IMG/VR virus record: IMGVR_UViG_3300010347_003561 | Coordinates: 1 to 64,000 of that record | Origin: a virus | Taxonomy: Duplodnaviria > Caudoviricetes | Length of the DNA stretch: 64,000 nucleotides | Reading direction: 5' to 3' (one strand) | Shown: positions 1 through 64,000 of the stretch, piece by piece | How positions within the stretch are numbered: position 1 is the stretch's first letter | How the letters are laid out: every line of letters begins with the position of its first letter | Program-made: the position numbers and the translations under genes | The notes under the pieces: generated by a model | The model's database searches: none | What the model was told of the DNA's origin: nothing | The model's input: only the letters and a program-made list of their open reading frames with translations

Positions 1-2214
1 CTTTCTGTCTATTTCTTTTTGAGAATACAATCTAAGACTTTTGTACTCGTCGGCCTTCGTCTCGTACTCAACGTCCCGCATGAATTTAATGAAGTTCTTT
101 GCGTAGCTTTTTATTTCGCTTTTCAGACTGCGGCCGGATACCGAGACGTCTTTCACGGCGTTCAAATCTTTCATGTGTATCGAGTTAAGTGGTTTTGCGA
201 ACACTCTCGAGGACAGGTCGGACTCTGCGGGCTTCGCGTCGGAAATTGTGAAATCGACTCCTCCGTACGAAATCACGCGTCCTTTAAGAAATGACGAGAC
301 GAGTTTTTCGAGAGAACCCTCGTGCGATTCCTGCAAGGCGCCGTATATGCCTTTATGCTCTTTGCCCTTCAGAGATATTGGAAGGTACGGCATGTTCGAA
401 GCGTACTTGACCAGATCGCCGAACTGGTCGTAGTCGTAATAATACTCGGTCGGTTCTGCTCCGAGCGCCCTTCCGCCAGCTTCGAGCAAACGCGAGAAAT
501 TGTCGTACAACTGGTTATAACTCTCGCCGCCGGAAGCCCTGACCTTCTCGGTAGTGTTTTTCATGGCCGCGAGTCTGTCGGCTATGTCGATGGTCATTTC
601 TACGTCGAATCCAGCTTCGTGAGCTCCGGAAACCGTGCGCCCGGTGAATGATCTGTAAATAGAGGAAAGCGTCGCTGTCTTGCCGAGGTCCACTCCGTAG
701 AAGCCTTCCGCGAACCCTTTGTTTTTCAACACATCTTCGTACACGTCGTACACGGTGTGATCGCCAACGGCCTTCTGGAAAATGTCGCCTCCGAAATACC
801 TTTCAAGGAAAGGTATGTCGAATTCCTTTATGTTGTATCCGGCCATTTCCTTCGCGTCGCTCTCCTTGAGGAACCTGCTTATGCGGCCAAAGGCCTGCTC
901 TCTGGTGAGCGAGAAAGCGTGCCTCTCGCTTCCTATTACGGTTTCGAAGAGGCCTTCGTCGTTTTCCACAAAATCGCCCTTCGTTACAGCCTCGGCAAGA
1001 GTTTCGATCAGTGCCTTCTGCTCTCTGAAGCGAGCTGTGGAAGAAGGAAGCGATTCAAGCACGTCGTAGTTTATCCTGTATCCGTCGTCTTCCTTTCGGA
1101 CTATTTCGGAAAGGTTGAAGAACGACAGAGAATTCTTTGTACTGTCGTCTTTGAAAGCGAACTGAGTTATCGTCCTCTTGTTTTCTGGAAGATACCTGTT
1201 CGAAGAAGTCTCTATGTCGAAGAAGATCCTGCCGGGCTTTTTCAGTTCGAGAGAAGGGAAGTTGGTGTCCCCGTAGAGCGCCCTCGTCTCCTCGCCTAGT
1301 CGCCTGCCGGCTATTGCGTCGATCATTCTGTAAACTTGCGGCTGGAGTCTGCTGTGGCTGGTGCGCCCCTCTTTGAAATCGATCTTGTCGCGGAATTCGA
1401 AGGCGAGTTTTATGTTGTCGCTGGCCTGTCTCCTCAACTCGCCGGTGTTGTATATAACATCGAACGGTTCACCGCCGGCTTTTGCAGAGACCTTGATTAT
1501 AGGCGATATCTCGTAGCCAGGAAGCTCGAATAGCTCTCCGGCCATGGCTTCTTTCGACAGCTTAGGGCCGAGCGCTTCGGAGTTCTTCACTTTTTTCCCT
1601 TTAGTCTTCAAAAAGTCCATGACTTCCTCTTCGCCTAGCAGGTCCGTCGATTCCCCTTCGCGCCATAAATTTATTCCTACAATCTGCGAAGACATTTCGA
1701 CGCCGGACACCCTGTGCTGCCTTGACAGTTGTATCACACCGTCCGAATCGTCGAGCAAAGTGTCGCCCAGGCCAATCTCACCGCTAAGGCGGTCGTATAT
1801 AACGCCGGGCAGTTGCGCGTATTCCAGTTCGGTCTTTTCACCCAAGGCGCCGATCAGTTGCTTCGCGTTCACCACAGTCGTGTTTCTGGACATGACCATT
1901 GATTCCCTGAACGAGCCGGTCACGGCGATGAACGTATCCTTCAACTGGCGTCTCCCAACCGCGATTGAGCTTTCCGGGTCCGTCATGAACGAAGCGACCG
2001 GTATCCTCTCGAAGGAAGCGGCGGACTTCGTTTCAAACATACCGGCCAGCCGCGCGAGCGGTTCGGAAGTCGAGAAGGCCAGTTCTTTCCTGCGTGAGAA
2101 ACCGTGCGAGAACGTGTTTCTCTCGATCCTCCTCGCGTCGTTGGCTATGTCGTAAACGGTGATCGAAGAGCTTGGCGGTTCTGGTGATGCTGGCGGATCG
2201 TACTTTATAGCCAT
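1..2214 (-). CDS. Large virion-cluster protein with internal DEDDh (DnaQ-like) 3'-5' exonuclease domain; runs off the window edge
   Basis: Not in the ORF track, consistent with no stop before the window edge. ATG at 2214 after GAGGT RBS. Manual translation gives ExoI IFFDIETS (~1227-1204), ExoII GYNIKEFDIPFL (840-805) and ExoIII AHEAGFDV (624-601). Confidence 0.8.
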   Translation of the reverse strand, partial: MAIKYDPPASPEPPSSSITVYDIANDARRIERNTFSHGFSRRKELAFSTSEPLARLAGMFETKSAASFERIPVASFMTDPESSIAVGRRQLKDTFIAVTGSFRESMVMSRNTTVVNAKQLIGALGEKTELEYAQLPGVIYDRLSGEIGLGDTLLDDSDGVIQLSRQHRVSGVEMSSQIVGINLWREGESTDLLGEEEVMDFLKTKGKKVKNSEALGPKLSKEAMAGELFELPGYEISPIIKVSAKAGGEPFDVIYNTGELRRQASDNIKLAFEFRDKIDFKEGRTSHSRLQPQVYRMIDAIAGRRLGEETRALYGDTNFPSLELKKPGRIFFDIETSSNRYLPENKRTITQFAFKDDSTKNSLSFFNLSEIVRKEDDGYRINYDVLESLPSSTARFREQKALIETLAEAVTKGDFVENDEGLFETVIGSERHAFSLTREQAFGRISRFLKESDAKEMAGYNIKEFDIPFLERYFGGDIFQKAVGDHTVYDVYEDVLKNKGFAEGFYGVDLGKTATLSSIYRSFTGRTVSGAHEAGFDVEMTIDIADRLAAMKNTTEKVRASGGESYNQLYDNFSRLLEAGGRALGAEPTEYYYDYDQFGDLVKYASNMPYLPISLKGKEHKGIYGALQESHEGSLEKLVSSFLKGRVISYGGVDFTISDAKPAESDLSSRVFAKPLNSIHMKDLNAVKDVSVSGRSLKSEIKSYAKNFIKFMRDVEYETKADEYKSLRLYSQKEIDRK

Positions 2215-2225
2215 CTCGTTCAACC

Positions 2226-5200
2226 TCACTTATAAACGGTCATGTTGCTGCCGCGCGGCGCAAACGACATACTGACATGGCCGTTGCCGAGCCTAGACAG
2301 TTCGGCGAAAATGGAGAGCGTGTTTGACATATCCATGCCGGAGGAGTACATCGAATTGGCGGCCTGTAAATTGGCCAGCGAGATTTTCGCGTTCCTTATA
2401 TCGTCGTAATAGATATCAAACTTGGATATATCCTCGAAACGGTTGTAGATATCCAGCGCCCTAACGGCGTTTATATCCACGTAAGGAGACATGAGTTCTT
2501 CGCGCCTGTCCCACTCTTCTCTGTTGGCCTGTACGTATTCTCTGTACCTATCTGAAGGAATAACTTTTTTCGCCGATTCGGGGAGTCGTGTCCCGCTTTC
2601 TATTGCAGATATCGTCTTCTCTTTGAGCGTCCACATATGCTGGAGTACGCTCTCGAAGCCCGGCGAAACCATTCTGGCTATCTCTTCTCTGTCTCCCTCC
2701 GGAGCGTTGGTGAAGAATTCGAGGAAACGCTTTTCCGTTTGTGGCAACGCGGTTTTTGCCCTAGACACGCTGCCGATGTTTTCAAGCCCGTAAACCGTTA
2801 CGGCCGATTCTCCGAGAGTGTCTTCTCTCTTCTGCCTCAAATAGTCGTACATCGTTTCCAGTTCCCAACGTTCCCTCGTTTCGGCCGGTATCCACGGAGA
2901 TCCGTCTAGCCGCGAGATCTTTTCGGCGGTCGAAATGGCAAGGCCTGTTGCCCCGAGGAAGGCGCCCGCGAGGACTTGCGTTCCGATGTTGGAGCCGCTC
3001 AACGCGCCGAGCATTACGCCCCTTGCGAGGCCTGCGAATGGATTGCCTGCGGCCGTGTTGAAGGCTATCGGCTTGAGGAAGTCCTCTATCGGCTTCTGCC
3101 AGAGCGCGCGTTCCTTGCCGTAAGTCTCGTACCTGGAATAATACTCGGAAGCCGAATACTGGCCGGCGAACTTCTCGAAGAAGAAAGTGTTTATATGCGA
3201 GATCCTTTCCCACAACTGTCTCGCTGGATTTGTGCCGTAAACGGCGCGTTTCCCGAAGTCGTCAGACGTGTCTGCGACCAGGTCGTTATCGCGAATCATT
3301 TTCGGAGTCTCCGGTATTATTGCGCGTTTGTAAACGGACTCGGGCGATTCGTAGTGGTAGCGCAGACCCTTGTCTTTCGGAACGAGCAATTCGACCTCGC
3401 GGCCAGAATACGATTCGAGTATCTCGGCAGCTTTTTCCGTCTTCGCCCTCGCTATGGAATAGGCCGTGTCTATATCGACGCCCTCCGATTCATATATCCT
3501 CTTGGCCGCGATGTCCACGTCTGTCTCAAAACCATAAACCTTGATGGGCATAGTGCTCTTGCCGCCGGGCAGCACCGTCTCGAACATGCCTTCGCCGATG
3601 TAGCGGCCGAGAGAAACCTTCTCGCGGGCCATAGGCATCGAATAGGGATATTCGCTGAGGTCGTACCGCTCGTTGAGCATATCCACTCCTTCGAGTGCGG
3701 AAGCGACTTTGTAGCGCACTTCGTTCGGCAAGACGTCGCGAGCCATGAGCTTTTTCACGGCCGCCTTCTTCATGGTGTACTCCCTCGAATACGGCGCGAC
3801 ATTTGCAAGAACAAGGAACTGGTCGATCAGACCATAGTTATCGACGAGTTCGTGGGTTGCTTCATAGCCGGAACCGGGCAGTCGTATTTCGCCCATCGGG
3901 ATCTTTGAATAGATATCGCCCTCCTGGAAATTCATGAAGTAGTCCTCTCCGGGTAGCCACGGATACTTTTCCTTTACGTACTCGTTGTCTATCTCGTTGA
4001 CGTACTGATTTCCCCACAGCGAGTAATTCTTTATGACTATTCTTCTTATGTATTCGGTGAAGCCCGCCATGCCACCGAGTTCCATGTTGTAGAACTGGCG
4101 TTCTCGACCGAAGCCTACGTCGGAGGTCGCTACCTTGGCTTTCAACTGCTCTTCCTCTTGCGAACCGGCAGGCGTTATCGTGCCGGCCATGAACCCTATC
4201 ATACCTGCGTAGTTTTTCAACCAGTCGGTGAAATTGCGCAGACGTTCTTTAAGCTCGTTTTCGGATTTAGGCAGCGCGTATTCCGACGAATAGATATCGT
4301 ACGCCGGTTTGGCTATCTTCGACTTGTATTTGCTTTCCATCTCCTGCGCGAAGGCCCTCAATTGGATAACCATGTTTTTGTATTCGCCGGCTATTTCTTC
4401 GAGCGACGCCCTTACCGCCTTCGAATTCGCGGCCATCGCGTTGACAATCCTGCGGTAGTCTTCGGTGTGCATCTCGACTGGCGGCTTTATGAACATGTCT
4501 ATAGGCGCGAGCAACTTCCCTGCGATCGGGATCTCGGAAAGCGGGCCGGAACCGGTTACAGGGAAGGGCCTGTCGTGGTAATGTTTCCTTTCGAGCCAGT
4601 AAGGATCGGCAAGCTTGTTGAAGCCGAAGAGATTGAGCGGCGTAGGGAGCCACGACGCATGCTGGAAGTATTCGAGCTTCGAGCCGTACAGAATGTCTGT
4701 GTACTGCCAGCCGGAAGTCGCGGTGTGTATCAGCGAAGGCCGCCAGTACGATATCTTCGAACCCCAAACTGGCTGACGTCCGAAAGTCCAGTACCTCGAT
4801 TTCCTGACTTCTACTTCCTTCTCGCCGGAGACTTCGCGTTCGAGCTGGGCAGTAGGCCTGAGATCATGTTCGGCCACGGCAGCCACTTCTGCTGCTATCA
4901 TCGCTGCCATCGGGGAGCGTGTGAGAAGCATGGTGCCTCCGAAGGCGAGCGAGGCAGATGCACCTGGCGCTTTTTCCCTGAAATGTCTTGCCGCCCCGAC
5001 TATCCCGAGGCTTTCCGCGACCGTGTTTGCGCCTATAGCGATGGTTTTAACTGCTTCGGCGCCTATCTTCGAAGCGTCGCCGCCGGTTGCCGTGTCGAGC
5101 AAAAAGCCTCCGAATTTCAACGCCTCTATGCCCATCCATATAGGGAGTATCCTCGTCGTGAAGACTCTGCTTATGGATTGAAGGGCGTTTCTCGTCTTTT

Positions 5201-8123
5201 CGGGATTCGGCCTGCCTATGCCGAGATCTTCAAGGAGCGATATCGGCCTGTCGGCTATGTAGTGGAGTATCGTAGATGGTATCGACGGTACCTGATTCTC
5301 TTCGTTCGGGAATATCCTGCGCAGCGGAGATATGGAGCCGTGGACTCCCGGCTCGGCTTCTCTGAAGAAGAGCGAAGTATTGGCACTGGCTATGTTGTCA
5401 AGCTTCGATTTTGAGCGCATGGCGCGAGAGGTTATCCTGAACCAGTCGCCTGTGAAGGACCTCGGCACGAGCGTTTCGTACGAAGAACTCACTAGCTGTT
5501 CGTAGTCGCGCGTTACGAGTTCTCTGAGCACATCGGGTATCATGTCCTCTATCTCTATGTTCTTCTGAGAGTAGAGCTGGCGGCCGATCAACAGGTTCAT
5601 AGCGTCGGCGGCTTCCTCGTAATTCTTACGCCAGACGAAATCGACGAAAGCGTTAGACGCTATTATAGCCTCCGATTTCTTCTTCGCCAGTATCACAACG
5701 CCCTGCAACTGTTCGAAGTCCTCTGCGTCGAGAGAGAGGCCGGTCTCCTTCACGAACTGGCGTATGAGAAAATCGTTGTCTTTCGTTCCCGAGCGGAGTG
5801 CGATATCGGTGAATTTGCTGACGAGGGCGGAATTGAGCATTATGTCTTCCGTCGTTTCGCCGTACCTGGTTATCACTCTCTTGAAGATATCGGCGTAGAG
5901 GCCGACGTTTGCGCTGTTTATGAACTGGTTTTCGAACTCGTCTTTGATATGTCTCTCAAACTCGGTCGGGCCTATCCCGCGTAACATTGCGAGCAAGGCG
6001 CGGGCTGTTGCGTCGTGTTCGACGTCGATCTGTGCTTTTTCGAACGAACCGCTTATGCGGCCGAAAGTTTTCGCGTCGGTCTTGACTCCCCTGATGAACG
6101 TTTCGAACCACTCTTCCAGGCCTACAGATTCCTTGTATTTCCTCGCTATCTTTCTGAGGCCCGGCGAAGATTCGGAAAACTTCACGAGGTCTATAACGAA
6201 GCCGAGATCGTAAGCCGACTGTTCCAGATCGGAGCCCTGAACGACTCTCTTAGCCGGTCCCTTCTTAATGCGTTCCAGTTTATCCCTTATAGCGGAACCG
6301 CTGCCGGCCGAAACATCGTCTTCTACGCCGAGGCGTTCGAAGATATCTTTGAGCGCCGTGTTGTGCGTCATGACCTTGGCGGCGCGGCCGAGCCTTTCGA
6401 AGTAAGTCTCCTCGAAGTTGGCGATGTTGTTGAACGGTAGGTCCAGCCTTTTGAGTACACTGGTACGCTCAGGAAGCCTCAACATTCCGGCCTGCATCAT
6501 GTAGATCTTCGACATTCTGCTGCCTATGAAGGATTTTCCGTAGGCACGGCCTTCGCCGATCGTGTCGGTTATATCTATGTACACGGCCGGCAGCTTCTTC
6601 TTCGTCTTAATGTATTCGATCATCGGGGTGAAATCGACTTCGAGCACGGACCTGTTGCCGATCATTATCATGTTAGCGTCGCCGATTATATCGCCAACCT
6701 GGAAAGCGGACGGTATTCTTATGCCCTTGCTGGCGAAGTAATCCTCGGCCAGTTCGAGTACGCTCTTGGGTCCTTCTTTCGTCGGGATATAGTGCTTCTT
6801 CCTGAAGACGGTGGCCGAGCGTTCATACATGGCTTCGTGAACGAAACGCGGATTGAACAGCGCGATCGGATTGAATCCGATCACTGGAATCTTCGTGTTC
6901 TCGGCGAGCCAGAGCGCAGCGTCGGCAGCACGTTCGCCGAACGATCTTATAACCTTCGGTTTCCCGCCGACCTCGAAGACGCTTCGGCCTATCGGCATCT
7001 TCTCGAGGATGGAGGAATCGATCCCGCGCTTTTCCAAAAGTTCGGTGAGCTCTTCGAAGTGCTGGGCGCCGGCCCTGACTTTGCCCTTGCTCGCGTCTAT
7101 GATGTTCAGATAATCGCCGACAGTTACACTTTTGAGTTCGAGGATAGACTTTATGCCTCTCTCGTTGCCGGCCTCTTCTGAGATCTTCATGAACTCTTCG
7201 AAGATGTTCTTTTCGATTGCCTCGGATATCCTGTTTTCCGTCGAGTTCACGTGCCGCAAAACGTTTTCCAGTTCGTAAAGCCTGCGTATGTTGTACGAGT
7301 AGAAGCCGAGACGTTCGCCCTTTATTCCTTCCGACTTCGCCTTTATCTTGGCGATAACGGCCTTCCGGCCACCGGAGAAGATATCGAATATGTCTTTCCA
7401 GCTTCGCTCCTTCACCGCGTCGTTTATGTAATTGACAGTTCCGGTTATTCTATCGACGAAATCGTCTGCGAAGGATATAGCCGAGATCGCTTTCTCTCTC
7501 AACGCGTTGTTTTTCATTACGGCCTTGGCTACGCCTTTTATATTCAAAGCCGACGAAATCGCAGAGAAAGGCAAGGCCGTGGTGGCGAGGTATTCTCCGT
7601 ACGATTGTTCCTTCGCCCTTTCACCGCCGACGGCCTTGTAAACAAGATAAGAAGCGGGGTTTGACATGACCATTGCGTTTCTTAAAAAAGCGCTTATCGC
7701 GTTGCTTCTCGATTCGTCGGTCAATTCGTCGAACCGTTTTATTATCTCACCGGCACCGGTGTTCCTGAGTGCGGCGGTTAGCATGCCGCTAACGCTGACG
7801 TCGGCGAATCCTTCTATCGACTTGGTGAATATGCTCGTGTGTTTCAGGTTGTGTCTTACTGTGTTGAGAACTGTAGGATTCAGTTCCTTCTCGAGGGTGT
7901 CTATGTCGAAGAATTTCTGGAGAGACGGGAGTTTCCTGAGAGCCGAGGCTCCGATTATGTAGTCGAGTCGTTTGAACAGGCCGGTTGCCTGACCGCCCAA
8001 GAGAAGAGTTGCAGCTCCGGCCGTTACCCAGCCGAGCGGTGAAGTCTTTCTCTTTTCAACTCTTTCGCGTGCTTTTTTCGTGTCGCTCTGAAGGTCGTAT
8101 TCGTCAAACACGCGCTCGGGCAT
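2226..8123 (-). CDS. Tape-measure-like / large internal virion protein (1965 aa)
   Basis: Very long ORF directly downstream of the tube and chaperone genes; helical Ala/Gly-rich stretches and hydrophobic segments. Confidence 0.65.
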   Translation of the reverse strand: MPERVFDEYDLQSDTKKARERVEKRKTSPLGWVTAGAATLLLGGQATGLFKRLDYIIGASALRKLPSLQKFFDIDTLEKELNPTVLNTVRHNLKHTSIFTKSIEGFADVSVSGMLTAALRNTGAGEIIKRFDELTDESRSNAISAFLRNAMVMSNPASYLVYKAVGGERAKEQSYGEYLATTALPFSAISSALNIKGVAKAVMKNNALREKAISAISFADDFVDRITGTVNYINDAVKERSWKDIFDIFSGGRKAVIAKIKAKSEGIKGERLGFYSYNIRRLYELENVLRHVNSTENRISEAIEKNIFEEFMKISEEAGNERGIKSILELKSVTVGDYLNIIDASKGKVRAGAQHFEELTELLEKRGIDSSILEKMPIGRSVFEVGGKPKVIRSFGERAADAALWLAENTKIPVIGFNPIALFNPRFVHEAMYERSATVFRKKHYIPTKEGPKSVLELAEDYFASKGIRIPSAFQVGDIIGDANMIMIGNRSVLEVDFTPMIEYIKTKKKLPAVYIDITDTIGEGRAYGKSFIGSRMSKIYMMQAGMLRLPERTSVLKRLDLPFNNIANFEETYFERLGRAAKVMTHNTALKDIFERLGVEDDVSAGSGSAIRDKLERIKKGPAKRVVQGSDLEQSAYDLGFVIDLVKFSESSPGLRKIARKYKESVGLEEWFETFIRGVKTDAKTFGRISGSFEKAQIDVEHDATARALLAMLRGIGPTEFERHIKDEFENQFINSANVGLYADIFKRVITRYGETTEDIMLNSALVSKFTDIALRSGTKDNDFLIRQFVKETGLSLDAEDFEQLQGVVILAKKKSEAIIASNAFVDFVWRKNYEEAADAMNLLIGRQLYSQKNIEIEDMIPDVLRELVTRDYEQLVSSSYETLVPRSFTGDWFRITSRAMRSKSKLDNIASANTSLFFREAEPGVHGSISPLRRIFPNEENQVPSIPSTILHYIADRPISLLEDLGIGRPNPEKTRNALQSISRVFTTRILPIWMGIEALKFGGFLLDTATGGDASKIGAEAVKTIAIGANTVAESLGIVGAARHFREKAPGASASLAFGGTMLLTRSPMAAMIAAEVAAVAEHDLRPTAQLEREVSGEKEVEVRKSRYWTFGRQPVWGSKISYWRPSLIHTATSGWQYTDILYGSKLEYFQHASWLPTPLNLFGFNKLADPYWLERKHYHDRPFPVTGSGPLSEIPIAGKLLAPIDMFIKPPVEMHTEDYRRIVNAMAANSKAVRASLEEIAGEYKNMVIQLRAFAQEMESKYKSKIAKPAYDIYSSEYALPKSENELKERLRNFTDWLKNYAGMIGFMAGTITPAGSQEEEQLKAKVATSDVGFGRERQFYNMELGGMAGFTEYIRRIVIKNYSLWGNQYVNEIDNEYVKEKYPWLPGEDYFMNFQEGDIYSKIPMGEIRLPGSGYEATHELVDNYGLIDQFLVLANVAPYSREYTMKKAAVKKLMARDVLPNEVRYKVASALEGVDMLNERYDLSEYPYSMPMAREKVSLGRYIGEGMFETVLPGGKSTMPIKVYGFETDVDIAAKRIYESEGVDIDTAYSIARAKTEKAAEILESYSGREVELLVPKDKGLRYHYESPESVYKRAIIPETPKMIRDNDLVADTSDDFGKRAVYGTNPARQLWERISHINTFFFEKFAGQYSASEYYSRYETYGKERALWQKPIEDFLKPIAFNTAAGNPFAGLARGVMLGALSGSNIGTQVLAGAFLGATGLAISTAEKISRLDGSPWIPAETRERWELETMYDYLRQKREDTLGESAVTVYGLENIGSVSRAKTALPQTEKRFLEFFTNAPEGDREEIARMVSPGFESVLQHMWTLKEKTISAIESGTRLPESAKKVIPSDRYREYVQANREEWDRREELMSPYVDINAVRALDIYNRFEDISKFDIYYDDIRNAKISLANLQAANSMYSSGMDMSNTLSIFAELSRLGNGHVSMSFAPRGSNMTVYK

Positions 8124-8127
8124 GGTT

Positions 8128-8709
8128 TTAATCCTCTGTGATTGTTATGTTAGGGAAACCAAACGGATTGAACTCCTTGTGGTACGTCGGGCTTTTTTCG
8201 GGATTCTTCGGCACGACGGTCGTGGGGGTAAATCTGTCGGCCTTCGCCGGCGCGGTGGTCTGAGACTTTTCTTCCGTCATCTCGTCTATTACGGCGTTCT
8301 TCACGACCAGCGCATCGATCTCTTTGTCGAGCAACTCGTCGAACCCATCACCGGTGAAGATGCTGACCTTCAGGGCCAAGTTGTAAACTTCAGAGTGTGA
8401 CCTGTTCAGCACGTCATTTTCAAAGGTCTTGTATTCTTCGGAACTTACAGGCAGGATATCTGCTATCTTCTCTTCCATGTCGTAGCGAAGTTCATCGGAA
8501 TCGTCGTTAGATTCGACGAGTAGGTCTTCGTACAGAAGCGAAGCGATGAAGTATTTGTCCTCGTCGCGGAATATGGCGGTTGACACTGCAGCCTCCAACT
8601 CTCTCACGCTCGGAAGTCTGCAGATGACGTACCTTCCTTCTTCCTCGACGAAAAGGATATACCCGTGCTTTTTCTTCGCCCTGTAAATAGCGGAATCTAC
8701 GGCCTTCAT
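8128..8709 (-). CDS. Putative tail assembly chaperone
   Basis: Acidic 193-aa ORF between tube genes and tape-measure-like gene; ATGA-coupled to the upstream gene. Confidence 0.5.
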   Translation of the reverse strand: MKAVDSAIYRAKKKHGYILFVEEEGRYVICRLPSVRELEAAVSTAIFRDEDKYFIASLLYEDLLVESNDDSDELRYDMEEKIADILPVSSEEYKTFENDVLNRSHSEVYNLALKVSIFTGDGFDELLDKEIDALVVKNAVIDEMTEEKSQTTAPAKADRFTPTTVVPKNPEKSPTYHKEFNPFGFPNITITED

Positions 8710-9110
8710 ATCGTTACTACCGGATTATCGGACGCGAAATTGCTCGAGGCAAGTATCATGTCGGAAAGCGTCTCGATTATGCCGGCGTCCATGTCGTCTA
8801 TCATATCTTCGCTTATCTTCGGGTACAGGGAGCATGCGACGACGAGTTTGTCGGTAAATTCCAGAGCGTCCTTAGACTCGCGCTTTATCTTCTTGTAAAC
8901 GGACCTCTTCACCGGGCAAAACACGAACACGTTGTCTTCGTCGAAGATGTAGGCGAATATCTTGCTCTTGTCCTCGGCGCCCTCCATGATTGCGAAGGCC
9001 TCGGGGTGCTTTTCCTTTATCATCGCTACGGCCAGTTCGTTGTACAGCTTCAACATGGATTCGACTTTCGTCTCTTCTAGTTTTTCCGTTTCATTGGTTT
9101 TATCTTCCAT
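8706..9110 (-). CDS. Putative tail assembly chaperone
   Basis: 134 aa, acidic, canonical position, GGAG RBS. Confidence 0.55.
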   Translation of the reverse strand: MEDKTNETEKLEETKVESMLKLYNELAVAMIKEKHPEAFAIMEGAEDKSKIFAYIFDEDNVFVFCPVKRSVYKKIKRESKDALEFTDKLVVACSLYPKISEDMIDDMDAGIIETLSDMILASSNFASDNPVVTI

Positions 9111-9123
9111 TTAACTCCGCTCC

Positions 9124-9582
9124 TTATATCTCGTCTCTCTTGACGAGATCCATAGAAATAAATTGGTATATGTCTTGAAGTGGGTTGCCGTCTGGTACGG
9201 CGGTCTTTACTCCGCCGCTGAGATAGAGACCGTTGAAGGTGAATGTCGGAACTATATCGTTGCCGGTCGCGGCTACGACCATGGATGGGAGATATATCGT
9301 TCCATTCCAGAGAATCTTGGAGCCCGGCACTTTCTTGGTGAGGGCTTCCAGATAGTTTGCGTATTTCAAGTTGAAGCCGAGCTGGCCTTTCACGATCTTG
9401 TTCGTTTGCAGTACGCCGCGCGGTTCCGGCGAGAAGCAACTGTAAAACGGAACGACGCCGCTTCCGTTGGCCCACTGAATGTAAGAGACAAGGTCGAGGA
9501 CGTAACTACCGACGACAATCTCGACGTCGGAGCCGGAATAATAAACGGAAAACTGCTTCTGTTCCATCAGCATCGGCATCAC
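9124..9582 (-). CDS. Tail-tube-fold structural protein (paralog 5)
   Basis: YSGSDVEIVVG...VPFYS...P.GV....KIVKGQLGFN pattern shared with the neighbouring paralogs. Confidence 0.55.
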   Translation of the reverse strand: MMPMLMEQKQFSVYYSGSDVEIVVGSYVLDLVSYIQWANGSGVVPFYSCFSPEPRGVLQTNKIVKGQLGFNLKYANYLEALTKKVPGSKILWNGTIYLPSMVVAATGNDIVPTFTFNGLYLSGGVKTAVPDGNPLQDIYQFISMDLVKRDEI

Positions 9583-10220
9583 GTCCCTGATCTAATTATC
9601 TTTTCGTATTCTCTGGACCAGTCGGCTCTAGGCTTGTTGAACCTTATCGCGCTGGCGTCTATCTCTATGGTGCCATTCTGCGAGTCGGTGGAGACCCGCG
9701 CGTACGAGTGCCTGAGCCTTCTAGCTACAAAATCGTATATAACTATCGGTGTTGAATTGTGGTCGAGTTCCTGGCGCGACGACACTATTTTCATTTCGTC
9801 GAGAATGTCCATCGGAACTCTGCTTTCCAGTATTTCGGCACGGTAGATTATGATTATAGAGAAGGGGACGGTCTTCTCGGCCGGTATTGTGTCCAGAGAG
9901 GTTATGTAGTGAACCTGCTCTATGTCAGACAGGCGCTTGTAATAGACGAGGTTGCCGATTTGGGAATCCGATATCTGGCTCAAGACCTTCGCGAACGGGT
10001 ACTCCGTCGTCTTGTAGAACACGATGTTCCCGACGACTACGTTGGAGCCGAAAGTGAAACCATCGACTTCCTGAGTGCCGAGGTTGAAGACTGGCCTTGC
10101 CGAAGCGTCGCGAGATACGGTTATTGACGCCACTGTATCCATATACACCGGCGTCGCCATGGCGTCGGCTCTGTACATGAATATGTGGGCGTCGCTTGGT
10201 GTTATTACGGCCTGCGGCAT
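9579..10220 (-). CDS. Tail-tube-fold structural protein (paralog 4)
   Basis: SITVSRDASARPVFNLG...GFTFGSNVVVGNIVF and terminal YDFVAR match the paralog pattern. Confidence 0.55.
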   Translation of the reverse strand: MPQAVITPSDAHIFMYRADAMATPVYMDTVASITVSRDASARPVFNLGTQEVDGFTFGSNVVVGNIVFYKTTEYPFAKVLSQISDSQIGNLVYYKRLSDIEQVHYITSLDTIPAEKTVPFSIIIIYRAEILESRVPMDILDEMKIVSSRQELDHNSTPIVIYDFVARRLRHSYARVSTDSQNGTIEIDASAIRFNKPRADWSREYEKIIRSGT

Positions 10221-10232
10221 AATACCACCGGC

Positions 10233-10826
10233 TTACTGAGCTGCCGAAGTAACTAAATCTTTAACCTTCCCTATTTTCATGAACGGGAACACTCTTCTGG
10301 CAACGAATTGGCAACCTTCGACGACTGAAGCCTGCCCGAGTTCGATCGAATGGGTGTTGCTCGCGAAGATGACGTCTTTGACTATCATTATTCCGATATC
10401 GCTCTCGTCATTCAAGCCGCCGGCATGACCGAGTATAACGATGTCTATAGGCAAAAGGTCTGTAAGCAATTTTGGAGTTATTTTCACAAGAAGATCCACT
10501 ACACTGCCGTCTCCAACCGAACCTATTTTCCCGGCATAACTTTCGCCAGGGTCATTCGGGCTAAATCTTCTTTTGAAGAATCCTGCAGTATGCCTATAAT
10601 CGTCTTTAAGCAGTTCGTAAAGCGATGTTCCGTCGATGTTGGCGTTCCTTATAAATCCGGTAGTCCCCCTGTTTCCCCTGTAAACGACGGTGTTGTCCCG
10701 GGAACCTACGAATGGAACGTTGGTCATTTCCCTGTTGACCTGGACGGTTATGCCCTGGATTGTTCCGAGGCGCACTCCGTGAGTCGAGTCGATTATGTAA
10801 ATCTGGTTAGGCGTAAAAGCGGGCAA
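10233..10826 (-). CDS. Tail-tube-fold structural protein (paralog 3)
   Basis: LGTIQGITVQVNRE...G.RG.TG, LLPIDIVILG, FVAR. Start reassigned to TTG 10826 after GGAGGTG. Confidence 0.55.
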   Translation of the reverse strand: MPAFTPNQIYIIDSTHGVRLGTIQGITVQVNREMTNVPFVGSRDNTVVYRGNRGTTGFIRNANIDGTSLYELLKDDYRHTAGFFKRRFSPNDPGESYAGKIGSVGDGSVVDLLVKITPKLLTDLLPIDIVILGHAGGLNDESDIGIMIVKDVIFASNTHSIELGQASVVEGCQFVARRVFPFMKIGKVKDLVTSAAQ

Positions 10827-10843
10827 TTCACTCACCTCCAAGT

Positions 10844-10855
10844 GAAGGAATAACA
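10844..10855 (-). promoter_or_regulatory. Putative late promoter TGTTATTCCTTC
   Basis: Identical 12-mer at 15957-15968 and 20888-20899, each just upstream of a structural-gene RBS. Confidence 0.6.
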
Positions 10856-10864
10856 ACGAAAGCG

Positions 10865-10892
10865 AAAAACGGACGACCTGTTTTGCCGTCCG
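10865..10892 (-). terminator. Intrinsic terminator
   Basis: CGGACGGC...GTCGTCCG stem plus T5 on the minus strand. Confidence 0.6.
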
Positions 10893-10920
10893 CTGTTGAG
10901 AAGGGGGTAATGCGAAGAGG

Positions 10921-11601
10921 TTAAAGAGATGCCGGTTCTGAGAAGATCGGTTTCCACGAGTCTATTGATCTTGCAACGAAATCTATGGTTTCGGATATCA
11001 CGGGCGAACCTGCGGCTATATCCATTCTTATCGTCGAGAATCTCACGTCGCGAATGGTCATCTTGTATGCCTGCACGTTGTAACCTCTGTTGGCATCGTC
11101 TCCGGTTATCGCGCCAGCTTCAGGCATTCCTATGAGCATTATGTCGAGCGCCGGGAATTCGTCTAGGCCGAGAGGGAGATACGTGTTCCAATCGATCGGC
11201 GTGTCGTTGGAGAAGTTTGTTTGGACCGCTTCTATATCCCACAACTGCCTTATCGTGTTCTCGAACTTCGAATTGCCGTCCTTCAAATACGGGAAATCCG
11301 AAAACTTCACGGTTTCGCCCACGATAGGATCTGAGAGCCTCACGACTTCGAAACGCTTCTTGTCGTTGTACCTGGCATCGACTATCTTCTTGAAAAGCGA
11401 GTCTTCTATTACGGCGTTCACGAGCCTTCCGTAAACAACGTACGCGGAATCGCCGAAGTCGATAGGGTCGATGCTTCCTAATCCGTGAAGCGGAACTCTG
11501 TTTTTAGCTATCCTGGCCATTATCGACTGAGCGGTCGCTATAGTCACTCCGTCAACTGTCAGAACGATGTTGGTCGGACCTATCGCAAACATTCTAGGCA
11601 T
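10921..11601 (-). CDS. Tail-tube-fold structural protein (paralog 2)
   Basis: PLHGLGSIDP nearly identical to PLYGLGSIDP of 11614-12186; FPALDIMLIG; DFVAR. Start at ATG 11601 after GAGGTG. Confidence 0.65.
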   Translation of the reverse strand: MPRMFAIGPTNIVLTVDGVTIATAQSIMARIAKNRVPLHGLGSIDPIDFGDSAYVVYGRLVNAVIEDSLFKKIVDARYNDKKRFEVVRLSDPIVGETVKFSDFPYLKDGNSKFENTIRQLWDIEAVQTNFSNDTPIDWNTYLPLGLDEFPALDIMLIGMPEAGAITGDDANRGYNVQAYKMTIRDVRFSTIRMDIAAGSPVISETIDFVARSIDSWKPIFSEPASL

Positions 11602-11613
11602 AAGGATCACCTC

Positions 11614-12186
11614 TTACGCCGTTGCCTGAGCTTTGTGCCAACCACTAAACTTTCTGCAAAGGAATTCGAGTCTCTTGACAGGAGCCGTTCCATCAACATC
11701 GACTCCGAAGTCTTCGGAATTGAAAACCACGTCTCTCATAACGGCTTTATAATAAGCACCCGACACGTCGTCTTCCTGAATGCCGATGAGCATAATATCT
11801 ACCGGAAGGAACTCGGTTATGTTTCTCGGCACGAACTTGTACGCAGTAACGCCTTCCGCGAGGTTCCCTATGGTGTCAATCTCGCCGGAGAGGAAGTCCT
11901 GGTCGTATATGCCGAACAACTTTCCGCTTGCTCCGAGCGCGCCGATTCTGTGCTTCTGCTGCGCCTTTATCGCCTCGAAAACATTGTCAACGTCGAAGAT
12001 TACGTAGTCGAGAGAACCTGTAATTAGCCTCACGGACCTTCCGAACAGGTCGGGATCGATAGAACCAAGTCCGTAAAGAGGGTTCACTTTTCTGGAAACA
12101 TTCAGTCTTACAGACATCGCGTTACCGACGACCGTGCTTCCAACAACAAGCTGTATATTGCTTCCGCCTATTGAAAACTGTGGCAT
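11614..12186 (-). CDS. Major tail tube protein candidate (paralog 1)
   Basis: First gene after the sheath, strong AAGGAGG RBS, beta-rich pattern RKVNPLYGLG...RLITGSL. Confidence 0.7.
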   Translation of the reverse strand: MPQFSIGGSNIQLVVGSTVVGNAMSVRLNVSRKVNPLYGLGSIDPDLFGRSVRLITGSLDYVIFDVDNVFEAIKAQQKHRIGALGASGKLFGIYDQDFLSGEIDTIGNLAEGVTAYKFVPRNITEFLPVDIMLIGIQEDDVSGAYYKAVMRDVVFNSEDFGVDVDGTAPVKRLEFLCRKFSGWHKAQATA

Positions 12187-12212
12187 TGTACTTTTCCTCC
12201 TTGATTTAGCGT

Positions 12213-12244
12213 AAAAACGCAGGGGAGCTTACGCCCCCCGGCGT
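12213..12244 (-). terminator. Intrinsic terminator after the sheath gene
   Basis: GGGGGC-GTAA-GCTCCC stem plus T5 on the minus strand. Confidence 0.55.
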
Positions 12245-12247
12245 CAA

Positions 12248-13765
12248 TTAGGCTGCGATCTTTCCGTAAACGGCCTTGATTCTTACTGCTCTGATCTCCA
12301 TGTAGGCGCGGATAGTCATGTTGACTTCTACCTGTCCGACGGTTCCACCGGCCTCTGTTACCTTTACGTCGGCGACGCCGAAAGCGAACTTACCGTCGGC
12401 GGCCGCTTCGTTGAGAAACTTCTGGATCTCGTTCTTCATAGACTCGCGCATGGCAAGGCTATTTGGTTTGCCTATATATCTCTTCGCGATGGTTCTGGCG
12501 CCGTCAACACAGTAATTGGCCACCGCGACCGAATCGTATCTGGAGTACGAGCTGGCCTCGTCGGCGAAGGTCCTGAAGTCGGGAATCTCATAGACCGGGC
12601 CGGTAGCTGTTCCGCCGGCCACCCTCGGGACGATTATTCCTGCGGCGAGAAGATCTGTTATATCTGTTTCCGAGAGTGCGAATGCGCTTCTGAATCTTGC
12701 CGAAGAGGGAATTTCGATGAGTAAGGAGCCGCTGCCAGGAGTTCTGGAGGCCGCGAGTCCGCAGAGATATCCTGCCATTGACTTGAGCGTTCTTCCGTCG
12801 GAGCTGAAGAGACCGGACACAACCACGTGCTTGCCGAGGTCTATTTCTACTCCTAGTTCGTCGGAAACCCTGGAGCCGGCGTAGGTGCCATCACCGGTCT
12901 TGTAGAATCCGGTGTTCCCGAAGGTCACCAGAGAGCTCTTCCAAGTGGCTATTCCTGTCGAGGTTATCGACACCGGCTTCTTGACAGTCATGAACCCGAC
13001 TACGCTTCCGTAATTGGTTGAGAGCCCTTCGAGGAGTTTGGCGAATGTATAGCCAATATAGGCGTCCGTATCGCCGGTAGCTTCATCGGCAGGCTTTTCC
13101 ATGAACACGGCGTAAGAAGGGGAAACTGCGCCGAGCGAGAGGAAGGCTTCGGTGAGAGCGGCTTTGTAATCTGCGGTGGTTGAAGGCACGTCAGCATACT
13201 TGACCGCTATCTTCGCATAATCGCCCTGCGCGAAGACGGCTGCGTCTGTTATCGTTGCCTTTAGGCCAAATGCGTAAATGTCTATAACCGTGGAGCCGGT
13301 TGCGAGCTTGGCCGTCGAGTATTCCTCGATGTAGGATCTTCCTTCGTCGATAGATACCTTGTAAATTCCATCGACTAGATAGATCCTTATGTCTCCGTTC
13401 CATTTGCCTGTGTATGTGCCGGTGACGGAAACACCTGTGTATTCGGTGTCGGTAGCGTTCTTCTTCGCCGTGTAGGTCGTCGGTACGTTCGGCTTTCCGA
13501 GCCTTACTCCAACGATGGTCGCGACGTTGACGTTGCTTCCAAACCCGAGTCTGGTGTTGGTTATGGCTTCGAGCAATGCTCCGTCGAAATAGCTGGCGAG
13601 CTGTTCCGAGTCGTAGATCACGTAAGGCTCGTTGAACATTATTCTCTCACCGTTGTGAGAATCCTTCGAGCTAGTGCCGAAAACGACTATTCTCGGAAGG
13701 CTTGTATTGTAATTTTCTGATATTCCGCCGTCTGTGTAAAATGCCTGTACGCCTGGAAGGTCCAT
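12248..13765 (-). CDS. Contractile tail sheath protein
   Basis: N-terminal LPGV; C-terminal RYIGKPN...IQKFL...VEVNMTIRAYMEIRAVRI typical of sheath C-domains. Confidence 0.85.
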   Translation of the reverse strand: MDLPGVQAFYTDGGISENYNTSLPRIVVFGTSSKDSHNGERIMFNEPYVIYDSEQLASYFDGALLEAITNTRLGFGSNVNVATIVGVRLGKPNVPTTYTAKKNATDTEYTGVSVTGTYTGKWNGDIRIYLVDGIYKVSIDEGRSYIEEYSTAKLATGSTVIDIYAFGLKATITDAAVFAQGDYAKIAVKYADVPSTTADYKAALTEAFLSLGAVSPSYAVFMEKPADEATGDTDAYIGYTFAKLLEGLSTNYGSVVGFMTVKKPVSITSTGIATWKSSLVTFGNTGFYKTGDGTYAGSRVSDELGVEIDLGKHVVVSGLFSSDGRTLKSMAGYLCGLAASRTPGSGSLLIEIPSSARFRSAFALSETDITDLLAAGIIVPRVAGGTATGPVYEIPDFRTFADEASSYSRYDSVAVANYCVDGARTIAKRYIGKPNSLAMRESMKNEIQKFLNEAAADGKFAFGVADVKVTEAGGTVGQVEVNMTIRAYMEIRAVRIKAVYGKIAA

Positions 13766-13780
13766 GAGATCTTTCCTCCT

Positions 13781-14377
13781 TTAATTCATAGAGAGAACTG
13801 TTGTTATTTCTCTGATCACTGATTCATCGGTTTCAAAGATTTTTCTGGTGCGAACGTAGTATTCGAAAGTGGCGACGTATAAAGTCTCGTTCGATACGCT
13901 TATCGTCGAATCCTGGTCCCTGGCGAGCAGCGAAAAGTCCGTTATGCCCTTCGAGAGGATTGCTTTTTTCGCTAAGATCATGAAGTTCTCGAACTCTTCA
14001 GCCACACGCTGACACTCGCTGTAATCGGCCGAATAGACTCTGAACCTGACCAGGTTGTCGTATTCGAGGAAATAAGTTATCCTTGCCGAGATGTTTCCTA
14101 TATCGACGGTCTTGGCCTCGAGCGGATCTTTTGGCTGCCATTGGCCGGAGAAGGGACTGGACTTGTAACTGGCCGGCTGCCTCTTGACCAGAGAGTAAGT
14201 TATCACCGGACCGGAATACGCCCTCTTGCCGAAATCGTCGAGTGGAGTTTCGTGCGTGATCGATACGTTCCTGCTTTTCAGCTCGACATATCTTGCGAAC
14301 ATGGCCTCTACGTGTTCGAGAAAGATCCGTATCTCGTAAGGCTTTATTTCTTTCAGGTTCTCTGCGCTAACTAGCAA
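13781..14377 (-). CDS. Putative tail terminator/completion protein
   Basis: Position before the sheath; beta-rich C-terminus (YVATFEYYVRT). Confidence 0.55.
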   Translation of the reverse strand: MLVSAENLKEIKPYEIRIFLEHVEAMFARYVELKSRNVSITHETPLDDFGKRAYSGPVITYSLVKRQPASYKSSPFSGQWQPKDPLEAKTVDIGNISARITYFLEYDNLVRFRVYSADYSECQRVAEEFENFMILAKKAILSKGITDFSLLARDQDSTISVSNETLYVATFEYYVRTRKIFETDESVIREITTVLSMN

Positions 14378-14771
14378 TTGGAGCCACCTCTTGTTTGTTA
14401 CAGTACAAAATGTAGAACATGGTGTTCCCGTCGATTTCTATTCGTTCCACCGTGTTGACCTCAAAGAAAGAAATAACTACGAAAGGTTTTTTGAGAACGT
14501 TGTTTTCGTGAGCCAATCTCAAAACCATGTCGCCACCGCTAGGTTCTACCTTGAAGTCGGCGGCCGAACAATAGAAGACGTCATATGTCTCGTTCGACAC
14601 TCCGACCGGTTCGTGCCGTATGCTCGCCGATTTTGAGTAATTGGCTGTGTTCAGCGTGTGGTACATCTTCACGAGGTAATCGGCCTTAAAATCGCCGCGG
14701 AACGTTCTGAATCCATAGAATGTGCCGTATTCTTTCAGCTTTTCGTTGATCACCGACTGGAAGTTGTTCAT
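14367..14771 (-). CDS. Putative head-closure/neck protein
   Basis: Position and size (134 aa) only. Confidence 0.4.
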   Translation of the reverse strand: MNNFQSVINEKLKEYGTFYGFRTFRGDFKADYLVKMYHTLNTANYSKSASIRHEPVGVSNETYDVFYCSAADFKVEPSGGDMVLRLAHENNVLKKPFVVISFFEVNTVERIEIDGNTMFYILYCNKQEVAPIAS

Positions 14772-15943
14772 CTGTAATCACGTCCGTCGGTTCTCCAGTT
14801 CCTCTCGAAGAAGCGAGGAGATGAGCCTCCGCGCCTTGCGTTGGCTACGTATCCAGCACTCCTTGACACCTGCTTTTCGAGTTCTTCCAGCCTCTTCTCG
14901 CGTTCTCTCTTGAAGTGTTCAAGCAGAGCCACGATCCGATTGGTTTGCGACTTGACCGACAGGTTGCCTATCATTATGTCGTTCGAAGCGGCGGCGGCCT
15001 CCATGGCCAATCTCTCGCAGATTATCTCGAGCGTTCTGGCGTTTATGTACTGCCTCTCCGGGCCTGTTATTTTGGCGTTGCTGCCTATGAGCACCTTCGC
15101 CGTTATGTCCTCTACGTCCCTTATGGCTTCTAGGATCGAAATGTATATGGTGTTCTGCGCGAGCAGCTTCTCGAGCGGGCCTACCTGCGACTTTATGTAC
15201 GGGAGGCTGACGTAGGCCGGTTTTATTCCCGTGAAGAAGTTCATCGTGGTCGATGAGCCGAGAGTCGAGCCGTCAGACGATTTTATGTCCGGCGAAAGCT
15301 CGACGATTATCGCGCTGTTTTCCGAGAGCTGAGACAGGAAGATTATCTGAAGCACGTTGCCGTAAGGCGTCGCGGCGAACATCATGTCCGAATCTATGAT
15401 CCCGTACGGATTCTCTACGAGAATGGTCGTGAGTTCGTTGAAGTTCTGCATCTCGTCGAGTTCTTTGGAGAAGACTATTTCGAGTCGCCCGTTGAGTACG
15501 GGAGTGTAGCGTGGGTTCCAGTCGGAAACGCTCAAAGATTCGTCTATGGGCGAGAAGCGAGGGTCGAGGTAAGGGTTTTCGGTCGGTATGCTGGTCGAAG
15601 ACTTCACGGTTGACGAGGTAAGAAACTTTATTATCACGTCGTTCTCCAGCTCGTCGCCGTAAACGGACTTGACCACCGCGCCGATCATGAGGTTGAGTCT
15701 AGTAAACGTAAACGTGTACTGAGTAGTGGCCTTCAAAAGCTCGTCGTGTCCCACGGTTAGCGTAGTGTTGTCGTTGCTCCAGACGAGAGTTATCGCAACT
15801 GCGCTCCCCTCGTCGTCTCTCAAGGCTATGCACGACTGCGAAAACGTGTCGTGGTCCACGGGCTTGTCGAAGTTCATCACTATTGGCTGGTTAAGGCTTA
15901 CACCGATCGACGAATGCTCAGGAACTATGCTCGTTAATTTCAT
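14768..15943 (-). CDS. Ig-like (Big_5-type) domain virion protein, possible C-terminal head-tail adaptor
   Basis: P.....V.LNQPIVMNFDKPVD...L...TQYT Ig pattern with a second degenerate copy; helical C-terminus with IGNLSV; follows the capsid gene. Confidence 0.6.
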   Translation of the reverse strand: MKLTSIVPEHSSIGVSLNQPIVMNFDKPVDHDTFSQSCIALRDDEGSAVAITLVWSNDNTTLTVGHDELLKATTQYTFTFTRLNLMIGAVVKSVYGDELENDVIIKFLTSSTVKSSTSIPTENPYLDPRFSPIDESLSVSDWNPRYTPVLNGRLEIVFSKELDEMQNFNELTTILVENPYGIIDSDMMFAATPYGNVLQIIFLSQLSENSAIIVELSPDIKSSDGSTLGSSTTMNFFTGIKPAYVSLPYIKSQVGPLEKLLAQNTIYISILEAIRDVEDITAKVLIGSNAKITGPERQYINARTLEIICERLAMEAAAASNDIMIGNLSVKSQTNRIVALLEHFKREREKRLEELEKQVSRSAGYVANARRGGSSPRFFERNWRTDGRDYR

Positions 15944-15956
15944 GCTCTCACCCTGA

Positions 15957-15968
15957 GAAGGAATAACA
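15957..15968 (-). promoter_or_regulatory. Putative late promoter TGTTATTCCTTC
   Basis: Same 12-mer; abuts the T-tract of the capsid terminator, just upstream of the next ATG. Confidence 0.6.
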
Positions 15969-15991
15969 AAAAAGCCCGGCAGAGCCGGGCT
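15968..15991 (-). terminator. Intrinsic terminator after the capsid gene
   Basis: GCCCGGC-TCT-GCCGGGC plus T6. Confidence 0.8.
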
Positions 15992-16005
15992 AGTTATTCA
16001 TTCGA

Positions 16006-17280
16006 TTATGGATTTGGAATGAGCGTCGGGAACTTCTCGTAAGACTTCTTGAGAGTTATGCCCTTTATGAGGGACATACCATCGCCTTTGTAGGCTGGAG
16101 CGACTGCGTATCTCTCGATTATCTTGGTCTTGCGGATATCCCTGTACTTGTCGTCGTAATCACTGGTGGTCGGAAGCTGGTTTACGACGAGAAGACCGAG
16201 CGCAGCGCTGTCGGCGATAATGAGGTCAACTGTATTTTCTGTCGGATTGAAAGGAGCGAACGGAGAGAGCACGACGTTGAAGTCAACACCGAACAGCGAC
16301 GGGAAATTTATTCCGGCGATCTGTCTTCCGGCGGTCGGGTACTGGAATTCTCCGAGGTAAGGATCTATTGTGTTCTTGAATGTGACTCCGGCTTTGTTGT
16401 ACCAGCTTCCCATTCTGCCCTGGGTGAAAAGGAACAGGCCTCTGAGAGTCGGGTTGGTAAGGAACACCGGGTAGGAGAGCGGGTGCACGATTATGGTGTT
16501 CGGGCTGAAGCCCTTGGTTATGAGCTTGGAGGCTGCCACGATTATGTCGTCGAACGTGAGTCCGCCGTTGGCGGTTCCGCTGGCGTCAACGCCGCTGGTG
16601 TGCATCGTCGGTTCTTCGCTGTCGTTGTCGAGCGCAACTTTAGCGTTCTGGAAGAGCATTTCGGAGACCTGTACTTCCTTCCATCTCGCCAGAGCCTTGA
16701 GCGATTCGTTTATCATGTGATTCCAGACCGGGAACTCGTTGTACATCAGGGTCTCTTCTGTAACTTCCACGGCGATACCGTGCTTGCCGATTTCGATTTC
16801 CTGATACGAGCCGGTTGTCATCTTGAAGGCTCTAGGCTCCGCGCCTTCGCCCATCGAAAGGTTTCCGCCGAATCCGGACAGGAAGGGCCACTTCATTCTG
16901 AGGCCGGTGAAGGTCATCTTCTGGAGCATGTTGGTGAGTACGAGGTTAGGTTCGATAGCCTCGACGAATCTCTTGGTGACGACTTTCGGGAAGAACTCCG
17001 CGAACTCCTCCGAGGTTATGAGGTCCTTGAGCATTCTTCTTTCGACCGATGTTTTTGCATACGTCGCGGCAACGGGGTCGATGTATCCGTCGCACGAGAG
17101 AATCATATCGAGAGCTGCGGAGCCCCTGTCTCTCTCTATGGCTTTCTTGATAGCCTCTGGTGCGAAGAGCGCGTAGTCCCTCGCGACGACGTTGCTCTGT
17201 ATCTTCTGGTCTATGGTCTTTTCGATCCTGGCCATCAGATCTTCTATCGTAGGATTGGCTGTCATTGTTTCAGTGAGCAT
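16006..17280 (-). CDS. Major capsid protein (HK97 fold)
   Basis: MGEGAEP, IGKHGIAVEVTEE, PNTIIVHP, IIERY motifs; strong RBS; followed by a terminator. Confidence 0.85.
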   Translation of the reverse strand: MLTETMTANPTIEDLMARIEKTIDQKIQSNVVARDYALFAPEAIKKAIERDRGSAALDMILSCDGYIDPVAATYAKTSVERRMLKDLITSEEFAEFFPKVVTKRFVEAIEPNLVLTNMLQKMTFTGLRMKWPFLSGFGGNLSMGEGAEPRAFKMTTGSYQEIEIGKHGIAVEVTEETLMYNEFPVWNHMINESLKALARWKEVQVSEMLFQNAKVALDNDSEEPTMHTSGVDASGTANGGLTFDDIIVAASKLITKGFSPNTIIVHPLSYPVFLTNPTLRGLFLFTQGRMGSWYNKAGVTFKNTIDPYLGEFQYPTAGRQIAGINFPSLFGVDFNVVLSPFAPFNPTENTVDLIIADSAALGLLVVNQLPTTSDYDDKYRDIRKTKIIERYAVAPAYKGDGMSLIKGITLKKSYEKFPTLIPNP

Positions 17281-17306
17281 GTTAGTTTATCCTCCTTGTT
17301 TACTTA

Positions 17307-18104
17307 CTAGATGTTGAGCTGAATTACAGCGGCCTTCTTGGTTACAGGGTCCATGCCGTCGAGAACTCCGCCGTTTTCCATGCCTGGCAGTCCGAGTCCA
17401 GGAACGGTTATGACCTTCTCATATCCGCCGGTCCACGTCGGATCAGCTTCGAGGTCGATAACCTTGACGACTCTTCCGACGACCTGTTCGAGCGCGGCCG
17501 AGATGTTTGCTATGATGGCAGCAGCGGCTGGCTGCACGTCTTCGATAGCATCACTTATCGAGCTGACTGCGAGCGGAACGTACCAGCCTGTGGAGTCCGG
17601 AACTATGAGCGTACCCGGCAGATATTCGCTGGAATCGTAATCTCCGGAGAGTGCCACGAGAATCATCCAGTCGGCCAGGATCGTGACCTCAAGGTCCATC
17701 TGGTAAGAAGGATCGGCCTGCATGTCCCACACGTGGTAATCTCTGAACACGACACCGAGCGGTTTGTTGCCTCTGAGGCCGGGAACTGCTTCGGCGGGCG
17801 CGGCCACTCTAGCGTCGGTCTTTTTGTTGGTGAAGGTCGTTATGTCGTAAACTCCTTCGGCAACGTCGAGCACAGTATAGTTGAAAACGGAATCGACTCC
17901 GCCGTTGGCAGGCACCACGTAACCGAACTGATCGAGCGAGACTATCGTGCCGGCTTCGAGGACTATACCTCTCTTCATTTCGGTATCGTATTTGACAACA
18001 GGAAGATAAGGGGCTGGCCTGAGCTTGAGTCCGGAGGCTATCCTTACACCTTCTGTGTATTCCGCGAATTTCTTGACACTTCCTTTTCTAGTTATGAGTG
18101 GCAT
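17307..18104 (-). CDS. Capsid decoration / minor head protein
   Basis: Between protease and capsid gene; GTIVSLD..GYVVPANGG; strong RBS. Confidence 0.55.
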   Translation of the reverse strand: MPLITRKGSVKKFAEYTEGVRIASGLKLRPAPYLPVVKYDTEMKRGIVLEAGTIVSLDQFGYVVPANGGVDSVFNYTVLDVAEGVYDITTFTNKKTDARVAAPAEAVPGLRGNKPLGVVFRDYHVWDMQADPSYQMDLEVTILADWMILVALSGDYDSSEYLPGTLIVPDSTGWYVPLAVSSISDAIEDVQPAAAAIIANISAALEQVVGRVVKVIDLEADPTWTGGYEKVITVPGLGLPGMENGGVLDGMDPVTKKAAVIQLNI

Positions 18105-18119
18105 TGATAATTACCCTCC

Positions 18120-19442
18120 TTATTTGCCTTTGTTAACCTTCAGAGCATCGTTGACCATTTCTGTGATTGTGGGGATTTGCGGTTTTACGTCTCCGTCTTT
18201 GATCAGCGTTTCGGAACTTTTAATCGTCTTGGCTTCGGGGTTGACGGCAGGCGGGTTGGTCGGATCGGCTGGCGCTGCAGTATCCGCCGCAGGGGCCGGA
18301 GGCGGCGTCTGCGCATCTTCCGTCTTGTCGGTCGGCTTGTCGTCTTCGACCGGCGCCGGCTTTACCTTGGAGTCCTCGACTTTCTTGAGCTGTTCGGAGA
18401 TTTCCGAATACATTTCGTTGAGTTCTTCGAGGCTCTTGGAAGAAAGCTTGTCTATGATCTTGTTTTTCTCGTCATCGGTAAGGTTCTGGTACGAAGACAG
18501 ACCGAGCTGAGTCTTTCCATCTACAACCTTAACCGCGACTTCTCTTCTCTTCACGTTCAGCCTGTCGGTTTCGATCGATTCGAGTTTTTCAATTCTGGTA
18601 TTGAAAGCGCCGAGCTTTTCGTCGAGGTTCTTGACAATCGCATCTAACGAGGCGAGTCTGTCGGCAAGTTCTTTTTCCATCTGTTTTTCCTCCCCAATTT
18701 CTTTGCTTATTGAATCGGTGCCTTCAGAAGAAGAAATAACTACACTACTGTCTTTATCAGGTACTTTTCCTACGAAGAAGGCGAATTCGTCGGCCGGTAG
18801 AGTTGCGAAACTCAGTTCCTTGTAATGGAAGCCTTTTGGTATATCGACGCATTTCTTCCCGTCGTAAACCTTTCCGACGCGGTGCGGGCAGGCGTCGTAA
18901 TCGGTGAGGTCTTTGCCGCAGATGCTGCAGGTGTGTCTGTCCGGGAACATGCCCACCGAGACGGTGTTGAAAGCACCGTTCCTGACCTTCTCGTACATAT
19001 CCTGGTCGGTCAGTTCCACTTTCAGCAAAACTGCTCCGGTGGCATTTTCTGGCCACGGTATTTTTTCGTTTCCGACCATGTCCTTAATAACTCCGAGTTC
19101 GCCGGAGGTGAAGTAAATGGCTTCGAGGACCTTTCCAACCGGATCGCTCCAGTCGTTGTGGTGTTTGAGTACCGGCTTCTGGTAAGGATAAATCCACGTA
19201 TCTATCGCTGCCGTTATCTCCGATTGAATGTAGATCCTGTTGTTTATCTCCACGTCGGAATGTGTGGCGATCACCCAAAACTTGTTGCCGGAAGTGACGA
19301 GTGCGTCTTCGATAACCGAATCGTCGGCAAAGGCGATGATCGGCATCGTCTGTTTTATGATTTCGCTGTTCCTGTTCTCGACGTGACCTTTCATTATTCC
19401 GTCTATGAAACCGCTGTTTTTTATGAATCTATCGAATTTCAT
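18120..19442 (-). CDS. Prohead protease with C-terminal scaffold
   Basis: KPVLKHH...PVG, TVSVG, CSICG...CPH..GK.YDG, ELSF...PAD; coiled-coil and Pro-rich tail. Confidence 0.8.
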   Translation of the reverse strand: MKFDRFIKNSGFIDGIMKGHVENRNSEIIKQTMPIIAFADDSVIEDALVTSGNKFWVIATHSDVEINNRIYIQSEITAAIDTWIYPYQKPVLKHHNDWSDPVGKVLEAIYFTSGELGVIKDMVGNEKIPWPENATGAVLLKVELTDQDMYEKVRNGAFNTVSVGMFPDRHTCSICGKDLTDYDACPHRVGKVYDGKKCVDIPKGFHYKELSFATLPADEFAFFVGKVPDKDSSVVISSSEGTDSISKEIGEEKQMEKELADRLASLDAIVKNLDEKLGAFNTRIEKLESIETDRLNVKRREVAVKVVDGKTQLGLSSYQNLTDDEKNKIIDKLSSKSLEELNEMYSEISEQLKKVEDSKVKPAPVEDDKPTDKTEDAQTPPPAPAADTAAPADPTNPPAVNPEAKTIKSSETLIKDGDVKPQIPTITEMVNDALKVNKGK

Positions 19443-19457
19443 GTCGTCATCCTTTCC

Positions 19458-20858
19458 TTAGCTGTGTTGATTCTTAGGCGCCGTTCTGTTGTCGGTCTCT
19501 TTCGAGTTGTCCGCCTGCGCTTTGGCTGTGAATTCGGCCTGTTGCTTCGTAACCCGCACAAGATGTAAGTCTTCGTCGATAGATTTCCCCGTGAACCCGA
19601 GAGCTGTCCTCGTTTCCTTGAAGGTCGCGACGTTGTGTTCGTACAGGAAGACACTGTTGTTGGTCTTCTTCGTCAACGTCTCGATGTCCGGCTCGTTGAA
19701 CAGGAGTACCGGTCTGCCTTCGACCAGCGTGGCCGGGTGGTAGCCCATGTCGCACACGATGTGGTCGAGGAAGTAAGTCTGGAAGAAACTGGCGAAGAGG
19801 AGCTGCATATCGCGGACCTTGTCGAAGTGCGGCACTCGCGCGTCGCCGGAAGTCGCCCTGTTTGCCGCGCCGGCCTCGCCGAATCCGACGCTGGAACCTC
19901 CGATCGCAGAGTAGATCTTGGTCTTGAAGTATTCTATGAAGGAGAGTATGTCCTTTATGTTGGCGCTGACTATTCCTATATCGTGGTCGCCCGGCATCAC
20001 CAGCATTCCGTCGGAAGGGTTCCACGTCAGGTTCTTCTTGACGGCGTCTATGTCTTGCTGTTTGCCTGGGCGGTCCGGAGTTCCAACCTTGTAAACGGTT
20101 ATCACGTACATGTTCTGGCGTATCATGTCCTGGATAACCTCTTCGAGCGTCCTCAGAGCGAGTACGTCTTCGAGGACCTCCGAGAGCGGCGGCCGGCCGA
20201 ACGGCGTGGAGTTTTCGTCGTAGATTATGTGGACCATGTCGTTCTTATCGACGTTAACGACGCCCTGCGTTCTAGTCCAGTTGGTCGGGTAATTGACGAC
20301 GTCGGGGCTTTTCGCGTTTATGTAGAGCGAGGCCTCGAATACGCTCGCGTCGAGCTGGTATGTCTTCACGGAGCCGTTGTTCTTTCTGTCGATCTTCACC
20401 ATGAGCGGATCTATCGGATAAACGCCGGAGATTGGTTCGAGCGTTTTGTCGTCTATCCACGTGTAAGAGCGGCCAGACGAATTGCCTGCGTTCCTTATAA
20501 GCACGGCGTAGGCGTTCCCGTAGGCGATGAAGTTGTACAGCATGGTTCTCACGAAGCGGTACATCGTGGTCTTGCTGGCGACCTCTATCTCTCTCATGCG
20601 TTCCTGCAGCTTTTTGTTTATTCCTTCATCGTTGCTCATAACGTTGAAGCCGTGGCGCATACAACCCTCGACGGTGTTGGATACCCACTGACGAAGTATG
20701 GAGTCGGACCGAATGGCGTCCCTCAACTTCACGACGAGATTGGAAAATTCGAACGATTGTTTCGGCCGTTCCTTTTTAGCGTATTGACTTATCTTCGGTT
20801 CTATAGCCAGAACCTGGGCGTCGTTCGATCGTTTTCTGAAGGAATCAAAAAAAGACAC
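19458..20858 (-). CDS. Portal protein
   Basis: YGNAY, YPIDP, DMVHI, PFGRPPL, YKVGT; start reassigned to GTG 20858 after GGAGGTG. Confidence 0.85.
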   Translation of the reverse strand: MSFFDSFRKRSNDAQVLAIEPKISQYAKKERPKQSFEFSNLVVKLRDAIRSDSILRQWVSNTVEGCMRHGFNVMSNDEGINKKLQERMREIEVASKTTMYRFVRTMLYNFIAYGNAYAVLIRNAGNSSGRSYTWIDDKTLEPISGVYPIDPLMVKIDRKNNGSVKTYQLDASVFEASLYINAKSPDVVNYPTNWTRTQGVVNVDKNDMVHIIYDENSTPFGRPPLSEVLEDVLALRTLEEVIQDMIRQNMYVITVYKVGTPDRPGKQQDIDAVKKNLTWNPSDGMLVMPGDHDIGIVSANIKDILSFIEYFKTKIYSAIGGSSVGFGEAGAANRATSGDARVPHFDKVRDMQLLFASFFQTYFLDHIVCDMGYHPATLVEGRPVLLFNEPDIETLTKKTNNSVFLYEHNVATFKETRTALGFTGKSIDEDLHLVRVTKQQAEFTAKAQADNSKETDNRTAPKNQHS

Positions 20859-20887
20859 GGTGTTACACCTCCGCTCGTTCTCCATTT

Positions 20888-20899
20888 GAAGGAATAACA
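20888..20899 (-). promoter_or_regulatory. Putative late promoter TGTTATTCCTTC
   Basis: Same 12-mer upstream of the portal RBS. Confidence 0.6.
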
Positions 20900-20926
20900 C
20901 CGTGCCGGATTCAATGCCTATTCAAC

Positions 20927-22882
20927 TTACATTCTTTCGAAGATACCTCTTATCTTTTCTATATCCTTAGATGTGCTGCTCTTTATGAACTTGACCGTGT
21001 TCACAATATCCTTGAACTTCGCGGGCGCCTCGAGCAGCACGGATCTCAAGACCTCCTCGGCTGCCGTGTCCTCGGGCGAATTCGACGGCGAAGCCATGCC
21101 GCCGCCCGCAGGTTGAGCTGCCACCAGTTCGTCGCTCTGCGTTTCGGCCGGGTTTATTATCTCGTGATCCACGTACACGTATGTGCCGTCCTCGAGCAGG
21201 AAGGTGGTCGAGTCTGGCGATTGCCGCCTGTTGACCACGAGGAGGTCGTCGTACTTAGAGTCTATGAACGTCGCTTTCGGGGAGGCGTCGATCCTTATGT
21301 TACCGACGGGGTCCAGGTACACGCCGGGCGTGTTCGTGGCCGGCACGTTCTGGTTTATACCCTTCAGCATGGAGTTGGAGACCTCGTAGGCGTAGTTTTC
21401 GAGGTCGAGGACTATCTCTTTGACGGCCTGTTGCACGGCCTTCGACGCGGCAGCGCGCAACTTCGGCGTATCGACGTTTCTCTCCCATTCGCTCTTCTTG
21501 TTCTGGTCGAGTCTCTTCTCTTCCCACTTGTCCTGAAGCAGCTCGGCGCCGTCCTTTATTGAGTCGATGATGGGGTTGACGATGAAACCGTTCCACAGAT
21601 TATCGCCTATGTTCTCCCATATGTTGTCGCCGACGTCAACGTTCCACCAGTCCGGCAGAGAACCGCGAATAGACTCTTCTATATTTATCTCCATCTCTTC
21701 CGGTTTCGCCGTAAGGAACTTGTCGCAATTCATGTTGTCGTCTATGTCGTCCATTATCGACTTCATCGCGTCTTTCAGGGCTCGCCAGAAGCCTATTACG
21801 TCTATCGAGGAGAACGAGAAATCGACCTGTTCGGCCATCGACTTCACGTATGAGGATATGTTGAGAAGCACGTCGTCGATAGGTTTCTCGACGGCTTTGA
21901 CCGAGCCGGAGATCATGGATTGCGAGAAGTTTATGTACCAGGCGCATTTCGCCATCTCTTTGGGGATAACGAGCCGCTTCGGGTTCTTCGACATCTTGGC
22001 TATCACGAATTGCTTTATCATGCCGCCGCCATCGCTGATGGTCGTTGGAACACCTTCGATCTCGACCTGCGTGTTGGCAAAAAGAAGCGCGTTCCTCGCC
22101 GCGATCGACGACTGCATGAGGAGGTCGAACATTCTCTCGAAGACATCGGCGAGCTTTTTGAGGACGCCGTACATGGTTGCGGCCACCAAGAAGGAGCCGA
22201 TGCTGGTCATGAACTTCACAACGTTCTGAGAGGAGAGGGTTGTGTATATGTCCATGTAGAATTGGAGGTCTTTCACGTACTCGTCCATCTTGCTTATGAA
22301 TTCGGATTTACGTATCTTTCGCATCTTCTCGACGACTTTATCCATTGTCTCGTTGACCGTATCGACGGCGCTAAACTCGCTTCCGGGAGCGTATATCGAA
22401 ACCGCGGTGTCTGCTGTCCACAACGTGCAGCAAATGAATTCGAGAAGCACAGACTTCACGACTGGCGCATATCCCTGGTAATATAGCTGCGCGGCCGAAA
22501 CGACCTTGTACATTCCGTCGAGAATGTCCGACAATTTCCCTTCGAGGTCGCTCATTTTCAGGTTCTTCCAGTAATCGGCGGTGAGGGCTGGCCTTAGCTT
22601 GTCCATTCCCTCCTTCCATGTCTGCGAAGCCTGACCGGCTATCGCGAGTTCGGCCTCGCTCATTAGCGAGTTTGGACCCTGTGTCAGGAACGTGGCCACG
22701 TCGCCGTAGCCGCCGAGCGCCTTCTCTATTGCCGAACCTTGCGAGCCCGCCAGGTCGCGCATCATGTCGGCCGAGTTGTTCATCTCGTCGCATATAGCGT
22801 CGGTTATGAGATGAGTGTTCAGAGAATTTGCCATAGCGACGGCAACCGTTTTTGCGCCGTCAAGTGCGTCTTCGAAACTCAT
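20927..22882 (-). CDS. Hypothetical helical protein (651 aa), probably virion-associated
   Basis: Long ORF inside the morphogenesis operon; no recognised motif. Confidence 0.6.
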   Translation of the reverse strand: MSFEDALDGAKTVAVAMANSLNTHLITDAICDEMNNSADMMRDLAGSQGSAIEKALGGYGDVATFLTQGPNSLMSEAELAIAGQASQTWKEGMDKLRPALTADYWKNLKMSDLEGKLSDILDGMYKVVSAAQLYYQGYAPVVKSVLLEFICCTLWTADTAVSIYAPGSEFSAVDTVNETMDKVVEKMRKIRKSEFISKMDEYVKDLQFYMDIYTTLSSQNVVKFMTSIGSFLVAATMYGVLKKLADVFERMFDLLMQSSIAARNALLFANTQVEIEGVPTTISDGGGMIKQFVIAKMSKNPKRLVIPKEMAKCAWYINFSQSMISGSVKAVEKPIDDVLLNISSYVKSMAEQVDFSFSSIDVIGFWRALKDAMKSIMDDIDDNMNCDKFLTAKPEEMEINIEESIRGSLPDWWNVDVGDNIWENIGDNLWNGFIVNPIIDSIKDGAELLQDKWEEKRLDQNKKSEWERNVDTPKLRAAASKAVQQAVKEIVLDLENYAYEVSNSMLKGINQNVPATNTPGVYLDPVGNIRIDASPKATFIDSKYDDLLVVNRRQSPDSTTFLLEDGTYVYVDHEIINPAETQSDELVAAQPAGGGMASPSNSPEDTAAEEVLRSVLLEAPAKFKDIVNTVKFIKSSTSKDIEKIRGIFERM

Positions 22883-23082
22883 TTCTTCTTCGCCGCCTGC
22901 TGTACGACTTTGTCTGCCATTCCCTTAGACAATTCCTGTTCCACCCCGTCGCGGAAAAAGCCGGCGACAGTTACGGCGCTCGCGCGCGCCTTCGGGTCGG
23001 AATTGGCCTGAACCGGGGAAACGGAATACCTGCTATCGACCACTTTCGATTCTATGAATATCTCTCTCTTTTTCGCAGCCAT
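22879..23082 (-). CDS. Small hypothetical protein
   Basis: GGAGG RBS; ATGA overlap with the next gene. Confidence 0.55.
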   Translation of the reverse strand: MAAKKREIFIESKVVDSRYSVSPVQANSDPKARASAVTVAGFFRDGVEQELSKGMADKVVQQAAKKK

Positions 23083-23096
23083 GTTGTTCCTCCGTT

Positions 23097-25091
23097 TTAC
23101 TTAACAGCCTCAAGCACGTCGGCCGGGAAGACGTCGCCAAGGAAGATATACGAGTTCCTCTTGTGGAGCCTGTACAGCCTGATCGCTTCGCTCACCTGTT
23201 CGAGAGTCAGCTCGGTAGGCAAGTTGTAGGCCTGACACAACCTGTACCTCAGCTTTTCGCCGCTGTGGTACAGCTCGTCTATCTCGTCCATCGAGACCAG
23301 CGCGAGGATCAGGTCGTTCGGTATGTTAGGGTACTTCACCTGCAGTCCGAGTAGTTCGGTGGAGTCGAGCGGTATGAAGCCCTTCGGCACGGAGAGAGTG
23401 GCGTTCACATTTATTATGTAAGTGTCCTTGGTTATGTCGGCGCCAAACTCCACTCCGACGTCGTCCAGCGCGCTGGCCTGCAAGAACGGGTTAGAACGGG
23501 AATAGTTGAGTTTCCCGAGCAGTTCGTCAACCAGTTCGTTCATCTGTTCCGTTCCCTGTCCCTGTATGCTCTTGAGTATGTTCGTTGCCTCGTCTATGGC
23601 AGGCGTCAGATCGGCCTGCGTTTTATCGACCCACACCGAGCCGAAGACAGGCACCTTTTCTATCGAGAGGTTTATTATCCCTCTGAAGACCAGCTCCTCC
23701 ATGAACATCGGGAGCATGTTGGCGACGTAGTCATTCTGGTACGCCAGATAGCGATAGCCGCCGCAGGATCTTATGTAGAGCTGTATCTCGCTGGCGAAAG
23801 TCTTCGTAACGTTCGATGCGATGTATAAATCGCCGTTGTTCTCGCGTACCCAATCGTACAGCAGCCTCGGTCCGTCGATGGGGTCGGCGATGTAGGCCTT
23901 CGGTATGACTATCCTGCGGCACATCAAGCGCTGCTTCCTGTAGGCGGTGAAGTACGCGAGCTTCTCGAAAGCGAAGGATTTCTCGTAATGTAAGGCGCGG
24001 CACAGGAGTTCTCCTACCGCGAAGGGTCCTATCTTTATCGACTTTATCGCATCGACGGCCCTGTTGTGCAGGTATTCGAGCCAGCCGAAGACGAAGACGA
24101 AGATCTGCATCATGTCGAGGTTCGTGGTTTCGGAAATTACGAGGCTCAAAAGCACGTACAGAAGGTAATCTTGCGTCGGTGTACAATCGGCGATCGGTTT
24201 GTCCTCCTCGTCGCTGAAGACGAAGACGTTGCCGTCGGGGAAGACGTATGTGTTCTCGCCCCACTGAGTGAAGGTCGTAGTGAAGACGGGGTTTATGTCG
24301 GGGCTGTACAGCAACGCTTCCTGCGGCGGTTTGGTGAGCCGTATCATGTCGTTGGCGTACAAGTAATCCTCGTACGTGACCTCGTCTTCCGGCAAATTGT
24401 CCCTGTATCCGTGGCCGCCGCCTATCTCGAAAGCCTCTATGTAATCTTTCAGCTTTATCTTCTCGATCCCCTTACCGTCGTCAACCGTTCCGGTGCCGGG
24501 CCTCGGTTTAGACGGATCGTACTCTCCAGACGGTGGTCTTGACGGTTGCTGCTCGATCGGCAGGCCGGTGACCGGATCTATCTCCGGCACAGTAGTGCCG
24601 GGCTGTGTTATTGGCAATCCGGTGATCGGGTCTGTCGCGGAGCCTGTTCCAGGCAGCGTCGTGGGCGTTTCGCCGGGCCTGGTGGTTCCGCCGGTACCCG
24701 GGCCTGTTATGGGCATGTAAGAGCCGTCTCCGTAATCGACATAGTAATTGTTTCCGGCCTCCCTGTCGAAAAGGTCGAGCGCCTTGCGGAACGGGCCTTC
24801 CATAGCGCCACCTATAAGACGAAGGTACTTCACGGCCTCCTTAACGTCTGGCCTGTTAGAAGGTATCTTTATACCGTAGTTTTTCAGTCGCCTGAAACCT
24901 TCGCGAGCGTTCGCGACTCCGAGTATGTACGCCTTCCTCAGCGTCTTGAAGCGTTTCTGCGCAGCATTTATATACGCGACGAACTCCGGCGGCAGGTTTT
25001 CCCTGCTCTGCTCCTCAAATCTGGCGTTGCTGATCTCGCTATTGGTTGAAGTCTTGCGCAGATCTCCGATCTTCTTTATCACGCCGTTCAT
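23097..25091 (-). CDS. Hypothetical protein (664 aa) with Pro/Thr/Gly-rich linker
   Basis: DPITGLPI/DPVTGLPI repeat; coupled to terL. Confidence 0.6.
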   Translation of the reverse strand: MNGVIKKIGDLRKTSTNSEISNARFEEQSRENLPPEFVAYINAAQKRFKTLRKAYILGVANAREGFRRLKNYGIKIPSNRPDVKEAVKYLRLIGGAMEGPFRKALDLFDREAGNNYYVDYGDGSYMPITGPGTGGTTRPGETPTTLPGTGSATDPITGLPITQPGTTVPEIDPVTGLPIEQQPSRPPSGEYDPSKPRPGTGTVDDGKGIEKIKLKDYIEAFEIGGGHGYRDNLPEDEVTYEDYLYANDMIRLTKPPQEALLYSPDINPVFTTTFTQWGENTYVFPDGNVFVFSDEEDKPIADCTPTQDYLLYVLLSLVISETTNLDMMQIFVFVFGWLEYLHNRAVDAIKSIKIGPFAVGELLCRALHYEKSFAFEKLAYFTAYRKQRLMCRRIVIPKAYIADPIDGPRLLYDWVRENNGDLYIASNVTKTFASEIQLYIRSCGGYRYLAYQNDYVANMLPMFMEELVFRGIINLSIEKVPVFGSVWVDKTQADLTPAIDEATNILKSIQGQGTEQMNELVDELLGKLNYSRSNPFLQASALDDVGVEFGADITKDTYIINVNATLSVPKGFIPLDSTELLGLQVKYPNIPNDLILALVSMDEIDELYHSGEKLRYRLCQAYNLPTELTLEQVSEAIRLYRLHKRNSYIFLGDVFPADVLEAVK

Positions 25092-26779
25092 CTCCTCGGT
25101 GCGAAGCCTCTCCTAGTTCTTCTGTTCATTGTAGCCCACGATCGGTCGGATAAACCGGCTCGGCCGGGAACGACGAAACGGCCGGCCTCCTCCTCGCGTT
25201 TCGCCTCGACGGCAACTGCATGCGTGAGCGTCCTGTTCGATTCTGCGTTTATCAGGTACATTCCGTAGAGGGCGAGTATGAAAGCCTCGAGCGTGTGGAC
25301 GTAACCCTTGCTGTATCGCGGCCCTCTGTCGGTAGTTCCTTCGACCTTGTAGGAGCGCAACTGTTTTACCAGCCTGTTCCCTATATCGTCGGAGCTAGAT
25401 AGCGTTATGAGGTTCCTCTCGAAGTATCTCGAAGTGGTCTGCACGATGAAGACCTTCATCATCTGCTCGAACTTCTGCCCGTTTATAGGATGCAACAGCT
25501 CTATCGTGTCGGAGAAGCCGACGGGTACTATCTGGTCCTCTGTTATTAGCGACGGATTGGAGTCGGCTATGGAGTATAGAGATTGAACCTGCATCTGGCC
25601 GAAGCCTTTATCGACTACTATCTTCTGGAAATGGTACTTCTTGTGCAATTCGATTATCCTTCTCACCGCTTCCGGCTGCGTGAAACGCGAAGGTTCGACT
25701 ATATCGGTGTATGTCACAAACCTGTTCAGTTCCGTGTCGTATCTCACCAGCGCAAGATGCACTCCGGCGAAGGACTCGTTCCAGTCAACGCCGAGCGTGT
25801 ATATGCCCTGCGGCAAATTATCCACGTTGTACGAATAATCCTTGACGGCCCTGTCTATGAAGTGGTTTGGGAAGACGCCGTTCTCCTGCGCCGTGAAAAG
25901 CGCGAGGATTTCGCGTTCGTAGCCTTCCTTGGTGTACATAGCCTTGAACTCGGCGTCCTGCCTTTCCGAGTAATGTTCCATCGACTGGTACTGTGCGTGT
26001 AACTCCTTGAACTGCGGCGAGTTGCACCACATGTAGAAGAAGGAATGGTCACCAGACGGAGTCGAGGAGGCTATCAGGTCGGCGTCGGGATTGCCAGACA
26101 GTATCGCTATCACAGCTTCGACGTCCGGCACGCCCATGTAATCCATCTCGTCTATGACTATGAAGTCGGCCGACTGGCCTCTTATTCCCTTACCGGAAGA
26201 GAAGCCGGTCGTGAAACCGCTTATGACCGAGCCGTTCGAGAAAGAGATCTCGTATGGGTCCGAGCTGTAAAACCGCCCTTTTATAGACGACTTCGACGTT
26301 ATTGAGGCACGCAGGAGTTCCGATGACTGGATCATCGAATTCATCTTGTCGAAGATGTTCTTCACCTGGTTGTCTTGCGGGGTCGCTATGAGCACACGCT
26401 TCCTCTCGTTGGTGAAGGCATAGTGAAGCGCCGAGATTCCCATGGCTATCGTTTTTCCGCACTGGCGCGAGATTCTCAGAGTCTTCCTCTTGGATGTACA
26501 GGTGAGGATCTCCCGCTGGAACCTTCTCAATTCGAAGCCGAGGTCAAATGCGAAATATACAGGGTCGAACAACATCATCGCGACGTCGTCGCCTTCATCT
26601 ATGCCGTACAGTTCTCTTATTCCGCCTTTCGGTATTGGGCGGCAACGCACGTCGAAATCGAGGCCCTTCTCGCTAACGTGCCGGAATACGCAGTTAGCGC
26701 ACATCGGGTCGAGCTCGTAGTCGATATTCAAAATCGCTTGCGCAAACTTGTTCTTTTCACTTTCCGATACCTTTTTCAT
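25088..26779 (-). CDS. terL: Terminase large subunit
   Basis: Walker A SRQCGKT, Walker B FIVIDEMD, SSTP coupling motif, nuclease LGVDWN. Confidence 0.92.
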   Translation of the reverse strand: MKKVSESEKNKFAQAILNIDYELDPMCANCVFRHVSEKGLDFDVRCRPIPKGGIRELYGIDEGDDVAMMLFDPVYFAFDLGFELRRFQREILTCTSKRKTLRISRQCGKTIAMGISALHYAFTNERKRVLIATPQDNQVKNIFDKMNSMIQSSELLRASITSKSSIKGRFYSSDPYEISFSNGSVISGFTTGFSSGKGIRGQSADFIVIDEMDYMGVPDVEAVIAILSGNPDADLIASSTPSGDHSFFYMWCNSPQFKELHAQYQSMEHYSERQDAEFKAMYTKEGYEREILALFTAQENGVFPNHFIDRAVKDYSYNVDNLPQGIYTLGVDWNESFAGVHLALVRYDTELNRFVTYTDIVEPSRFTQPEAVRRIIELHKKYHFQKIVVDKGFGQMQVQSLYSIADSNPSLITEDQIVPVGFSDTIELLHPINGQKFEQMMKVFIVQTTSRYFERNLITLSSSDDIGNRLVKQLRSYKVEGTTDRGPRYSKGYVHTLEAFILALYGMYLINAESNRTLTHAVAVEAKREEEAGRFVVPGRAGLSDRSWATMNRRTRRGFAPRR

Positions 26780-26786
26780 AACTCAC

Positions 26787-27764
26787 CTATCCCATGAATC
26801 TGTACATTATGTAAGGGTTATCCAGTCTCGGGACGCCGGCGTTCTCCGCCTTGGCCGCCATCATCTTCTGGATCGCCGCCTGCCTCACGGCGGCCGCGGC
26901 CTTCGAATCGACGAACTCTCCGCGAAAATCCGAATTGGAAGTTACGACTGGCCGTATATCGTTGTACACCTTGCCGAGATATCTGAAGTATTCGAAAGAG
27001 CCTTTGGCTAGCGAGGAGACCAGCCCTATCGTAGAAGCCACGTTGGTTACTGTCAAGACGTCGGCGACCACGCTTCCGAGTTTTGCGACTCCGACGGTCC
27101 TCGCCAGTTTCACGGCGGCCTTTTCTAGTTCGTCGGGTTTCACTACTCCGGCCAGCGCATTCTTGACGCCAGAGAGATCACCCTTCCCGAATATGAGGAG
27201 GAATGGATCTATTAGATCGTTTTTGACTATGTTCGCGTACTTCTTTCCGAAGTTTCCGAAGACGGCGCCCAGCTTCTTCCCAAAGCCCAATTCCGTACCC
27301 TCGGCACCGGCCTTCCACGCTTCCTTCATACTTCCGGCGAAGATGGACCATGTCGGCTTCAACTGGAACTTCTTCTTGAAGAGCGCGTCTTCAAGTCCAG
27401 TCTCCTTGATAACCTGCCAGAAGCGGCCGGCCGTTTCGCGTTGGACCCTGTTTCGCCAGCCGAGGAGTCCTATGTTCGATTTTTGCGCCAACGGCACATA
27501 CGACTGGAGCGTTGCGCCGGTTATGCCCTTGGCCGCAGCGATGTCGTCTATCCACTTGACAACGTCGCCTCCTATTCGCTTCTTAAAGAGCTTGGAAGTC
27601 AAAAGGCCGGTCGAGACTCCGAACGGGGTCATCTCTATGTTTTCCAAAAAGTTAGCCAGTGCTGCGCGGCCTATGAACGTTGCGACGCCGCCGACAATAG
27701 CGGTGCCGCCGACGCCGGATTGTGAGACCTGTTCGTTGTTAAGCGAATAGAAGTCGCTTGGCAT
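26787..27764 (-). CDS. Hypothetical Gly/Ala-rich basic protein
   Basis: 325-aa ORF in the operon; hydrophobic segments. Confidence 0.55.
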   Translation of the reverse strand: MPSDFYSLNNEQVSQSGVGGTAIVGGVATFIGRAALANFLENIEMTPFGVSTGLLTSKLFKKRIGGDVVKWIDDIAAAKGITGATLQSYVPLAQKSNIGLLGWRNRVQRETAGRFWQVIKETGLEDALFKKKFQLKPTWSIFAGSMKEAWKAGAEGTELGFGKKLGAVFGNFGKKYANIVKNDLIDPFLLIFGKGDLSGVKNALAGVVKPDELEKAAVKLARTVGVAKLGSVVADVLTVTNVASTIGLVSSLAKGSFEYFRYLGKVYNDIRPVVTSNSDFRGEFVDSKAAAAVRQAAIQKMMAAKAENAGVPRLDNPYIMYRFMG

Positions 27765-27765
27765 A

Positions 27766-28677
27766 TCAGATTACCGCCACGTTCCCGCCGGCGTTTATCT
27801 TGGAAGTGCTGTTTGAGATAGCCTCGACGGTCTTCATCGGAATGGTCAAGGCGCCGTACACGCCGCCAGCGGCAGCGCCGAGGCCGAGCGAAGTCTTGGC
27901 TATCTGCTTGGCCGTGAAGCCGTACCCCAATTCCTTGTTGACGAATCTCGGGGCGGCCGAGTAGCCCTGCAGTTTCGATTCGGCGACCATCTTTGCCGAT
28001 CTGTACAACTTGTCTCCGCTATCGGCAGCGGTGAGCCTCGTGCCTATCGTGTTGGCGTAGTTGTCCCTGAACTCGTCCCAGGAGAGGTTCTTGCCGGTAA
28101 CTCCGGAAAACTCCTTGAGGATATTCTGCTGCTTGTTGAAGAGCGGATCGCCCTTCTTGGCGGCGCCGTATAGCGCGTGCTTTTGACCCTTCGTGGACAA
28201 TCCGGTAAGGTCGTCGTAGTTCCCGACCATGAACTTTGCGGCCCTGTCGAGATGTTCGACGTATTCCTTCGTTGCAGCCATTTCCCAGGACTGGCCGCCA
28301 AGTCTGTTACCAATAGTCTTTCCCTCCACGACGGTCATGTCGTGAAGGAAGTCGAGGTTTTCGTTCTTCAATTTGTTGGCGAAGGAATAGGCGTAATCGA
28401 GTTTAGGATCGACGCGCATCTTCTGCGTGCCTTTTGCTACCTCGTCGGTTATGGCGAACCGGCCGCCGAGGTTGGCCTTCTCCTTGCTTATAACCTTGCT
28501 CAGTATCTTCTCGCCCTTCTTTATGGCGTGCCGGCCTCTAATGCTTGCAACGTTCGAATTCATGCCGGAGACTTCGCTTACTGCCTTCGAGATCTTCTCG
28601 TTGGAGTCGTTGACTGAACTGGCTACTTTCTTTATAACTTTTTCCATTATATCCAGGGCTTTAGGCACCGAACTCAC
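27766..28677 (-). CDS. Hypothetical Lys-rich protein with hydrophobic C-terminus
   Basis: 303-aa ORF; LGLGAAAGGVYGAL segment. Confidence 0.55.
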   Translation of the reverse strand: MSSVPKALDIMEKVIKKVASSVNDSNEKISKAVSEVSGMNSNVASIRGRHAIKKGEKILSKVISKEKANLGGRFAITDEVAKGTQKMRVDPKLDYAYSFANKLKNENLDFLHDMTVVEGKTIGNRLGGQSWEMAATKEYVEHLDRAAKFMVGNYDDLTGLSTKGQKHALYGAAKKGDPLFNKQQNILKEFSGVTGKNLSWDEFRDNYANTIGTRLTAADSGDKLYRSAKMVAESKLQGYSAAPRFVNKELGYGFTAKQIAKTSLGLGAAAGGVYGALTIPMKTVEAISNSTSKINAGGNVAVI

Positions 28678-29278
28678 CTCTCATCTTTTTCTCGAGTTTC
28701 TGTTTCATCTTGGCCGCCAGCACAGACGGGTCGGAGACCTTCTTGGCTCCCGATTCTCTGGTGGCGTTCAAGGCCTTCAATATTCTCATTCTCTTTTCGT
28801 GCCATTTCTCGACGGCCATAACGAGATCGTTCAACTTCTTCGAGAAAGTTTTCGACGTTTCCGTTTCCGTTACAACGACTTCGCGGAACCCTTCGCTTGC
28901 CAGCTCGGCCTTGGCACGCATTATCTCGACGTCTGTCTCCACGAGCGTCTGTATCATGGTAACATCGGTTCTCTCCTTGAAGGAAACGTCGAACTGCTCC
29001 ATGTACTCCCTGGTCCACTTCTCGGCCAAGGCTCTCTCCATCGGGCATTTTTCGCCTTTCGGAAATTTCTTGGTCGAATAGAAGGGGCAGGACGCTCCGT
29101 ATATGCACTTTTCTGCCTTGCATTCGAGGAGGAAAGTGAAGAGGACGCCGGCCGACATGTTGAGTACCGCGTTCTGTATGGCGGCCTTCTCGTCCTGATT
29201 GAACTTGTCCGGTACGAATTTTAGAACTTCGTTGACGTCTAGCGGAAGACTAACTATTTTCTGTATCTGATTCTCCAT
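28661..29278 (-). CDS. Putative terminase small subunit
   Basis: Cys cluster (C..EKC....CPF....G.KCPME), helical, ends in LNATRE; upstream of terL. Confidence 0.5.
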   Translation of the reverse strand: MENQIQKIVSLPLDVNEVLKFVPDKFNQDEKAAIQNAVLNMSAGVLFTFLLECKAEKCIYGASCPFYSTKKFPKGEKCPMERALAEKWTREYMEQFDVSFKERTDVTMIQTLVETDVEIMRAKAELASEGFREVVVTETETSKTFSKKLNDLVMAVEKWHEKRMRILKALNATRESGAKKVSDPSVLAAKMKQKLEKKMRGEFGA

Positions 29279-29771
29279 CTTCGCCCTCGAAAAGGCCGGT
29301 CTGTGAAGCCTGCATCTTTATTATCTGCCTGGAGTATTCCGAAAACCTGTCGAGCGACTTGACGGTGGCGAGCGGCACCTCGCGCTCGGTCATGTACTTG
29401 GCGTTCTTGAGATCGACCGGGAACCATTTTCGACTCTCCCTGTCACGCTTGGGCAACCTGACGACGTAGCGCGTACCGTAGTTGTTCGATTCTATCGGCG
29501 CCAAGAAGCCCCAATCTACAAGAGCACGCACGTTCTTCTCGACCGTCGATTTTCGCAGTTTCGTAACTTCCGCCATTCCGCGAAAGGAAAGATGGCCAGT
29601 CGTCTTCTTCCCGAAGGCTATCGAGTCCCTGTACATAACCAGATATACCCTCGTGATCGACGGTGGACGCACCTCTGTCAGAAAATCGAGAACGGTGTTC
29701 GGAATCTGAACGAACCCATAACCCGGCCTTGCAATCTTTATCATTCCATTCACTCCCTTATACATGGACAC
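29250..29771 (-). CDS. Winged-HTH protein resembling phage replication-initiator N-termini
   Basis: FVQIPNTVLD...VYLVMYR...LSFRGMAEVTKLRKSTVEKNVRALVDWGFL. Confidence 0.6.
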   Translation of the reverse strand: MSMYKGVNGMIKIARPGYGFVQIPNTVLDFLTEVRPPSITRVYLVMYRDSIAFGKKTTGHLSFRGMAEVTKLRKSTVEKNVRALVDWGFLAPIESNNYGTRYVVRLPKRDRESRKWFPVDLKNAKYMTEREVPLATVKSLDRFSEYSRQIIKMQASQTGLFEGEDGESDTENS

Positions 29772-29899
29772 CAGTCCTATTTGTGAACCCCCACCGCCAA
29801 AATTATATCAACTCCGGACACTTAGTTGAAATCAAAAACGCAGCGAACGATAACTGACGAGGGAAGTGAGTTTGGTTTGCCAACTGCCTCGAATATCTA

Positions 29900-30067
29900 T
29901 CACAAGTGTCCATGTATGTTACCAGAAGAATCGCCGGGAACGTGTTCCGGCCCCTGGCGAATTAAATAACCGCCGCAAATTGGACATTTTCGAAGTTTCT
30001 GTTCCGGCGTTTTCTCCAGAAACGGGTATTCCAACCCGCACGTTCTACATACGTAAACAAACAGCAT
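29900..30067 (-). CDS. Small zinc-ribbon (FmdB-like) protein
   Basis: AGGAGG RBS then MLFVYVCRTCG...KCPICGG; this is the real part of track ORF 29900-30502. Confidence 0.7.
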   Translation of the reverse strand: MLFVYVCRTCGLEYPFLEKTPEQKLRKCPICGGYLIRQGPEHVPGDSSGNIHGHL

Positions 30068-30082
30068 ATTCCCTCCTAATAC

Positions 30083-30091
30083 AGGAATAAC
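30083..30091 (-). promoter_or_regulatory. Putative late promoter GTTATTCCT heading the morphogenesis arm
   Basis: 9-nt core of the 12-mer, a few nt before the AGGAGG RBS. Confidence 0.5.
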
Positions 30092-30123
30092 TTGCCGGCG
30101 TTTTTTCGGCGGTTTCGAATCTA

Positions 30124-30171
30124 TGCAGAAAAGGCATCTGTGCAGAAAAGACATCTGTGCAGAAAAGGTAT
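30124..30171. repeat. 17-bp tandem repeat TGCAGAAAAGRCATCTG (two full copies and one partial)
   Basis: Copies at 30124-30140, 30141-30157 and 30158-30171, at the strand-switch point. Confidence 0.9.
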
Positions 30172-30259
30172 AGGGGGGTGTATAAGTTGGCCCGGTACAA
30201 ATGGGTAGTGAGATTTTAGCCCCACCGGTTCCCGGGACACATAGAAAGGAGGCATGTGT

Positions 30260-33200
30260 ATGCTCGATCTTCTGATCCTTTTTGTCTTCGTCGTGTGCTT
30301 CGCGTTCAACTTCGTCGTGGTTGCACGCAAACTGTCCGTCGTGCACAAGCACGCTCAGCTTGAAGGGGGTGTAAGCATGGTAGCTACGATTCTTCTGCTC
30401 CTCGTTGGGTTGTTCTGTCCCCTGTCCTACGAGGGGTTCGCGCCGAAGTTCTGCGATCCACGCACGCCTGCACGTGGTGTGTGGCATCGTATCAGAGTCC
30501 ATCGCCGCAAGGTCCGCATGGCGGCGTACAAAGCGTACCGAAAGGTACTGCGGAGGTATGCGTTAAAGCGTGCCGTCAAGTTCGCAGTAGTATTGTCCGC
30601 AATCCTCGCCGCCTCATACGCCATAGGTATGCTGGCCATCGGCGGAGTATCCGTCGCCGTTCTCTTCTTCAACAAGAAGAAGATAGCCGAGAGCATGCAG
30701 GCGGAGTCGGAGACTGACCCTGTACTGGATTACGAGGAGCAAGTGAACGCCTGCCGAGGGGTAAAGAACAGGGCTCCGTTGACGGTCGGCATGTACAACA
30801 ACATCGTCGGCATGCTGATAGAACTGTCGGAAAAGGGCGGGCCTGCGGGTCGAGATCTCATACGCCGTTTCTGCCTTCTTAGAGATAAGGACGGCAACGA
30901 GGCGCTTGACAAATCGTCAAACGCTCAGACGCTCATAGAAATAGTTCAGGGGCTGGCGGAGATAATCAAGCCCAAGGACCCGCTAGGAAGAAACCTGAAC
31001 GGTGCAGATTCATGGGCGAAGCATCTCGCGTCAATCCGAGACTTCAACGATGATGGTCGCTTTACCGAAGACGAACTCAAGACCATCGAAGAAGTTGCTG
31101 CGGCGCTGAAACAGATGCGGTCGTTCGGATGCTCGGCGGAACTAGCAGACGACCAGCATAAGGGTGGAAGGTTGCGCTCTATTGCGCACATACTCTCGGT
31201 TGTGCAGAGGCTAAGGAGCGGCGCTGATCTACTGCCCGAGAGTGACACGCGCCAATCCTCCGACGCTGTCAAGTCCTGGGCGGCTGACAAAAAGTCCGCT
31301 GCGTCCAATGATCAGTCGGTCGGAGAGGTCAACAACGCCGTAAGAAACATCGTTAACAACTTCGCCGTTAAAGGGTTCGGCCCGGCGTTCGACAAACCAG
31401 ACCTGTCGAAGGGTGAAATCGGGTTCGACATTAACGAAATAGTCGATCCTACCGAAGCCCAGGAATTTGGCGCGGTGGACGATGAAGTGCTGGACCAGCC
31501 GTCCGCATACAGTACCTTTAACTACAAGTATGCGGTGTTGCCCATCACGACGGAAACCAACGGAAGAAAGAAAATCGTGGCGGCAATAATCCCCGCCGAC
31601 ATAGCCAGAAAACTCGCATTCGATCCGAAGGCTATGGAGGCTAAACTGGCGGACAAGGCAGGTCGTTTCGCCGATCTGGTGAAGGACGAGCTACTAACCG
31701 CCATAGAACCAGAGGATCTTAACATTTCCACCGAAAAGATCCTCGGGAAGTGCAGAGAAAGGCAGGCCAAGCTCTACACACAAAAGGGTGAAGGCGATCC
31801 GAAAGTAATTCGGATATTCAGCTTCGACGCCCTTGAAGGGCTTAACCTGTCGTCAACCAACAGCCCTCTGAAGACTTATGTCTTCAAGCACGAGGGCTAC
31901 CAATTCCACAAGGTCTCGATGCTCCTCAACCCATTCGTCTATGATACACAGGCGAAGAGGGTAATCGGGACGGCATTAAGAAAGTCAGTCATACTCGCCT
32001 TCACGGCTCTCAACAACATCGTTGTTAAGCCGTTGAGGATAGTGATAGATGGAGTCGAAGCCGACGAGATCCACGAGGGTATGCTTACCGCAGTTACAGC
32101 CTTCGTGGATAAAGACTGCGATATGTCGAGAATCCACCCGCATGCTTCACTCGTCGGGGACGGATTCTTGATAGCGAAGGCGCTCAAAGCCGGCATGAAG
32201 TATATGTTCGGCGGCGAGTGGAGATCCATTCCGAAGGGAGCAAAGCTCCAGAGTATAGCCAAAGACAAGGGAGTCGTCGTTGGCTACTTCGGAAAAATCC
32301 TTGCGGTTCTACCCGACGGTCGCGAGTTCGTCGTAGAGGCGATCGAGAACACGCAGGGTAAGCGAAAGAACAAAAGTGCCGTAATCGGCGGAGCCATGAT
32401 GAGACTCGATTCGTCGATCAACGGCACTTCCCACGTCATAGATCCCCGAAACCGCGGCACGGCGAAGCGGTTCTATGACGCCAACGTGGATTGTCTCACG
32501 GCCAAGTTGTTCCTATTCAACGACGACGGAAGCCGTGAAGAGATCGGTCAGGCCCTGCTTGGCCTGCAGAAGTTCTTTGTTGACCTCTCTCAGGATTATA
32601 GCCCGAGAGTAGATAGAGTGTCAACGAATTACTACCAGGCCAACCAGTTAGCTTGGATATTCAAGGCCTTCTTCTTCCTTTCGGAAACGCTCTTCCCGAG
32701 GAAGGCCGAATACGTCGAAGCCGGCAACAGGGCAGCTCACAACGTAAGAGAGTTGTTAAGGCTCTTCCTCGCAATAAAGTACGCAATGGACGACGTGCTT
32801 AAAGTAAAGCGGTCGGACAAGTACATCAAAGAGAGGAAAGAGAAGCTGGCATTCGCTGGTAGCATCGAGCTGGACGAACGCGAAATGATCGGCGTCGTAA
32901 AGCAATGCTCGGTCGTCAACAAGAAGACCGGCGAGACAATGGACATTATGAAGTTCCCCGTGGCAGTTCGCTACTGCCTGTCAAAAGGAATGGTAGATCT
33001 CGCGAGAGTCTTCGCCAACCTCGGAGAGGAAGCCCTCATGACCGCTAACGGTCTGAGCATAGCTTCTCCAAAGGGTTTTGCGGCGGTGAAAAAACTCGCG
33101 ACGCAGCCGATCGTACTAGCGATCCCGGGGTATTCGAGAAAGAGCATAACGCTCATGCTGAATTCCTGGGGTCGCGTGGAAACACACGAAGATAAGAAAG

Positions 33201-35284
33201 TGTGGGTCTATTCACGCGAAGTGAAGGACCTCAAGAGGCTGGTCGAATCACTTGCCTCCTTCGAGTACGGTTGGATCACCGACGATACGCACGTCGGTTT
33301 CTCCAAGATCTACCGTTTCAAGAGGGCCGCGGCGTTGCAGCTCGAGGCTGCCAGGGCGTTGTACAGATACACCAGGGCTGCCGGAATAGCCGCGAACGCT
33401 CCCAGATTCGACGGCTGGGCGGGACGCTTCGCAACCACAAGAGCCGACGGCTGCGTCCTGCCATACAATGCGTTCCTGAAAGGGCTCCGCAAAGAGTCCA
33501 TAAGGAAGCAGATGAACCTTGACGAAGACGACATCAAGTCCATCAACTTCTTCGTCAAGAACAACAAAAGCAAGCGGGTCGCGGCCGACAAGATCCTTGC
33601 GTACCTTAAGAAACACGGCAAGGACAGCGTCGTGCTCGTCAGGCACCCGCTTCTTGGATATATCCCCGGCCTCGAGTCGAAAGTGGTAATCTCCGGCCTC
33701 ACGGCCGAGGACGTCATCTACGTCAACGAGAAGATAGCGACACAGCTCGGTGGCGACGACGACGGGGATATAATCTACGTCATCCCCCTCGCGGTCGAGC
33801 ATTACATGAACGGTGGGAAACCGCCTGTTCATAAGAAGACCGTCGAGGAAATATCGGGGACCGAACACATCGCCGACGCAACGATCGACGTCAAGTTTGG
33901 CGGTCAGATCGAAGCGTTCGAGGGCAATGCTCAAGCAAGCGAGCCAGTCCCTCCGACGATGGTCGAGGAACCCGAAGAAGAGGAGCAGGCAGCCGAAACA
34001 CCGAAGGCTGCCGTTGCTCCTGAACCAGCAAAACCGGTTACGCCTGTGAAGGCAACACCGGAACAACCAGTGAAAGAAAAAGCGGTCGAGACGTCCGCGA
34101 CGGAACAGGAGAAGCCAGCGACGGCGTCGGTCCCTTCTGCGAACAACGTCCTCGAGAAGATCTTCGCCGAGATTAAGAGAATGGCTGGCGAGATTGAGGA
34201 GCTCAGGAGAGATAACGAACTCTTGAGAGCCAAGCTCGCTGCGACCACGGCGGCGAAGGTCGAGCCGAAGGTTGAAGCTCCGAAAGCGGAGGCGCCGAAG
34301 GCAGAACCGAAGGTAGAGGCTCCGAACAAGCCTATCATCTACGAGAAGGATATATTCCAGAGCAAGGCAGAGGCTCTCGTGAATCCTGTCAACCTCGTGG
34401 GCGTGATGGGTGCAGGGCTTGCCGCCAAGTTCCGCGCGAAGTATCCCGATATGTACGACGATTATCGGGGCAGATACCTCGCAGGAAGGCTGACGGAAGC
34501 CTACGCCTATAAAGCCGAAGACGGGAAGACGATAGTGAACTTCCCGACGAAGAAGAACTGGAAGGAGAAGTCCGACATCGACCTGATAAAGAAGAGTTTT
34601 CGCTGGTTGCTCGACAACTACAAGGCTCTCAACATCGGGTCGGTCTGCTTCCCGAAGGTCGGCTGCGGGCTAGGTGGCCTCGACTGGTCTGTCGTGAAGC
34701 CGTACATCGAAAAGTTCGCCTCTCTGGTGAACATACAGGTGTACGTAGTCGAGGACGAGAGCAAGCCTGAGAAGGTGAAAGGCGACAGAGACAAGGTCGT
34801 TGCCTTCACGGGCCATCGCCCCGACCGCATCGGCGGGTACGACGAGAACAACCCGAAGGCCCGCGACGTCAAGGCGAGACTTAGAAAGGCCGTGGATTAC
34901 TGTATAGCACACGGCAAGAAAGTCTTCGTCGTTGGCGGCGCGATCGGAGTCGATATGTGGGCCGGCGAGTTAATAGCCGAGTTAAAGAAAGCCGACCCGT
35001 CTATCAGGCTCGTGATCGCCGAGCCTTTCGCTGGCCACGACGCGAAGTGGAAGGACGAGCATAAGGTAAGATATGCCGCCCTGAAATCGGTCGCGGACAA
35101 AGTCGTCGTAGTCCACAGCGGCGGATACGATGCGTGGAAAATGAACAAGCGCAACGAGTATATGATCGACCGCGCTTCCACGCTTGTAGCCGTGTTCGAC
35201 GGGGATAAGTACGGTGGCACGTACAACGCCCTGTCGTATGCCCGTAAACGCGGCGGCGTAAACATACTGACTATCAAGTGCTAG
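30260..35284 (+). CDS. Single-chain two-barrel RNA polymerase-like protein with N-terminal hydrophobic segments and C-terminal macro and YspA/SLOG domains
   Basis: beta-like GAKLQSIAKDKGV and LPDG; beta'-like RHPLL and QLGGDDDGDIIYV; macro ALVNPVNLVGVMGAGLA...FPKVGCGLGGLDW; SLOG VAFTGHRP...GGAIGVD...RNEYMID...GGT. AGGAGG RBS. Confidence 0.8.
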   Translation: MLDLLILFVFVVCFAFNFVVVARKLSVVHKHAQLEGGVSMVATILLLLVGLFCPLSYEGFAPKFCDPRTPARGVWHRIRVHRRKVRMAAYKAYRKVLRRYALKRAVKFAVVLSAILAASYAIGMLAIGGVSVAVLFFNKKKIAESMQAESETDPVLDYEEQVNACRGVKNRAPLTVGMYNNIVGMLIELSEKGGPAGRDLIRRFCLLRDKDGNEALDKSSNAQTLIEIVQGLAEIIKPKDPLGRNLNGADSWAKHLASIRDFNDDGRFTEDELKTIEEVAAALKQMRSFGCSAELADDQHKGGRLRSIAHILSVVQRLRSGADLLPESDTRQSSDAVKSWAADKKSAASNDQSVGEVNNAVRNIVNNFAVKGFGPAFDKPDLSKGEIGFDINEIVDPTEAQEFGAVDDEVLDQPSAYSTFNYKYAVLPITTETNGRKKIVAAIIPADIARKLAFDPKAMEAKLADKAGRFADLVKDELLTAIEPEDLNISTEKILGKCRERQAKLYTQKGEGDPKVIRIFSFDALEGLNLSSTNSPLKTYVFKHEGYQFHKVSMLLNPFVYDTQAKRVIGTALRKSVILAFTALNNIVVKPLRIVIDGVEADEIHEGMLTAVTAFVDKDCDMSRIHPHASLVGDGFLIAKALKAGMKYMFGGEWRSIPKGAKLQSIAKDKGVVVGYFGKILAVLPDGREFVVEAIENTQGKRKNKSAVIGGAMMRLDSSINGTSHVIDPRNRGTAKRFYDANVDCLTAKLFLFNDDGSREEIGQALLGLQKFFVDLSQDYSPRVDRVSTNYYQANQLAWIFKAFFFLSETLFPRKAEYVEAGNRAAHNVRELLRLFLAIKYAMDDVLKVKRSDKYIKERKEKLAFAGSIELDEREMIGVVKQCSVVNKKTGETMDIMKFPVAVRYCLSKGMVDLARVFANLGEEALMTANGLSIASPKGFAAVKKLATQPIVLAIPGYSRKSITLMLNSWGRVETHEDKKVWVYSREVKDLKRLVESLASFEYGWITDDTHVGFSKIYRFKRAAALQLEAARALYRYTRAAGIAANAPRFDGWAGRFATTRADGCVLPYNAFLKGLRKESIRKQMNLDEDDIKSINFFVKNNKSKRVAADKILAYLKKHGKDSVVLVRHPLLGYIPGLESKVVISGLTAEDVIYVNEKIATQLGGDDDGDIIYVIPLAVEHYMNGGKPPVHKKTVEEISGTEHIADATIDVKFGGQIEAFEGNAQASEPVPPTMVEEPEEEEQAAETPKAAVAPEPAKPVTPVKATPEQPVKEKAVETSATEQEKPATASVPSANNVLEKIFAEIKRMAGEIEELRRDNELLRAKLAATTAAKVEPKVEAPKAEAPKAEPKVEAPNKPIIYEKDIFQSKAEALVNPVNLVGVMGAGLAAKFRAKYPDMYDDYRGRYLAGRLTEAYAYKAEDGKTIVNFPTKKNWKEKSDIDLIKKSFRWLLDNYKALNIGSVCFPKVGCGLGGLDWSVVKPYIEKFASLVNIQVYVVEDESKPEKVKGDRDKVVAFTGHRPDRIGGYDENNPKARDVKARLRKAVDYCIAHGKKVFVVGGAIGVDMWAGELIAELKKADPSIRLVIAEPFAGHDAKWKDEHKVRYAALKSVADKVVVVHSGGYDAWKMNKRNEYMIDRASTLVAVFDGDKYGGTYNALSYARKRGGVNILTIKC

Positions 35285-35443
35285 TGGCATAACCGCCGGC
35301 GCTTGATTAACCTTCAGCGCATCTCCCGAGCGCGGAAACCATGAAAGGACTAAGTAACGCTGCAGGAGCGCGCCGAGAGTGCATTCTTACTTTTACTCTT
35401 CGAATAGAACCATTCGTGCAGGTACCCTTCGATTAGAGCCGTG

Positions 35444-35509
35444 GTAGTGGAGTTGTACAATCTCACTTCTGCTTGTTCCTTAGAGCATGGAGTAGTGGGG
35501 TTGTATAAA
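35444..35509 (+). promoter_or_regulatory. Two copies of GTAGTGGRGTTGTA motif (candidate phage promoters)
   Basis: Copies at 35444 and 35492, each preceded by TTAGAGC; related copies at 35945 and 36698. Confidence 0.4.
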
Positions 35510-35548
35510 TTTCCGCTCGCGCGAAGCGAGCTGGTTGGAGGTAGAAAC

Positions 35549-35872
35549 ATGGAACAGGAACTTCTTGCCCTCATAAAAGCACTAACCGAGAAAGTCGATC
35601 TTCTCGGTCAGAAAGTCGAAAGCGTTCAGGAGGCGCAGATAAAGCGTGCCTCCGGAAAGCAACTTGGTTACATAGTTGACCTTGCCGCCAAGGCAGGTCT
35701 GGAAACATACTCTATCGAGGGCGTCACCATTCCCGTCAAAGCCCTCAAGGCAATCACCGCCGAAGCTGCTTCCGCGGCAATCAAGGCCCTCGGCGGCGAA
35801 GACAAGAAAGAAACGGCTGCCACACCCGCTGCCAAGCCCGCTACGGGCAAGGTAGTCGAGGTCGAGTTCTAG
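35549..35872 (+). CDS. Hypothetical protein
   Basis: GGAGG RBS; ASGKQLGYI...TAEAASAAIKAL helical motif. Confidence 0.6.
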   Translation: MEQELLALIKALTEKVDLLGQKVESVQEAQIKRASGKQLGYIVDLAAKAGLETYSIEGVTIPVKALKAITAEAASAAIKALGGEDKKETAATPAAKPATGKVVEVEF

Positions 35873-35876
35873 TCCT

Positions 35877-35918
35877 AGCTTCCCGATTCTCATCACACCG
35901 AGGATCGGGAAGTTTTTT
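35877..35918 (+). terminator. Intrinsic terminator
   Basis: CTTCCCGAT...ATCGGGAAG plus T6. Confidence 0.65.
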
Positions 35919-35983
35919 CAGCTACAAACGCAAAACAACTCGGAGTAGTGGAGTCGTAACAAAAAAGAAGAGGAGGCATTGAC

Positions 35984-36169
35984 ATGGATATCGAAGTTAA
36001 AAGCGTCGGCGTAGGCATCGCGGCCGGCGTAGTAATAGCTTTCGTCGTAGCTAAATTCTGGAAGGCAATCGTGCGAGGTACGACTAAAACCTTCCAGAAA
36101 ATAGTCAAAGAAGTAAAGGAAACGCCGGTCGAGACACCGCCGGCACAGGTAAAAGCGTCGAAGAGTTGA
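35984..36169 (+). CDS. Small single-pass membrane protein
   Basis: GAGGAGG RBS; VGVGIAAGVVIAFVVA. Confidence 0.6.
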   Translation: MDIEVKSVGVGIAAGVVIAFVVAKFWKAIVRGTTKTFQKIVKEVKETPVETPPAQVKASKS

Positions 36170-36299
36170 TAACATATCAAGTCGGCGAGAAATCGTCGGC
36201 TTGAATATGAGATCAGCACACACTTCACCCACATTCGGCGGCCAACCCCCGGCCGCCACACTTTTTAGAATAATACAATTCCATACAAGGAGGTGCGTT

Positions 36300-36626
36300 A
36301 TGAAGAAAATCGCACTCGTGCCACATGCACTAAATATATCAGTCGGCGGCGAAACAATCACCGTCGAGCCTAGCGGCGACGTAGCAAGGGTATCGGTAAA
36401 GCAGGAAGTCGTCGGCGAAATCGACGGCATTCCTGTCGTCAAGAACGTGTACGGGGAGGTAACTGGACTCCCCGAACCAACCGAAGACACAATCTACATC
36501 GTGTCTGGACTCGTGCTGTCGAGAACAAAAAGAAAGGACGTGTTCGCTCCTGACACAGGAGCGACGGCGATCCGCAACGACAAAGGGCAGATTGAGGCGG
36601 TGACTCGCCTCGTGGGCTGCGACTAA
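36300..36626 (+). CDS. Conserved phage hypothetical protein
   Basis: PH...PSG.VARV...GLPEP....YIVS...RND.GQI pattern recalled from phage proteins; AGGAGG RBS. Confidence 0.65.
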   Translation: MKKIALVPHALNISVGGETITVEPSGDVARVSVKQEVVGEIDGIPVVKNVYGEVTGLPEPTEDTIYIVSGLVLSRTKRKDVFAPDTGATAIRNDKGQIEAVTRLVGCD

Positions 36627-36762
36627 TAATGAGCCGGGGAAACCCGGCTCTTAATTTTGGAATAAACGCAAACCGCAGGTTGGCAAAAAACGTCGGGGTA
36701 GTGGTGTAGCAACAGGTTGAGCGAGAACCATAGTGGAATCCGACTCTAAAGGAGGCATACGA

Positions 36763-37077
36763 ATGGAACTACGCAAATCGCTAGAACTGAAATCTATACT
36801 CACTCCGCACGCGTGGGATCTCGCAATATGCAACTACGGCTACGCAGGGATAAAGGAAGACTATCCCGAAATATATAACGTAGCCGCCGAACTCGAGTAC
36901 GACGCCGCCTGGTTCGTAGGCGCAAAAACATTCAAAGTCTCCCCGAGCTACTACGGGAAGGGAGACGAAATGCAATTCTACAACGACGAAAAACTCGTCC
37001 ACGAAGTGAAAAACAGAAACGTAGTGTCCATACTTGCGAAACTCTCGATCGAGAAAGGCTTCACCGAGATAAAGTAG
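36763..37077 (+). CDS. Hypothetical protein
   Basis: AGGAGG RBS; hairpin downstream. Confidence 0.55.
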   Translation: MELRKSLELKSILTPHAWDLAICNYGYAGIKEDYPEIYNVAAELEYDAAWFVGAKTFKVSPSYYGKGDEMQFYNDEKLVHEVKNRNVVSILAKLSIEKGFTEIK

Positions 37078-37117
37078 GGTCGGGGCAACCCGACTATTCC
37101 TTCTAAGGAGGTATTAC

Positions 37118-37387
37118 ATGTTTCCGAAAACCACTTATTGCCTCGTCTCGACAGAGAGCGTCGGCGACATGAAAGACTTCACCGTGATCGCCGTCGATCC
37201 GAGCAAAGCCAGATTAGAAAGGCTGAAAACAGCCTTAGAGAGAAGGAAGTCGCCATATGACGACATAGTCTATGAGATACGAAAGACTCTCGTCTGCGAC
37301 TATATAGACTACGAATACTACCGTGCTATAACCAAAACATACTGCTTCGTGGATCTCCCCGAAGAGTACAAATGGAAAGGAGAGTAG
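37118..37387 (+). CDS. Hypothetical protein
   Basis: AGGAGG RBS. Confidence 0.55.
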   Translation: MFPKTTYCLVSTESVGDMKDFTVIAVDPSKARLERLKTALERRKSPYDDIVYEIRKTLVCDYIDYEYYRAITKTYCFVDLPEEYKWKGE

Positions 37388-37388
37388 A

Positions 37389-37688
37389 ATGGAATTCTAC
37401 CTTCGTAATATGGAAGGAGAGTACGAGGGCTGGGCAACCGGCCCCGATACCCTCGCCGATATCCTTGCCGGCTATTCCGGCAAACCAATCATAGTTCTCT
37501 CCGAGGACGAAAACGGTTACGTCGAAGTCCTCGACGGGAACGACGCCTGGGCCGGCATAAAATACGACGGCTCCCAATTCGAAGTGGAATGCGTCTCCGA
37601 TTCCAATACCAAGGACGACGTAAAACACTTCGAGAACTTCTTCGACGCTCACAACTATGCGTCGAATTTCATCAAACTTAATGAGTAG
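37389..37688 (+). CDS. Acidic hypothetical protein
   Basis: AAGGAG RBS; followed by a terminator. Confidence 0.55.
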   Translation: MEFYLRNMEGEYEGWATGPDTLADILAGYSGKPIIVLSEDENGYVEVLDGNDAWAGIKYDGSQFEVECVSDSNTKDDVKHFENFFDAHNYASNFIKLNE

Positions 37689-37715
37689 AGGCCGGGGATT
37701 CCCCGGTCTCTTTTT
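37688..37715 (+). terminator. Intrinsic terminator
   Basis: GAGGCCGGGG-ATT-CCCCGGTCTC plus T5. Confidence 0.75.
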
Positions 37716-37745
37716 ATCGCCGGATATACTCCGACGATATACTAT

Positions 37746-37761
37746 TCCCTATATATAGGGA
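37746..37761. repeat. Perfect 16-bp palindrome TCCCTATATATAGGGA (near-copy at 37831-37846)
   Basis: Read directly, in a ~500-bp gene-poor interval. Confidence 0.85.
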
Positions 37762-38233
37762 GAAGCTGAATCGTTTATATCCCAGCGCAAAATCCCCGCC
37801 GATTTCTTCCCTCTTAAGTGTCCTTTCTCCCCCTATATATAGAGAATCCTATACCTTATACGTCGAGGTGCCTTGTACTTCGACTCACTCGCGACGATCT
37901 TTCTTCGAATTCTCCGCAATTCGATTTTTTTCGTCGCTCTCTTTCGTATTATTTTATACGAACAATGTATCTGTAATCCGCCATACATGCGGGTTAGCTT
38001 CAAAGCTTTTATAATTCGAGAGTTATCAAACGAATTCGAAGGAAGTGAGGTGGTATAGGCTAGCGGGGCAGGTATATTCGAACGCAGCCGAAGCGTACCT
38101 TTAGCGAAGATAAAGCTTACGGGTACTAGGGACTATACGAAGTATATAGGTTTATATATTGCAGGCTACTTTCCGGCGATTTTAGGAGATGCGAAGGTTG
38201 CCGGCGATATTGCCCTTTGCATAAGGAGGCTAT

Positions 38234-38455
38234 ATGAGAAGGTCGATAGTTGAGACGGCGGCGAGTATATCGGCCGCCATAGTATTCGTCGTGCTGTGTT
38301 TTACCTTGCACGTCGAAGGATTTTATCCGTCGTTGGCACTTGCATTCTCTATATTTGCAATATCTATCGCCGTCTTCTTCCTCGTAAGGCACTCTTTCAG
38401 AGAGAGGAAGCGGCAGACATGCGAGGAAAAACAGGAGTGGCGAGACGCCGCATAG
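38234..38455 (+). CDS. Small two-TM membrane protein
   Basis: AGGAGG RBS; two hydrophobic stretches. Confidence 0.5.
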   Translation: MRRSIVETAASISAAIVFVVLCFTLHVEGFYPSLALAFSIFAISIAVFFLVRHSFRERKRQTCEEKQEWRDAA

Positions 38456-38915
38456 GAGGCAAAAGCGAGGGAAACAGCGCAATAGATACAGACGACTTCG
38501 TAATACCAGGCGCCTGATTCAAAAACCAAAATTATAACCGCTTTCGGGCGGTTATCCTTTTTTCACAACGCAAAAAAGGAGAGGAATAAACGTGAAAGAC
38601 GGAGGAATAGTGTTCTTCGGACTGGCAATTCAGATCGTAGTCTGGCTAGTCTTGTTCGCGCTGTGCGTAGCGGTACCGTTCATAGGAGTGCCGCTCATAA
38701 TCATCGCGCTGATTATAAACAAGACGATAGCCCAAAAATTGAAATGATCAGTGAAAGATGGCTCCTTCTCTCGAAGGGTCCTAAAACGCATATAAGAATC
38801 GGCGAAGTGGTGGAATTCGCAAAAGGAAAGAATTCCTTCGAAGTACCACTAGACTACGCCCGTTACCTCTCTTCCCTATCAAGGGAAGAACTTCTCGAAA
38901 TAAAGGAGCGATGGC

Positions 38916-39344
38916 ATGCCTGCGACTAAAACGCGCTTCGCAAGAATCATAGAGGAAATCATCGAGCTTGCGGGCCTAACAGATAAGTTCGACACCAGCG
39001 AACAATTCTATCTAAAAGTGTACAACGACCCATACATGCCCTTGACGATAGAAGCGTTCTACAACTCAGCACTCAACCGGCGAGTAATCTCCGTCGCCCA
39101 TTACTACAAACAGAACGGAGATCTCATACCGGACCCCGACGTAGTAATAACCCCCGAAGGGTATCCAATATCGTACCAGGATTCCTACGGGTATATCGAA
39201 ATAATGTTCCTCCAGCACGGTAATTTTTACGTGCATACCAGCAAGAAAAACAATACTCTCAAGTTTCTTGCCACGTTTGCAAGGAACATAAAGGAACAAG
39301 GCTTCATAGAGGCCGTAAAAAGCGGCCAATTCATAACGAAATAA
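38916..39344 (+). CDS. DUF1249/DUF6908-like protein
   Basis: YMPLTIE...ISVAHYYKQNGDLIPDPDV motif. Confidence 0.6.
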   Translation: MPATKTRFARIIEEIIELAGLTDKFDTSEQFYLKVYNDPYMPLTIEAFYNSALNRRVISVAHYYKQNGDLIPDPDVVITPEGYPISYQDSYGYIEIMFLQHGNFYVHTSKKNNTLKFLATFARNIKEQGFIEAVKSGQFITK

Positions 39345-39355
39345 GGAGGCTCGAA

Positions 39356-40657
39356 ATGGTACAGCCGAATCGGGAAGCGTTGAAGATAATAGACACATTG
39401 AAAAAGAACGGATTTCAGGCCTTCCTCGTTGGAGGCTGCGTCAGAGACATGCTCCTTGAAAGGGAGCCGAAGGATTGGGACATAACGACTTCGGCTACTC
39501 CCGAACAAGTGGAGAAACTCTTCGCAAAGACGATACCGACCGGAATAAAGCACGGCACCATAACCGTCGCTATCGCAGAAGCACTCTTCGAAGTTACAAC
39601 ATTCAGGCAAGACGGAGCATACAGCGACCACAGAAGGCCCAACGAAGTTACTTTCTCGGCGGACATAAAAGACGATCTGTCAAGAAGAGACTTCACAATG
39701 AACGCTATAGCCTATTCGCCATACGAGGGCTTCGTCGATCCATTCGGCGGCGCAAACGACATTCGAAACGGAGTAATAAAGAGTGTCGGAAACGCCGATG
39801 CAAGATTCTGCGAGGACCCACTCAGAATGATGCGGGCCATACGCTTCAAGGCGCAGCTCGGCTTCGAAATAGCAAGCGATACGTTCGAGGCAATAAGCAA
39901 AAACTCCGGCCTTCTTAAATTCATATCGGCCGAGAGAATACGCGACGAGCTGGTCAAAACGCTACTCGCAGCGCCAGAGGCCATACTTGACCTGTTCGAG
40001 ACGAGTCTCATGAGGTTCATAGTTCCAGAAGCGCTCGCCATGGTCGGATTCGACCAGAACAACCCGCACCACAGCATGAACCTCCTCTCTCACACAGCAT
40101 CGGTAATGAAGAATTCACCAAGGAACACCGTCTCTCAAATGGCGGCCTTCCTGCACGATATAGCCAAGCCCTCATCGGCAACCGTCGTTGGCGGCGTGTT
40201 CAGATTCTTCGGGCATGCCGAGGCCGGCGCAAAGATGGCCGACGAGATAATGGCCAGGCTAAAATTCGACAACGCTACGAGAACCGCCGTCGTGAACCTC
40301 GTGCTTCATCACGACAGACAGATTAGCAACAGGACATTGAAGAATATGCTGGCGAAATTCGGAAGCGACTTCGTGCAAAAGCTCATCGACATGAAGAAAT
40401 CTGACGCGCTCGCGCAAAACTTCGCAACCGAAAAGCTCGCGCAGATAGCAATTATCGAAGAGATGCTAGAACAAGCCCTCCAACAGCCGTGCTCGCTCAA
40501 GGAGCTGGCCGTCAACGGACACGACCTGAAAGCGCTGGGAATGAATGGAACAACAATAGGAGAAACACTGAACAAACTGCTCGAAGTGGTACAGGACGAA
40601 CCGGAAATGAACGAGAGGAACACGCTCATGGAACTGGTGAGAAGCTTCGGGTGGTAG
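39356..40657 (+). CDS. cca: CCA tRNA nucleotidyltransferase (class II) with HD domain
   Basis: VGGCVRD...DWD, EVTTFR, RRDFTMNA, EDPLRMMRAIRF, SAERIRDEL, LHDIAKP. Confidence 0.92.
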   Translation: MVQPNREALKIIDTLKKNGFQAFLVGGCVRDMLLEREPKDWDITTSATPEQVEKLFAKTIPTGIKHGTITVAIAEALFEVTTFRQDGAYSDHRRPNEVTFSADIKDDLSRRDFTMNAIAYSPYEGFVDPFGGANDIRNGVIKSVGNADARFCEDPLRMMRAIRFKAQLGFEIASDTFEAISKNSGLLKFISAERIRDELVKTLLAAPEAILDLFETSLMRFIVPEALAMVGFDQNNPHHSMNLLSHTASVMKNSPRNTVSQMAAFLHDIAKPSSATVVGGVFRFFGHAEAGAKMADEIMARLKFDNATRTAVVNLVLHHDRQISNRTLKNMLAKFGSDFVQKLIDMKKSDALAQNFATEKLAQIAIIEEMLEQALQQPCSLKELAVNGHDLKALGMNGTTIGETLNKLLEVVQDEPEMNERNTLMELVRSFGW

Positions 40658-40660
40658 TAG

Positions 40661-40689
40661 GGTTGCGGAATCTTCCACAACCTTTTTTT
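40661..40689 (+). terminator. Intrinsic terminator
   Basis: GGTTG.GGAA-TC-TTCC.CAACC plus T7. Confidence 0.6.
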
Positions 40690-40739
40690 AACAGCCAAAC
40701 GCAAACTTACAATCAAAAAAACGAAGGGAGGTATTTGAA

Positions 40740-41129
40740 ATGACGAAGGTTTTCGACGCAACTTTCATCGCCGACGAAGATACCGCGATAGATTTTGCGG
40801 TGTTGCAGACACCTGCGGTTCCAATCGAATTCGATCCGCCCGCCATGGACGAACCTGTGCTTATGATCTACTGCGAATACTCGAAAGGGCCGCGCACCAC
40901 ACGGCTCGATAGCCCCCACGAGGTAATACTGGCAACGAGAAAAACATTCGACAAGTTACTGAAGAAGTACGACGCGGCCGATCACGCGGCGTTGAGCATC
41001 ACCATCGAACTCGGGAACCTTATAGATGCCAGAGTTTTCGAGGAAGAGTTCAGACCTTCCCTCGAAAAGAGGAAAGCAGGCATAACGACAGTAGGACAGG
41101 CGATATACGTCAACGCAGAAAAGGGGTGA
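40740..41129 (+). CDS. Hypothetical protein
   Basis: GGGAGG RBS. Confidence 0.55.
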   Translation: MTKVFDATFIADEDTAIDFAVLQTPAVPIEFDPPAMDEPVLMIYCEYSKGPRTTRLDSPHEVILATRKTFDKLLKKYDAADHAALSITIELGNLIDARVFEEEFRPSLEKRKAGITTVGQAIYVNAEKG

Positions 41130-41536
41130 AGCCAGTGGAAATGAAAAGGCTTGCTATCGCGCGCTTCTTCGGAAGGAAACGCGACGAGAGAGATATTGAG
41201 ATCTTCTCCAGCAACGATATCCAAAAGATAGGCGAGACGGTGAAGACGATAATTCGCCCGAATGAAAACTCATATCTAACACAGGTCGATAGGATACGTA
41301 CCCTCCAAGGCGACAAAACGAAAGACTTCCAGATAGTACACGTCTTCCGTGCCTACCAGCAGATGAACAACATGGGAAAGATAGTCGAAACCGTCGATGA
41401 CGTCCCACTCTACAACGTCGTCGTTGACCTGAATCCGGACGTTCCCATGATTGACCCAAACGAGAGGAGGACCGCAGTTGAAAGTAGTAACGATCCTGGG
41501 GAAGGAAAACTGCCAACGTTGCCAAGAAGTTCGTGA
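41126..41536 (+). CDS. Hypothetical protein
   Basis: GTGA-coupled to the upstream gene; 3' end overlaps the next ORF. Confidence 0.45.
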   Translation: MKPVEMKRLAIARFFGRKRDERDIEIFSSNDIQKIGETVKTIIRPNENSYLTQVDRIRTLQGDKTKDFQIVHVFRAYQQMNNMGKIVETVDDVPLYNVVVDLNPDVPMIDPNERRTAVESSNDPGEGKLPTLPRSS

Positions 41537-41681
41537 GAAATACGGGAACGAGCCCGACACCACGGTAGTTTACATCGAGTTCGCAACTCTGCCGCTAGTA
41601 ACTCGACGGAAAATAACCGGCTATTTCAGATCGCAAGGAAGAGAATTCGAATATCCCCTCGTGATAGAGGGAAAAATCTGA
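41478..41681 (+). CDS. Glutaredoxin-like CxxC protein
   Basis: GAGGAGG RBS, TTG start; VTILGKENCQRC...YPLVI. Confidence 0.6.
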   Translation: MKVVTILGKENCQRCQEVREKYGNEPDTTVVYIEFATLPLVTRRKITGYFRSQGREFEYPLVIEGKI

Positions 41682-41724
41682 GGGCGGTCGAAAGGCCGCC
41701 ATTCAATTTGAAGGGAGAGAAAAA

Positions 41725-42813
41725 ATGAATATACTGGCAAAGATGTTTGTAAAAACGCTTCCTATCTTTGTATTACTCACCAAACAAGCAGTAAGACCGA
41801 TCCTGGAATGCCTGCGTATCTACTCAAACATCGAAGGAGTCTTCGCCGAAGCAACTGATCTCGAAACCGTTGTGCGCATAAGATTGACAGACGAATTCGA
41901 TCTGCAGGAAAATTCGTCGATACTCGTAAACACGCAGGAATTGAAGAGAATACTCTCGCTCTACAAAGGACTACCGAAATACATAAACGTAACTTGCGAC
42001 TTTCAGGTAGTTACTGTCAAGATCGACGATAAAAAACTCTTCAGGCTGAGCAACATACCGCGCGATGAATTCCCGAACCTGAACTACGAGCCGCTCAATC
42101 GAACACTCACGGTCTCCAGCGATGAATTCTTCGACGGGTTGAAAAGGGTCTTGCCATACGTCGAACCTCTAGACCGGTACGGTATGCACAACGTCTCTCT
42201 GGAAAACGACGGAGACACGCTTCAGATAGTAGGTACCGACAGCAGCAGGCTCGCGATCGCCAAGGCCGGTTGCGAAGGCTCTATAGACTGCCGTATAAGC
42301 AAAGAAGCAGTCGAGATCCTCATGAAAGCGCGAGAGCATTTCGGCGAAACGCAGATAACCATATACGAAAGCGAAAAACGCATCGCTTTTCAAACGCCGA
42401 ACATCTTCATCTCTACTCTTAAGCGCAACGAAATCTTTCCAGACTGGCGAAAGGTTATGCCCAAGCATATGAACACTCTAGTAACTTTCGACAGAAGCTC
42501 GTTGCTCGAAGGCCTCGAGCGCGCGAAGGCCATGACTAAGGAAACTTACCAGAAGGTGATCTTCGAAATAAACAGCGATATCGTGAAATTGATCTGCGCG
42601 GACAGCCTCGGAGAAATGGAGGAAGAACCTTGCGATTACGGTATCGTCAGGTTCAAAGATCCGATAAAGGTATGCGTAAACCCTTCCTACATAATAGACG
42701 CATTGAAGGGAAGCCACGCTATAACCGTCGATATAGAATTCGAAGCGAAGAGCGAACCGATATTGATATCCGAAAACCGTTTCACAAGCCTCATCATGCC
42801 GATAAACATATAG
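41725..42813 (+). CDS. dnaN: DNA polymerase III beta sliding clamp
   Basis: RPIL, ATDLE, EFP, GTDSSRLA, FPDWRKVMP, NPSYIIDAL, LIMPI; 362 aa. Confidence 0.88.
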   Translation: MNILAKMFVKTLPIFVLLTKQAVRPILECLRIYSNIEGVFAEATDLETVVRIRLTDEFDLQENSSILVNTQELKRILSLYKGLPKYINVTCDFQVVTVKIDDKKLFRLSNIPRDEFPNLNYEPLNRTLTVSSDEFFDGLKRVLPYVEPLDRYGMHNVSLENDGDTLQIVGTDSSRLAIAKAGCEGSIDCRISKEAVEILMKAREHFGETQITIYESEKRIAFQTPNIFISTLKRNEIFPDWRKVMPKHMNTLVTFDRSSLLEGLERAKAMTKETYQKVIFEINSDIVKLICADSLGEMEEEPCDYGIVRFKDPIKVCVNPSYIIDALKGSHAITVDIEFEAKSEPILISENRFTSLIMPINI

Positions 42814-43011
42814 GACTCCCGAGAGGGAGTTCTGCTTTTTCCGGCAAGCGCAAACCATAAAACTGATTCTCGATAGCAAGTAGGCGATTTCAATACATAA
42901 TCGGCAAAGTCCATCTACGAAATTTATGGTATTCTCTTATTGGTTTTGCCGATTCAATTCTTACAGATTTAATACTCATCTTACGGATTTCTACATACTT
43001 GGAGGGATATT

Positions 43012-43896
43012 GTGGAGGAAAAAATGTCAATTATCGATCACGAGAGCTTCATAGACATTGGTTATGAAAGAACCTGCGAATGTAAACCGACGAATATAAA
43101 TTGCTTGGAAGCTAAAGAATGGCTTAAATGTCAGCTGGGAGTATGGCAAGTCTCATATGAAGGACGGGATATAAGGGACAAAGAAGTTCACCCTGCGACG
43201 TTTCCAATACAATTGGCTAAAAAAGTAATTTCGTTGTTCACTCACAGAGGCGAATTGGTGGTAGATCCTTTCGCAGGGAGCGGCACAACGCTCGTTGCGG
43301 CACAGGACTTGGACAGAAATGCCGTAGGATTCGATCTCCAGGAGAAGTACGTTCAGTTATCTAATCAACGGGTACAAACAACTACCCTATTCTCGTCAGC
43401 AAAGCAGATCGCAATAGCAGACGATGCCAGGAACATTCCCAAATATTTCAGACCGGATTCAGTAAGCTTAATATGGACGTCTCCGCCTTACGCGAATTTG
43501 CTTAATCGAAAGCGCAAGAATAAATCTCGACGCGAACGAGATAATGGTCAACTAGAAAAAGTGGAACAGTATTCGCAAGACTCCAGAGATCTAGGCACAA
43601 TGCCGATCGAAGAATACACAAAACATATCGGAGATATCTTCGAAAACCTTTTGACTATCTTGAAACCAAAAGGTCATTGCGTGATTAACGTACCGGATAT
43701 GTGGTGGGAGAACGAGCGAATAACAATACATATCAACGTTGTAGAAGAATTGCGAAAGAGAGGTTATGAACTGAGAAACATAATCATCTGGGACAGAACC
43801 AACGTCGTCAATAGAATAGGAATCTTCGGCTGGCCTTCTAACTACATCACTATGGGTGTAACGTTCGAATATCTTCTCGATTTCTGGAAACCTTAA
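43012..43896 (+). CDS. DNA amino-methyltransferase (likely m4C), cognate of the adjacent endonuclease
   Basis: HPATFP, DPFAGSGTT, TSPPY. Confidence 0.85.
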   Translation: MEEKMSIIDHESFIDIGYERTCECKPTNINCLEAKEWLKCQLGVWQVSYEGRDIRDKEVHPATFPIQLAKKVISLFTHRGELVVDPFAGSGTTLVAAQDLDRNAVGFDLQEKYVQLSNQRVQTTTLFSSAKQIAIADDARNIPKYFRPDSVSLIWTSPPYANLLNRKRKNKSRRERDNGQLEKVEQYSQDSRDLGTMPIEEYTKHIGDIFENLLTILKPKGHCVINVPDMWWENERITIHINVVEELRKRGYELRNIIIWDRTNVVNRIGIFGWPSNYITMGVTFEYLLDFWKP

Positions 43897-43913
43897 AAGA
43901 TAGGAGGGGTATA

Positions 43914-44681
43914 GTGGAAATGTACACAAAAGATTCTTTGATCGCTCGATTAAGAGAAATACGAGAATTGGGCTGGATCGAAAACAGAAGGGCAGGCAAT
44001 TCCGGCGGAGTGGGAAATACGCTCGAAGATCTTCTCGGAATCGAAGAGAACAATCTTCCGATTCCTAATGCGGCAGAATGGGAATTGAAATGCCAGCGAT
44101 CAGACACAACATCGCTATTGACGCTGTTTCACATGGAACCATCACCAAGGGCATTTAGATGGGTTCCTTCGGTCCTTCTCAAGCTTTATGGATGGCCGCA
44201 CGAAACAGAAAACGAAAACAGTTTTCGCCAGACAATTACCGGCACAGCAAGAAGCGACCGGGGTTTCCAAGTCGTAGTGGACAGGAACGAAAGAAAGATC
44301 CTTATATCATTCGACAGCAATTCGATCGCTAGTCACCACGACGATTGGAAAGCATCTGTCTTAAAACGTGCAGGTACTCTCGCAGAATTAGACCCGAAAC
44401 CGTACTGGGGTTTCGACGATGTGTTTCACAAAGCCGGTACCAAGCTTCATAACTGCTTCTACATAATCGCAGATGCGAAAACAGAAAAAGGGAAGCTTCA
44501 TTTTGCCTATAACAAAATTTTGATGCTCAAGAAATTTGATTTAGAAGGATTCCTGAATGGAATCGAAGAAGGACATATCTATGTTGACTTCGACGCAAAA
44601 ACAACCCACAACCATGGAACGAAGTTTCGAATAAGGCCTTCGGCTTTTCCGTTACTGTACGACGAAGTAGTGGAAATCTAA
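43914..44681 (+). CDS. MvaI/BcnI-family restriction endonuclease
   Basis: GGVGNTLEDLLGIEENN...ELK...LTLF..EP...HNHGTKFRI signature. Confidence 0.85.
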   Translation: MEMYTKDSLIARLREIRELGWIENRRAGNSGGVGNTLEDLLGIEENNLPIPNAAEWELKCQRSDTTSLLTLFHMEPSPRAFRWVPSVLLKLYGWPHETENENSFRQTITGTARSDRGFQVVVDRNERKILISFDSNSIASHHDDWKASVLKRAGTLAELDPKPYWGFDDVFHKAGTKLHNCFYIIADAKTEKGKLHFAYNKILMLKKFDLEGFLNGIEEGHIYVDFDAKTTHNHGTKFRIRPSAFPLLYDEVVEI

Positions 44682-44702
44682 CAAAACTCAAGCAAACATG
44701 CG

Positions 44703-44726
44703 AACCGCCCTTCGGGGCGGTTTTTT
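44703..44726 (+). terminator. Intrinsic terminator
   Basis: CCGCCC-TTCG-GGGCGG plus T6. Confidence 0.8.
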
Positions 44727-44773
44727 ATTACTCCAATGCGTTGAGAAAATCATTCGAGAATTGAGGTGAAAAA

Positions 44774-45376
44774 ATGAGACAGGTAACTTCTAACGTCTAT
44801 ACGTTGGACGAACTGGACGAAAAAGCGAAAGAAAAAGCAATGTGCGTGATAAACGACATGTTGTGGGATAACCTGAACGATTACAACGACGAATTAGAAG
44901 CACGACTGAAAGATCTCCTGCGCGATAAAGGCTACGACGGAAAGATGGAATTCCATTGGGAATGGAACGGCTCTACAGTGTTCGCAAACTTTTCCGTCGA
45001 AACTACGTGCACAGATTGGATTTCACTCCACAGGGACAGGCTCGACTGGAAAGCGAACACGATATTCGACAAATTCGCCGCCGAACACGATATCGAAATA
45101 AGAATCAAGAAAAGCCACAACATCTTCGTGGAAATAGACGAGCTGTCCGACGAGGAAATGGACGATTGGGTATATCTGAACCGCACAATTCACGACGTGG
45201 TGAACAAAGATGCCCGGGAGATTACCCAGCGCATGTGCGAGATCGTGGATTGCCATTACGAAAACATCGTGAGCGACGAAGCGGCGATCAGCTACGCCGA
45301 GTTGAACAAACTCGAATTCTACAACGACGGTACGATCTACGACGGCAGTTCTTACGAAAAGGAGGCAACCGTATGA
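44774..45376 (+). CDS. Acidic conserved hypothetical protein
   Basis: VYTLDELDEKAKEKA...SDEA......EFYNDG pattern recalled from phage/plasmid proteins. Confidence 0.6.
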   Translation: MRQVTSNVYTLDELDEKAKEKAMCVINDMLWDNLNDYNDELEARLKDLLRDKGYDGKMEFHWEWNGSTVFANFSVETTCTDWISLHRDRLDWKANTIFDKFAAEHDIEIRIKKSHNIFVEIDELSDEEMDDWVYLNRTIHDVVNKDAREITQRMCEIVDCHYENIVSDEAAISYAELNKLEFYNDGTIYDGSSYEKEATV

Positions 45377-45837
45377 AAAGAATATTCTACAGGCAAGACA
45401 TTGTAGTGGATTCGGAGGATAGCAACACGCTACTCCTTCTGAAGGATACCAATTGCAAATACCTCGTCGATGATTGGAGCCTCGAAGGTTTCCAGTCCGG
45501 CGTTCTGTGTGACAAACTAGCAGTCGATTTCAGCAATGATCTTGTCTTCAAAAGAGACGGCGAGGCAATTTTCGAACTCGAACACAGGATTGACGGCGAG
45601 CCTTTCCACATCGGAGAGTTCAGCACCGACCCGCGGGAAGTCTTCGACGAGGAATCGTTGAACTACTTCGATTCTCTCTTCGAAGGGCAAAGCATGCCGA
45701 CGGATTTCCTCACCGCGGTGGAAAGGGAGAACCTTCTAAGGTATTGCATGTTCGCAAACGGCCAGTTCAACGTGAGAGTTATAACCGGCAGAAAGTGCCG
45801 ACTTCTGAAAGACAATGAAATAGCGGCATTGCTTTAG
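45373..45837 (+). CDS. Hypothetical protein
   Basis: GGAGG RBS before ATG 45373; the track's upstream extension overlaps the previous gene. Confidence 0.55.
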   Translation: MKRIFYRQDIVVDSEDSNTLLLLKDTNCKYLVDDWSLEGFQSGVLCDKLAVDFSNDLVFKRDGEAIFELEHRIDGEPFHIGEFSTDPREVFDEESLNYFDSLFEGQSMPTDFLTAVERENLLRYCMFANGQFNVRVITGRKCRLLKDNEIAALL

Positions 45838-45847
45838 GAGGCGCAAC

Positions 45848-46636
45848 ATGGACATACGAGAAGCGACGGAAAGGCTCGAGGCAGCCTTTCATAAATGGAT
45901 AGATTCCGACGATTTCAGGAAAATCGAGAAGTGCATGAGACTCTTCCACAACTATTCCTTCTTCAACATCGTTCTTATCCTTTTCCAGAAACCAGACGCC
46001 ACTAGAGTCGCCGGATTCAACACGTGGAAGAAACTGAACAGGTACGTGAAAAAGGGAGAGAAAGGAATAGCTATATTGGCGCCCACCACACGAAAGCGAA
46101 CCGCAATCAACGACAAAGGCGATGAAGAGACAATAACATACATAAGCGGATTCAAAGCAACTTACGTCTTCGACGTCAGCCAGACCGAAGGACAGGAATT
46201 GCCGTCCGTAAGCGAAATTCGGATAAAAGACGAATACGAAGGATTTCAAACAATCGCGCGAACCGTGAAGGATATGGGCTACGAAATACTGTTCTACGAC
46301 GGAGAAAGCACCATGAAAGGCTTCACGAAGAAAGGCACCAAGGCCATCTACGTACACGAGGAAGAGACCACCGGCCAGAAGTCAAGCACGATAGTACACG
46401 AATGGGCGCATCTCCAGCTCGGAAACGAACTGGAACGCGCCGACGAAGAGATAGTCGTACAGACCGCTTCGTACTTCATAATGGCCTCCCTCGGATTCGA
46501 CACGTCCTGGTACACGGCACAGTACGTTCAGAACTGGTCGCGCAGCAAGAAATGGGCCGATGTTTCCAGACTCTTCGCCATCTCCGACAGACTATGCAAG
46601 AAATTCCTGCAAGAATCCGAAGCGATAGCCGCATAG
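45848..46636 (+). CDS. ArdC-like ssDNA-binding protein with zincin (HExxH) domain
   Basis: FHNYSFFN..LI..QKP.AT.VAGF..WK.L.R.VKKGEKGI.ILAP; HEWAH. Confidence 0.8.
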   Translation: MDIREATERLEAAFHKWIDSDDFRKIEKCMRLFHNYSFFNIVLILFQKPDATRVAGFNTWKKLNRYVKKGEKGIAILAPTTRKRTAINDKGDEETITYISGFKATYVFDVSQTEGQELPSVSEIRIKDEYEGFQTIARTVKDMGYEILFYDGESTMKGFTKKGTKAIYVHEEETTGQKSSTIVHEWAHLQLGNELERADEEIVVQTASYFIMASLGFDTSWYTAQYVQNWSRSKKWADVSRLFAISDRLCKKFLQESEAIAA

Positions 46637-46691
46637 CATTTTTATCCCGGCAACGACACTTCACAATCGAAAAGACAAAGGAGGCTTTACA

Positions 46692-47306
46692 ATGTATATC
46701 TCAATAAGGGAAAAGAACAAGGTCACTATAACGGACGAAAACTTCACGGTTTACTGCTCGATACCGAACTACGAAAACAAGAGCAGGAAGACGATCACCG
46801 ACGAGATAAAGCTTGCGTATTCTCGCGCTAAAGCAATAGCAGACGAGAAATACGCGAAATATATAGAACTCGGCGGCAAAAGAGAATTCGCGCTGCTCGA
46901 CTTCGTTATGTCCGTACTCTCAGAAGATAGGTACTGCTACCCGCCGAACATGGCCGTTTATATCGACGGCAACGAGGATAATTCCTTCCGCTCGAACGGC
47001 AGAGAACCGTACAGATTGAGAATCGCCTGCGCCGGCCATTACCTAATGTACACCATAACGGCCCTGAAGAGCGAAACGCTTTACTACGATCTCGGAACCG
47101 TCGAGAACATGATCGACATGTACATAGATCTATCGACGGGAAGAAAAGATCCGAGAGACTTCTTCAAGGTCGAAACTATCAGCTTGAAGGAGAAGAACAC
47201 GGTGTACGTGAACTGTTCGCACAACCTGGACACGTTGCTTAAACTGACAGTGGATATCAACGCGTCGAATCTACCGCTCACAAGGGTCTTTGAGCAATCC
47301 GTATGA
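46692..47306 (+). CDS. Hypothetical protein
   Basis: AGGAGG RBS. Confidence 0.55.
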   Translation: MYISIREKNKVTITDENFTVYCSIPNYENKSRKTITDEIKLAYSRAKAIADEKYAKYIELGGKREFALLDFVMSVLSEDRYCYPPNMAVYIDGNEDNSFRSNGREPYRLRIACAGHYLMYTITALKSETLYYDLGTVENMIDMYIDLSTGRKDPRDFFKVETISLKEKNTVYVNCSHNLDTLLKLTVDINASNLPLTRVFEQSV

Positions 47307-48022
47307 AGAATACGAAGATAGAATGGACGGACGAAACGTGGAACCCAATATCCGGCTGCAGTAAGATAAGCGCCGGTTGCGACAACTGCTACGCCGCAAG
47401 AATAGCCGAAAGGTTCCGCGGTACGAAGGCATACCCTGACGGTTTTGAAGTAACTATAAAACCTTCCGAGCTGTTCGGAAAGCGATGGAGACAGCCGAAA
47501 AGCGTCTTCGTCTGCTCCATGGGGGACTTGTTTCATGAAAAAGTCCCGTACGACGTTATAGGCAAGATTTACGAAACGATGTTGGACAATCAGCACTGTA
47601 CCTTCTACGTCCTCACGAAGAGGCCAGGCAAGCTGCTCCGTGCGTTAGAAAAAGGGTACGTGTCGCAAACCGGATTCATATGGCACGGCGTTTCCGTCGA
47701 AAACCAGCAGACCGCCGACACCAGGCTGAACGTGTTGACGAAGATGCGATACAGCCCGCTGTTCGTATCCATCGAGCCAATGTTAGGGCCGGTCGATTTG
47801 ACACCGTGGATCTCGAAATTGAATTGGGTCATTCTAGGTGGCGAAACCGGCCCGGGCGCAAGAGCTGTCCGCGAAGAATGGATAGCCGACGTGAAAAACC
47901 TGTGCGTGGAAAACAACGTGCCGTTCTTCTTCAAGAAGTGGGGAAGCGCGGCAAAACGGAAGGACAGACTCTTCGAAGGAAAAGAGTGGAACGAGATACC
48001 GCGAAAGGAGGATAGACCATGA
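47303..48022 (+). CDS. DUF5131 (phage Gp37/Gp68) radical-SAM-like protein
   Basis: TKIEWTDETWNP..GC.KIS.GC.NCYA, SMGDLFH, LTKRP, WVILGGETG, PFFFK.WG. Confidence 0.88.
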   Translation: MKNTKIEWTDETWNPISGCSKISAGCDNCYAARIAERFRGTKAYPDGFEVTIKPSELFGKRWRQPKSVFVCSMGDLFHEKVPYDVIGKIYETMLDNQHCTFYVLTKRPGKLLRALEKGYVSQTGFIWHGVSVENQQTADTRLNVLTKMRYSPLFVSIEPMLGPVDLTPWISKLNWVILGGETGPGARAVREEWIADVKNLCVENNVPFFFKKWGSAAKRKDRLFEGKEWNEIPRKEDRP

Positions 48023-48354
48023 ATTACGTCGTACAGATGCGAGGCAGCACCGTAGTTCCGTTCATGGTGCCTCTCGAGACCGCCAACCTGAAACAGGCGA
48101 TACGGGATTTCAACTACATAGTTAAAGATGTCCGATCAAGAAAGACAGATGGGAAGAAAACCATCAGCCTTTACAGAACGAACCAAGATTTCGTTGATGA
48201 CACTTCCGAACTCGTCCGCTCGGTCAACGTGGGCAGAGACAGGAAGGGAATGAATACAAGAGTTCACTTGATCTGGATCGGGTGTAAACCGGACAAGCGC
48301 TACGAGTATCCGAAGGAGTACGGCGAATACTCGGATATCGGCTTCGAGGAGTAG
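48019..48354 (+). CDS. Hypothetical protein
   Basis: AGGAGG RBS; coupled to the upstream gene. Confidence 0.5.
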   Translation: MNYVVQMRGSTVVPFMVPLETANLKQAIRDFNYIVKDVRSRKTDGKKTISLYRTNQDFVDDTSELVRSVNVGRDRKGMNTRVHLIWIGCKPDKRYEYPKEYGEYSDIGFEE

Positions 48355-48417
48355 TTGGTTCGTAATTTCATACAAAAAGGGAGGTAGTTGCCCCTCGAAG
48401 AGGGAGCTGCGAATGTG

Positions 48418-49764
48418 ATGAGAACGAACAGAGTATCGGTTAATCCGAAAGATTTCGACACGGCACCGACCACTTACGAAGGCGGAAAGGCCGCCGTCGT
48501 CGGTGTTTACGAACAGCTCAGGAGAAGCGTGCTTGCCTGTCTCCTGTGGGAAAACACTTTCTACGAATCCGGTGTGGAGATAACCGAGAGGATAAAGAAC
48601 CTCGTCGGTTTGAACGACACCGAATCGGTTGCAGACCTCGCCGTCGAAGCGAGAAAAACGATGAACCTGCGCCATGTGCCGCTATGGCTCATCGTGTCGA
48701 TGCTGGCCGAAAAAAGGCACAGAGCCGCAGTCGGCAACCTGATTCCGCGCGTCATAAGCAGACCCGACGAGATGGGGGAGTTGCTCTCCCTCTACTGGAA
48801 GAACTCGGGCAAGGTACCGCTGGCCAACCAGTTGAAGAAGGGACTGTCGAAATGCTTCGACCTCTTCGGCGAATATTCTTTCGCCAAGAACGATTCGAAG
48901 AAAAGCGCCGTAAGACTTCGCGACGTGATGTTCCTAACACACCCGAAGCCGAAAACCAAGGAAAAGGAAGAACTTTTCAAAAGAATAGCCAACGACGAGA
49001 TGGAGACTCCCGATACATGGGAAGTCGCACTGTCATCGGGCGCCAGCAAGAGAGAAACTTTCGAGAGGCTCATGAAGGAGAAGAAACTCGGCGCGCTCGC
49101 CTTCCTCAGAAACTTGAGAAACATGAAGGAATCCGGAGTGAGCGAGGAACTCGTGAAAGAATATTTCTCGACGGTAGATTTCTCGAAGGTCTTCCCGTTC
49201 CGCTTCATCTCGGCGGCGAATGCTGTGCCGGAATGGAAGAAATTCATAGAACCGGCCATGCTCGAGAGGGCAAGAAAGATGGAGAAACTGTCCGGAAAAA
49301 CCATCGTCCTCCTCGACGTGTCGGGCTCGATGTTCAACAACGTGAGCGACAGGTCGGAACTGGACAGGATAGACATGGCCAACGGTCTCGCTATTATCCT
49401 TCGTGAGATATGCGAGGATATCGAGATCTATACCTTTTCGGATAGAATCGCATCGGTCAAGCCGAACCGCGGCTTTGAACTGGCCCATTCTATAAGAACA
49501 TCGCAGGAACACAGAAGCACGTACCTCGGCAAGGCGATAAGCTGGCTCAACATCAACTCGCGGGCGGACAGACTCGTCATCTTGACGGACGAACAGGCCG
49601 GCGACAACGTACCGGCACCGAAATTCGAAAAACCGTATATAATTGATGTCGCATCGTACAGGTACGGAGTTGATTACGATAACTACGTGCATATAAACGG
49701 TTTCTCGGAGGCCGTCGTGCTTTACCTGATCGAATACGAGAAATTTATGCGCAACGCGGGGTAG
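48418..49764 (+). CDS. rsr: Ro60/Rsr TROVE-domain RNA-binding protein with vWA domain
   Basis: TYEGG, FYESG, LRHVP, RPDE, PDTWE, LRNLRN, PFRF; vWA MIDAS DVSGSM and TDEQ. Confidence 0.9.
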   Translation: MRTNRVSVNPKDFDTAPTTYEGGKAAVVGVYEQLRRSVLACLLWENTFYESGVEITERIKNLVGLNDTESVADLAVEARKTMNLRHVPLWLIVSMLAEKRHRAAVGNLIPRVISRPDEMGELLSLYWKNSGKVPLANQLKKGLSKCFDLFGEYSFAKNDSKKSAVRLRDVMFLTHPKPKTKEKEELFKRIANDEMETPDTWEVALSSGASKRETFERLMKEKKLGALAFLRNLRNMKESGVSEELVKEYFSTVDFSKVFPFRFISAANAVPEWKKFIEPAMLERARKMEKLSGKTIVLLDVSGSMFNNVSDRSELDRIDMANGLAIILREICEDIEIYTFSDRIASVKPNRGFELAHSIRTSQEHRSTYLGKAISWLNINSRADRLVILTDEQAGDNVPAPKFEKPYIIDVASYRYGVDYDNYVHINGFSEAVVLYLIEYEKFMRNAG

Positions 49765-49776
49765 TAGAGTTGTTTC

Positions 49777-49845
49777 ATCAGGGTAGTGTAAGAAACGGTT
49801 ACTTCATTTGTGCAGGTCCCCGTTTCAGAAATCGTTCTCCCTGAT
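49777..49845 (+). ncRNA. Y-RNA-like unit 1 (minimal)
   Basis: ATCAGGG/CCCTGAT outer stem, TAGTGTA/GTTCT internal loop, GAAACGG/CCGTTTC stem, TTACTTC. Confidence 0.75.
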
Positions 49846-49855
49846 AGTTATAGAG

Positions 49856-49935
49856 AATCGGTGGTGTAGTCGCAGTTACTTCCTCCTGCGGTTGCTCGTT
49901 GGATAAAAAGATACTGTGGCGCTAGTTCCCCGATT
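49856..49935 (+). ncRNA. Y-RNA-like unit 2
   Basis: AATCGG/CCGATT, TGGTGTA/GTTCC, GTCGCAGT/ACTGTGGC, TACTTC. Confidence 0.75.
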
Positions 49936-49990
49936 GCTAGTATTCGAGATCTGGATTTACGCCAACCAGAAACAAGCAAGATATACGAGA

Positions 49991-50115
49991 GATGTGGTTG
50001 CGAAAGATACGGTTACTTCCTACTTCTTAGGAGAGACGCGGGTTCGAATCCCGTCGCATTGCGTAGTTTAGCGGCCTAAAACACTTCGTTTACTGTATCG
50101 AATGTTCACCATATC
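49991..50115 (+). ncRNA. YrlA-like Y RNA unit 3 with permuted tRNA module
   Basis: GATGTGG/CCATATC, TTGCGAA/GTTCA, GATACGGT/ACTGTATC; T-arm GCGGG-TTCGAAT-CCCGT precedes D-arm GTTT-AGCGGCCTA-AAAC. Confidence 0.85.
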
Positions 50116-50129
50116 GTCGATTGCTAAAA

Positions 50130-50256
50130 TACGGTAGCGTACGAAACGGTTCCATCGAATTGTAATCGAGAGGTTGCGGGTTCGAGTCCCGCCCGGCATA
50201 TTGCCGGTAGCTCAATCGGCAGAGCGCTAAAGCTCCGTTTCAAAATGTTCTCCGTA
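50130..50256 (+). ncRNA. YrlA-like Y RNA unit 4 with permuted tRNA-Thr(UGU)-like module
   Basis: TACGG/CCGTA, TAGCGTA/GTTCT, GAAACGG/CCGTTTC; TCGA-ATTGTAA-TCGA, T-arm GCGGG-TTCGAGT-CCCGC, CCGGCA-TAT-TGCCGG, D-arm GCTC-AATCGGCA-GAGC. Confidence 0.88.
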
Positions 50257-50273
50257 CCAGGCAATTCGAAGAA

Positions 50274-50308
50274 AAGATCCCGCGCGAAAGTGCGGGGTCT
50301 TTTTTTTA
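50274..50308 (+). terminator. Intrinsic terminator closing the Ro/Y RNA operon
   Basis: GATCCCGCGC-GAAA-GTGCGGGGTC plus T-tract. Confidence 0.85.
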
Positions 50309-50349
50309 TCACCGCTTCCACACGCCAGAATAGAAAAAAGGAGGCAGGC

Positions 50350-51222
50350 ATGAGAGCTTACAAACTGTTTTCAAAGCCAGAAAGCAAATCCCTTTACAGA
50401 AAAGGGCTCAACGAAATAGCGCCGAAAGCATCAAACGACGAAATACAATCCGGCTACTTCTGTTTCGCGCGCGAACACATCTTGAGGTTTCTCCCTTATG
50501 TGGGGCATAAACCTTACATATCCGAAGTGGAGATCCCTGCGAATGCAAACGTCATCGAGCAGCAGCACTACTTCAAAAGCGACAAAATAATCATCAAGGG
50601 AATCAAGCCCTTCGATTGGCTCACCCTCGAGGAGCTTATAAGAGAGGGGGCCGAGTGCAAAGGCAGCACTGGAAGAGAATTGCTGATGTGGATACTCAGC
50701 GCAGGAGACAAGAAGATGCTCGACGTCTTTGTCTCTTACTCGAACATACGTCTCTTCGAAGAGCCTTACGTGCTCTCTGCTCCTGCGAGAGTGGAGAACG
50801 CCGGCATTTTCAAATATCTCTTCGAAAAACCCATCAACTTCTCGCAGAGCTTCTTGATAGACTTCGTGAAAGAGATAATCGGGCGCAACCTAGTTCACCA
50901 GCACGAATGGCACGAAGTCTTCAAAACGATCTTTCCGAAAGTCCGTAAGCCGGACGAGATCATGAGACTGTTCGTCGAAGAGAACGAATACGACGCAATA
51001 CATTGCATACTCAACGATCACAACTACATTCCAAATCCTGAAACCCTGTTCTTTTCGTGGTTAAAAGCCTTTAAGTATCAAAATCCTGACTGGAAGGACT
51101 CCAGAAGAATATTCTACCTTTTCATCGTAAAAGTGAATGACTCTTTCTTCCCGGAAATGCTCAACTATTTTTCGGAAATAGCGCAACTGATCGAAGAAAC
51201 CAAACAAGAGGAGGTTATTTAG
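50350..51222 (+). CDS. Paralog family protein 1 (possible ART-like N-domain plus helical repeats)
   Basis: YK...YRKGLN...GYFCF...ISEVEIP.NA.V....KSDKIII...FD. Confidence 0.6.
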   Translation: MRAYKLFSKPESKSLYRKGLNEIAPKASNDEIQSGYFCFAREHILRFLPYVGHKPYISEVEIPANANVIEQQHYFKSDKIIIKGIKPFDWLTLEELIREGAECKGSTGRELLMWILSAGDKKMLDVFVSYSNIRLFEEPYVLSAPARVENAGIFKYLFEKPINFSQSFLIDFVKEIIGRNLVHQHEWHEVFKTIFPKVRKPDEIMRLFVEENEYDAIHCILNDHNYIPNPETLFFSWLKAFKYQNPDWKDSRRIFYLFIVKVNDSFFPEMLNYFSEIAQLIEETKQEEVI

Positions 51223-51223
51223 A

Positions 51224-52015
51224 ATGGGATATTCCCACTATATGTATTTCTGCCAGCCAACAAAAGAGCTTTCCGGAGAGGCCTTCTCCGTGATAAAGGA
51301 AATAATCGAAGACTACGAGAGTAGAGGAGTCGTCGAGGTTTATAACAACGTCTTCGGAGAGAGACTGTTGAATCCCAACATCATAAACTTCAACGGCGTT
51401 GGAAAAGATTCCTGCGAGAGCTTCTGCTACGTTGCCGGTTTGTGGAATCCTCAGTGCGGCAACGACCATAAATTACATTTCGAATACTCAAAAACCAACA
51501 GATACCCTTACGACGATTGCGTGATGGATGTCATGCTCGTTCTTTCGCACTTCGACAACACGATTTATCTTGCAAGCGACGGCATATACGAATGGAAGCC
51601 TGCGTTCGAGAGGATCGAGAAAAAGTACGGATTCGAGCTCTCCGATCAAAAGGACATGATATACGGCGTAGAAGACTTTGATTCGTGGGAAGAGGGCGAA
51701 GATCCCAACGAGAATAGAAAACTCAAATACTTCGATGGAAGAATTTCCACACTCCCTGCAATCGAATACGAAACTCCTCGATTCAAAGCGACTAAACATC
51801 TGCCGCTCGAAGAAAGGATGCGAATAATAAACGAGGAAACGAAAAAGATAGTCGGTCCAGACTACGAATGGGAATCGTGGATCGAAAACGGAAAAATCGA
51901 AATCAAGTTGACAAAAACACCGACAAACAACGAAGATCCAGCGAAAAAATATGAATTTGTCAGGGCTTTCGAAGCTGTGGCCTACGCGTACACGAACGTC
52001 TGGAATGGCTATTAA
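51224..52015 (+). CDS. Conserved hypothetical protein
   Basis: MGYSHY...FNG....ESF...KTNRYPYD...SDG..EW pattern. Confidence 0.6.
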   Translation: MGYSHYMYFCQPTKELSGEAFSVIKEIIEDYESRGVVEVYNNVFGERLLNPNIINFNGVGKDSCESFCYVAGLWNPQCGNDHKLHFEYSKTNRYPYDDCVMDVMLVLSHFDNTIYLASDGIYEWKPAFERIEKKYGFELSDQKDMIYGVEDFDSWEEGEDPNENRKLKYFDGRISTLPAIEYETPRFKATKHLPLEERMRIINEETKKIVGPDYEWESWIENGKIEIKLTKTPTNNEDPAKKYEFVRAFEAVAYAYTNVWNGY

Positions 52016-52030
52016 CTATAAGGAGGAGAC

Positions 52031-52402
52031 ATGGAGAAAATACTTTGGGTAATTATGTCAATCGAACAGTGCGAGGAATTGGAAGACTCCGTCGAAGCAA
52101 AAGCAAGCGATGTTATCAACGATGTGTTCATCGACCAGAACTTCGAAATCTTCGTCCCGTCGGAAGAATTCAGGGCGAAACTTCCAGGACTTTGCCTTGA
52201 AAAGCTCGGGTACGAACCGGTTACAGACTCCTGGAATAGCGACGATGAGAACATAAACCTTCTCGAATTGTACACGGACCAGTACGTAATCACGCTAGAC
52301 GACAGCGGCATGCCGATCGATATTGTAATAGTCGAACTCTTCGACAAAGGCGTGCCGGTAGCCGAAACCGTACCGACCGAACAGGAAGCACCGGCACAAT
52401 AA
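52031..52402 (+). CDS. Highly acidic hypothetical protein
   Basis: AGGAGG RBS; Asp/Glu-rich. Confidence 0.55.
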   Translation: MEKILWVIMSIEQCEELEDSVEAKASDVINDVFIDQNFEIFVPSEEFRAKLPGLCLEKLGYEPVTDSWNSDDENINLLELYTDQYVITLDDSGMPIDIVIVELFDKGVPVAETVPTEQEAPAQ

Positions 52403-52456
52403 GCATACGAAAGAGGCCGTCGAAAAGGGCGACCTCTTCCTTCTAAGGAGGAAAAA

Positions 52457-52906
52457 ATGTCGTATTTCAAACTGTCGATAGAACCGGTAAAAGACGAGGA
52501 AATACTGGTGGCGCTTGCGCAAGACTGCAAGCTCACCAAAGATCTCATCTTGGCCAACAACGCCATCTATTCCAACAGGAAAATGATTCTCAATGAACTC
52601 CTCGACAAACTCGTAGCTGAAGAAACGCTTACAGTACCGAAGGAAGGCACAATGCGCAAGCTCGACGAGTTCTTGGACCCGGCTTACTACGTCGGATTCG
52701 AGGATATCGAAGAGATACTGAAACACGTGCCGAAAGAAAAAATCGAGTCGTATTTCGGAAATCCAGAAAACGTCACAGGCTATGCGGTGAGAGAAAGAGA
52801 CGGCGACTACGAGGAGATATGGCTCACCACATCGTCTCGAGGCGTTTTTTATCTTCGATTCCATGCCGCATCATGTTCAAAGACAAACAAAGGAGGCAGA
52901 GCATGA
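52457..52906 (+). CDS. Hypothetical protein
   Basis: AGGAGG RBS. Confidence 0.55.
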   Translation: MSYFKLSIEPVKDEEILVALAQDCKLTKDLILANNAIYSNRKMILNELLDKLVAEETLTVPKEGTMRKLDEFLDPAYYVGFEDIEEILKHVPKEKIESYFGNPENVTGYAVRERDGDYEEIWLTTSSRGVFYLRFHAASCSKTNKGGRA

Positions 52907-53646
52907 AACTCTACAAGTTCTTCAACGAAAATATGAAACATTACGAGCTCCAATACAGAGAAGGGCTGAACACGCTACCACCCGGCGAAGAGTTCGATCC
53001 CGACACCGGTTGCACACCTGGCGGCATCTACTTCGCGAGTGAGGAGATATTCCAGTTCATCACTTATGGACCATGGATATCCGAGATTGAAATACCACCA
53101 AACGCAAAAGTCTCCTACGGCAATACGAAACACAAAGCCGACAAAGTGATCGTGAAGAAGTTCCGTAAATTCGACGAAGAAGTGATCGACGAACTCGTGG
53201 CACAGGGTGCAAATACGCATAACGCCGCCGGAGGCGAACTCATAAGATGGTTCATTCGCACGAAAGATGCGAATTTGAGCAACCGCTCGCTGATCACAGC
53301 CCTCTTCGAAGAATATCATTACGCGCTGTACACCGCCACGGTCAATTCGTCCTACAACATGCCAAAAGAAAGAGACCATTTAACTAACATTATCAACCAT
53401 CTGCTCAATCCGCCAAACTACAAAGTGATGACCTTCCTAAGCAGACTGATGTGCGAAGAGGCGCTTTGCAATTACAAGAACTTCACTAACATGTTCATGG
53501 CCTTCGTTCAACACCTTGACAAGCAGTCCATAAGGGAAATCTACGGACTCGCCGTCAAAAACCGCAAACACGCCTTCGTAAAAGCAATGTGGAATAAGTA
53601 CAAGCACGAATTCATGTCCGGCGATCGAGATGAAAAGAATGACTGA
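52903..53646 (+). CDS. Paralog family protein 2 (possible ART-like N-domain plus helical repeats)
   Basis: YKF...QYREGLN...CTPGGIYFA...YG.WISEIEIP.NAKV....KADKVIV...FD. Confidence 0.65.
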   Translation: MKLYKFFNENMKHYELQYREGLNTLPPGEEFDPDTGCTPGGIYFASEEIFQFITYGPWISEIEIPPNAKVSYGNTKHKADKVIVKKFRKFDEEVIDELVAQGANTHNAAGGELIRWFIRTKDANLSNRSLITALFEEYHYALYTATVNSSYNMPKERDHLTNIINHLLNPPNYKVMTFLSRLMCEEALCNYKNFTNMFMAFVQHLDKQSIREIYGLAVKNRKHAFVKAMWNKYKHEFMSGDRDEKND

Positions 53647-53815
53647 TTCGGAAAGGCAAAAATTGAGGTACTGGCGAAAGAAAAACGCCGGCGTATGCCC
53701 GAAATGCGGTAGTGGAATACCGGATAACAAATACACTTATTGCCAAGCGTGTCTGAGCGAACAAGCCCTTAGAAGGAAAAGCTGCAGGCACGAAAACTCG
53801 TCTCTGCGGCATTAA
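53630..53815 (+). CDS. Small zinc-finger protein
   Basis: CPKC...CQAC. Confidence 0.5.
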   Translation: MKRMTDSERQKLRYWRKKNAGVCPKCGSGIPDNKYTYCQACLSEQALRRKSCRHENSSLRH

Positions 53816-53828
53816 AAAGGAGGTTGTC

Positions 53829-54089
53829 ATGAGGGAAAGAGAACTGGAATTGCTTAAGAAACAGTTCAAAAGCATGCTACCGGATATAGAAGAAGACTTA
53901 GTGAAAAGGGCAAAAGAGCTTCTCATGACCGGCTGCATCTCGGAAAAGGAATACAAGGAGTACCTTGGCGACGGAGACAAGTTCGTGCTCGCCAAGGCGA
54001 TAATTTCCGCCTTTTTCGACGATAAACCGTATTATCCGCCGTCGAACCACAAGTCGTTGACCCTGTTCAAGCGACTCTCGAAGTTTTAA
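53829..54089 (+). CDS. Hypothetical protein
   Basis: AGGAGG RBS. Confidence 0.55.
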   Translation: MRERELELLKKQFKSMLPDIEEDLVKRAKELLMTGCISEKEYKEYLGDGDKFVLAKAIISAFFDDKPYYPPSNHKSLTLFKRLSKF

Positions 54090-54111
54090 TTCGGAAAGGA
54101 TTAGTTAAATT

Positions 54112-54879
54112 ATGAAGCTGACTAACTCGAGAGAAAGATTCTACAAGTTCTTCTACGGCAACAAAGATTATTCAGGCTTCTCGTTCAAGAAGGGGCTAAA
54201 CGTGTTCCAGGGAAAGTTCGACATATACGAGCACTCTATGACCAACGGCTTCCACTTTGTCGAATTAGAACACTTCACGGAGCATATTATCTACGGCTCC
54301 TCGATAGCCGAAATACTGATTCCAGAAGACGCGACAGTAACCAAATACGGCATCGTGTACAGCGCCGACAAGATCATCGTAACTGAATTCAGAAAATTCG
54401 ATTTCGACGTTTTCCATGAACTTATGCACTTCAAGCACCTACAGGAAATGAGCGAAATGCAGGATATCGAAAACGTCGTCAGATGGGCCGTCCTGAACGG
54501 CGATCATAAAATGCTCGAAGGCATCATGGAATACTATCCCATCTCCAAGATCATGAGAGCAGTAAAACCGTACCTGTACGAGTCGATAGTGAAATTCGAC
54601 CTTCCTTTAGCCTATATTCTCATTGCAGAGTCTATGTTCATAGGCACAGAATCGCTACAGCACTTCGTAGAAATGTCAAAATGCTCGATCACGATCGCAG
54701 CGAGAATATACGAAAGCACACCCGTCGCAACGAGAGGACTCATGATGCTGTATGCAGCGAATCTGGAAGACAAAGAACTCCTGAAAGAGATTTTGAAAGC
54801 CGAACAGAAATGCGACGAAAAAGCGGTTCCATATCTTTTGCAGTCGCAGATGTTAATAGAAAGCACGGCAAAGATATAA
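54112..54879 (+). CDS. Paralog family protein 3 (possible ART-like N-domain plus helical repeats)
   Basis: YKF...FKKGLN...NGFHF...YG..IAEILIP.DATV....ADKIIV...FD. Confidence 0.6.
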   Translation: MKLTNSRERFYKFFYGNKDYSGFSFKKGLNVFQGKFDIYEHSMTNGFHFVELEHFTEHIIYGSSIAEILIPEDATVTKYGIVYSADKIIVTEFRKFDFDVFHELMHFKHLQEMSEMQDIENVVRWAVLNGDHKMLEGIMEYYPISKIMRAVKPYLYESIVKFDLPLAYILIAESMFIGTESLQHFVEMSKCSITIAARIYESTPVATRGLMMLYAANLEDKELLKEILKAEQKCDEKAVPYLLQSQMLIESTAKI

Positions 54880-54940
54880 CGCCGGAATCCACGGGCTGCC
54901 ATTTCAGGCAGCCCTTTTTATTCTAAATCGCAAAAGGAGA

Positions 54941-55210
54941 GTGGCAAAGATGACGGTTGAAAAACTCCGAAAGGCAATCCGAAACGAAACCGGCGAAGGA
55001 ATTTCGCTAGACCAGTCAATTTTCTATGCGCTCGGAGACGGAAACGACGAAAAATGGCAGCAAGCGCAAAAACTGGTGCCGCAAAAATGGTTTTCAAAAC
55101 GCAAAAGAGAGATTGAAACTCTTGCCGAAGAGTACCGCTTCGACGTCCGAACCTTCTCGCTTATCATGTGGATATATGAGCGATTTGGCGAAGCGTACGC
55201 TGCGCTTTGA
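54941..55210 (+). CDS. Hypothetical protein
   Basis: AAGGAG RBS; follows the terminator at 54893-54919. Confidence 0.5.
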   Translation: MAKMTVEKLRKAIRNETGEGISLDQSIFYALGDGNDEKWQQAQKLVPQKWFSKRKREIETLAEEYRFDVRTFSLIMWIYERFGEAYAAL

Positions 55211-55224
55211 GAAGGAGGCAAAAA

Positions 55225-56103
55225 ATGAGAATAACCGCGAAATCGTACTTCTCTGGCGCCGGCGGAATGGACCTCGGGCTTTCCATGGCAGGAATAGACA
55301 TAATCCAGAGCCTCGAGATAGATCCGAAATGCGTGGCTACGATGAACATGAATTTTTCGCATGCGGTGATAAACCAGGATATATGCGATGTTCTGGTGAA
55401 ACCGCAGGCACACTCCGACGTGATGGTTTTCACTTTCCCATGCACGAAGTATTCTTCGGCGGCAGATATAAACGGCACGAGAACAGGCGACGACCTGTTT
55501 CTCCACGCCTTCAGGCACGCCGCTCTAGCGGCTCCTGAAATCTTCGTAGTGGAGAACGTTCCAGGCATGAAAAAGTTCCCCGTCGTGATGGAGGCTTTCC
55601 AAGAGTTGCCTGGCTACTACGTAACGGTTTTCTGCCCTGTAGATGCACTCGACTGTGGATTACCTCAGAGGAGAGAACGGCTAATAATGATAGGTTCCCG
55701 TCGGCCTTTTTCGCCCGAACCACCACGCTGTGCTTCCAAGATCAAACTCAAGGAAATACTCGAAAAGGATGTACAGGTCGAAGTGCCGGAATACGTAATC
55801 AAACGCCTCGAAGGGAATTACAGAGACAGGCCTATAATCTCCGATCCTGAAGATCCCGATTCGTATGCCCCTACGTGCGTAGCCCATTATTCGAAAGACA
55901 GAGGCACCCGAATGGTAAAAGATCCAAAAAGCCAATTAGGCTGCAGGCCTTACACGGTGCGGGAATACGCCAGACTACAGGGCTTCCCCGACAACTTCAT
56001 CTTCGTAGGTTCGGAATCCGACGCCTATCGAATGATAGGTAACGCCGTGGCAGTCCCTATGGCAGAATGGATAGGACGAGAAGTCGTCAAATACTTCAGT
56101 TGA
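55225..56103 (+). CDS. Orphan DNA (cytosine-5) methyltransferase
   Basis: FSGAGG, catalytic FPC, ENVPG, PQRRERL, REYARLQGFPD, IGNAV. Confidence 0.9.
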   Translation: MRITAKSYFSGAGGMDLGLSMAGIDIIQSLEIDPKCVATMNMNFSHAVINQDICDVLVKPQAHSDVMVFTFPCTKYSSAADINGTRTGDDLFLHAFRHAALAAPEIFVVENVPGMKKFPVVMEAFQELPGYYVTVFCPVDALDCGLPQRRERLIMIGSRRPFSPEPPRCASKIKLKEILEKDVQVEVPEYVIKRLEGNYRDRPIISDPEDPDSYAPTCVAHYSKDRGTRMVKDPKSQLGCRPYTVREYARLQGFPDNFIFVGSESDAYRMIGNAVAVPMAEWIGREVVKYFS

Positions 56104-56116
56104 AAGGAGAATCTTT

Positions 56117-56911
56117 ATGTACGAAGAAGAGATATTCTTCAGATTGCACTACGAATCGTACGACGTCGATATGATAGTCGCGTCGATTCCAGAGAACTGC
56201 AAACTGCCCGAGATAGTGGAAGCGCTGTCGAAACCGGCGATGTGTATTCCAGTGTCATATCCCGGCCTGCCGCGTATCATAAACAACTGGTTCAACTTCG
56301 ATACCGGAGAAATCGTCCCTCTTTCTAAATTCGTGCAGGACAAGATCGACAAAGCCATAGACAACCTGCCGGTCCAGGCGCAGCGGTCCTACTACGAAGA
56401 GATCTGCGAAAAGGCACTGTCGAAGAATTTCACCATCGCCGGTCTCTCGAAAGCGATGCTCGAAGACGAAGGATTGGCCGAAGATAGATTGAAAAACTAC
56501 GTCTTCTCTGTACTGGATATCGCGCTGGGCCACAAGAATCCGCCTAGAACCATAACGGAGAGAGAAGCGAAAGACGCGCTCGACGAAGGTCTCATATTGC
56601 CGGAAGATATTTTCGGCACAGTCTGCGTAATAGAAAGAGAGAACGCGCAAGCACTAACCTTGTGCTTCAGAGGAGGAAACAATCCATATTCGGTCATCTA
56701 CATTCCAGACACAACCGCTATGGATACCCGCAACGCGCAAGAAAGCCGCAACGCCTTTCAAGAACTATACGATAGAGCTTATTACTGCAAAGAAGACGAA
56801 TTACACGCCATTCTCGACAGGGAGAGAACATATTTCGACATCGACGACACTCTCTTCGACAAATTCAAGAAAGCAGTAGAGGATCATCTTACGCGAGAAG
56901 TCGAATTTTAA
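56117..56911 (+). CDS. Hypothetical protein
   Basis: AAGGAG RBS; 264 aa, acidic. Confidence 0.55.
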   Translation: MYEEEIFFRLHYESYDVDMIVASIPENCKLPEIVEALSKPAMCIPVSYPGLPRIINNWFNFDTGEIVPLSKFVQDKIDKAIDNLPVQAQRSYYEEICEKALSKNFTIAGLSKAMLEDEGLAEDRLKNYVFSVLDIALGHKNPPRTITEREAKDALDEGLILPEDIFGTVCVIERENAQALTLCFRGGNNPYSVIYIPDTTAMDTRNAQESRNAFQELYDRAYYCKEDELHAILDRERTYFDIDDTLFDKFKKAVEDHLTREVEF

Positions 56912-57015
56912 GCGCCACGCATAGCAGGATAATCGTCTCGTACCAGAGAATTATCAGTCGGTAAGTCCCTGAAAGGTAACTCCTTACGGGTCCCCGGCAC
57001 CGCCGCTTGGGCGAA

Positions 57016-57062
57016 CGCTCCGCAGCCTGGCTGTGTAGCGGGTTGAAATCCCGCCGGAGCGG
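57016..57062 (+). ncRNA. tRNA-like minihelix (acceptor stem plus T arm, no D or anticodon arm)
   Basis: CGCTCCG/CGGAGCG 7-bp stem, GCGGG-TTGAAAT-CCCGC T arm, small CAGC-CTG-GCTG hairpin. Confidence 0.55.
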
Positions 57063-57088
57063 TTAGATTCTCGAATCGAGGAGTCGCT

Positions 57089-57751
57089 ATGAGAGAAGTC
57101 GATGTTGCAAAGCCAGTCGTTGCTTACATGGAAGACTACAAATGGGACGTTTACAAGGAAGTCCCGTGCCATTCCGGCGTAGCAGATATCGTCGGAGTGT
57201 TGGACGGGCGCATCTGGATAGTAGAAACTAAAACGAGCCTGTCGGTGCAACTGATAGACCAGGCGATATCCAGAAGACAGGTGGCCCATTACATCTCAAT
57301 AGCGGTTCCTAGACCGAATAGGTATTCGTACAGCCCGTCGATCGAGCTCGTGCTTGACCACTACGGAATTGGTCTTATAACCGTGCGCGGCGAGGAAGTG
57401 AACATCGACAAACAGGTAAAACTCTTCAGGCACGTATCGAAGGACAAACAGTCGAAGCTCCTCGCTTCGCTCAGGCCGGAGATGAAAGACAACGAGGCCG
57501 GTTCGATAGGCGCAAAAAGATGGACGTCGTTCAAGAGATTCCGCTCGAGAGTCGTGGCACTCGTCGAAAAGAATCCCGGCATAGCCCCTCGAAAGCTCAT
57601 ACAGATGATGCAGCCAGATATACACTATCACACGGAAAGCACGGCCCTGCATTGTCTCGTCCATTATATACGCAAAGGAATAATAAACGAAATAATACTC
57701 GTCAAAGAGAAAGGAAAGCTTAGACTTTTTCCATGCTCCGTGGCGGAATAG
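57089..57751 (+). CDS. PD-(D/E)XK nuclease (MmcB-like) with C-terminal wHTH-like region
   Basis: YKEV.....ADIVG.....WIVETKTS; YGIGLI. Confidence 0.7.
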   Translation: MREVDVAKPVVAYMEDYKWDVYKEVPCHSGVADIVGVLDGRIWIVETKTSLSVQLIDQAISRRQVAHYISIAVPRPNRYSYSPSIELVLDHYGIGLITVRGEEVNIDKQVKLFRHVSKDKQSKLLASLRPEMKDNEAGSIGAKRWTSFKRFRSRVVALVEKNPGIAPRKLIQMMQPDIHYHTESTALHCLVHYIRKGIINEIILVKEKGKLRLFPCSVAE

Positions 57752-57816
57752 GCAGACGCTATCGTGGCCGATAGGTCAGAATGTTAAAGGTTCAGCCGGA
57801 AGTTGACGCAGTCATC

Positions 57817-57892
57817 GGGCGTGTATTTCAATGGCAAGATACTGATTCTCGCAGAGTCAGGGTAGTGGGTTCGATTCCCACCGCGCCTGCCA
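57817..57892 (+). tRNA. Atypical tRNA, anticodon CGC (nominally Ala), CCA encoded
   Basis: 76-nt cloverleaf: GGGCGTG/CGCGCCT, D TTTC/GATA, anticodon arm TGATT-CTCGCAG-AGTCA, T arm GTGGG-TTCGATT-CCCAC, G73-CCA. Confidence 0.75.
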
Positions 57893-58068
57893 GCCTGATA
57901 AGCTTTTGAATCTCGCGGCAGGGAAGACCGTCGAGTGCTTTATTTCAGGATGCAACCTGCGCGCCGTTTTTTGTCCGTTTCGGCGGACGCGGGCCAAGAG
58001 GAACGGACACGTTGTGAACAACAAGCCCCGGCGAAAAGCCGGGGTTATTCATCGAAAGGAGTGATTTT

Positions 58069-58512
58069 ATGAACGTACTACTGAACGCTTCGAAAATCGA
58101 CGACACCGGAATGATCGAGGTTTACAATCAGGCGAGAATTATCGCAGCGAATGGCAGCTTCATGCTCCACACCACGGTTAACTACACGAACGGAAGCGAA
58201 CCGTTAGAAGAAGATATCATCTTTCTGGAAAGCGAAGAAACCAACAAAAACGCGGCCAAGAAAATAGCTTCGCTGTTCGACTTCTTCGACTTCGAGGAGG
58301 CCTCACTTGTCACCTTCGAAAGGCTCGGGAACCGCACTGAATATGCGATAGAGTTCAGAAAAGACCTCAAAGGCAGCATAGAGATGCACAGGTACACGCT
58401 CGCGATCTATGACTGCGACGGAAGAGAATTTCTGGAATTGCCCGAGTTCAAAGAACTCATCGCAAGGCTTTCCTCGAAAATCGTTAGTTCCTTCGTTCCG
58501 AATGCCGCATGA
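58069..58512 (+). CDS. Hypothetical protein
   Basis: AAGGAG RBS. Confidence 0.55.
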   Translation: MNVLLNASKIDDTGMIEVYNQARIIAANGSFMLHTTVNYTNGSEPLEEDIIFLESEETNKNAAKKIASLFDFFDFEEASLVTFERLGNRTEYAIEFRKDLKGSIEMHRYTLAIYDCDGREFLELPEFKELIARLSSKIVSSFVPNAA

Positions 58513-58591
58513 AGCTTTTTAAGCAACTTCCAACACGCTATTCTTTATAAAACTGAGCATGTTTGACCACTTCAGATGCGGGAGAAGGAAG

Positions 58592-58858
58592 ATGAGACTG
58601 AAAACAATAGTCAAAAGGTTGAACCAAGCACTTGAAGCCGATCCGAAAGCGGTAAGAGAACTCGTCAACATCTACGTCGAATGCGGCAAGAACCTGGCTG
58701 CCGAGACGGAGATCCTCGTGAAGAAAAACGGAGACAGGCTCTTCGTGAGAATGCTAGGTTTCCTCAACGGAATAGTGAGAACGAGAAAACAGCCGATGAT
58801 AATAGCGCTTTGCGATACGTCGGGCAATATTCGCCGCTTCAAACTCGAAAGCAGATAG
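58592..58858 (+). CDS. Hypothetical protein
   Basis: LNQALEADP.AV..L...V.C...LA...LGFLNG. Confidence 0.5.
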   Translation: MRLKTIVKRLNQALEADPKAVRELVNIYVECGKNLAAETEILVKKNGDRLFVRMLGFLNGIVRTRKQPMIIALCDTSGNIRRFKLESR

Positions 58859-58924
58859 GAAAACATCGAACCGGCACCGCTCGTGGTAGTGGTGTCGGTT
58901 ACTTTTCCTGAAGGAGGCATTAGA

Positions 58925-59392
58925 ATGAAGGTAGATATGAGAAGCAAGAAATCCATGTTGGACTTCCTCTCTAAGCACGAGGAACACCACGAATTCAATT
59001 CACCGCACGCGTACTCCCACTGTGTCAAGATAAGAAGCATCTTCAACGGCAATACACTCGGCGTTGCGCAGGACAACTTCGACGAGTTGTACGGCATTTT
59101 CGAGTCGCTGGTCAATGACTTCGAGGAGAACAACCGCGGGCTCAAGATCTTTCAGACAGGGAGAATGGGCGGTCACATCGAACTGTACGAAGACATAACC
59201 ACGTCCGGATACAGAAGATACCACCCAATACAGCACATAAGCAAGTCCGAAGCCGATTACCCGGAAGAATACGACATGGAAGACTTGAGAGAAATAGTGA
59301 AAAAGGTAAAGGCGTTCGACGCCTTCTACGACGAGCTTCGCAAGGAACTCAACAAATACGCCGAAGAGTTGAAGAGTCATGCCGAGGCTTGA
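58925..59392 (+). CDS. Hypothetical protein
   Basis: AGGAGG RBS; GRMGGHI motif. Confidence 0.55.
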   Translation: MKVDMRSKKSMLDFLSKHEEHHEFNSPHAYSHCVKIRSIFNGNTLGVAQDNFDELYGIFESLVNDFEENNRGLKIFQTGRMGGHIELYEDITTSGYRRYHPIQHISKSEADYPEEYDMEDLREIVKKVKAFDAFYDELRKELNKYAEELKSHAEA

Positions 59393-59627
59393 CACGAGAT
59401 ACGCCGCAGATATTTTTGTCGCCAACTGCGGCGGTTCTATACTCTGGCTCGAGACGGACGGCGAAAACGCGAAGATACAGGAAGAGACGAATCTTGCAGG
59501 CGAAGCTCCAAAGTTCGGGAGGATCTATACGCGACCGGTCTTGTACGACGGAGATAAGGCATTCATAAACTTCCGAGGGAGAAAACGTTACATGGAGGAG
59601 TTCTACGACAGACAGTGGGGACGATGA
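59379..59627 (+). CDS. Hypothetical protein
   Basis: Overlaps the upstream stop; followed by a terminator at ~59627-59656. Confidence 0.45.
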   Translation: MPRLDTRYAADIFVANCGGSILWLETDGENAKIQEETNLAGEAPKFGRIYTRPVLYDGDKAFINFRGRKRYMEEFYDRQWGR

Positions 59628-59710
59628 GCGGGGCCGAAAGGCTTCGCTCTTTTTTTAACTAAACTCGAACAGGTTAATATCCATTAAAACAATTCAAGGA
59701 GGTTTACACA

Positions 59711-60934
59711 ATGAAGATCGAGTCCGACCTGCTTTTGCAAGCGATAAACGCGATAAGAAAACCGCAACTCAAGGAACCTTTGATTCCCACTTTCTTCGTT
59801 ATGATATCCGGCAACGTTCTTACACTCGCCAGGCGCATCAACGGTTGCACGATGGTTAAAAGACTGGTCGGAGCGCCGGAGCCGAACGACTTAGAGAACG
59901 TATATCTCAGCCTGAAGGAAAGCAACGCGTGCGAGTACCTCGCGACGCTCAAAAATGAAAATATCAACTTCCGAACCGGATACGATGCGATAACTATTTC
60001 AAAAGGCAGGAGTCGCCTCTCTCTGGAGACGAGGAGCGATCACGACGAACGCATGAGGGAGAAGATAGGCAATATAGACCTCGCCAGCAGCAAGACATTC
60101 GCGATAGAAAACACCGGCGATTTTGTGTCCAAGATGAAACGCGCGACCGTGTTCGTTGGAAGGAACGCTTTCGATCAATTCAACAAGATCTGCTTCAATC
60201 CCTGCGAGAGAGTGCTGTATTCTACCGACGGGTTCAGGCTCAACAGGAACCGCTTGTCCACCGGTACTATGCCGGAAAACGTCGCGTACGAGCCGCACGA
60301 ACATATAATGATCGGCTACGACATTGCGCCGGCATTCATCGAACTCTTTTCCTGCACGAAACGCATAGTCTGCTCTTCTATCGACGGCGGCGTAGTCTTC
60401 AAATCCAGCGACGGAACGGGATATTCGGAGGCCATCGCATTCGACAATCCTTCCAATCCGTCGGTCCCTCCCTTCCACAACATACTGAACATCAAACCGG
60501 AAGCCTATATCACTGTTAACACCGAGCTGTTCAAGGAAGCCGTGAAGAGGGCGAAGATAATGAGCGGCGATGACTACAAGGTCAATCTGCTGGTCACAAG
60601 GCGTCAATTGTTCGTCTATTCGGAATTCACCGGCTCTTTCGTAACCGCGATTGAGGCCGAGATAAGCGAGAAGGACTACAACTTCTTCTTCGAAAATTGC
60701 GGCAAGATCAATCCGGCCTTTGTAGTCCTGGTAAACGGAAGGTACATAACCGACACGTTGCCGACGACGGAGAAAGTCACTTTCGGGCTCGCGGGGAAAA
60801 CAGATTCGAGCGGTATAACCTACACGATTGTCGTCGATAGCGGCACGGAAACGAACGTGGTTATGCCGATACGCGCTGTCGATTACCCTCTGAAAGAGAA
60901 AGAGAAGTGCGTCGAAGAAATGGAGGCGGCATGA
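59711..60934 (+). CDS. Second, divergent beta sliding-clamp-like protein
   Basis: STDGFRL, FKEAVKRA, VNGRYITDTL, VVMPIR match clamp motifs. Confidence 0.7.
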   Translation: MKIESDLLLQAINAIRKPQLKEPLIPTFFVMISGNVLTLARRINGCTMVKRLVGAPEPNDLENVYLSLKESNACEYLATLKNENINFRTGYDAITISKGRSRLSLETRSDHDERMREKIGNIDLASSKTFAIENTGDFVSKMKRATVFVGRNAFDQFNKICFNPCERVLYSTDGFRLNRNRLSTGTMPENVAYEPHEHIMIGYDIAPAFIELFSCTKRIVCSSIDGGVVFKSSDGTGYSEAIAFDNPSNPSVPPFHNILNIKPEAYITVNTELFKEAVKRAKIMSGDDYKVNLLVTRRQLFVYSEFTGSFVTAIEAEISEKDYNFFFENCGKINPAFVVLVNGRYITDTLPTTEKVTFGLAGKTDSSGITYTIVVDSGTETNVVMPIRAVDYPLKEKEKCVEEMEAA

Positions 60935-61404
60935 TGAAAAGCGAGACGGAAACGTTTGCTGTAGAACTCGAAGTCATCTATTACTACTCCGATTGGGACG
61001 ACGACTTCGTCCCGGCGGCATACGAGCTGAAATCGGACGTCGGTTACGTGAAAAACAAGGATACTTTTTTCCACTTCCTCTCGATGGCCTTCGCGTCAAG
61101 AAGAACATTCGACGAAAATAACTGCACCTGCGCGAAGATCAACACCGGCTTCCTCGTTCCTTTGAACCTGTTATTCAACTTCTCGGGCGGAACTTTGAAA
61201 TCTGTCCAGCACGTCGTCGGAGAGATAGAGCATGTCGCCTATTGCAAGAAGCATTTCGCATATTCGCCCTTCAAATTAGGCGCGTTGAGCAGCGCGGATA
61301 ACGATATAGAGAAAGAGATAGACTTCGCAATCCACTCGTCGGTCATGTACATACAGGAATACGACAGATTGAATTTAACATCAAAGGGAGGCATAGCGGC
61401 ATGA
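60931..61404 (+). CDS. Hypothetical protein
   Basis: GGAGG RBS; coupled. Confidence 0.5.
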   Translation: MMKSETETFAVELEVIYYYSDWDDDFVPAAYELKSDVGYVKNKDTFFHFLSMAFASRRTFDENNCTCAKINTGFLVPLNLLFNFSGGTLKSVQHVVGEIEHVAYCKKHFAYSPFKLGALSSADNDIEKEIDFAIHSSVMYIQEYDRLNLTSKGGIAA

Positions 61405-61766
61405 GCTACGAAGAGAAACTCATCGATATAATAGTGTCTATGCTAAGCAATTTCTCGAATTTCGACGATCTTCCGGAACCTTCGAAAAACAAGGTACTTC
61501 TCGTCTGGAAGAGGCTGGAAATGTTCAAGCTGAACGAGTTGAAAGCGCACGTGGTAGAAAACGGCGAACTTTCTATATTCGAGACGATAGGCTACGAAAC
61601 GCCACTCACGTTCTCCATGAATGGAGTTCCGCAATACCCGAAAGGCACAACGGTCGTTATCGAAGGGTTCTGCGTAGATACCGACGTAATACCAATAAAT
61701 AAGCCGGTTTCGGCGTTCTATACTAACATCGAAGTCTTATTCCAGGAGGATAAAAATGCTGCTTGA
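61401..61766 (+). CDS. Hypothetical protein
   Basis: GGAGG RBS; coupled. Confidence 0.5.
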   Translation: MSYEEKLIDIIVSMLSNFSNFDDLPEPSKNKVLLVWKRLEMFKLNELKAHVVENGELSIFETIGYETPLTFSMNGVPQYPKGTTVVIEGFCVDTDVIPINKPVSAFYTNIEVLFQEDKNAA

Positions 61767-62106
61767 GGGAAATTTCGTACCGTTTGAAGAACTGCCGCAA
61801 ATTGTAAAAGAGGCATACGACGTCGAAAACGTCGCGCTCCTCTTCAAGGAAGCCGCCGAATCTAAAGAAGACGAAATGCCTAAAGAGAAAGAACTGCTCA
61901 ACAAACTCATGGAGAAGATAGGCCACAAACTGCCGCATATAAGTCCGCCGGAAATTTTGCAGGCCTCAAGCGAGATTCCGGAACTGGAAGCTCTCCTCAC
62001 GGAGAGAGCCACGTACAGAACAATGCTCTACCTTCTCGATACGTCCGGTACGATACCGCAGACGATAGGTTTTGCCCCGCGGGACAAGGTAATAATTCAC
62101 AACTAA
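61756..62106 (+). CDS. Hypothetical protein
   Basis: AGGAGG RBS. Confidence 0.5.
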   Translation: MLLEGNFVPFEELPQIVKEAYDVENVALLFKEAAESKEDEMPKEKELLNKLMEKIGHKLPHISPPEILQASSEIPELEALLTERATYRTMLYLLDTSGTIPQTIGFAPRDKVIIHN

Positions 62107-62122
62107 GCATACGGAGGTAGTA

Positions 62123-62473
62123 ATGAACAAGATCATTTTGTCGGGAAACGTAGTGAACGATCCAGAATTGAGCTTCACAAACAACGGAAAACAGATGGCA
62201 AAGTTTGCGATTGCCAACAACGATGCAAGGAAATTCGACAAAAATGCGGAAGCGCTTTTTATCAACTGCGTCGCGTGGGACAAGACCGCCGAATTCATGG
62301 GCAACTACTGCAAGAAAGGCACGGCGGTGATAATCGAAGGCTCGCTCAAGATCAACAAATGGCAAGCAAGAGACGGCGCCAAGAAGGAATCGACAGTCAT
62401 CAACGTCACCGCCGTCGAGTTCGCTCCGTCGAAATCGTCAAAACAGGCGACGACCGACGAACCTCTCTTTTGA
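62123..62473 (+). CDS. ssb: Single-stranded DNA-binding protein
   Basis: MNKIILSGN...DPEL, FINCVAW.KTAE, KG..V.IEG.L, acidic tip DEPLF. Confidence 0.9.
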   Translation: MNKIILSGNVVNDPELSFTNNGKQMAKFAIANNDARKFDKNAEALFINCVAWDKTAEFMGNYCKKGTAVIIEGSLKINKWQARDGAKKESTVINVTAVEFAPSKSSKQATTDEPLF

Positions 62474-62619
62474 CAAAGCCCGGGGTTGACAGCCCCGGGT
62501 TTTGAAGGTTTATCATGCGTGAGAGATGCCCTAACTGTTCGAGATACCTGCGAGGAGAAGACGTTATCTGCCCCAAATGCAGAACCACCATCGAAGGATT
62601 TTCCCGGAGGAGATTGTAA

Positions 62620-63861
62620 ATGCACGACTTGGTCATACACGGCGATTGCCTGGACGTACTGTCCGAACTCGAAGAGAACTCCATCGACTCAATAGTCACA
62701 GATCCGCCTTACGAGATACAGTTCATGAACCGGTCCTGGGATTCCACGGGCGTCTCGTTCAGCGTTGAGCTCTGGCCGAAATGTCTCCGGGTGTTGAAAC
62801 CTGGTGGCCATCTCATCTCGTTCGGAGGCGTGAGAACTGCGCACAGGATAACCTGCGCGATAGAAGACGCTGGATTCGAAATCCGCGACATTCTCATGTG
62901 GCTATTCGGTTCGGGATACCCAAAATCGCACGATATATCGAAAGCGATAGACAGAGAACTCGGCCATTCAAGAGAGAAGGTCGCGATCCCTTCTTCGCAG
63001 GTAAGAAATCCGAAAAGTATAAACGGCGGTACCGGAATCGACGGAGGCGACCGCCCGTGGATGCAAAAAGCCATGGAGACCGGCTACCATGAAATGGATT
63101 CCAACGTGCCATCTTCGCAGGAAGCCAAAATGTGGCACGGCTGGGGAAGCGCCTTGAAACCAGCGTACGAACCGATAATAATGGCACGCAAACCACTGTC
63201 GGAAAAGAACCTCGCGCTGAACGTACTCAAGTGGGGAACCGGCGGCCTCAACATCGACGCTTGCCGTATAGATCACAACGAGAAGCCGAAAATAGTTACG
63301 CGAAAGGCGGAAGACCATTTCTGGACAGGCAAAAAACCCATAACGAAGCCAGAACTTCACACCGGAAGATGGCCGGCGAATCTTCTACTCGACGGTTTCT
63401 CAGCGTTCATGCTAGATGAACAGACAGGCACGCTCAAAAGCGGGCTTATGAAAAAAGGGACTACGCGCCTGAACAGCGAAGGAGAAGGAAAAAACACCTA
63501 CGGTTATATGTCCTCCGACAAAGTGAAGAACGACACTTACGGAGATTCCGGAGGCGCAAGCAGGTTCTTCTACTGCGCCAAAGTCTCGCCGAAGGAGAGA
63601 ACTGCCGGTCAGAAGGTAGATAACAAGCACCCGACAGTCAAACCGATAAACCTGATGAAATACCTCATAACTCTCGTAACGCCGGCCTGCGGCCTGGTAC
63701 TAGATCCGTTCTCCGGAAGCGGCTCGACGCTAATAGCGGCTGCGCTTGGAGGATTCCACTTCGTAGGAATCGAACGGGAAGAAGAATACGTGAAGATAGC
63801 GCGGGCGAGAATAGCGGAATTTGTACTAGACACTACCGTTAACGCCCAAGGAGGAACATGA
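62620..63861 (+). CDS. Orphan DNA amino-methyltransferase (beta-class motif order)
   Basis: TDPPY near the N-terminus; HPTVKP and DPFSGSGST near the C-terminus. Confidence 0.88.
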   Translation: MHDLVIHGDCLDVLSELEENSIDSIVTDPPYEIQFMNRSWDSTGVSFSVELWPKCLRVLKPGGHLISFGGVRTAHRITCAIEDAGFEIRDILMWLFGSGYPKSHDISKAIDRELGHSREKVAIPSSQVRNPKSINGGTGIDGGDRPWMQKAMETGYHEMDSNVPSSQEAKMWHGWGSALKPAYEPIIMARKPLSEKNLALNVLKWGTGGLNIDACRIDHNEKPKIVTRKAEDHFWTGKKPITKPELHTGRWPANLLLDGFSAFMLDEQTGTLKSGLMKKGTTRLNSEGEGKNTYGYMSSDKVKNDTYGDSGGASRFFYCAKVSPKERTAGQKVDNKHPTVKPINLMKYLITLVTPACGLVLDPFSGSGSTLIAAALGGFHFVGIEREEEYVKIARARIAEFVLDTTVNAQGGT

Positions 63862-64000
63862 AAGTAAAACTCGAATTGACAACTCTAACAGCTTCATCGC
63901 AAACGCCCTTAGAAACGCAGGAAACGATTCTCGTAGAAGCAACAGGCGTCATAATCACTCCGTACGATTCGATTCCAATGTCCGGCGAAGCGATAAACTG
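63858..64000 (+). CDS. Hypothetical protein, truncated at window end
   Basis: GGAGG RBS, ATGA overlap, open to the edge. Confidence 0.4.
   Translation, partial: MKVKLELTTLTASSQTPLETQETILVEATGVIITPYDSIPMSGEAIN

Follow-up and report, generated by a model that had tools for sequence, protein, structure and literature searches.

The question raised by this locus is whether a large uncultured tailed phage carries, within one very long open reading frame (ORF), an RNA polymerase (RNAP) of its own. Among the relatives of the universal transcription enzyme, single-chain two-barrel polymerases are the simplest, and few of them, to our knowledge YonO, QDE-1, crAss gp66 and P23-45 gp64/gp96, have been studied. 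YonO (PMC5467207) and P23-45 gp64/gp96 (PMC10770324) are documented single-chain two-barrel phage transcriptases. A preliminary description of the 64,000-nucleotide stretch of IMG/VR record IMGVR_UViG_3300010347_003561 analysed here (the window) had proposed a further enzyme of this kind, active, compact and of a possibly new lineage, at the head of an early gene arm with candidate promoters in the same window.

The reading frame and its surroundings

The ORF, whose product is called P0001 below, is open for 1676 aa; gene callers start it at ATG 30260, which gives 1674 aa, and a strong AAGGAGG Shine-Dalgarno site precedes it. Its 90% cluster spans several contigs, and all full-length members keep the complete domain architecture. 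The gene does head its arm, as had been described: it is the first of a rightward series of replication and nucleotide-metabolism genes, divergent from the structural arm and separated from it by a 186-bp intergenic region. We infer that this rightward arm is the early one. A 17-bp tandem repeat within the divergent region is possibly an operator or regulatory site. The candidate promoters of the preliminary description were not recovered: no sigma-70-like site was found between 29500 and 31000, and enumeration of 8- to 11-mers in the intergenic DNA gave only Shine-Dalgarno-like words in excess of shuffles. The recurring word GGGTAGTG was considered as a promoter and rejected, as it belongs to tRNA-like or Y-RNA-like elements.

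The phage record, which is about 65% complete, encodes its own DnaG-type primase, helicase, recombinase and clamps. Scans of the record found no T7-like RNAP, sigma region 2 or Rpb2_6 domain (PF00562), and the D-x-D-x-D loop is absent from every other large protein; given the incompleteness of the record, other polymerases or factors could be missing from it. A 1965-aa tail-module protein was considered as a second, tail-borne polymerase and set aside, as it has no D-x-D-x-D, K-x7-K-G or family match. As a separate observation, the record is rich in RNA-handling genes, including those for a CCA-adding enzyme and a Ro60-like RNA-binding protein. The features of the locus are as follows.

30119..30168, + strand: tandem 17-bp repeat, 2.9 copies, in the divergent region ~85 bp upstream of the start codon
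30254..35284, + strand: the ORF encoding P0001
30254..30676, + strand: N-terminus, where an Arg/Lys-rich loop is surrounded by three segments of strong hydrophobicity (Kyte-Doolittle; aa 1-31, 34-64 and 106-141)
30701..31813, + strand: N region, aa 150-520, helical (pLDDT < 50 in model 2)
31760..32623, + strand: beta-like half, aa 503-790, in the predicted model a double-psi barrel with hybrid-binding and fork-like elements around it
32237..32275, + strand: K-x7-K-G motif, aa 662-674, with K664 and K672 equivalent to E. coli beta K1065 and K1073
32309-32320, + strand: LPDG motif
32339..32374, + strand: N-x-Q-G-K-R-x-N motif (N699, Q701, R704), counterpart of the beta N-P-L-G-V-P-S-R-M-N stretch
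32513-32530, + strand: LFNDDG motif
32684..33373, + strand: inter-barrel connector, aa 811-1040, helical, of weak sequence conservation and low model confidence
33386..33799, + strand: aa 1045-1182, the beta-prime-like catalytic barrel, which runs colinear with residues 346-470 of E. coli beta-prime
33404..33427, + strand: catalytic-barrel strand 1 with R-x-D-x-x-x-G-R (aa 1051-1058), equivalent to beta-prime R346-R352
33641..33655, + strand: R-H-P turn, with R1130 and P1132 equivalent to beta-prime R425 and P427
33755..33769, + strand: catalytic D-x-D-G-D loop, aa 1168-1172 (D-D-D-G-D), with D1168, D1170 and D1172 equivalent to beta-prime D460, D462 and D464
33809..34333, + strand: linker of low complexity made of Pro, Glu, Lys and Ala (aa 1186-1360), whose length differs between close relatives
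34334..34771, + strand: Macro domain, aa 1361-1506 (Pfam PF01661, E 6e-12)
34772..35284, + strand: YpsA-type SLOG domain, aa 1507-1676, and stop codon (Pfam PF06908, E 2e-27)

Every motif named in the preliminary description lies exactly where it had been placed in this ORF; the word compact does not fit, as the polymerase module occupies ~690 aa of a 1676-aa chain. The two C-terminal domains also match PDB sequences, the Macro domain those of macrodomain proteins (E 1e-20 to 1e-22) and the SLOG domain 2nx2 (E 9e-16). Between P0001 and its close relative P0003 the linker is 37% identical with 152 gap columns, and the remaining regions are 88-98% identical. At the other end of the chain, the hydrophobic segments are predicted from their sequence to form a membrane anchor; they occur in none of the distant homologs scanned and are confined to the P0001 clade. 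The N region that follows has short motifs in common with the N-terminal ends of the P0011-P0017 group, a match (hhalign E 0.027, 67 columns) that serves only as a lead, and a second AlphaFold (AF2) model gave no usable fold for aa 150-525.

Comparison with known polymerases

The polymerase lineage is undetected by Pfam, PHROGs and PDB sequence searches, apart from one weak PHROG match. The module has no Rpb2_6, Rpb1 or PF05183 match in Pfam, even at E 1-5; a profile of the family alignment A1 finds nothing among PDB sequences at E <= 10; and the barrel segments have no BLASTP match in E. coli. The weak match, at E 0.008-0.027, is to phrog_4291, whose annotation is RNA-dependent RNA polymerase, and a PF05183 Atlas cluster scores 0.78, which is a lead only. 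Comparisons by hhalign with gp64, gp96, YonO, RpoB and RpoC were never significant; in gp96, RpoB and RpoC the best local matches, themselves non-significant, fall on the homologous motifs, those in E. coli at beta 1061-1109 and beta-prime 446-486. The motif parallels of the preliminary description all hold: K664 and K672, invariant in family alignments A1 and A3, align to beta K1065 and K1073, and the R-H-P and D-D-D-G-D motifs align to RpoC R425/P427 and D460/D462/D464. The resemblance of LPDG and LFNDDG to RpoB holds as well, and LFNDDG lies inside the modelled beta-like region. In simple local alignment, the catalytic-barrel segment of P0001 scores 57 against E. coli beta-prime (z 5.0), a score reached by 0 of 300 shuffles; the beta segment does not do better than shuffles.

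An AF2 model of aa 481-1210 (pTM 0.60), built on a shallow alignment of 14-22 sequences, has pLDDT values of mostly 74-95 in the confident barrel regions and of 80-93 across most of the beta-like half, and a second AF2 model reproduces the two-barrel core; the connector and the N region are poorly modelled. In this prediction the chain forms two facing double-psi barrels with one active site. Foldseek searches with the model returned 145 PDB matches at E <= 1e-3, all of them, among the matches listed, RNAP large subunits, and matches in BFVD are mostly viral RNAPs. By VIA-align, model residues 23-305 superpose on Rpb2, beta and RPA135 chains with Z 16-17.6 over 240-260 residues, and model residues 563-720 on Rpb1 and beta-prime barrels with Z 8-8.6. 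Both predicted barrels can also be placed at once on QDE-1 (Z 8.2, 245 residues aligned), P74-26 gp62 (Z 8.0, 250 aligned) and P23-45 gp96 (Z 7.5, 211 aligned). The crAss-like phi14:2 gp66 is not among the best 50 structural matches to the model, and no PolD chain is among the best matches.

The beta-like half finds its best match in the multisubunit enzymes (beta/Rpb2 with beta-prime/Rpb1), including the non-virion enzymes of PhiKZ and AR9, with Z 14.5-17.6 over 206-262 residues. The P0001 family shares with multisubunit beta the K-x7-K-G motif, the N...R...N stretch after it and the G-x-K...D...Y-x-Q strand, and beta-prime is colinear with P0001 from R346 to the end of the D-F-D-G-D strand. 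P0001 differs in having one ~690-aa chain where the multisubunit enzymes have two subunits of 1100-1400 aa. No clamp or zinc sites are recognisable in it, and alpha, omega and sigma partners were not found; after the catalytic barrel its family has nothing that would correspond to a funnel, a bridge helix, a trigger loop or a jaw.

The Thermus phage polymerases P23-45 gp64/P74-26 gp62 (non-virion) and the gp96 N-terminal domain (PDB 8f5m, 8h2n) are, like P0001, single chains with a beta-like part followed by a beta-prime-like part. With gp96, hhalign aligns the stretch from R-x-P-x-x-G through D-x-D-G-D to a V-x-P strand in register; its probability is < 8% for both gp64 and gp96, the fold similarity is Z 7.5-8.0, and the Thermus proteins and the P0001 family fall in different PHROG families. 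In gp96, too, an RNAP and transmembrane segments occur in one protein (PMC10770324), as predicted for P0001. The Thermus enzymes have hundreds of further residues beyond the catalytic loop, among them a bridge helix and a partial trigger loop (PMC10770324), whereas the P0001 family stops. SPbeta YonO and QDE-1 with the eukaryotic RdRPs are single chains with the same barrel order and D-x-D-G-D loop; QDE-1 reaches only Z 8.2, in contrast to 16-17.6 for beta subunits, P0001 has no match to PF05183, the family to which YonO is related, and hhalign with YonO gives nothing relevant. The virion RNAP gp66 of phi14:2 resembles P0001 as a large phage protein hiding a two-barrel polymerase missed by sequence libraries, and differs from it in being virion-packaged and in having a D-F-D-x-D loop (bioRxiv 10.1101/2020.03.07.982082).

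A family of fused and split forms

An exhaustive phmmer search of 1.84 billion protein representatives found 15 distant relatives, 8 of them at E <= 1e-10. Other searches gave little: apart from one 2254-aa protein, a word-indexed homolog search brought up nothing but near-identical sequences; none of 50,697 phage records matched the gene or its homologs P0005 and P0012 by megablast and tblastn; and no relatives came from scans of IMG/VR with the protein, the alignment and a back-translated motif, or from scans of GTDB species genomes. The distant relatives share only 17-24% identity, yet they keep every metal- and substrate-binding residue. A1 and A3 show no variation at K664, K672, G673, Q701, R704 and R717, nor do the relatives vary in the N-x-Q-x-x-R motif; the position of R1130 is Arg in all relatives but one, which has Lys; and D-x-D-x-D follows [R/K]-H-P by 31-39 residues in every full-length relative. 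The strand at aa 1051-1058 reads R-G-x-x-I-x-G-R in most homologs. Since 15 relatives were found and the motifs are conserved in A1 and A3, the motifs of P0001 are more than chance. This family-wide conservation of barrel residues, with the predicted fold, bears out the earlier proposal of a single-chain two-barrel RNAP from a lineage that the libraries do not contain.

The polymerase comes either fused (~720 aa) or as two overlapping genes (~400 + 318 aa). Most of seven motifs are present, in constant order, in the fused sequences scanned (n=18), and K-x7-K-G, [R/K]-H-P and D-x-D-x-D occur in 18/18; at the three split loci the motifs are divided cleanly between two adjacent genes, with D-x-D-x-D in the second. 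A conserved third module, of 195 aa beside the split pair, lies upstream of the two-barrel core. The reading of this module as a remnant of the beta-prime N-terminus is a lead only, from a single hhalign match (17 columns, E 0.88). The distant relatives end 8-15 residues past the catalytic loop, so that neither a bridge helix nor a trigger loop comes behind the barrel; neither element is identifiable there in the family, and P0001 has its low-complexity linker at this place. These elements are reported to be conserved in all two-barrel RNAPs compared (PMC10770324), and a substitute could be provided elsewhere in the chain or in trans. YonO, a minimal enzyme with no recognisable trigger loop, is a processive phage transcriptase (PMC5467207), and Chaban et al. 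find that PolD shares with RNAPs no conserved elements beyond the two barrels (PMC10770324), so a two-barrel core can polymerise without them. Most relatives have no Macro or SLOG domain, which indicates that the polymerase module is selected for its own sake, and the fusion of anchor, Macro and SLOG is absent from all distant relatives found.

Proposed function of the polymerase module

We consider it probable that aa ~500-1185 of P0001 are a two-barrel polymerase of the beta/beta-prime type and that transcription of the phage is partly independent of its host. The intact catalytic residues suggest that the enzyme is active. K664 and K672 of the beta-like barrel would hold the 3' end of the RNA together with the incoming NTP, and the beta-prime-like barrel would give the Mg-binding triad D1168/D1170/D1172. 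R1130 would select ribo- over deoxyribonucleotides, as does its counterpart R425, the main selector of the ribose 2'-OH in two-barrel RNAPs (bioRxiv 10.1101/2020.06.30.179606). DNA-templated RNA synthesis would be the most likely function, freeing part of phage transcription from the host enzyme. Because the gene is first in the replication and nucleotide-metabolism arm, we propose that it would be expressed soon after entry; anchored in the inner membrane through the helices at its N-terminus, P0001 would then transcribe phage genes, and the Macro and SLOG domains would travel with the polymerase on their flexible tether.

It is also conceivable, though unlikely, that P0001 is a late product, carried in the virion and ejected together with the DNA; its hydrophobic N-terminus would insert into the host membrane and the polymerase would transcribe the genome as it enters, which is what has been proposed for P23-45 gp96, a polymerase fused to the tape measure (PMC10770324). 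The membrane segments predicted for the P0001 clade and for no other relatives, their parallel in gp96, the position of the gene next to the structural arm across the 186-bp region and the lack of a sigma-70-like promoter upstream would all suit such a role. The anchor fits ordinary co-translational insertion equally well, however; the gene lies on the strand opposite to all recognised virion genes, at the head of the replication arm, and the neighbours of the distant relatives are RNase H-like, MoxR-type ATPase and other non-structural genes, not tail genes.

A different task for the same barrels, RNA-templated synthesis as in QDE-1 and the eukaryotic RdRPs or DNA synthesis as in archaeal PolD, seems to us quite improbable. 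The beta-like half is far nearer to subunits of DNA-dependent RNAPs than to QDE-1 (Z values above), the R425 counterpart, kept in the P0001 family, favours ribonucleotides whereas PolD DP2 makes DNA, and the record holds a conventional primase. These points have to be set against the missing bridge helix and trigger loop, which PolD also does without, the phrog_4291 and PF05183 Atlas matches, the wealth of RNA-handling genes, and a Gly at the position of beta-prime N458, reported for cellular RdRps (bioRxiv 10.1101/2020.06.30.179606). No DNA polymerase gene was recognised among the scanned ORFs either, which says little because the record is incomplete. That the module is a catalytically dead relic, serving as a scaffold or nucleic-acid-binding part for Macro and SLOG, is very hard to credit: the usual C-terminal catalytic helpers are lacking and large parts of P0001 model poorly, but invariance of every metal- and substrate-binding residue at such low identity, in relatives that mostly have neither domain, speaks for a working enzyme.

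If P0001 is the DNA-dependent polymerase we favour, large uncultured phages carry transcription enzymes unseen by Pfam and PHROGs, which affects the gene-expression strategy and host dependence inferred for them. The first half is unusually beta-like and the beta-prime barrel is colinear, yet the family ends with that barrel. More tentatively, and with the balance of our expectation against it, this may be a minimal beta/beta-prime-derived family with no bridge helix or trigger loop, occurring in fused, two-gene and three-module forms and here membrane-tethered and coupled to ADP-ribose-handling domains. If so, these forms would be a natural series for the pruning or assembly of a two-subunit core; the fused and split versions serve reconstitution, and, if active, the family would show how few RNAP elements suffice for a working enzyme.

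Motifs, residue correspondences and predicted fold of P0001

The ORF at 30254-35284 (+) encodes the 1676-aa protein P0001, for which the preliminary description had claimed, from sequence alone, a single-chain two-barrel RNA polymerase; all the motifs it named are present, at exactly the coordinates it gave. The only Pfam domains recognized in P0001 are C-terminal: a Macro domain (aa 1376-1482) and a SLOG domain of the YpsA type (aa 1516-1662). PDB sequence matches agree with these calls. An exhaustive phmmer search of 1.84 billion representatives with aa 150-1200 matched 15 proteins, 8 of them at E <= 1e-10; all are unnamed or hypothetical, and they carry no relevant Pfam domain. Six residues (K664, K672, G673, Q701, R704 and R717, in P0001 numbering) are invariant in both of two alignments of the polymerase module with distant relatives (A1 and A3), at 17-26% identity, and twelve further positions are at least 90% conserved. 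In every full-length relative D-x-D-x-D lies 31-39 residues past [R/K]-H-P.

The module was compared with E. coli RNA polymerase. The best local hhalign match to beta (1061-1109) pairs K664 with K1065 and K672 with K1073, and sets the N-x-Q-G-K-R-x-N stretch of P0001 against the beta N-P-L-G-V-P-S-R-M-N stretch; the best match to beta-prime (446-486) surrounds the catalytic loop. When aa 1040-1185 are compared with beta-prime 326-480 by the Smith-Waterman method, the alignment is colinear from R346-R352 through the strand after D464, scores 5.0 sd over shuffles (a score reached by 0 of 300 shuffles), and pairs R1130 with R425, P1132 with P427, and D1168, D1170 and D1172 with D460, D462 and D464. 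Beta-prime R425 is the main determinant of the choice between ribo- and deoxyribonucleotides and is conserved in two-barrel RNA polymerases (bioRxiv 10.1101/2020.06.30.179606). Taken alone, every one of these sequence comparisons is weak; what weight they have comes only from their agreement among themselves and with the predicted fold.

That fold was predicted with AlphaFold2 for aa 481-1210; the model has a pTM of 0.60 and is confident over model residues 130-320 and 570-700. Foldseek gave 145 PDB matches at E <= 1e-3, and those listed are all large subunits of multisubunit RNA polymerases. With VIA-align, model residues 23-305 superimpose on second-largest subunits (beta, Rpb2, RPA135, and the AR9, PhiKZ, ASFV and vaccinia homologs) with Z of 14-17.6 over 206-262 aligned residues, and model residues 563-720 superimpose on the beta-prime/Rpb1 catalytic barrel with Z of 8-8.6. 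Both regions fit in a single superposition on QDE-1, a single-chain two-barrel polymerase (Z 8.2), and on the Thermus phage single-chain polymerases P74-26 gp62 (Z 8.0) and P23-45 gp96 (Z 7.5). Comparison with predicted structures of viral proteins agreed with this. The core was recovered in a second model, which spans aa 150-1210 and shows no interpretable fold over aa 150-525.

Genome setting of the predicted polymerase gene

The IMG/VR record is 99.9 kb long and estimated to be about 65% complete; the window is its first 64 kb.

Features around the polymerase gene
1-29771, minus strand: virion and packaging genes (large terminase, portal, major head protein, tail-sheath-like protein)
29900-30067, minus strand: 55-aa zinc-ribbon gene (CxxC...CxxC) with its own AGGAGG ribosome-binding site, divergent from the polymerase gene
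30119-30168: tandem repeat (17-bp unit, 2.9 copies, 90% matches) in the 186 bp that separate the divergent zinc-ribbon and polymerase genes
from 30254, plus strand: plus-strand arm, with a CCA-adding enzyme, two sliding-clamp genes, methyltransferases and a Ro60-like protein in the window

The polymerase ORF is the first gene of the plus-strand arm and is preceded by a strong ribosome-binding site; past the window the arm encodes a RecD/Dda-type helicase, a UvsX-like recombinase, a DnaG-type primase and an anaerobic ribonucleotide reductase. A 200-aa ORF given at 29900-30502 is probably an over-extended form of the zinc-ribbon gene. The tandem repeat may serve as an operator or as an array that binds a regulator. 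The record has five copies of the word GGGTAGTG (window positions 30203, 36696, 49781 and 57860, and genome position 64678), all of them on the plus strand and four of them intergenic; several copies have T-arm-like or Y-RNA-like surroundings, and one precedes the start codon of the polymerase gene by 50 bp. The preliminary description had also seen candidate promoters, and our search found none.

In the structural arm, an ORF at 1-2229 (-) is cut by the start of the window, with 743 aa visible, and matches at aa 441-561 the PHROG of a DNA polymerase exonuclease subunit (E 5e-9). The 1965-aa tail-module protein (2226-8123, -) was considered as a second, tail-borne polymerase and rejected; it has neither D-x-D-x-D nor K-x7-K-G, and no match in Pfam or PHROG.

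What the analysis shows is the motifs with their conservation, the predicted fold and the place of the gene in the genome; catalysis by P0001, its template, its timing, its attachment to the membrane and any link to the removal of ADP-ribose are inferred. The record, about 65% complete, holds no T7-like RNA polymerase, sigma region 2 or Rpb2_6 domain, and no second large protein with the catalytic loop was found in it. It is unlikely that P0001 is instead a virion enzyme that is injected, and quite unlikely that its polymerase is RNA-templated or makes DNA; that it is an inactive relic we regard as very improbable.

Fused, split and three-module relatives

Sludge and digester samples supplied 16 loci in a metagenome scan. 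A single gene of about 720 aa encodes the polymerase in some of them (720-721 aa in L006, L007, L009, L010 and L016), and two overlapping genes, of about 400-427 aa and 284-319 aa, encode it in others, with the beta-type motifs on the first and R-H-P and D-x-D-x-D on the second; the overlap is 4 nt in L013, L014 and L018.

Polymerase-family genes in metagenome loci
L013, 6207-8362: split polymerase, beta-like and beta-prime-like genes
L014, 9478-11633: the same
L015, 10019-12208: the same
L018, 494-2733: the same
L006, 2588-3427: upstream-module gene
L013, 5639-6226: upstream-module gene
L015, 9321-9935: upstream-module gene

The 195-280-aa gene immediately upstream of the polymerase is conserved between loci and forms the N-terminus of the homologs P0004 and P0007, fused to the polymerase, and we therefore regard it as a third module. 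Its L-M-G-P-V-T...W motif has its best, non-significant, E. coli RpoC match in the conserved N-terminal segment 106-122; derivation of the module from the beta-prime N-terminus is a lead and no more. Genes found downstream encode, among others, an RNase H-like protein, an ATPase of the MoxR type and a protein whose sole family match is a PHROG named HNH endonuclease. In all relatives the chain ends 8-15 residues past the catalytic loop. At the search sensitivity used, the family was not found in PHROGs, Pfam, 50,697 phage records, IMG/VR or GTDB species genomes. In two very long relatives, P0013 (2412 aa, from a 158-kb contig) and P0018 (2254 aa), the module occupies the C-terminal end; their remaining ~1500 residues gave no confident family match, with a sub-threshold DnaG_N match in P0013.

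Three hydrophobic N-terminal segments are found only in the P0001 clade, as are, among the relatives scanned, the Macro and SLOG domains. Its 8 sequences, which come from several contigs, are 93-100% identical outside the low-complexity linker, and only the linker varies in length. Bacillus phage SPbeta carries the single-chain polymerase YonO (16357-18876) and YoqJ, annotated as similar to YpsA (43591-44106), on separate genes, whereas P0001 has the same two domain types in one chain; the resemblance may be coincidence.

Probable place among two-barrel RNA polymerases

The kind of enzyme is already known, and Chaban et al. counted 23 families of two-barrel RNA polymerases (PMC10770324), among which the present one may be included. 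In a comparison that covered the characterised enzymes, four features set the P0001 family apart: its first half is strongly beta-like; its chain terminates where the catalytic barrel ends; it occurs in fused, split and three-module forms; and P0001 itself has a predicted membrane anchor and a Macro-SLOG tail.

Follow-up and report, generated by a model that had tools for sequence, protein, structure and literature searches.

The polymerase gene treated here raises the question of why a phage RNA polymerase (RNAP) should carry a macrodomain and a SLOG domain on the same polypeptide. It lies in a 64,000-nucleotide stretch (the window) of the 99.9-kb record of an uncultured large tailed phage and consists of a single uninterrupted ORF on the + strand (30254–35284), 1676 aa long when counted from the ATG at 30254. 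The ATG at 30260, which has an AGGAGG 7 nt upstream, is the better-placed start and gives a 1674-aa protein. From the N- to the C-terminus, the product comprises three hydrophobic segments, a two-barrel RNAP, a linker, a DarG-type macrodomain, and a YpsA-clade SLOG domain (Table 1). The initial annotation had described the fusion of the last four and had named an assembly artefact as one finding that would overturn it. This source was ruled out, because ten distinct full-length forms of 1674–1794 aa were found in independent assemblies (NCBI, JGI, ENA, and Logan) on contigs as long as 115,930 bp, and all nine of those that were aligned retained the architecture. The gene is also syntenic in L001, the locus carrying the variant P0003. 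All motifs quoted earlier were present in the translation and the domain coordinates were correct to within about 15–50 nt, but the earlier description was incomplete, since the predicted membrane anchor at the N-terminus was missing from it.

Table 1. Features of the fusion gene and its upstream region (positions in the window)
Feature	Position	Strand	Basis
Three tandem 17-bp repeats, core TGCAGAAAAG	30121..30171	+	Read in the 190-bp intergenic region upstream of the gene
Whole fusion gene	30260..35284	+	ORF list, translation, RBS spacing, nine full-length variants, synteny in L001
Three hydrophobic segments around an Arg/Lys-rich loop	30269..30679	+	Kyte-Doolittle; predicted membrane anchor
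Helical region before the polymerase core	30695..31519	+	Lineage-specific; model helices pLDDT <50
β-subunit-like module	31520..32611	+	VIA-align to RNAP second-largest subunits; K-x7-KG, NTQGKRKNK
β′-like double-psi beta-barrel	33392..33790	+	RHP...GGDDDGD...P motif; model pLDDT 80–89
Ala/Glu/Pro/Lys-rich flexible linker, 135 aa	33929..34333	+	Composition
DarG/TARG1-type macrodomain	34343..34789	+	Pfam, PADLOC DarG, PDB sequence matches, model on 5m3i
YpsA-clade SLOG	34799..35281	+	Pfam PF06908, phrog_289, PDB 2nx2 by sequence and fold

The gene is the first of a roughly 70-kb co-directional non-structural arm and adjoins the packaging module, located on the opposite strand, behind the repeat-bearing intergenic region. 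The triple repeat occurs only here in the 99.9-kb record, which rules it out as a recurring phage promoter; it is retained in part ahead of the P0003 gene in L001 and possibly serves as an operator that overlaps the promoter of the polymerase gene. Across the 39 intergenic regions of the + arm, no 9-mer showed an enrichment that would indicate a phage-specific promoter. The record, which is about 65% complete, also encodes a clamp, SSB, helicases, RecA, a DnaG-type primase, a CCA-adding enzyme, and a Ro/TROVE protein; neither a family A, B or C DNA polymerase was found in it nor, in the Pfam survey, an RNA ligase or Tpt1.

The hydrophobic segments at the N-terminus (30269–30325, 30368–30424, and 30584–30679; Kyte-Doolittle 19-residue means of 3.04, 2.37, and 2.25) lie in a region where the coding frame is open for 147 codons and the other two frames have 7 and 1 stops. 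They are nearly invariant among the nine aligned variants and, judging from hydropathy, probably anchor the enzyme in the inner membrane. The helical region that follows gave no Pfam or PHROG match and has no counterpart in the standalone relatives of the polymerase, the matches of which start near query residue 370.

The motifs and the predicted fold suggest that the core (about residues 420–1180) belongs to an unclassified family of single-chain two-barrel RNA polymerases. The β-like motifs K-x7-KG (GAKLQSIAKDKG) and NTQGKRKNK are located at 32237–32374, the lysines of GAKLQSIAKDKG occupying positions 664 and 672 of the full 1676-aa sequence (K517 and K525 in the numbering of the 1093-aa query). 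K-x7-KG was found in all 14 relatives, and both lysines, the G, the Q, and the R are invariant in the 14-sequence family alignment; we take the K-x7-K-G of the β-type barrel to correspond to RpoB GDKxAxRHGxKG. VIA-align superposed model residues 276–639 on RNAP second-largest subunits with Z of 14–16.7 and rmsd of 3.5–4.8 Å across 230–300 residues. The β′-like motif, VRHPLLG...GGDDDGD...IPL at 33629–33790 with the predicted metal-binding DDDGD at 33755–33769, is invariant in the family alignments, where it reads RHPxxG...GDDDGD..P in the relatives, and its DDDGD site aligns to RNP...DFDGD...P of P23-45 gp96 (8h2n/8h2m), the best, albeit marginal (E 0.39), PDB match to the family profile. All best 50 Foldseek matches of the core were RNAP β/β′ chains (E 1e-5 to 3e-3) and PolD was absent from among these; confidence in the RNAP model was moderate overall (mean pLDDT 57.7). 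No other large ORF with DxDGD was found in the 99.9-kb record. The features of the two-barrel RNAP superfamily, that is, a β′ DxDxD barrel with R-x-P, the β K-x7-KG, and the fold, were thus all found, and the motifs, the fold matches, and the profile match to the P23-45 polymerase support the RNAP identity proposed in the initial annotation. From its sequence, the core would be expected to synthesize RNA. The family would comprise unannotated single-chain two-barrel RNAPs that have no Pfam or PHROG model, and a cellular-type RNAP anchored in the membrane would itself be unusual.

The composition of the linker (A 19%, E 19%, P 14%, and K 11%) and its coordinates agreed with what had been claimed, while the coiled coil was borne out only as a heptad-like amphipathic helix (34142–34243), coiled-coil-like by its sequence pattern. 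This helix stays similar in P0003, a 92–95% identical variant, and the flanks change quickly. The linker is the fastest-evolving segment of the protein (22 synonymous vs. 41 non-synonymous differences to P0003) and a site of indels, as P0003 carries a 116-aa insertion there. The extra domain of P0003 and P0024, searched as a 153-aa stretch, gave neither a Pfam match nor an Atlas lead.

The C-terminal 324 aa were modelled by AF2 with a mean pLDDT of 93. The macrodomain assignment was confirmed by Pfam PF01661 (residues 1376–1482, E 6e-12, 45.9 bits against a cut-off of 22), and this was the lone Macro match in the 99.9-kb record (34379–34699). The resemblance to the DarG type also held: the domain matched the PADLOC DarG model (E 7e-45) and, by sequence, the DarG structures 5m3i, 5m31, and 7omu, and its model superposed on M. 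tuberculosis DarG (5m3i) with TM 0.87 and rmsd 1.4 Å over 147 columns. DarG is nearest in both sequence and structure (E 1e-22 vs. 1e-7 for TARG1), and TARG1 is the next-best structural match. The catalytic-site Asn (VNLVG), the FPTKK lysine, and the GCGLGG loop are kept and invariant in the alignment; NFPTKKNW aligns with NFPTKKHW of DarG, and the FPTK catalytic lysine is presumably equivalent to K80 of TaqDarG. The macrodomain is 37% identical to M. tuberculosis DarG and 36% identical to AdfM (gp104) of PhiKZ (E 8e-30), an enzyme that clears DarT2-made ADP-ribose from DNA and relieves the toxicity of DarT2. In AdfM, the counterpart of the Asn in VNLVGVMG is N23, and the N23A mutation lowers activity. 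Among the best 120 relatives of the arm (178–567 aa), the nearest named ones were DarG antitoxins and none contained both a macrodomain and a SLOG domain. The DarG profile was matched solely at positions 6–155 of 329, so the C-terminal DarT-binding half is missing, and DarT (PF14487) had no match in the 99.9-kb record, although the same search matched no genome at all. Because of the missing half and the lack of a darT match in the record, the domain is, by its sequence, an orphan DarG-like macrodomain and not a DarG antitoxin. A role as self-antidote to three ART-like paralogs (50350–54879) was also considered and had no Pfam or PADLOC support.

The SLOG assignment proved equally sound: Pfam PF06908 (YpsA) matched residues 1516–1662 with E 2e-27 and 96.5 bits (cut-off 27.7), and the model superposed on YpsA 2nx2 with TM 0.83 and rmsd 1.9 Å over 166 columns. 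The GxD/E nucleotide-site signature, defined for the YpsA SLOG in PMC6459960, is intact as GVD in GGAIGVDMW, and GGAIGVDMWAGE aligns with SGQLGVELWAAE of YpsA (G53/E55). A Thoeris-type sensor was rejected as the SLOG had no match to the Thoeris-type SLOG models of PADLOC at E ≤ 0.01; DarG was the only PADLOC match of the fusion protein.

The relatives of the polymerase indicated how the arm was acquired and which genes it is linked to. Standalone polymerases end 12–37 aa after DxDGD vs. 508 aa here, thus the C-terminal arm is an add-on. These relatives sit among small early-like genes and are followed by RNase H genes. At a distance of 12 nt behind the distant standalone relative P0004 lies a macro gene of the DarG type (E 6e-53, 38% identical). 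Neither macro nor SLOG was found near the polymerase in the P0005 lineage (eight loci) or on the short P0007 and P0009 contigs, and the six loci obtained in a metagenome scan all belonged to the P0005 lineage and lacked both. A word-based profile search for family members returned two close relatives only, and pattern scans of IMG/VR and GTDB genomes returned no more. The family profile did not match in Bacillus phage 0305phi8-36 or Moorella phage MTATph1, the phages with the nearest terminase; the former has a YonO-like RNAP according to the literature. A second kind of linkage was seen in two Kuravirus (phiEco32-like) coliphages, which have a block in the order macro, sigma factor, SLOG (phrog_289), dNMP kinase, and RNase H, where the macro is again of the DarG type (34% identical, E 6e-29). 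The linkage of a polymerase or sigma factor with macro and SLOG therefore recurs. We found no statement of the Kuravirus association in the literature searched, and it appears to have gone unremarked in these well-studied coliphages. The macro gene of Thermus phage phiMa has no annotated polymerase adjoining it.

The architecture had been claimed to be undescribed, which applies to only one part of it. Tailed phages were already reported to combine macro and YpsA-clade SLOG domains, either within a single protein or side by side, with a predicted role in the handling of NAD/ADP-ribose derivatives (Iyer, Burroughs, Anantharaman, Aravind 2022, PMC9503650). The SLOG fusions listed there involve HTH, HNH, exonuclease, helicase, and kinase domains and an RNAP fusion is not mentioned, and we found no description elsewhere in the literature searched, which suggests that the attachment of the pair to an RNAP is the undescribed part. 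The closest polymerases are those of Thermus phage P23-45, the virion, tape-measure-fused gp96 and the non-virion gp64 (Chaban et al. 2024, PMC10770324; 8H2M/8H2N). Like the enzyme studied here, gp96 is a phage single-chain two-barrel RNAP with a DxDGD barrel (RxP...DxDGD...P) that is fused to non-polymerase modules, membrane domains included. However, its partners are a tape measure and a metallopeptidase, not macro and SLOG, and it is late and packaged, whereas the present gene heads a non-structural arm and encodes N-terminal membrane segments. YonO of the Bacillus prophage SPbeta (PMC5467207) and the crAss-like virion RNAP gp66 are likewise single polypeptides with β/β′ barrels, but the YonO type has no detectable sequence similarity to this family (profile vs. 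0305phi8-36) and no macro or SLOG domains are described for either in the literature consulted. The N4-type polyvalent proteins (Iyer et al. 2017, PMC5512222) similarly unite an RNAP with conflict domains (ART, metallopeptidase, and lysozyme) in a giant polypeptide; their RNAP module, however, has an unrelated T7-like fold and belongs to late virion genes, the product is injected, and macro/SLOG are not among the listed RNAP partners. The macrodomain shares subtype, catalytic Asn/Lys positions, and a near-identical fold with AdfM and the DarG macrodomains (5M3I, 5M31/5M3E, and 7OMU). DarG differs in its C-terminal DarT-binding half and adjacent darT gene, neither of which was found here, while AdfM, a counter-defence enzyme concentrated at phage DNA (the phage nucleus), and other phage macros are standalone; here, the covalent tether to the polymerase would place the macrodomain on DNA. 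The Kuravirus block resembles the present case in that a DarG-type macro and a phrog_289 SLOG accompany a transcription determinant, and its RNase H recalls the standalone-polymerase loci, but its components are separate genes and its determinant is a sigma factor for the host RNAP instead of a phage polymerase.

A counter-defence role of the arm is plausible from these sequence relationships, and it gains support from the macro neighbour of P0004, the Kuravirus block, and the identity to AdfM. We give an even chance to a specific form of it, in which the protein is a phage RNAP with a tethered eraser of DNA ADP-ribosylation, a function that we infer as follows. The RNAP most likely transcribes phage genes, as its gene is the first of the non-structural arm, and the 500-residue arm of linker, macrodomain, and SLOG was added after the catalytic barrel in this lineage. 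The macrodomain would hydrolyse ADP-ribose from thymidines marked by host DarT2-type toxins on single-stranded phage DNA, and the flexible tether would keep the domain close to the transcription bubble, the place at which single strands are exposed and such lesions would hinder the polymerase. The ligand or substrate of SLOG may be the ADP-ribose moiety or a similar nucleotide derived from NAD, and the N-terminal segments would probably fix the enzyme to the inner membrane. We infer RNA synthesis, the DNA-ADP-ribose substrate, the action in cis, the membrane anchoring, and the expression timing alike. A polymerase makes sense as the partner because ADP-ribosyl-thymidine inhibits transcription by M. 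tuberculosis RNAP in vitro, and the authors of that study suggested that transcription supplies the single-stranded DNA for DarT (PMC12170906). Several observations speak against a tethered eraser: the link to macro is not universal in the polymerase family (P0005, P0007, and P0009), no phage-specific promoter motif was found in the gene arm that the polymerase would transcribe, and the RNAP model is only moderately confident. Moreover, the Kuravirus partners are separate proteins beside a sigma factor, thus tethering is not required for the role of the pair, and shared expression timing could explain the macro-sigma-SLOG linkage.

Other substrates have to be weighed against DNA. If macro and SLOG degraded or sequestered soluble NAD-derived immune signals or toxic metabolites (cADPR isomers and ADPr-1''-phosphate), their fusion to the first early protein would just secure the earliest, stoichiometric expression. 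The phage Macro/SLOG domains were considered by Iyer et al. (2022) to target mainly soluble ADP-ribose derivatives (PMC9503650), the macro and SLOG of Kuravirus are free proteins, and the nucleotide site of SLOG is intact. We nevertheless regard soluble targets as unlikely, since the macrodomain is of the DarG subtype, the characterised bacterial and phage members of which act on ADP-ribosyl-DNA, the SLOG is without a Thoeris-type match, and the occurrence of a polymerase or sigma factor as partner in three separate settings would be left unexplained. The arm may instead act on the RNA made by the polymerase, removing ADP-ribose from nascent transcripts or processing NAD/ADP-ribose-linked 5′-ends. 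TARG1-class macrodomains can strip ADP-ribose from phosphorylated nucleic-acid ends, and TARG1 is the second structural neighbour of the macrodomain; a tether that is flexible and lies close to the RNA exit would be well placed for co-transcriptional action, the phage devotes genes to RNA biology (CCA-adding enzyme and Ro/TROVE), and mRNA ADP-ribosylation is a known anti-phage defence, that of CmdTAC (PMC11618068). Action on RNA appears quite improbable, however, as the DarG macrodomains are much closer than TARG1 and the Pfam survey found neither RNA ligase nor Tpt1. We also know of no macrodomain that reverses the CmdT-type adenine modification.

The two remaining readings concern the polymerase itself. 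SLOG and/or macro could be sensors whose binding of a ligand derived from NAD turns the polymerase on or off, so that transcription would wait, for example, for NAD depletion or an immune signal. The conserved linker helix could transmit oligomerisation, and sporadic SLOG fusions to nucleic-acid enzymes were read as SLOG-regulated by Iyer et al. (2022) (PMC9503650), but the full catalytic signature of the macrodomain argues for an enzyme, the long, low-complexity, fast-evolving linker would be a poor allosteric connection, and macro is a separate gene in another lineage (P0004), all of which makes a sensor very unlikely. We place hardly any weight on the core being a primase-like or PolD-like replication polymerase instead of a phage transcriptase, with a macrodomain that protects replication templates. 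In its favour, replication is the main process blocked by DarT2 (see also PMC13309987), RNase H genes are located behind the standalone relatives, and the record yielded no family A, B or C DNA polymerase despite its clamp, SSB, helicases, and RecA. Against this, a DnaG-type primase is present, the best 50 fold matches are all transcriptases with no PolD among them, and the DNA polymerase may sit in the missing part, because about 65% of the genome is in the record.

DarT-type toxins mark single-stranded DNA, and the phage macrodomains that undo this mark, AdfM and related factors, were recently shown to matter. As to how these enzymes locate lesions across a large genome, a polymerase-tethered eraser suggests “scan by transcribing”, a logic analogous to transcription-coupled repair. 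If the enzyme is also anchored in the membrane, the fixed polymerase might reel in and clean the incoming DNA simultaneously. It is conceivable, though somewhat doubtful, that erasure of ADP-ribosylation at sites of transcription is a general and repeatedly evolved phage strategy, in which RNAPs or a sigma factor recruit DarG-type macro or SLOG erasers by fusion or tight linkage; transcription bubbles would then be a main target of DarT-type immunity.

The gene organization of the polymerase family also varies: certain members are encoded by two genes, and certain others have N- or C-terminal add-ons. A 2412-aa relative (P0013) adjoins a terminase gene on a TAG-recoded 158-kb contig.

The polymerase gene lies in an uninterrupted ORF at 30254-35284 on the plus strand and, because an AGGAGG motif is found 7 nt upstream of the ATG at 30260, this codon was taken as the presumed translation start, giving a predicted product of 1674 aa. 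The initial annotation had described this product as an RNAP joined through a linker to a macrodomain and a YspA/SLOG domain, and the single ORF, the Pfam domains, the variants and the fold models confirmed this structure. Its fear of an assembly artefact was dispelled, as full-length forms were found on contigs from NCBI, JGI, ENA and Logan assemblies, the largest being 115,930 bp. The protein cluster comprises eight sequences (1674-1678 aa) and a fragment, two further sequences (1792-1794 aa) form a sister cluster, and the anchor, polymerase, linker, macrodomain and SLOG were kept in all 9 of the 9 aligned full-length forms. The locus of P0003, a variant of 92-95% identity with a longer arm, is syntenic with the window. 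In the polymerase core (74/37) and in the macrodomain (33/15), more synonymous than non-synonymous changes were counted, while the proportion was reversed in the linker (22 synonymous, 41 non-synonymous). The linker itself, located at 33929-34333, proved to be of the expected flexible type with a helix: its 135 residues are mostly A, E, P and K and include a heptad-like helix, which is still recognisable in P0003, while its flanks diverge. Since P0003 and P0024 hold an extra domain between this helix and the macrodomain, the arm seems to behave as a modular cargo carrier that swaps its cargo. Neither a Pfam match nor an Atlas lead was obtained with the 153-aa stretch enclosing the extra domain.

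No match to residues 1-1360 was found in Pfam or PHROGs, and when residues 148-1240 were compared exhaustively by HMMER with 1.84 billion representatives, only 15 proteins were detected. Except for the near-identical P0002, these relatives are 400-2400 residues long and are devoid of RNAP-related Pfam families, a single one (P0014) having N-terminal HhH motifs only. The family alignment revealed the invariant or near-invariant motifs SxSSxN, NPF, GDG, K-x7-KG and NTQGKR and, at the extreme end of the aligned region, RHPxxG...GDDDGD..P. The spacing of K-x7-KG matches that of the RpoB motif GDKxAxRHGxKG, and R-x-P...DxDGD...P corresponds to the catalytic barrel of RpoC. The top PDB match of the family profile, marginal at E 0.39, was the tape-measure-fused RNAP of Thermus phage P23-45 (8H2N/8H2M), and the alignment fell exactly on the catalytic barrel. 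The AF2 model of the core, built from a 14-sequence alignment, reached a moderate overall pLDDT of 57.7, with both barrel regions confident. In Foldseek its best 50 matches were all RNAP beta or beta' chains, and VIA-align gave Z values of 14-16.7 for model residues 276-639 against Rpa135, Rpb2, and the ASFV and bacterial beta subunits. Within the record, no other large ORF contains the DxDGD motif. Considering the motifs, the profile match and the Foldseek and VIA-align results, we concluded that the core is an RNA polymerase of the single-chain, two-barrel type and that its family is unclassified.

The members of this family differ at both ends. The chain ends 12-37 residues past DxDGD in the standalone members, 66 residues past it in P0013 and 118 in P0014, while it continues for 508 residues in the window protein, where the arm is an addition to the family core. 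The N-terminus is hydrophobic in the window protein and carries the HhH motifs in P0014, and nothing comparable was found in the standalone P0004. Because both extents vary by lineage, the family is described as a conserved core of ~700 residues, to which lineage-specific segments have been added at either end. Three ~400-residue matches are beta-like halves, and these (P0006, P0008 and P0010) are probably parts of split polymerases like those encoded by two overlapping genes. P0013 could represent a giant polymerase of the virion type from a recoded phage. The coordinates of these and other features are collected in the table.

Features of the window and of related loci
Feature	Position	Strand or place	Remarks
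Zinc-ribbon ORF, 56 aa	29900-30070	-	weak PF09723 match, E 7e-5; own AGGAGG; divergent from polymerase gene
Three tandem 17-bp repeats, core TGCAGAAAAG	30121-30171	just upstream of polymerase gene	found nowhere else in 99.9-kb record
Extra domain in P0003/P0024	L001 10454-10912 (153-aa stretch searched)	between linker helix and macrodomain	116-aa insertion by alignment
Split polymerase, two overlapping genes	L020 4940-7179; L022 5764-7919	activated-sludge-type contigs	beta-like half 400-427 aa + DxDGD half ~319 aa
P0013, 2412-aa polymerase relative	L017 6001-13239	adjoins terminase gene	158-kb contig needing TAG read as Gln
Kuravirus macro/sigma/SLOG-like block	L024 8938-11898 (Escherichia phage ev_rybdy3); L025 2995-5835 (Escherichia phage Paul)

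Both domains of the arm scored above the curated Pfam cut-offs, as Macro (residues 1376-1482, E 6e-12) and YpsA (residues 1516-1662, E 2e-27). When the C-terminal 324 residues were modelled with AF2 (mean pLDDT 93), they formed two well-defined domains with a short low-confidence connector, their mutual orientation being left undefined by the pTM of 0.59. The first modelled domain was superimposed on the DarG macrodomains of M. tuberculosis, T. aquaticus and Thermosipho africanus with TM 0.86-0.87 and rmsd 1.4-1.8 A, followed by TARG1, and the second on B. subtilis YpsA with TM 0.83 and rmsd 1.9 A. The DarG-type subtype proposed initially was upheld by these fold matches, by DarG sequence matches and by the PADLOC DarG model (E 7e-45), whose match is restricted to the macro half (positions 6-155 of 329). 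The top sequence relatives in a set of 5.8 billion proteins were DarG antitoxins of ~345-353 aa with ~40% identity. The FPTKK lysine and the GCGLGG glycine loop line up with DarG residues, and the Asn of VNLVG lines up with N23 of PhiKZ gp104 (AdfM). Because neither a darT gene (PF14487 search, which as a control matched in no genome) nor a second macrodomain was found in the record, the domain is regarded, by gene content, as an orphan DarG-like domain and not as an antitoxin belonging to a resident TA pair. Its SLOG neighbour retains the GxD/E signature, which was tied to substrate binding in a study of YpsA (PMC6459960). In viruses, the YpsA clade accounts for most SLOG domains, and combinations of SLOG with Macro or NADAR are frequent (Iyer et al. 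2022, PMC9503650), so the Macro-SLOG pair itself was already known. Close relatives of the macrodomain were also seen in P0030 and P0037 (~530 aa), where the fusion partners are an N6/N4 DNA methyltransferase and a PF03602 methylase domain, that is, another DarG-type macrodomain joined to a DNA-acting enzyme.

Macro or SLOG domains were linked to a transcription determinant in three independent settings, the first of which is the window fusion. In another, the 801-residue standalone polymerase P0004, whose core is only 34% identical to the window protein, is followed 12 nt downstream by a gene for a 149-residue DarG-type macrodomain (PADLOC E 6e-53; 38% identical to that of the window), and an RNase H is encoded three genes beyond the macro gene in the P0004 loci. 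Two cultured, phiEco32-like Kuravirus coliphages have the gene order macro, phage sigma factor, phrog_289 protein, dNMP kinase, and RNase H or 5'-3' exonuclease, where the macrodomain is 34% identical to that of the window (E 6e-29) and phrog_289 is the PHROG also matched by the window SLOG. The link is not universal, since the lineage of the standalone polymerase P0005 has the RNase H and no macro gene. Comparative genomics speaks for a functional link of macro/SLOG domains with phage transcription. In the literature searched, we found neither a fusion of a two-barrel RNAP with macro or SLOG domains nor any mention of the macro-sigma-SLOG association of Kuravirus. The window protein combines known kinds of parts, namely a single-chain phage RNAP, an orphan DarG-like macrodomain of the anti-defence kind and the Macro-SLOG pair described before.

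DarT2 requires single-stranded DNA. ADP-ribosyl-thymidine inhibits transcription by the M. tuberculosis RNAP in vitro, and the ssDNA for DarT was suggested to be supplied by transcription itself (PMC12170906). AdfM strips DarT2-made ADP-ribose from TNTC DNA and fully rescues DarT2 toxicity, its N23A mutant is less active, and the protein is concentrated at phage DNA through import into the phage nucleus (PMC13309987). We favour the reading that the window protein is a polymerase to which an eraser of DNA ADP-ribosylation is tethered, because the long flexible tether, starting at the polymerase C-terminus directly after the catalytic barrel, would hold the DarG-type hydrolase where lesions arise and where they do harm, with AdfM as a parallel; AdfM reaches the phage DNA by nuclear import and the window hydrolase would do so by its tether. 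The SLOG domain would deal with the ADP-ribose moiety or with a related nucleotide, and the DarG-type fold with its intact site would act on phage DNA in cis. The main rival is that the arm acts on soluble NAD-derived molecules and is fused only for early co-expression, which agrees with the Kuravirus macro and SLOG being separate proteins. The counter-defence polymerase conceived in the initial annotation is supported in part: its anatomy and the DarG-type assignment are firmly established, the comparative link to transcription agrees with it, and substrate and mechanism are inferred.

A role of the core in replication rather than transcription would agree with the lack of any detected family A, B or C DNA polymerase gene in the 99.9-kb record. 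However, this linear IMG/VR record (99,892 bp, its first 64 kb being the window) is only ~65% complete by CheckV, so the missing part may hold such a gene, the phage encodes a DnaG-type primase, and PolD is absent from the top-50 fold matches of the core model; consequently, we consider this role very improbable. The large terminase, portal, major head protein and tail sheath are encoded on the minus strand between 1 and ~29.8 kb, and since a tail sheath is among them, the phage is taken to be contractile-tailed. Among cultured phages, Moorella phage MTATph1 (32% identity) and Bacillus phage 0305phi8-36 (29%) have the terminases closest to its own. The plus strand carries nearly all genes between 30.2 kb and the record end, and their products include a CCA-adding enzyme, a Ro/TROVE protein, RecD/UvrD-type helicases beside a sliding clamp, SSB, the primase, RecA and NrdD, and others. 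The same arm, including 43012-46633, encodes several DNA methyltransferases (N6/N4 and C5) and an MvaI/BcnI-family restriction endonuclease in a mixture with an ArdC-N anti-restriction domain, ParA-like ATPases and RadC, not all of these families being mapped to individual genes; this set is reminiscent of plasmid leading regions. In three paralogs encoded at 50245-54879, ART-like N-domains were supported neither by Pfam (E <= 1) nor by PADLOC.

Early expression of the polymerase is the favoured view, given the strand of its gene, its place as the first gene of the non-structural arm and the repeats that precede it. The 17-bp repeats, adjoined by a TATAAG element and partially conserved in L001, the contig of P0003, may be an operator or iteron-like site, and together with the divergent layout they would resemble the regulated promoter of an early gene. 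A recurring promoter motif for the polymerase was not found. Three hydrophobic segments (hydropathy means 2.25-3.04) surround a strongly basic loop at the N-terminus, where the frame is open for 147 codons with stops in both alternative frames, and this sequence is nearly invariant across all variants; a membrane anchor is predicted here with good likelihood. Packaging and injection of the protein can be envisaged because the gene adjoins the packaging module, the membrane segments are present, and P23-45 gp96 and polyvalent proteins offer precedents, and yet we hold this to be rather unlikely. The gap between the zinc-ribbon ORF and the polymerase gene, in which the repeats lie, is 190 bp, and a Zn_ribbon_8 gene likewise lies upstream of the standalone polymerase P0005 (L007 964-1149).
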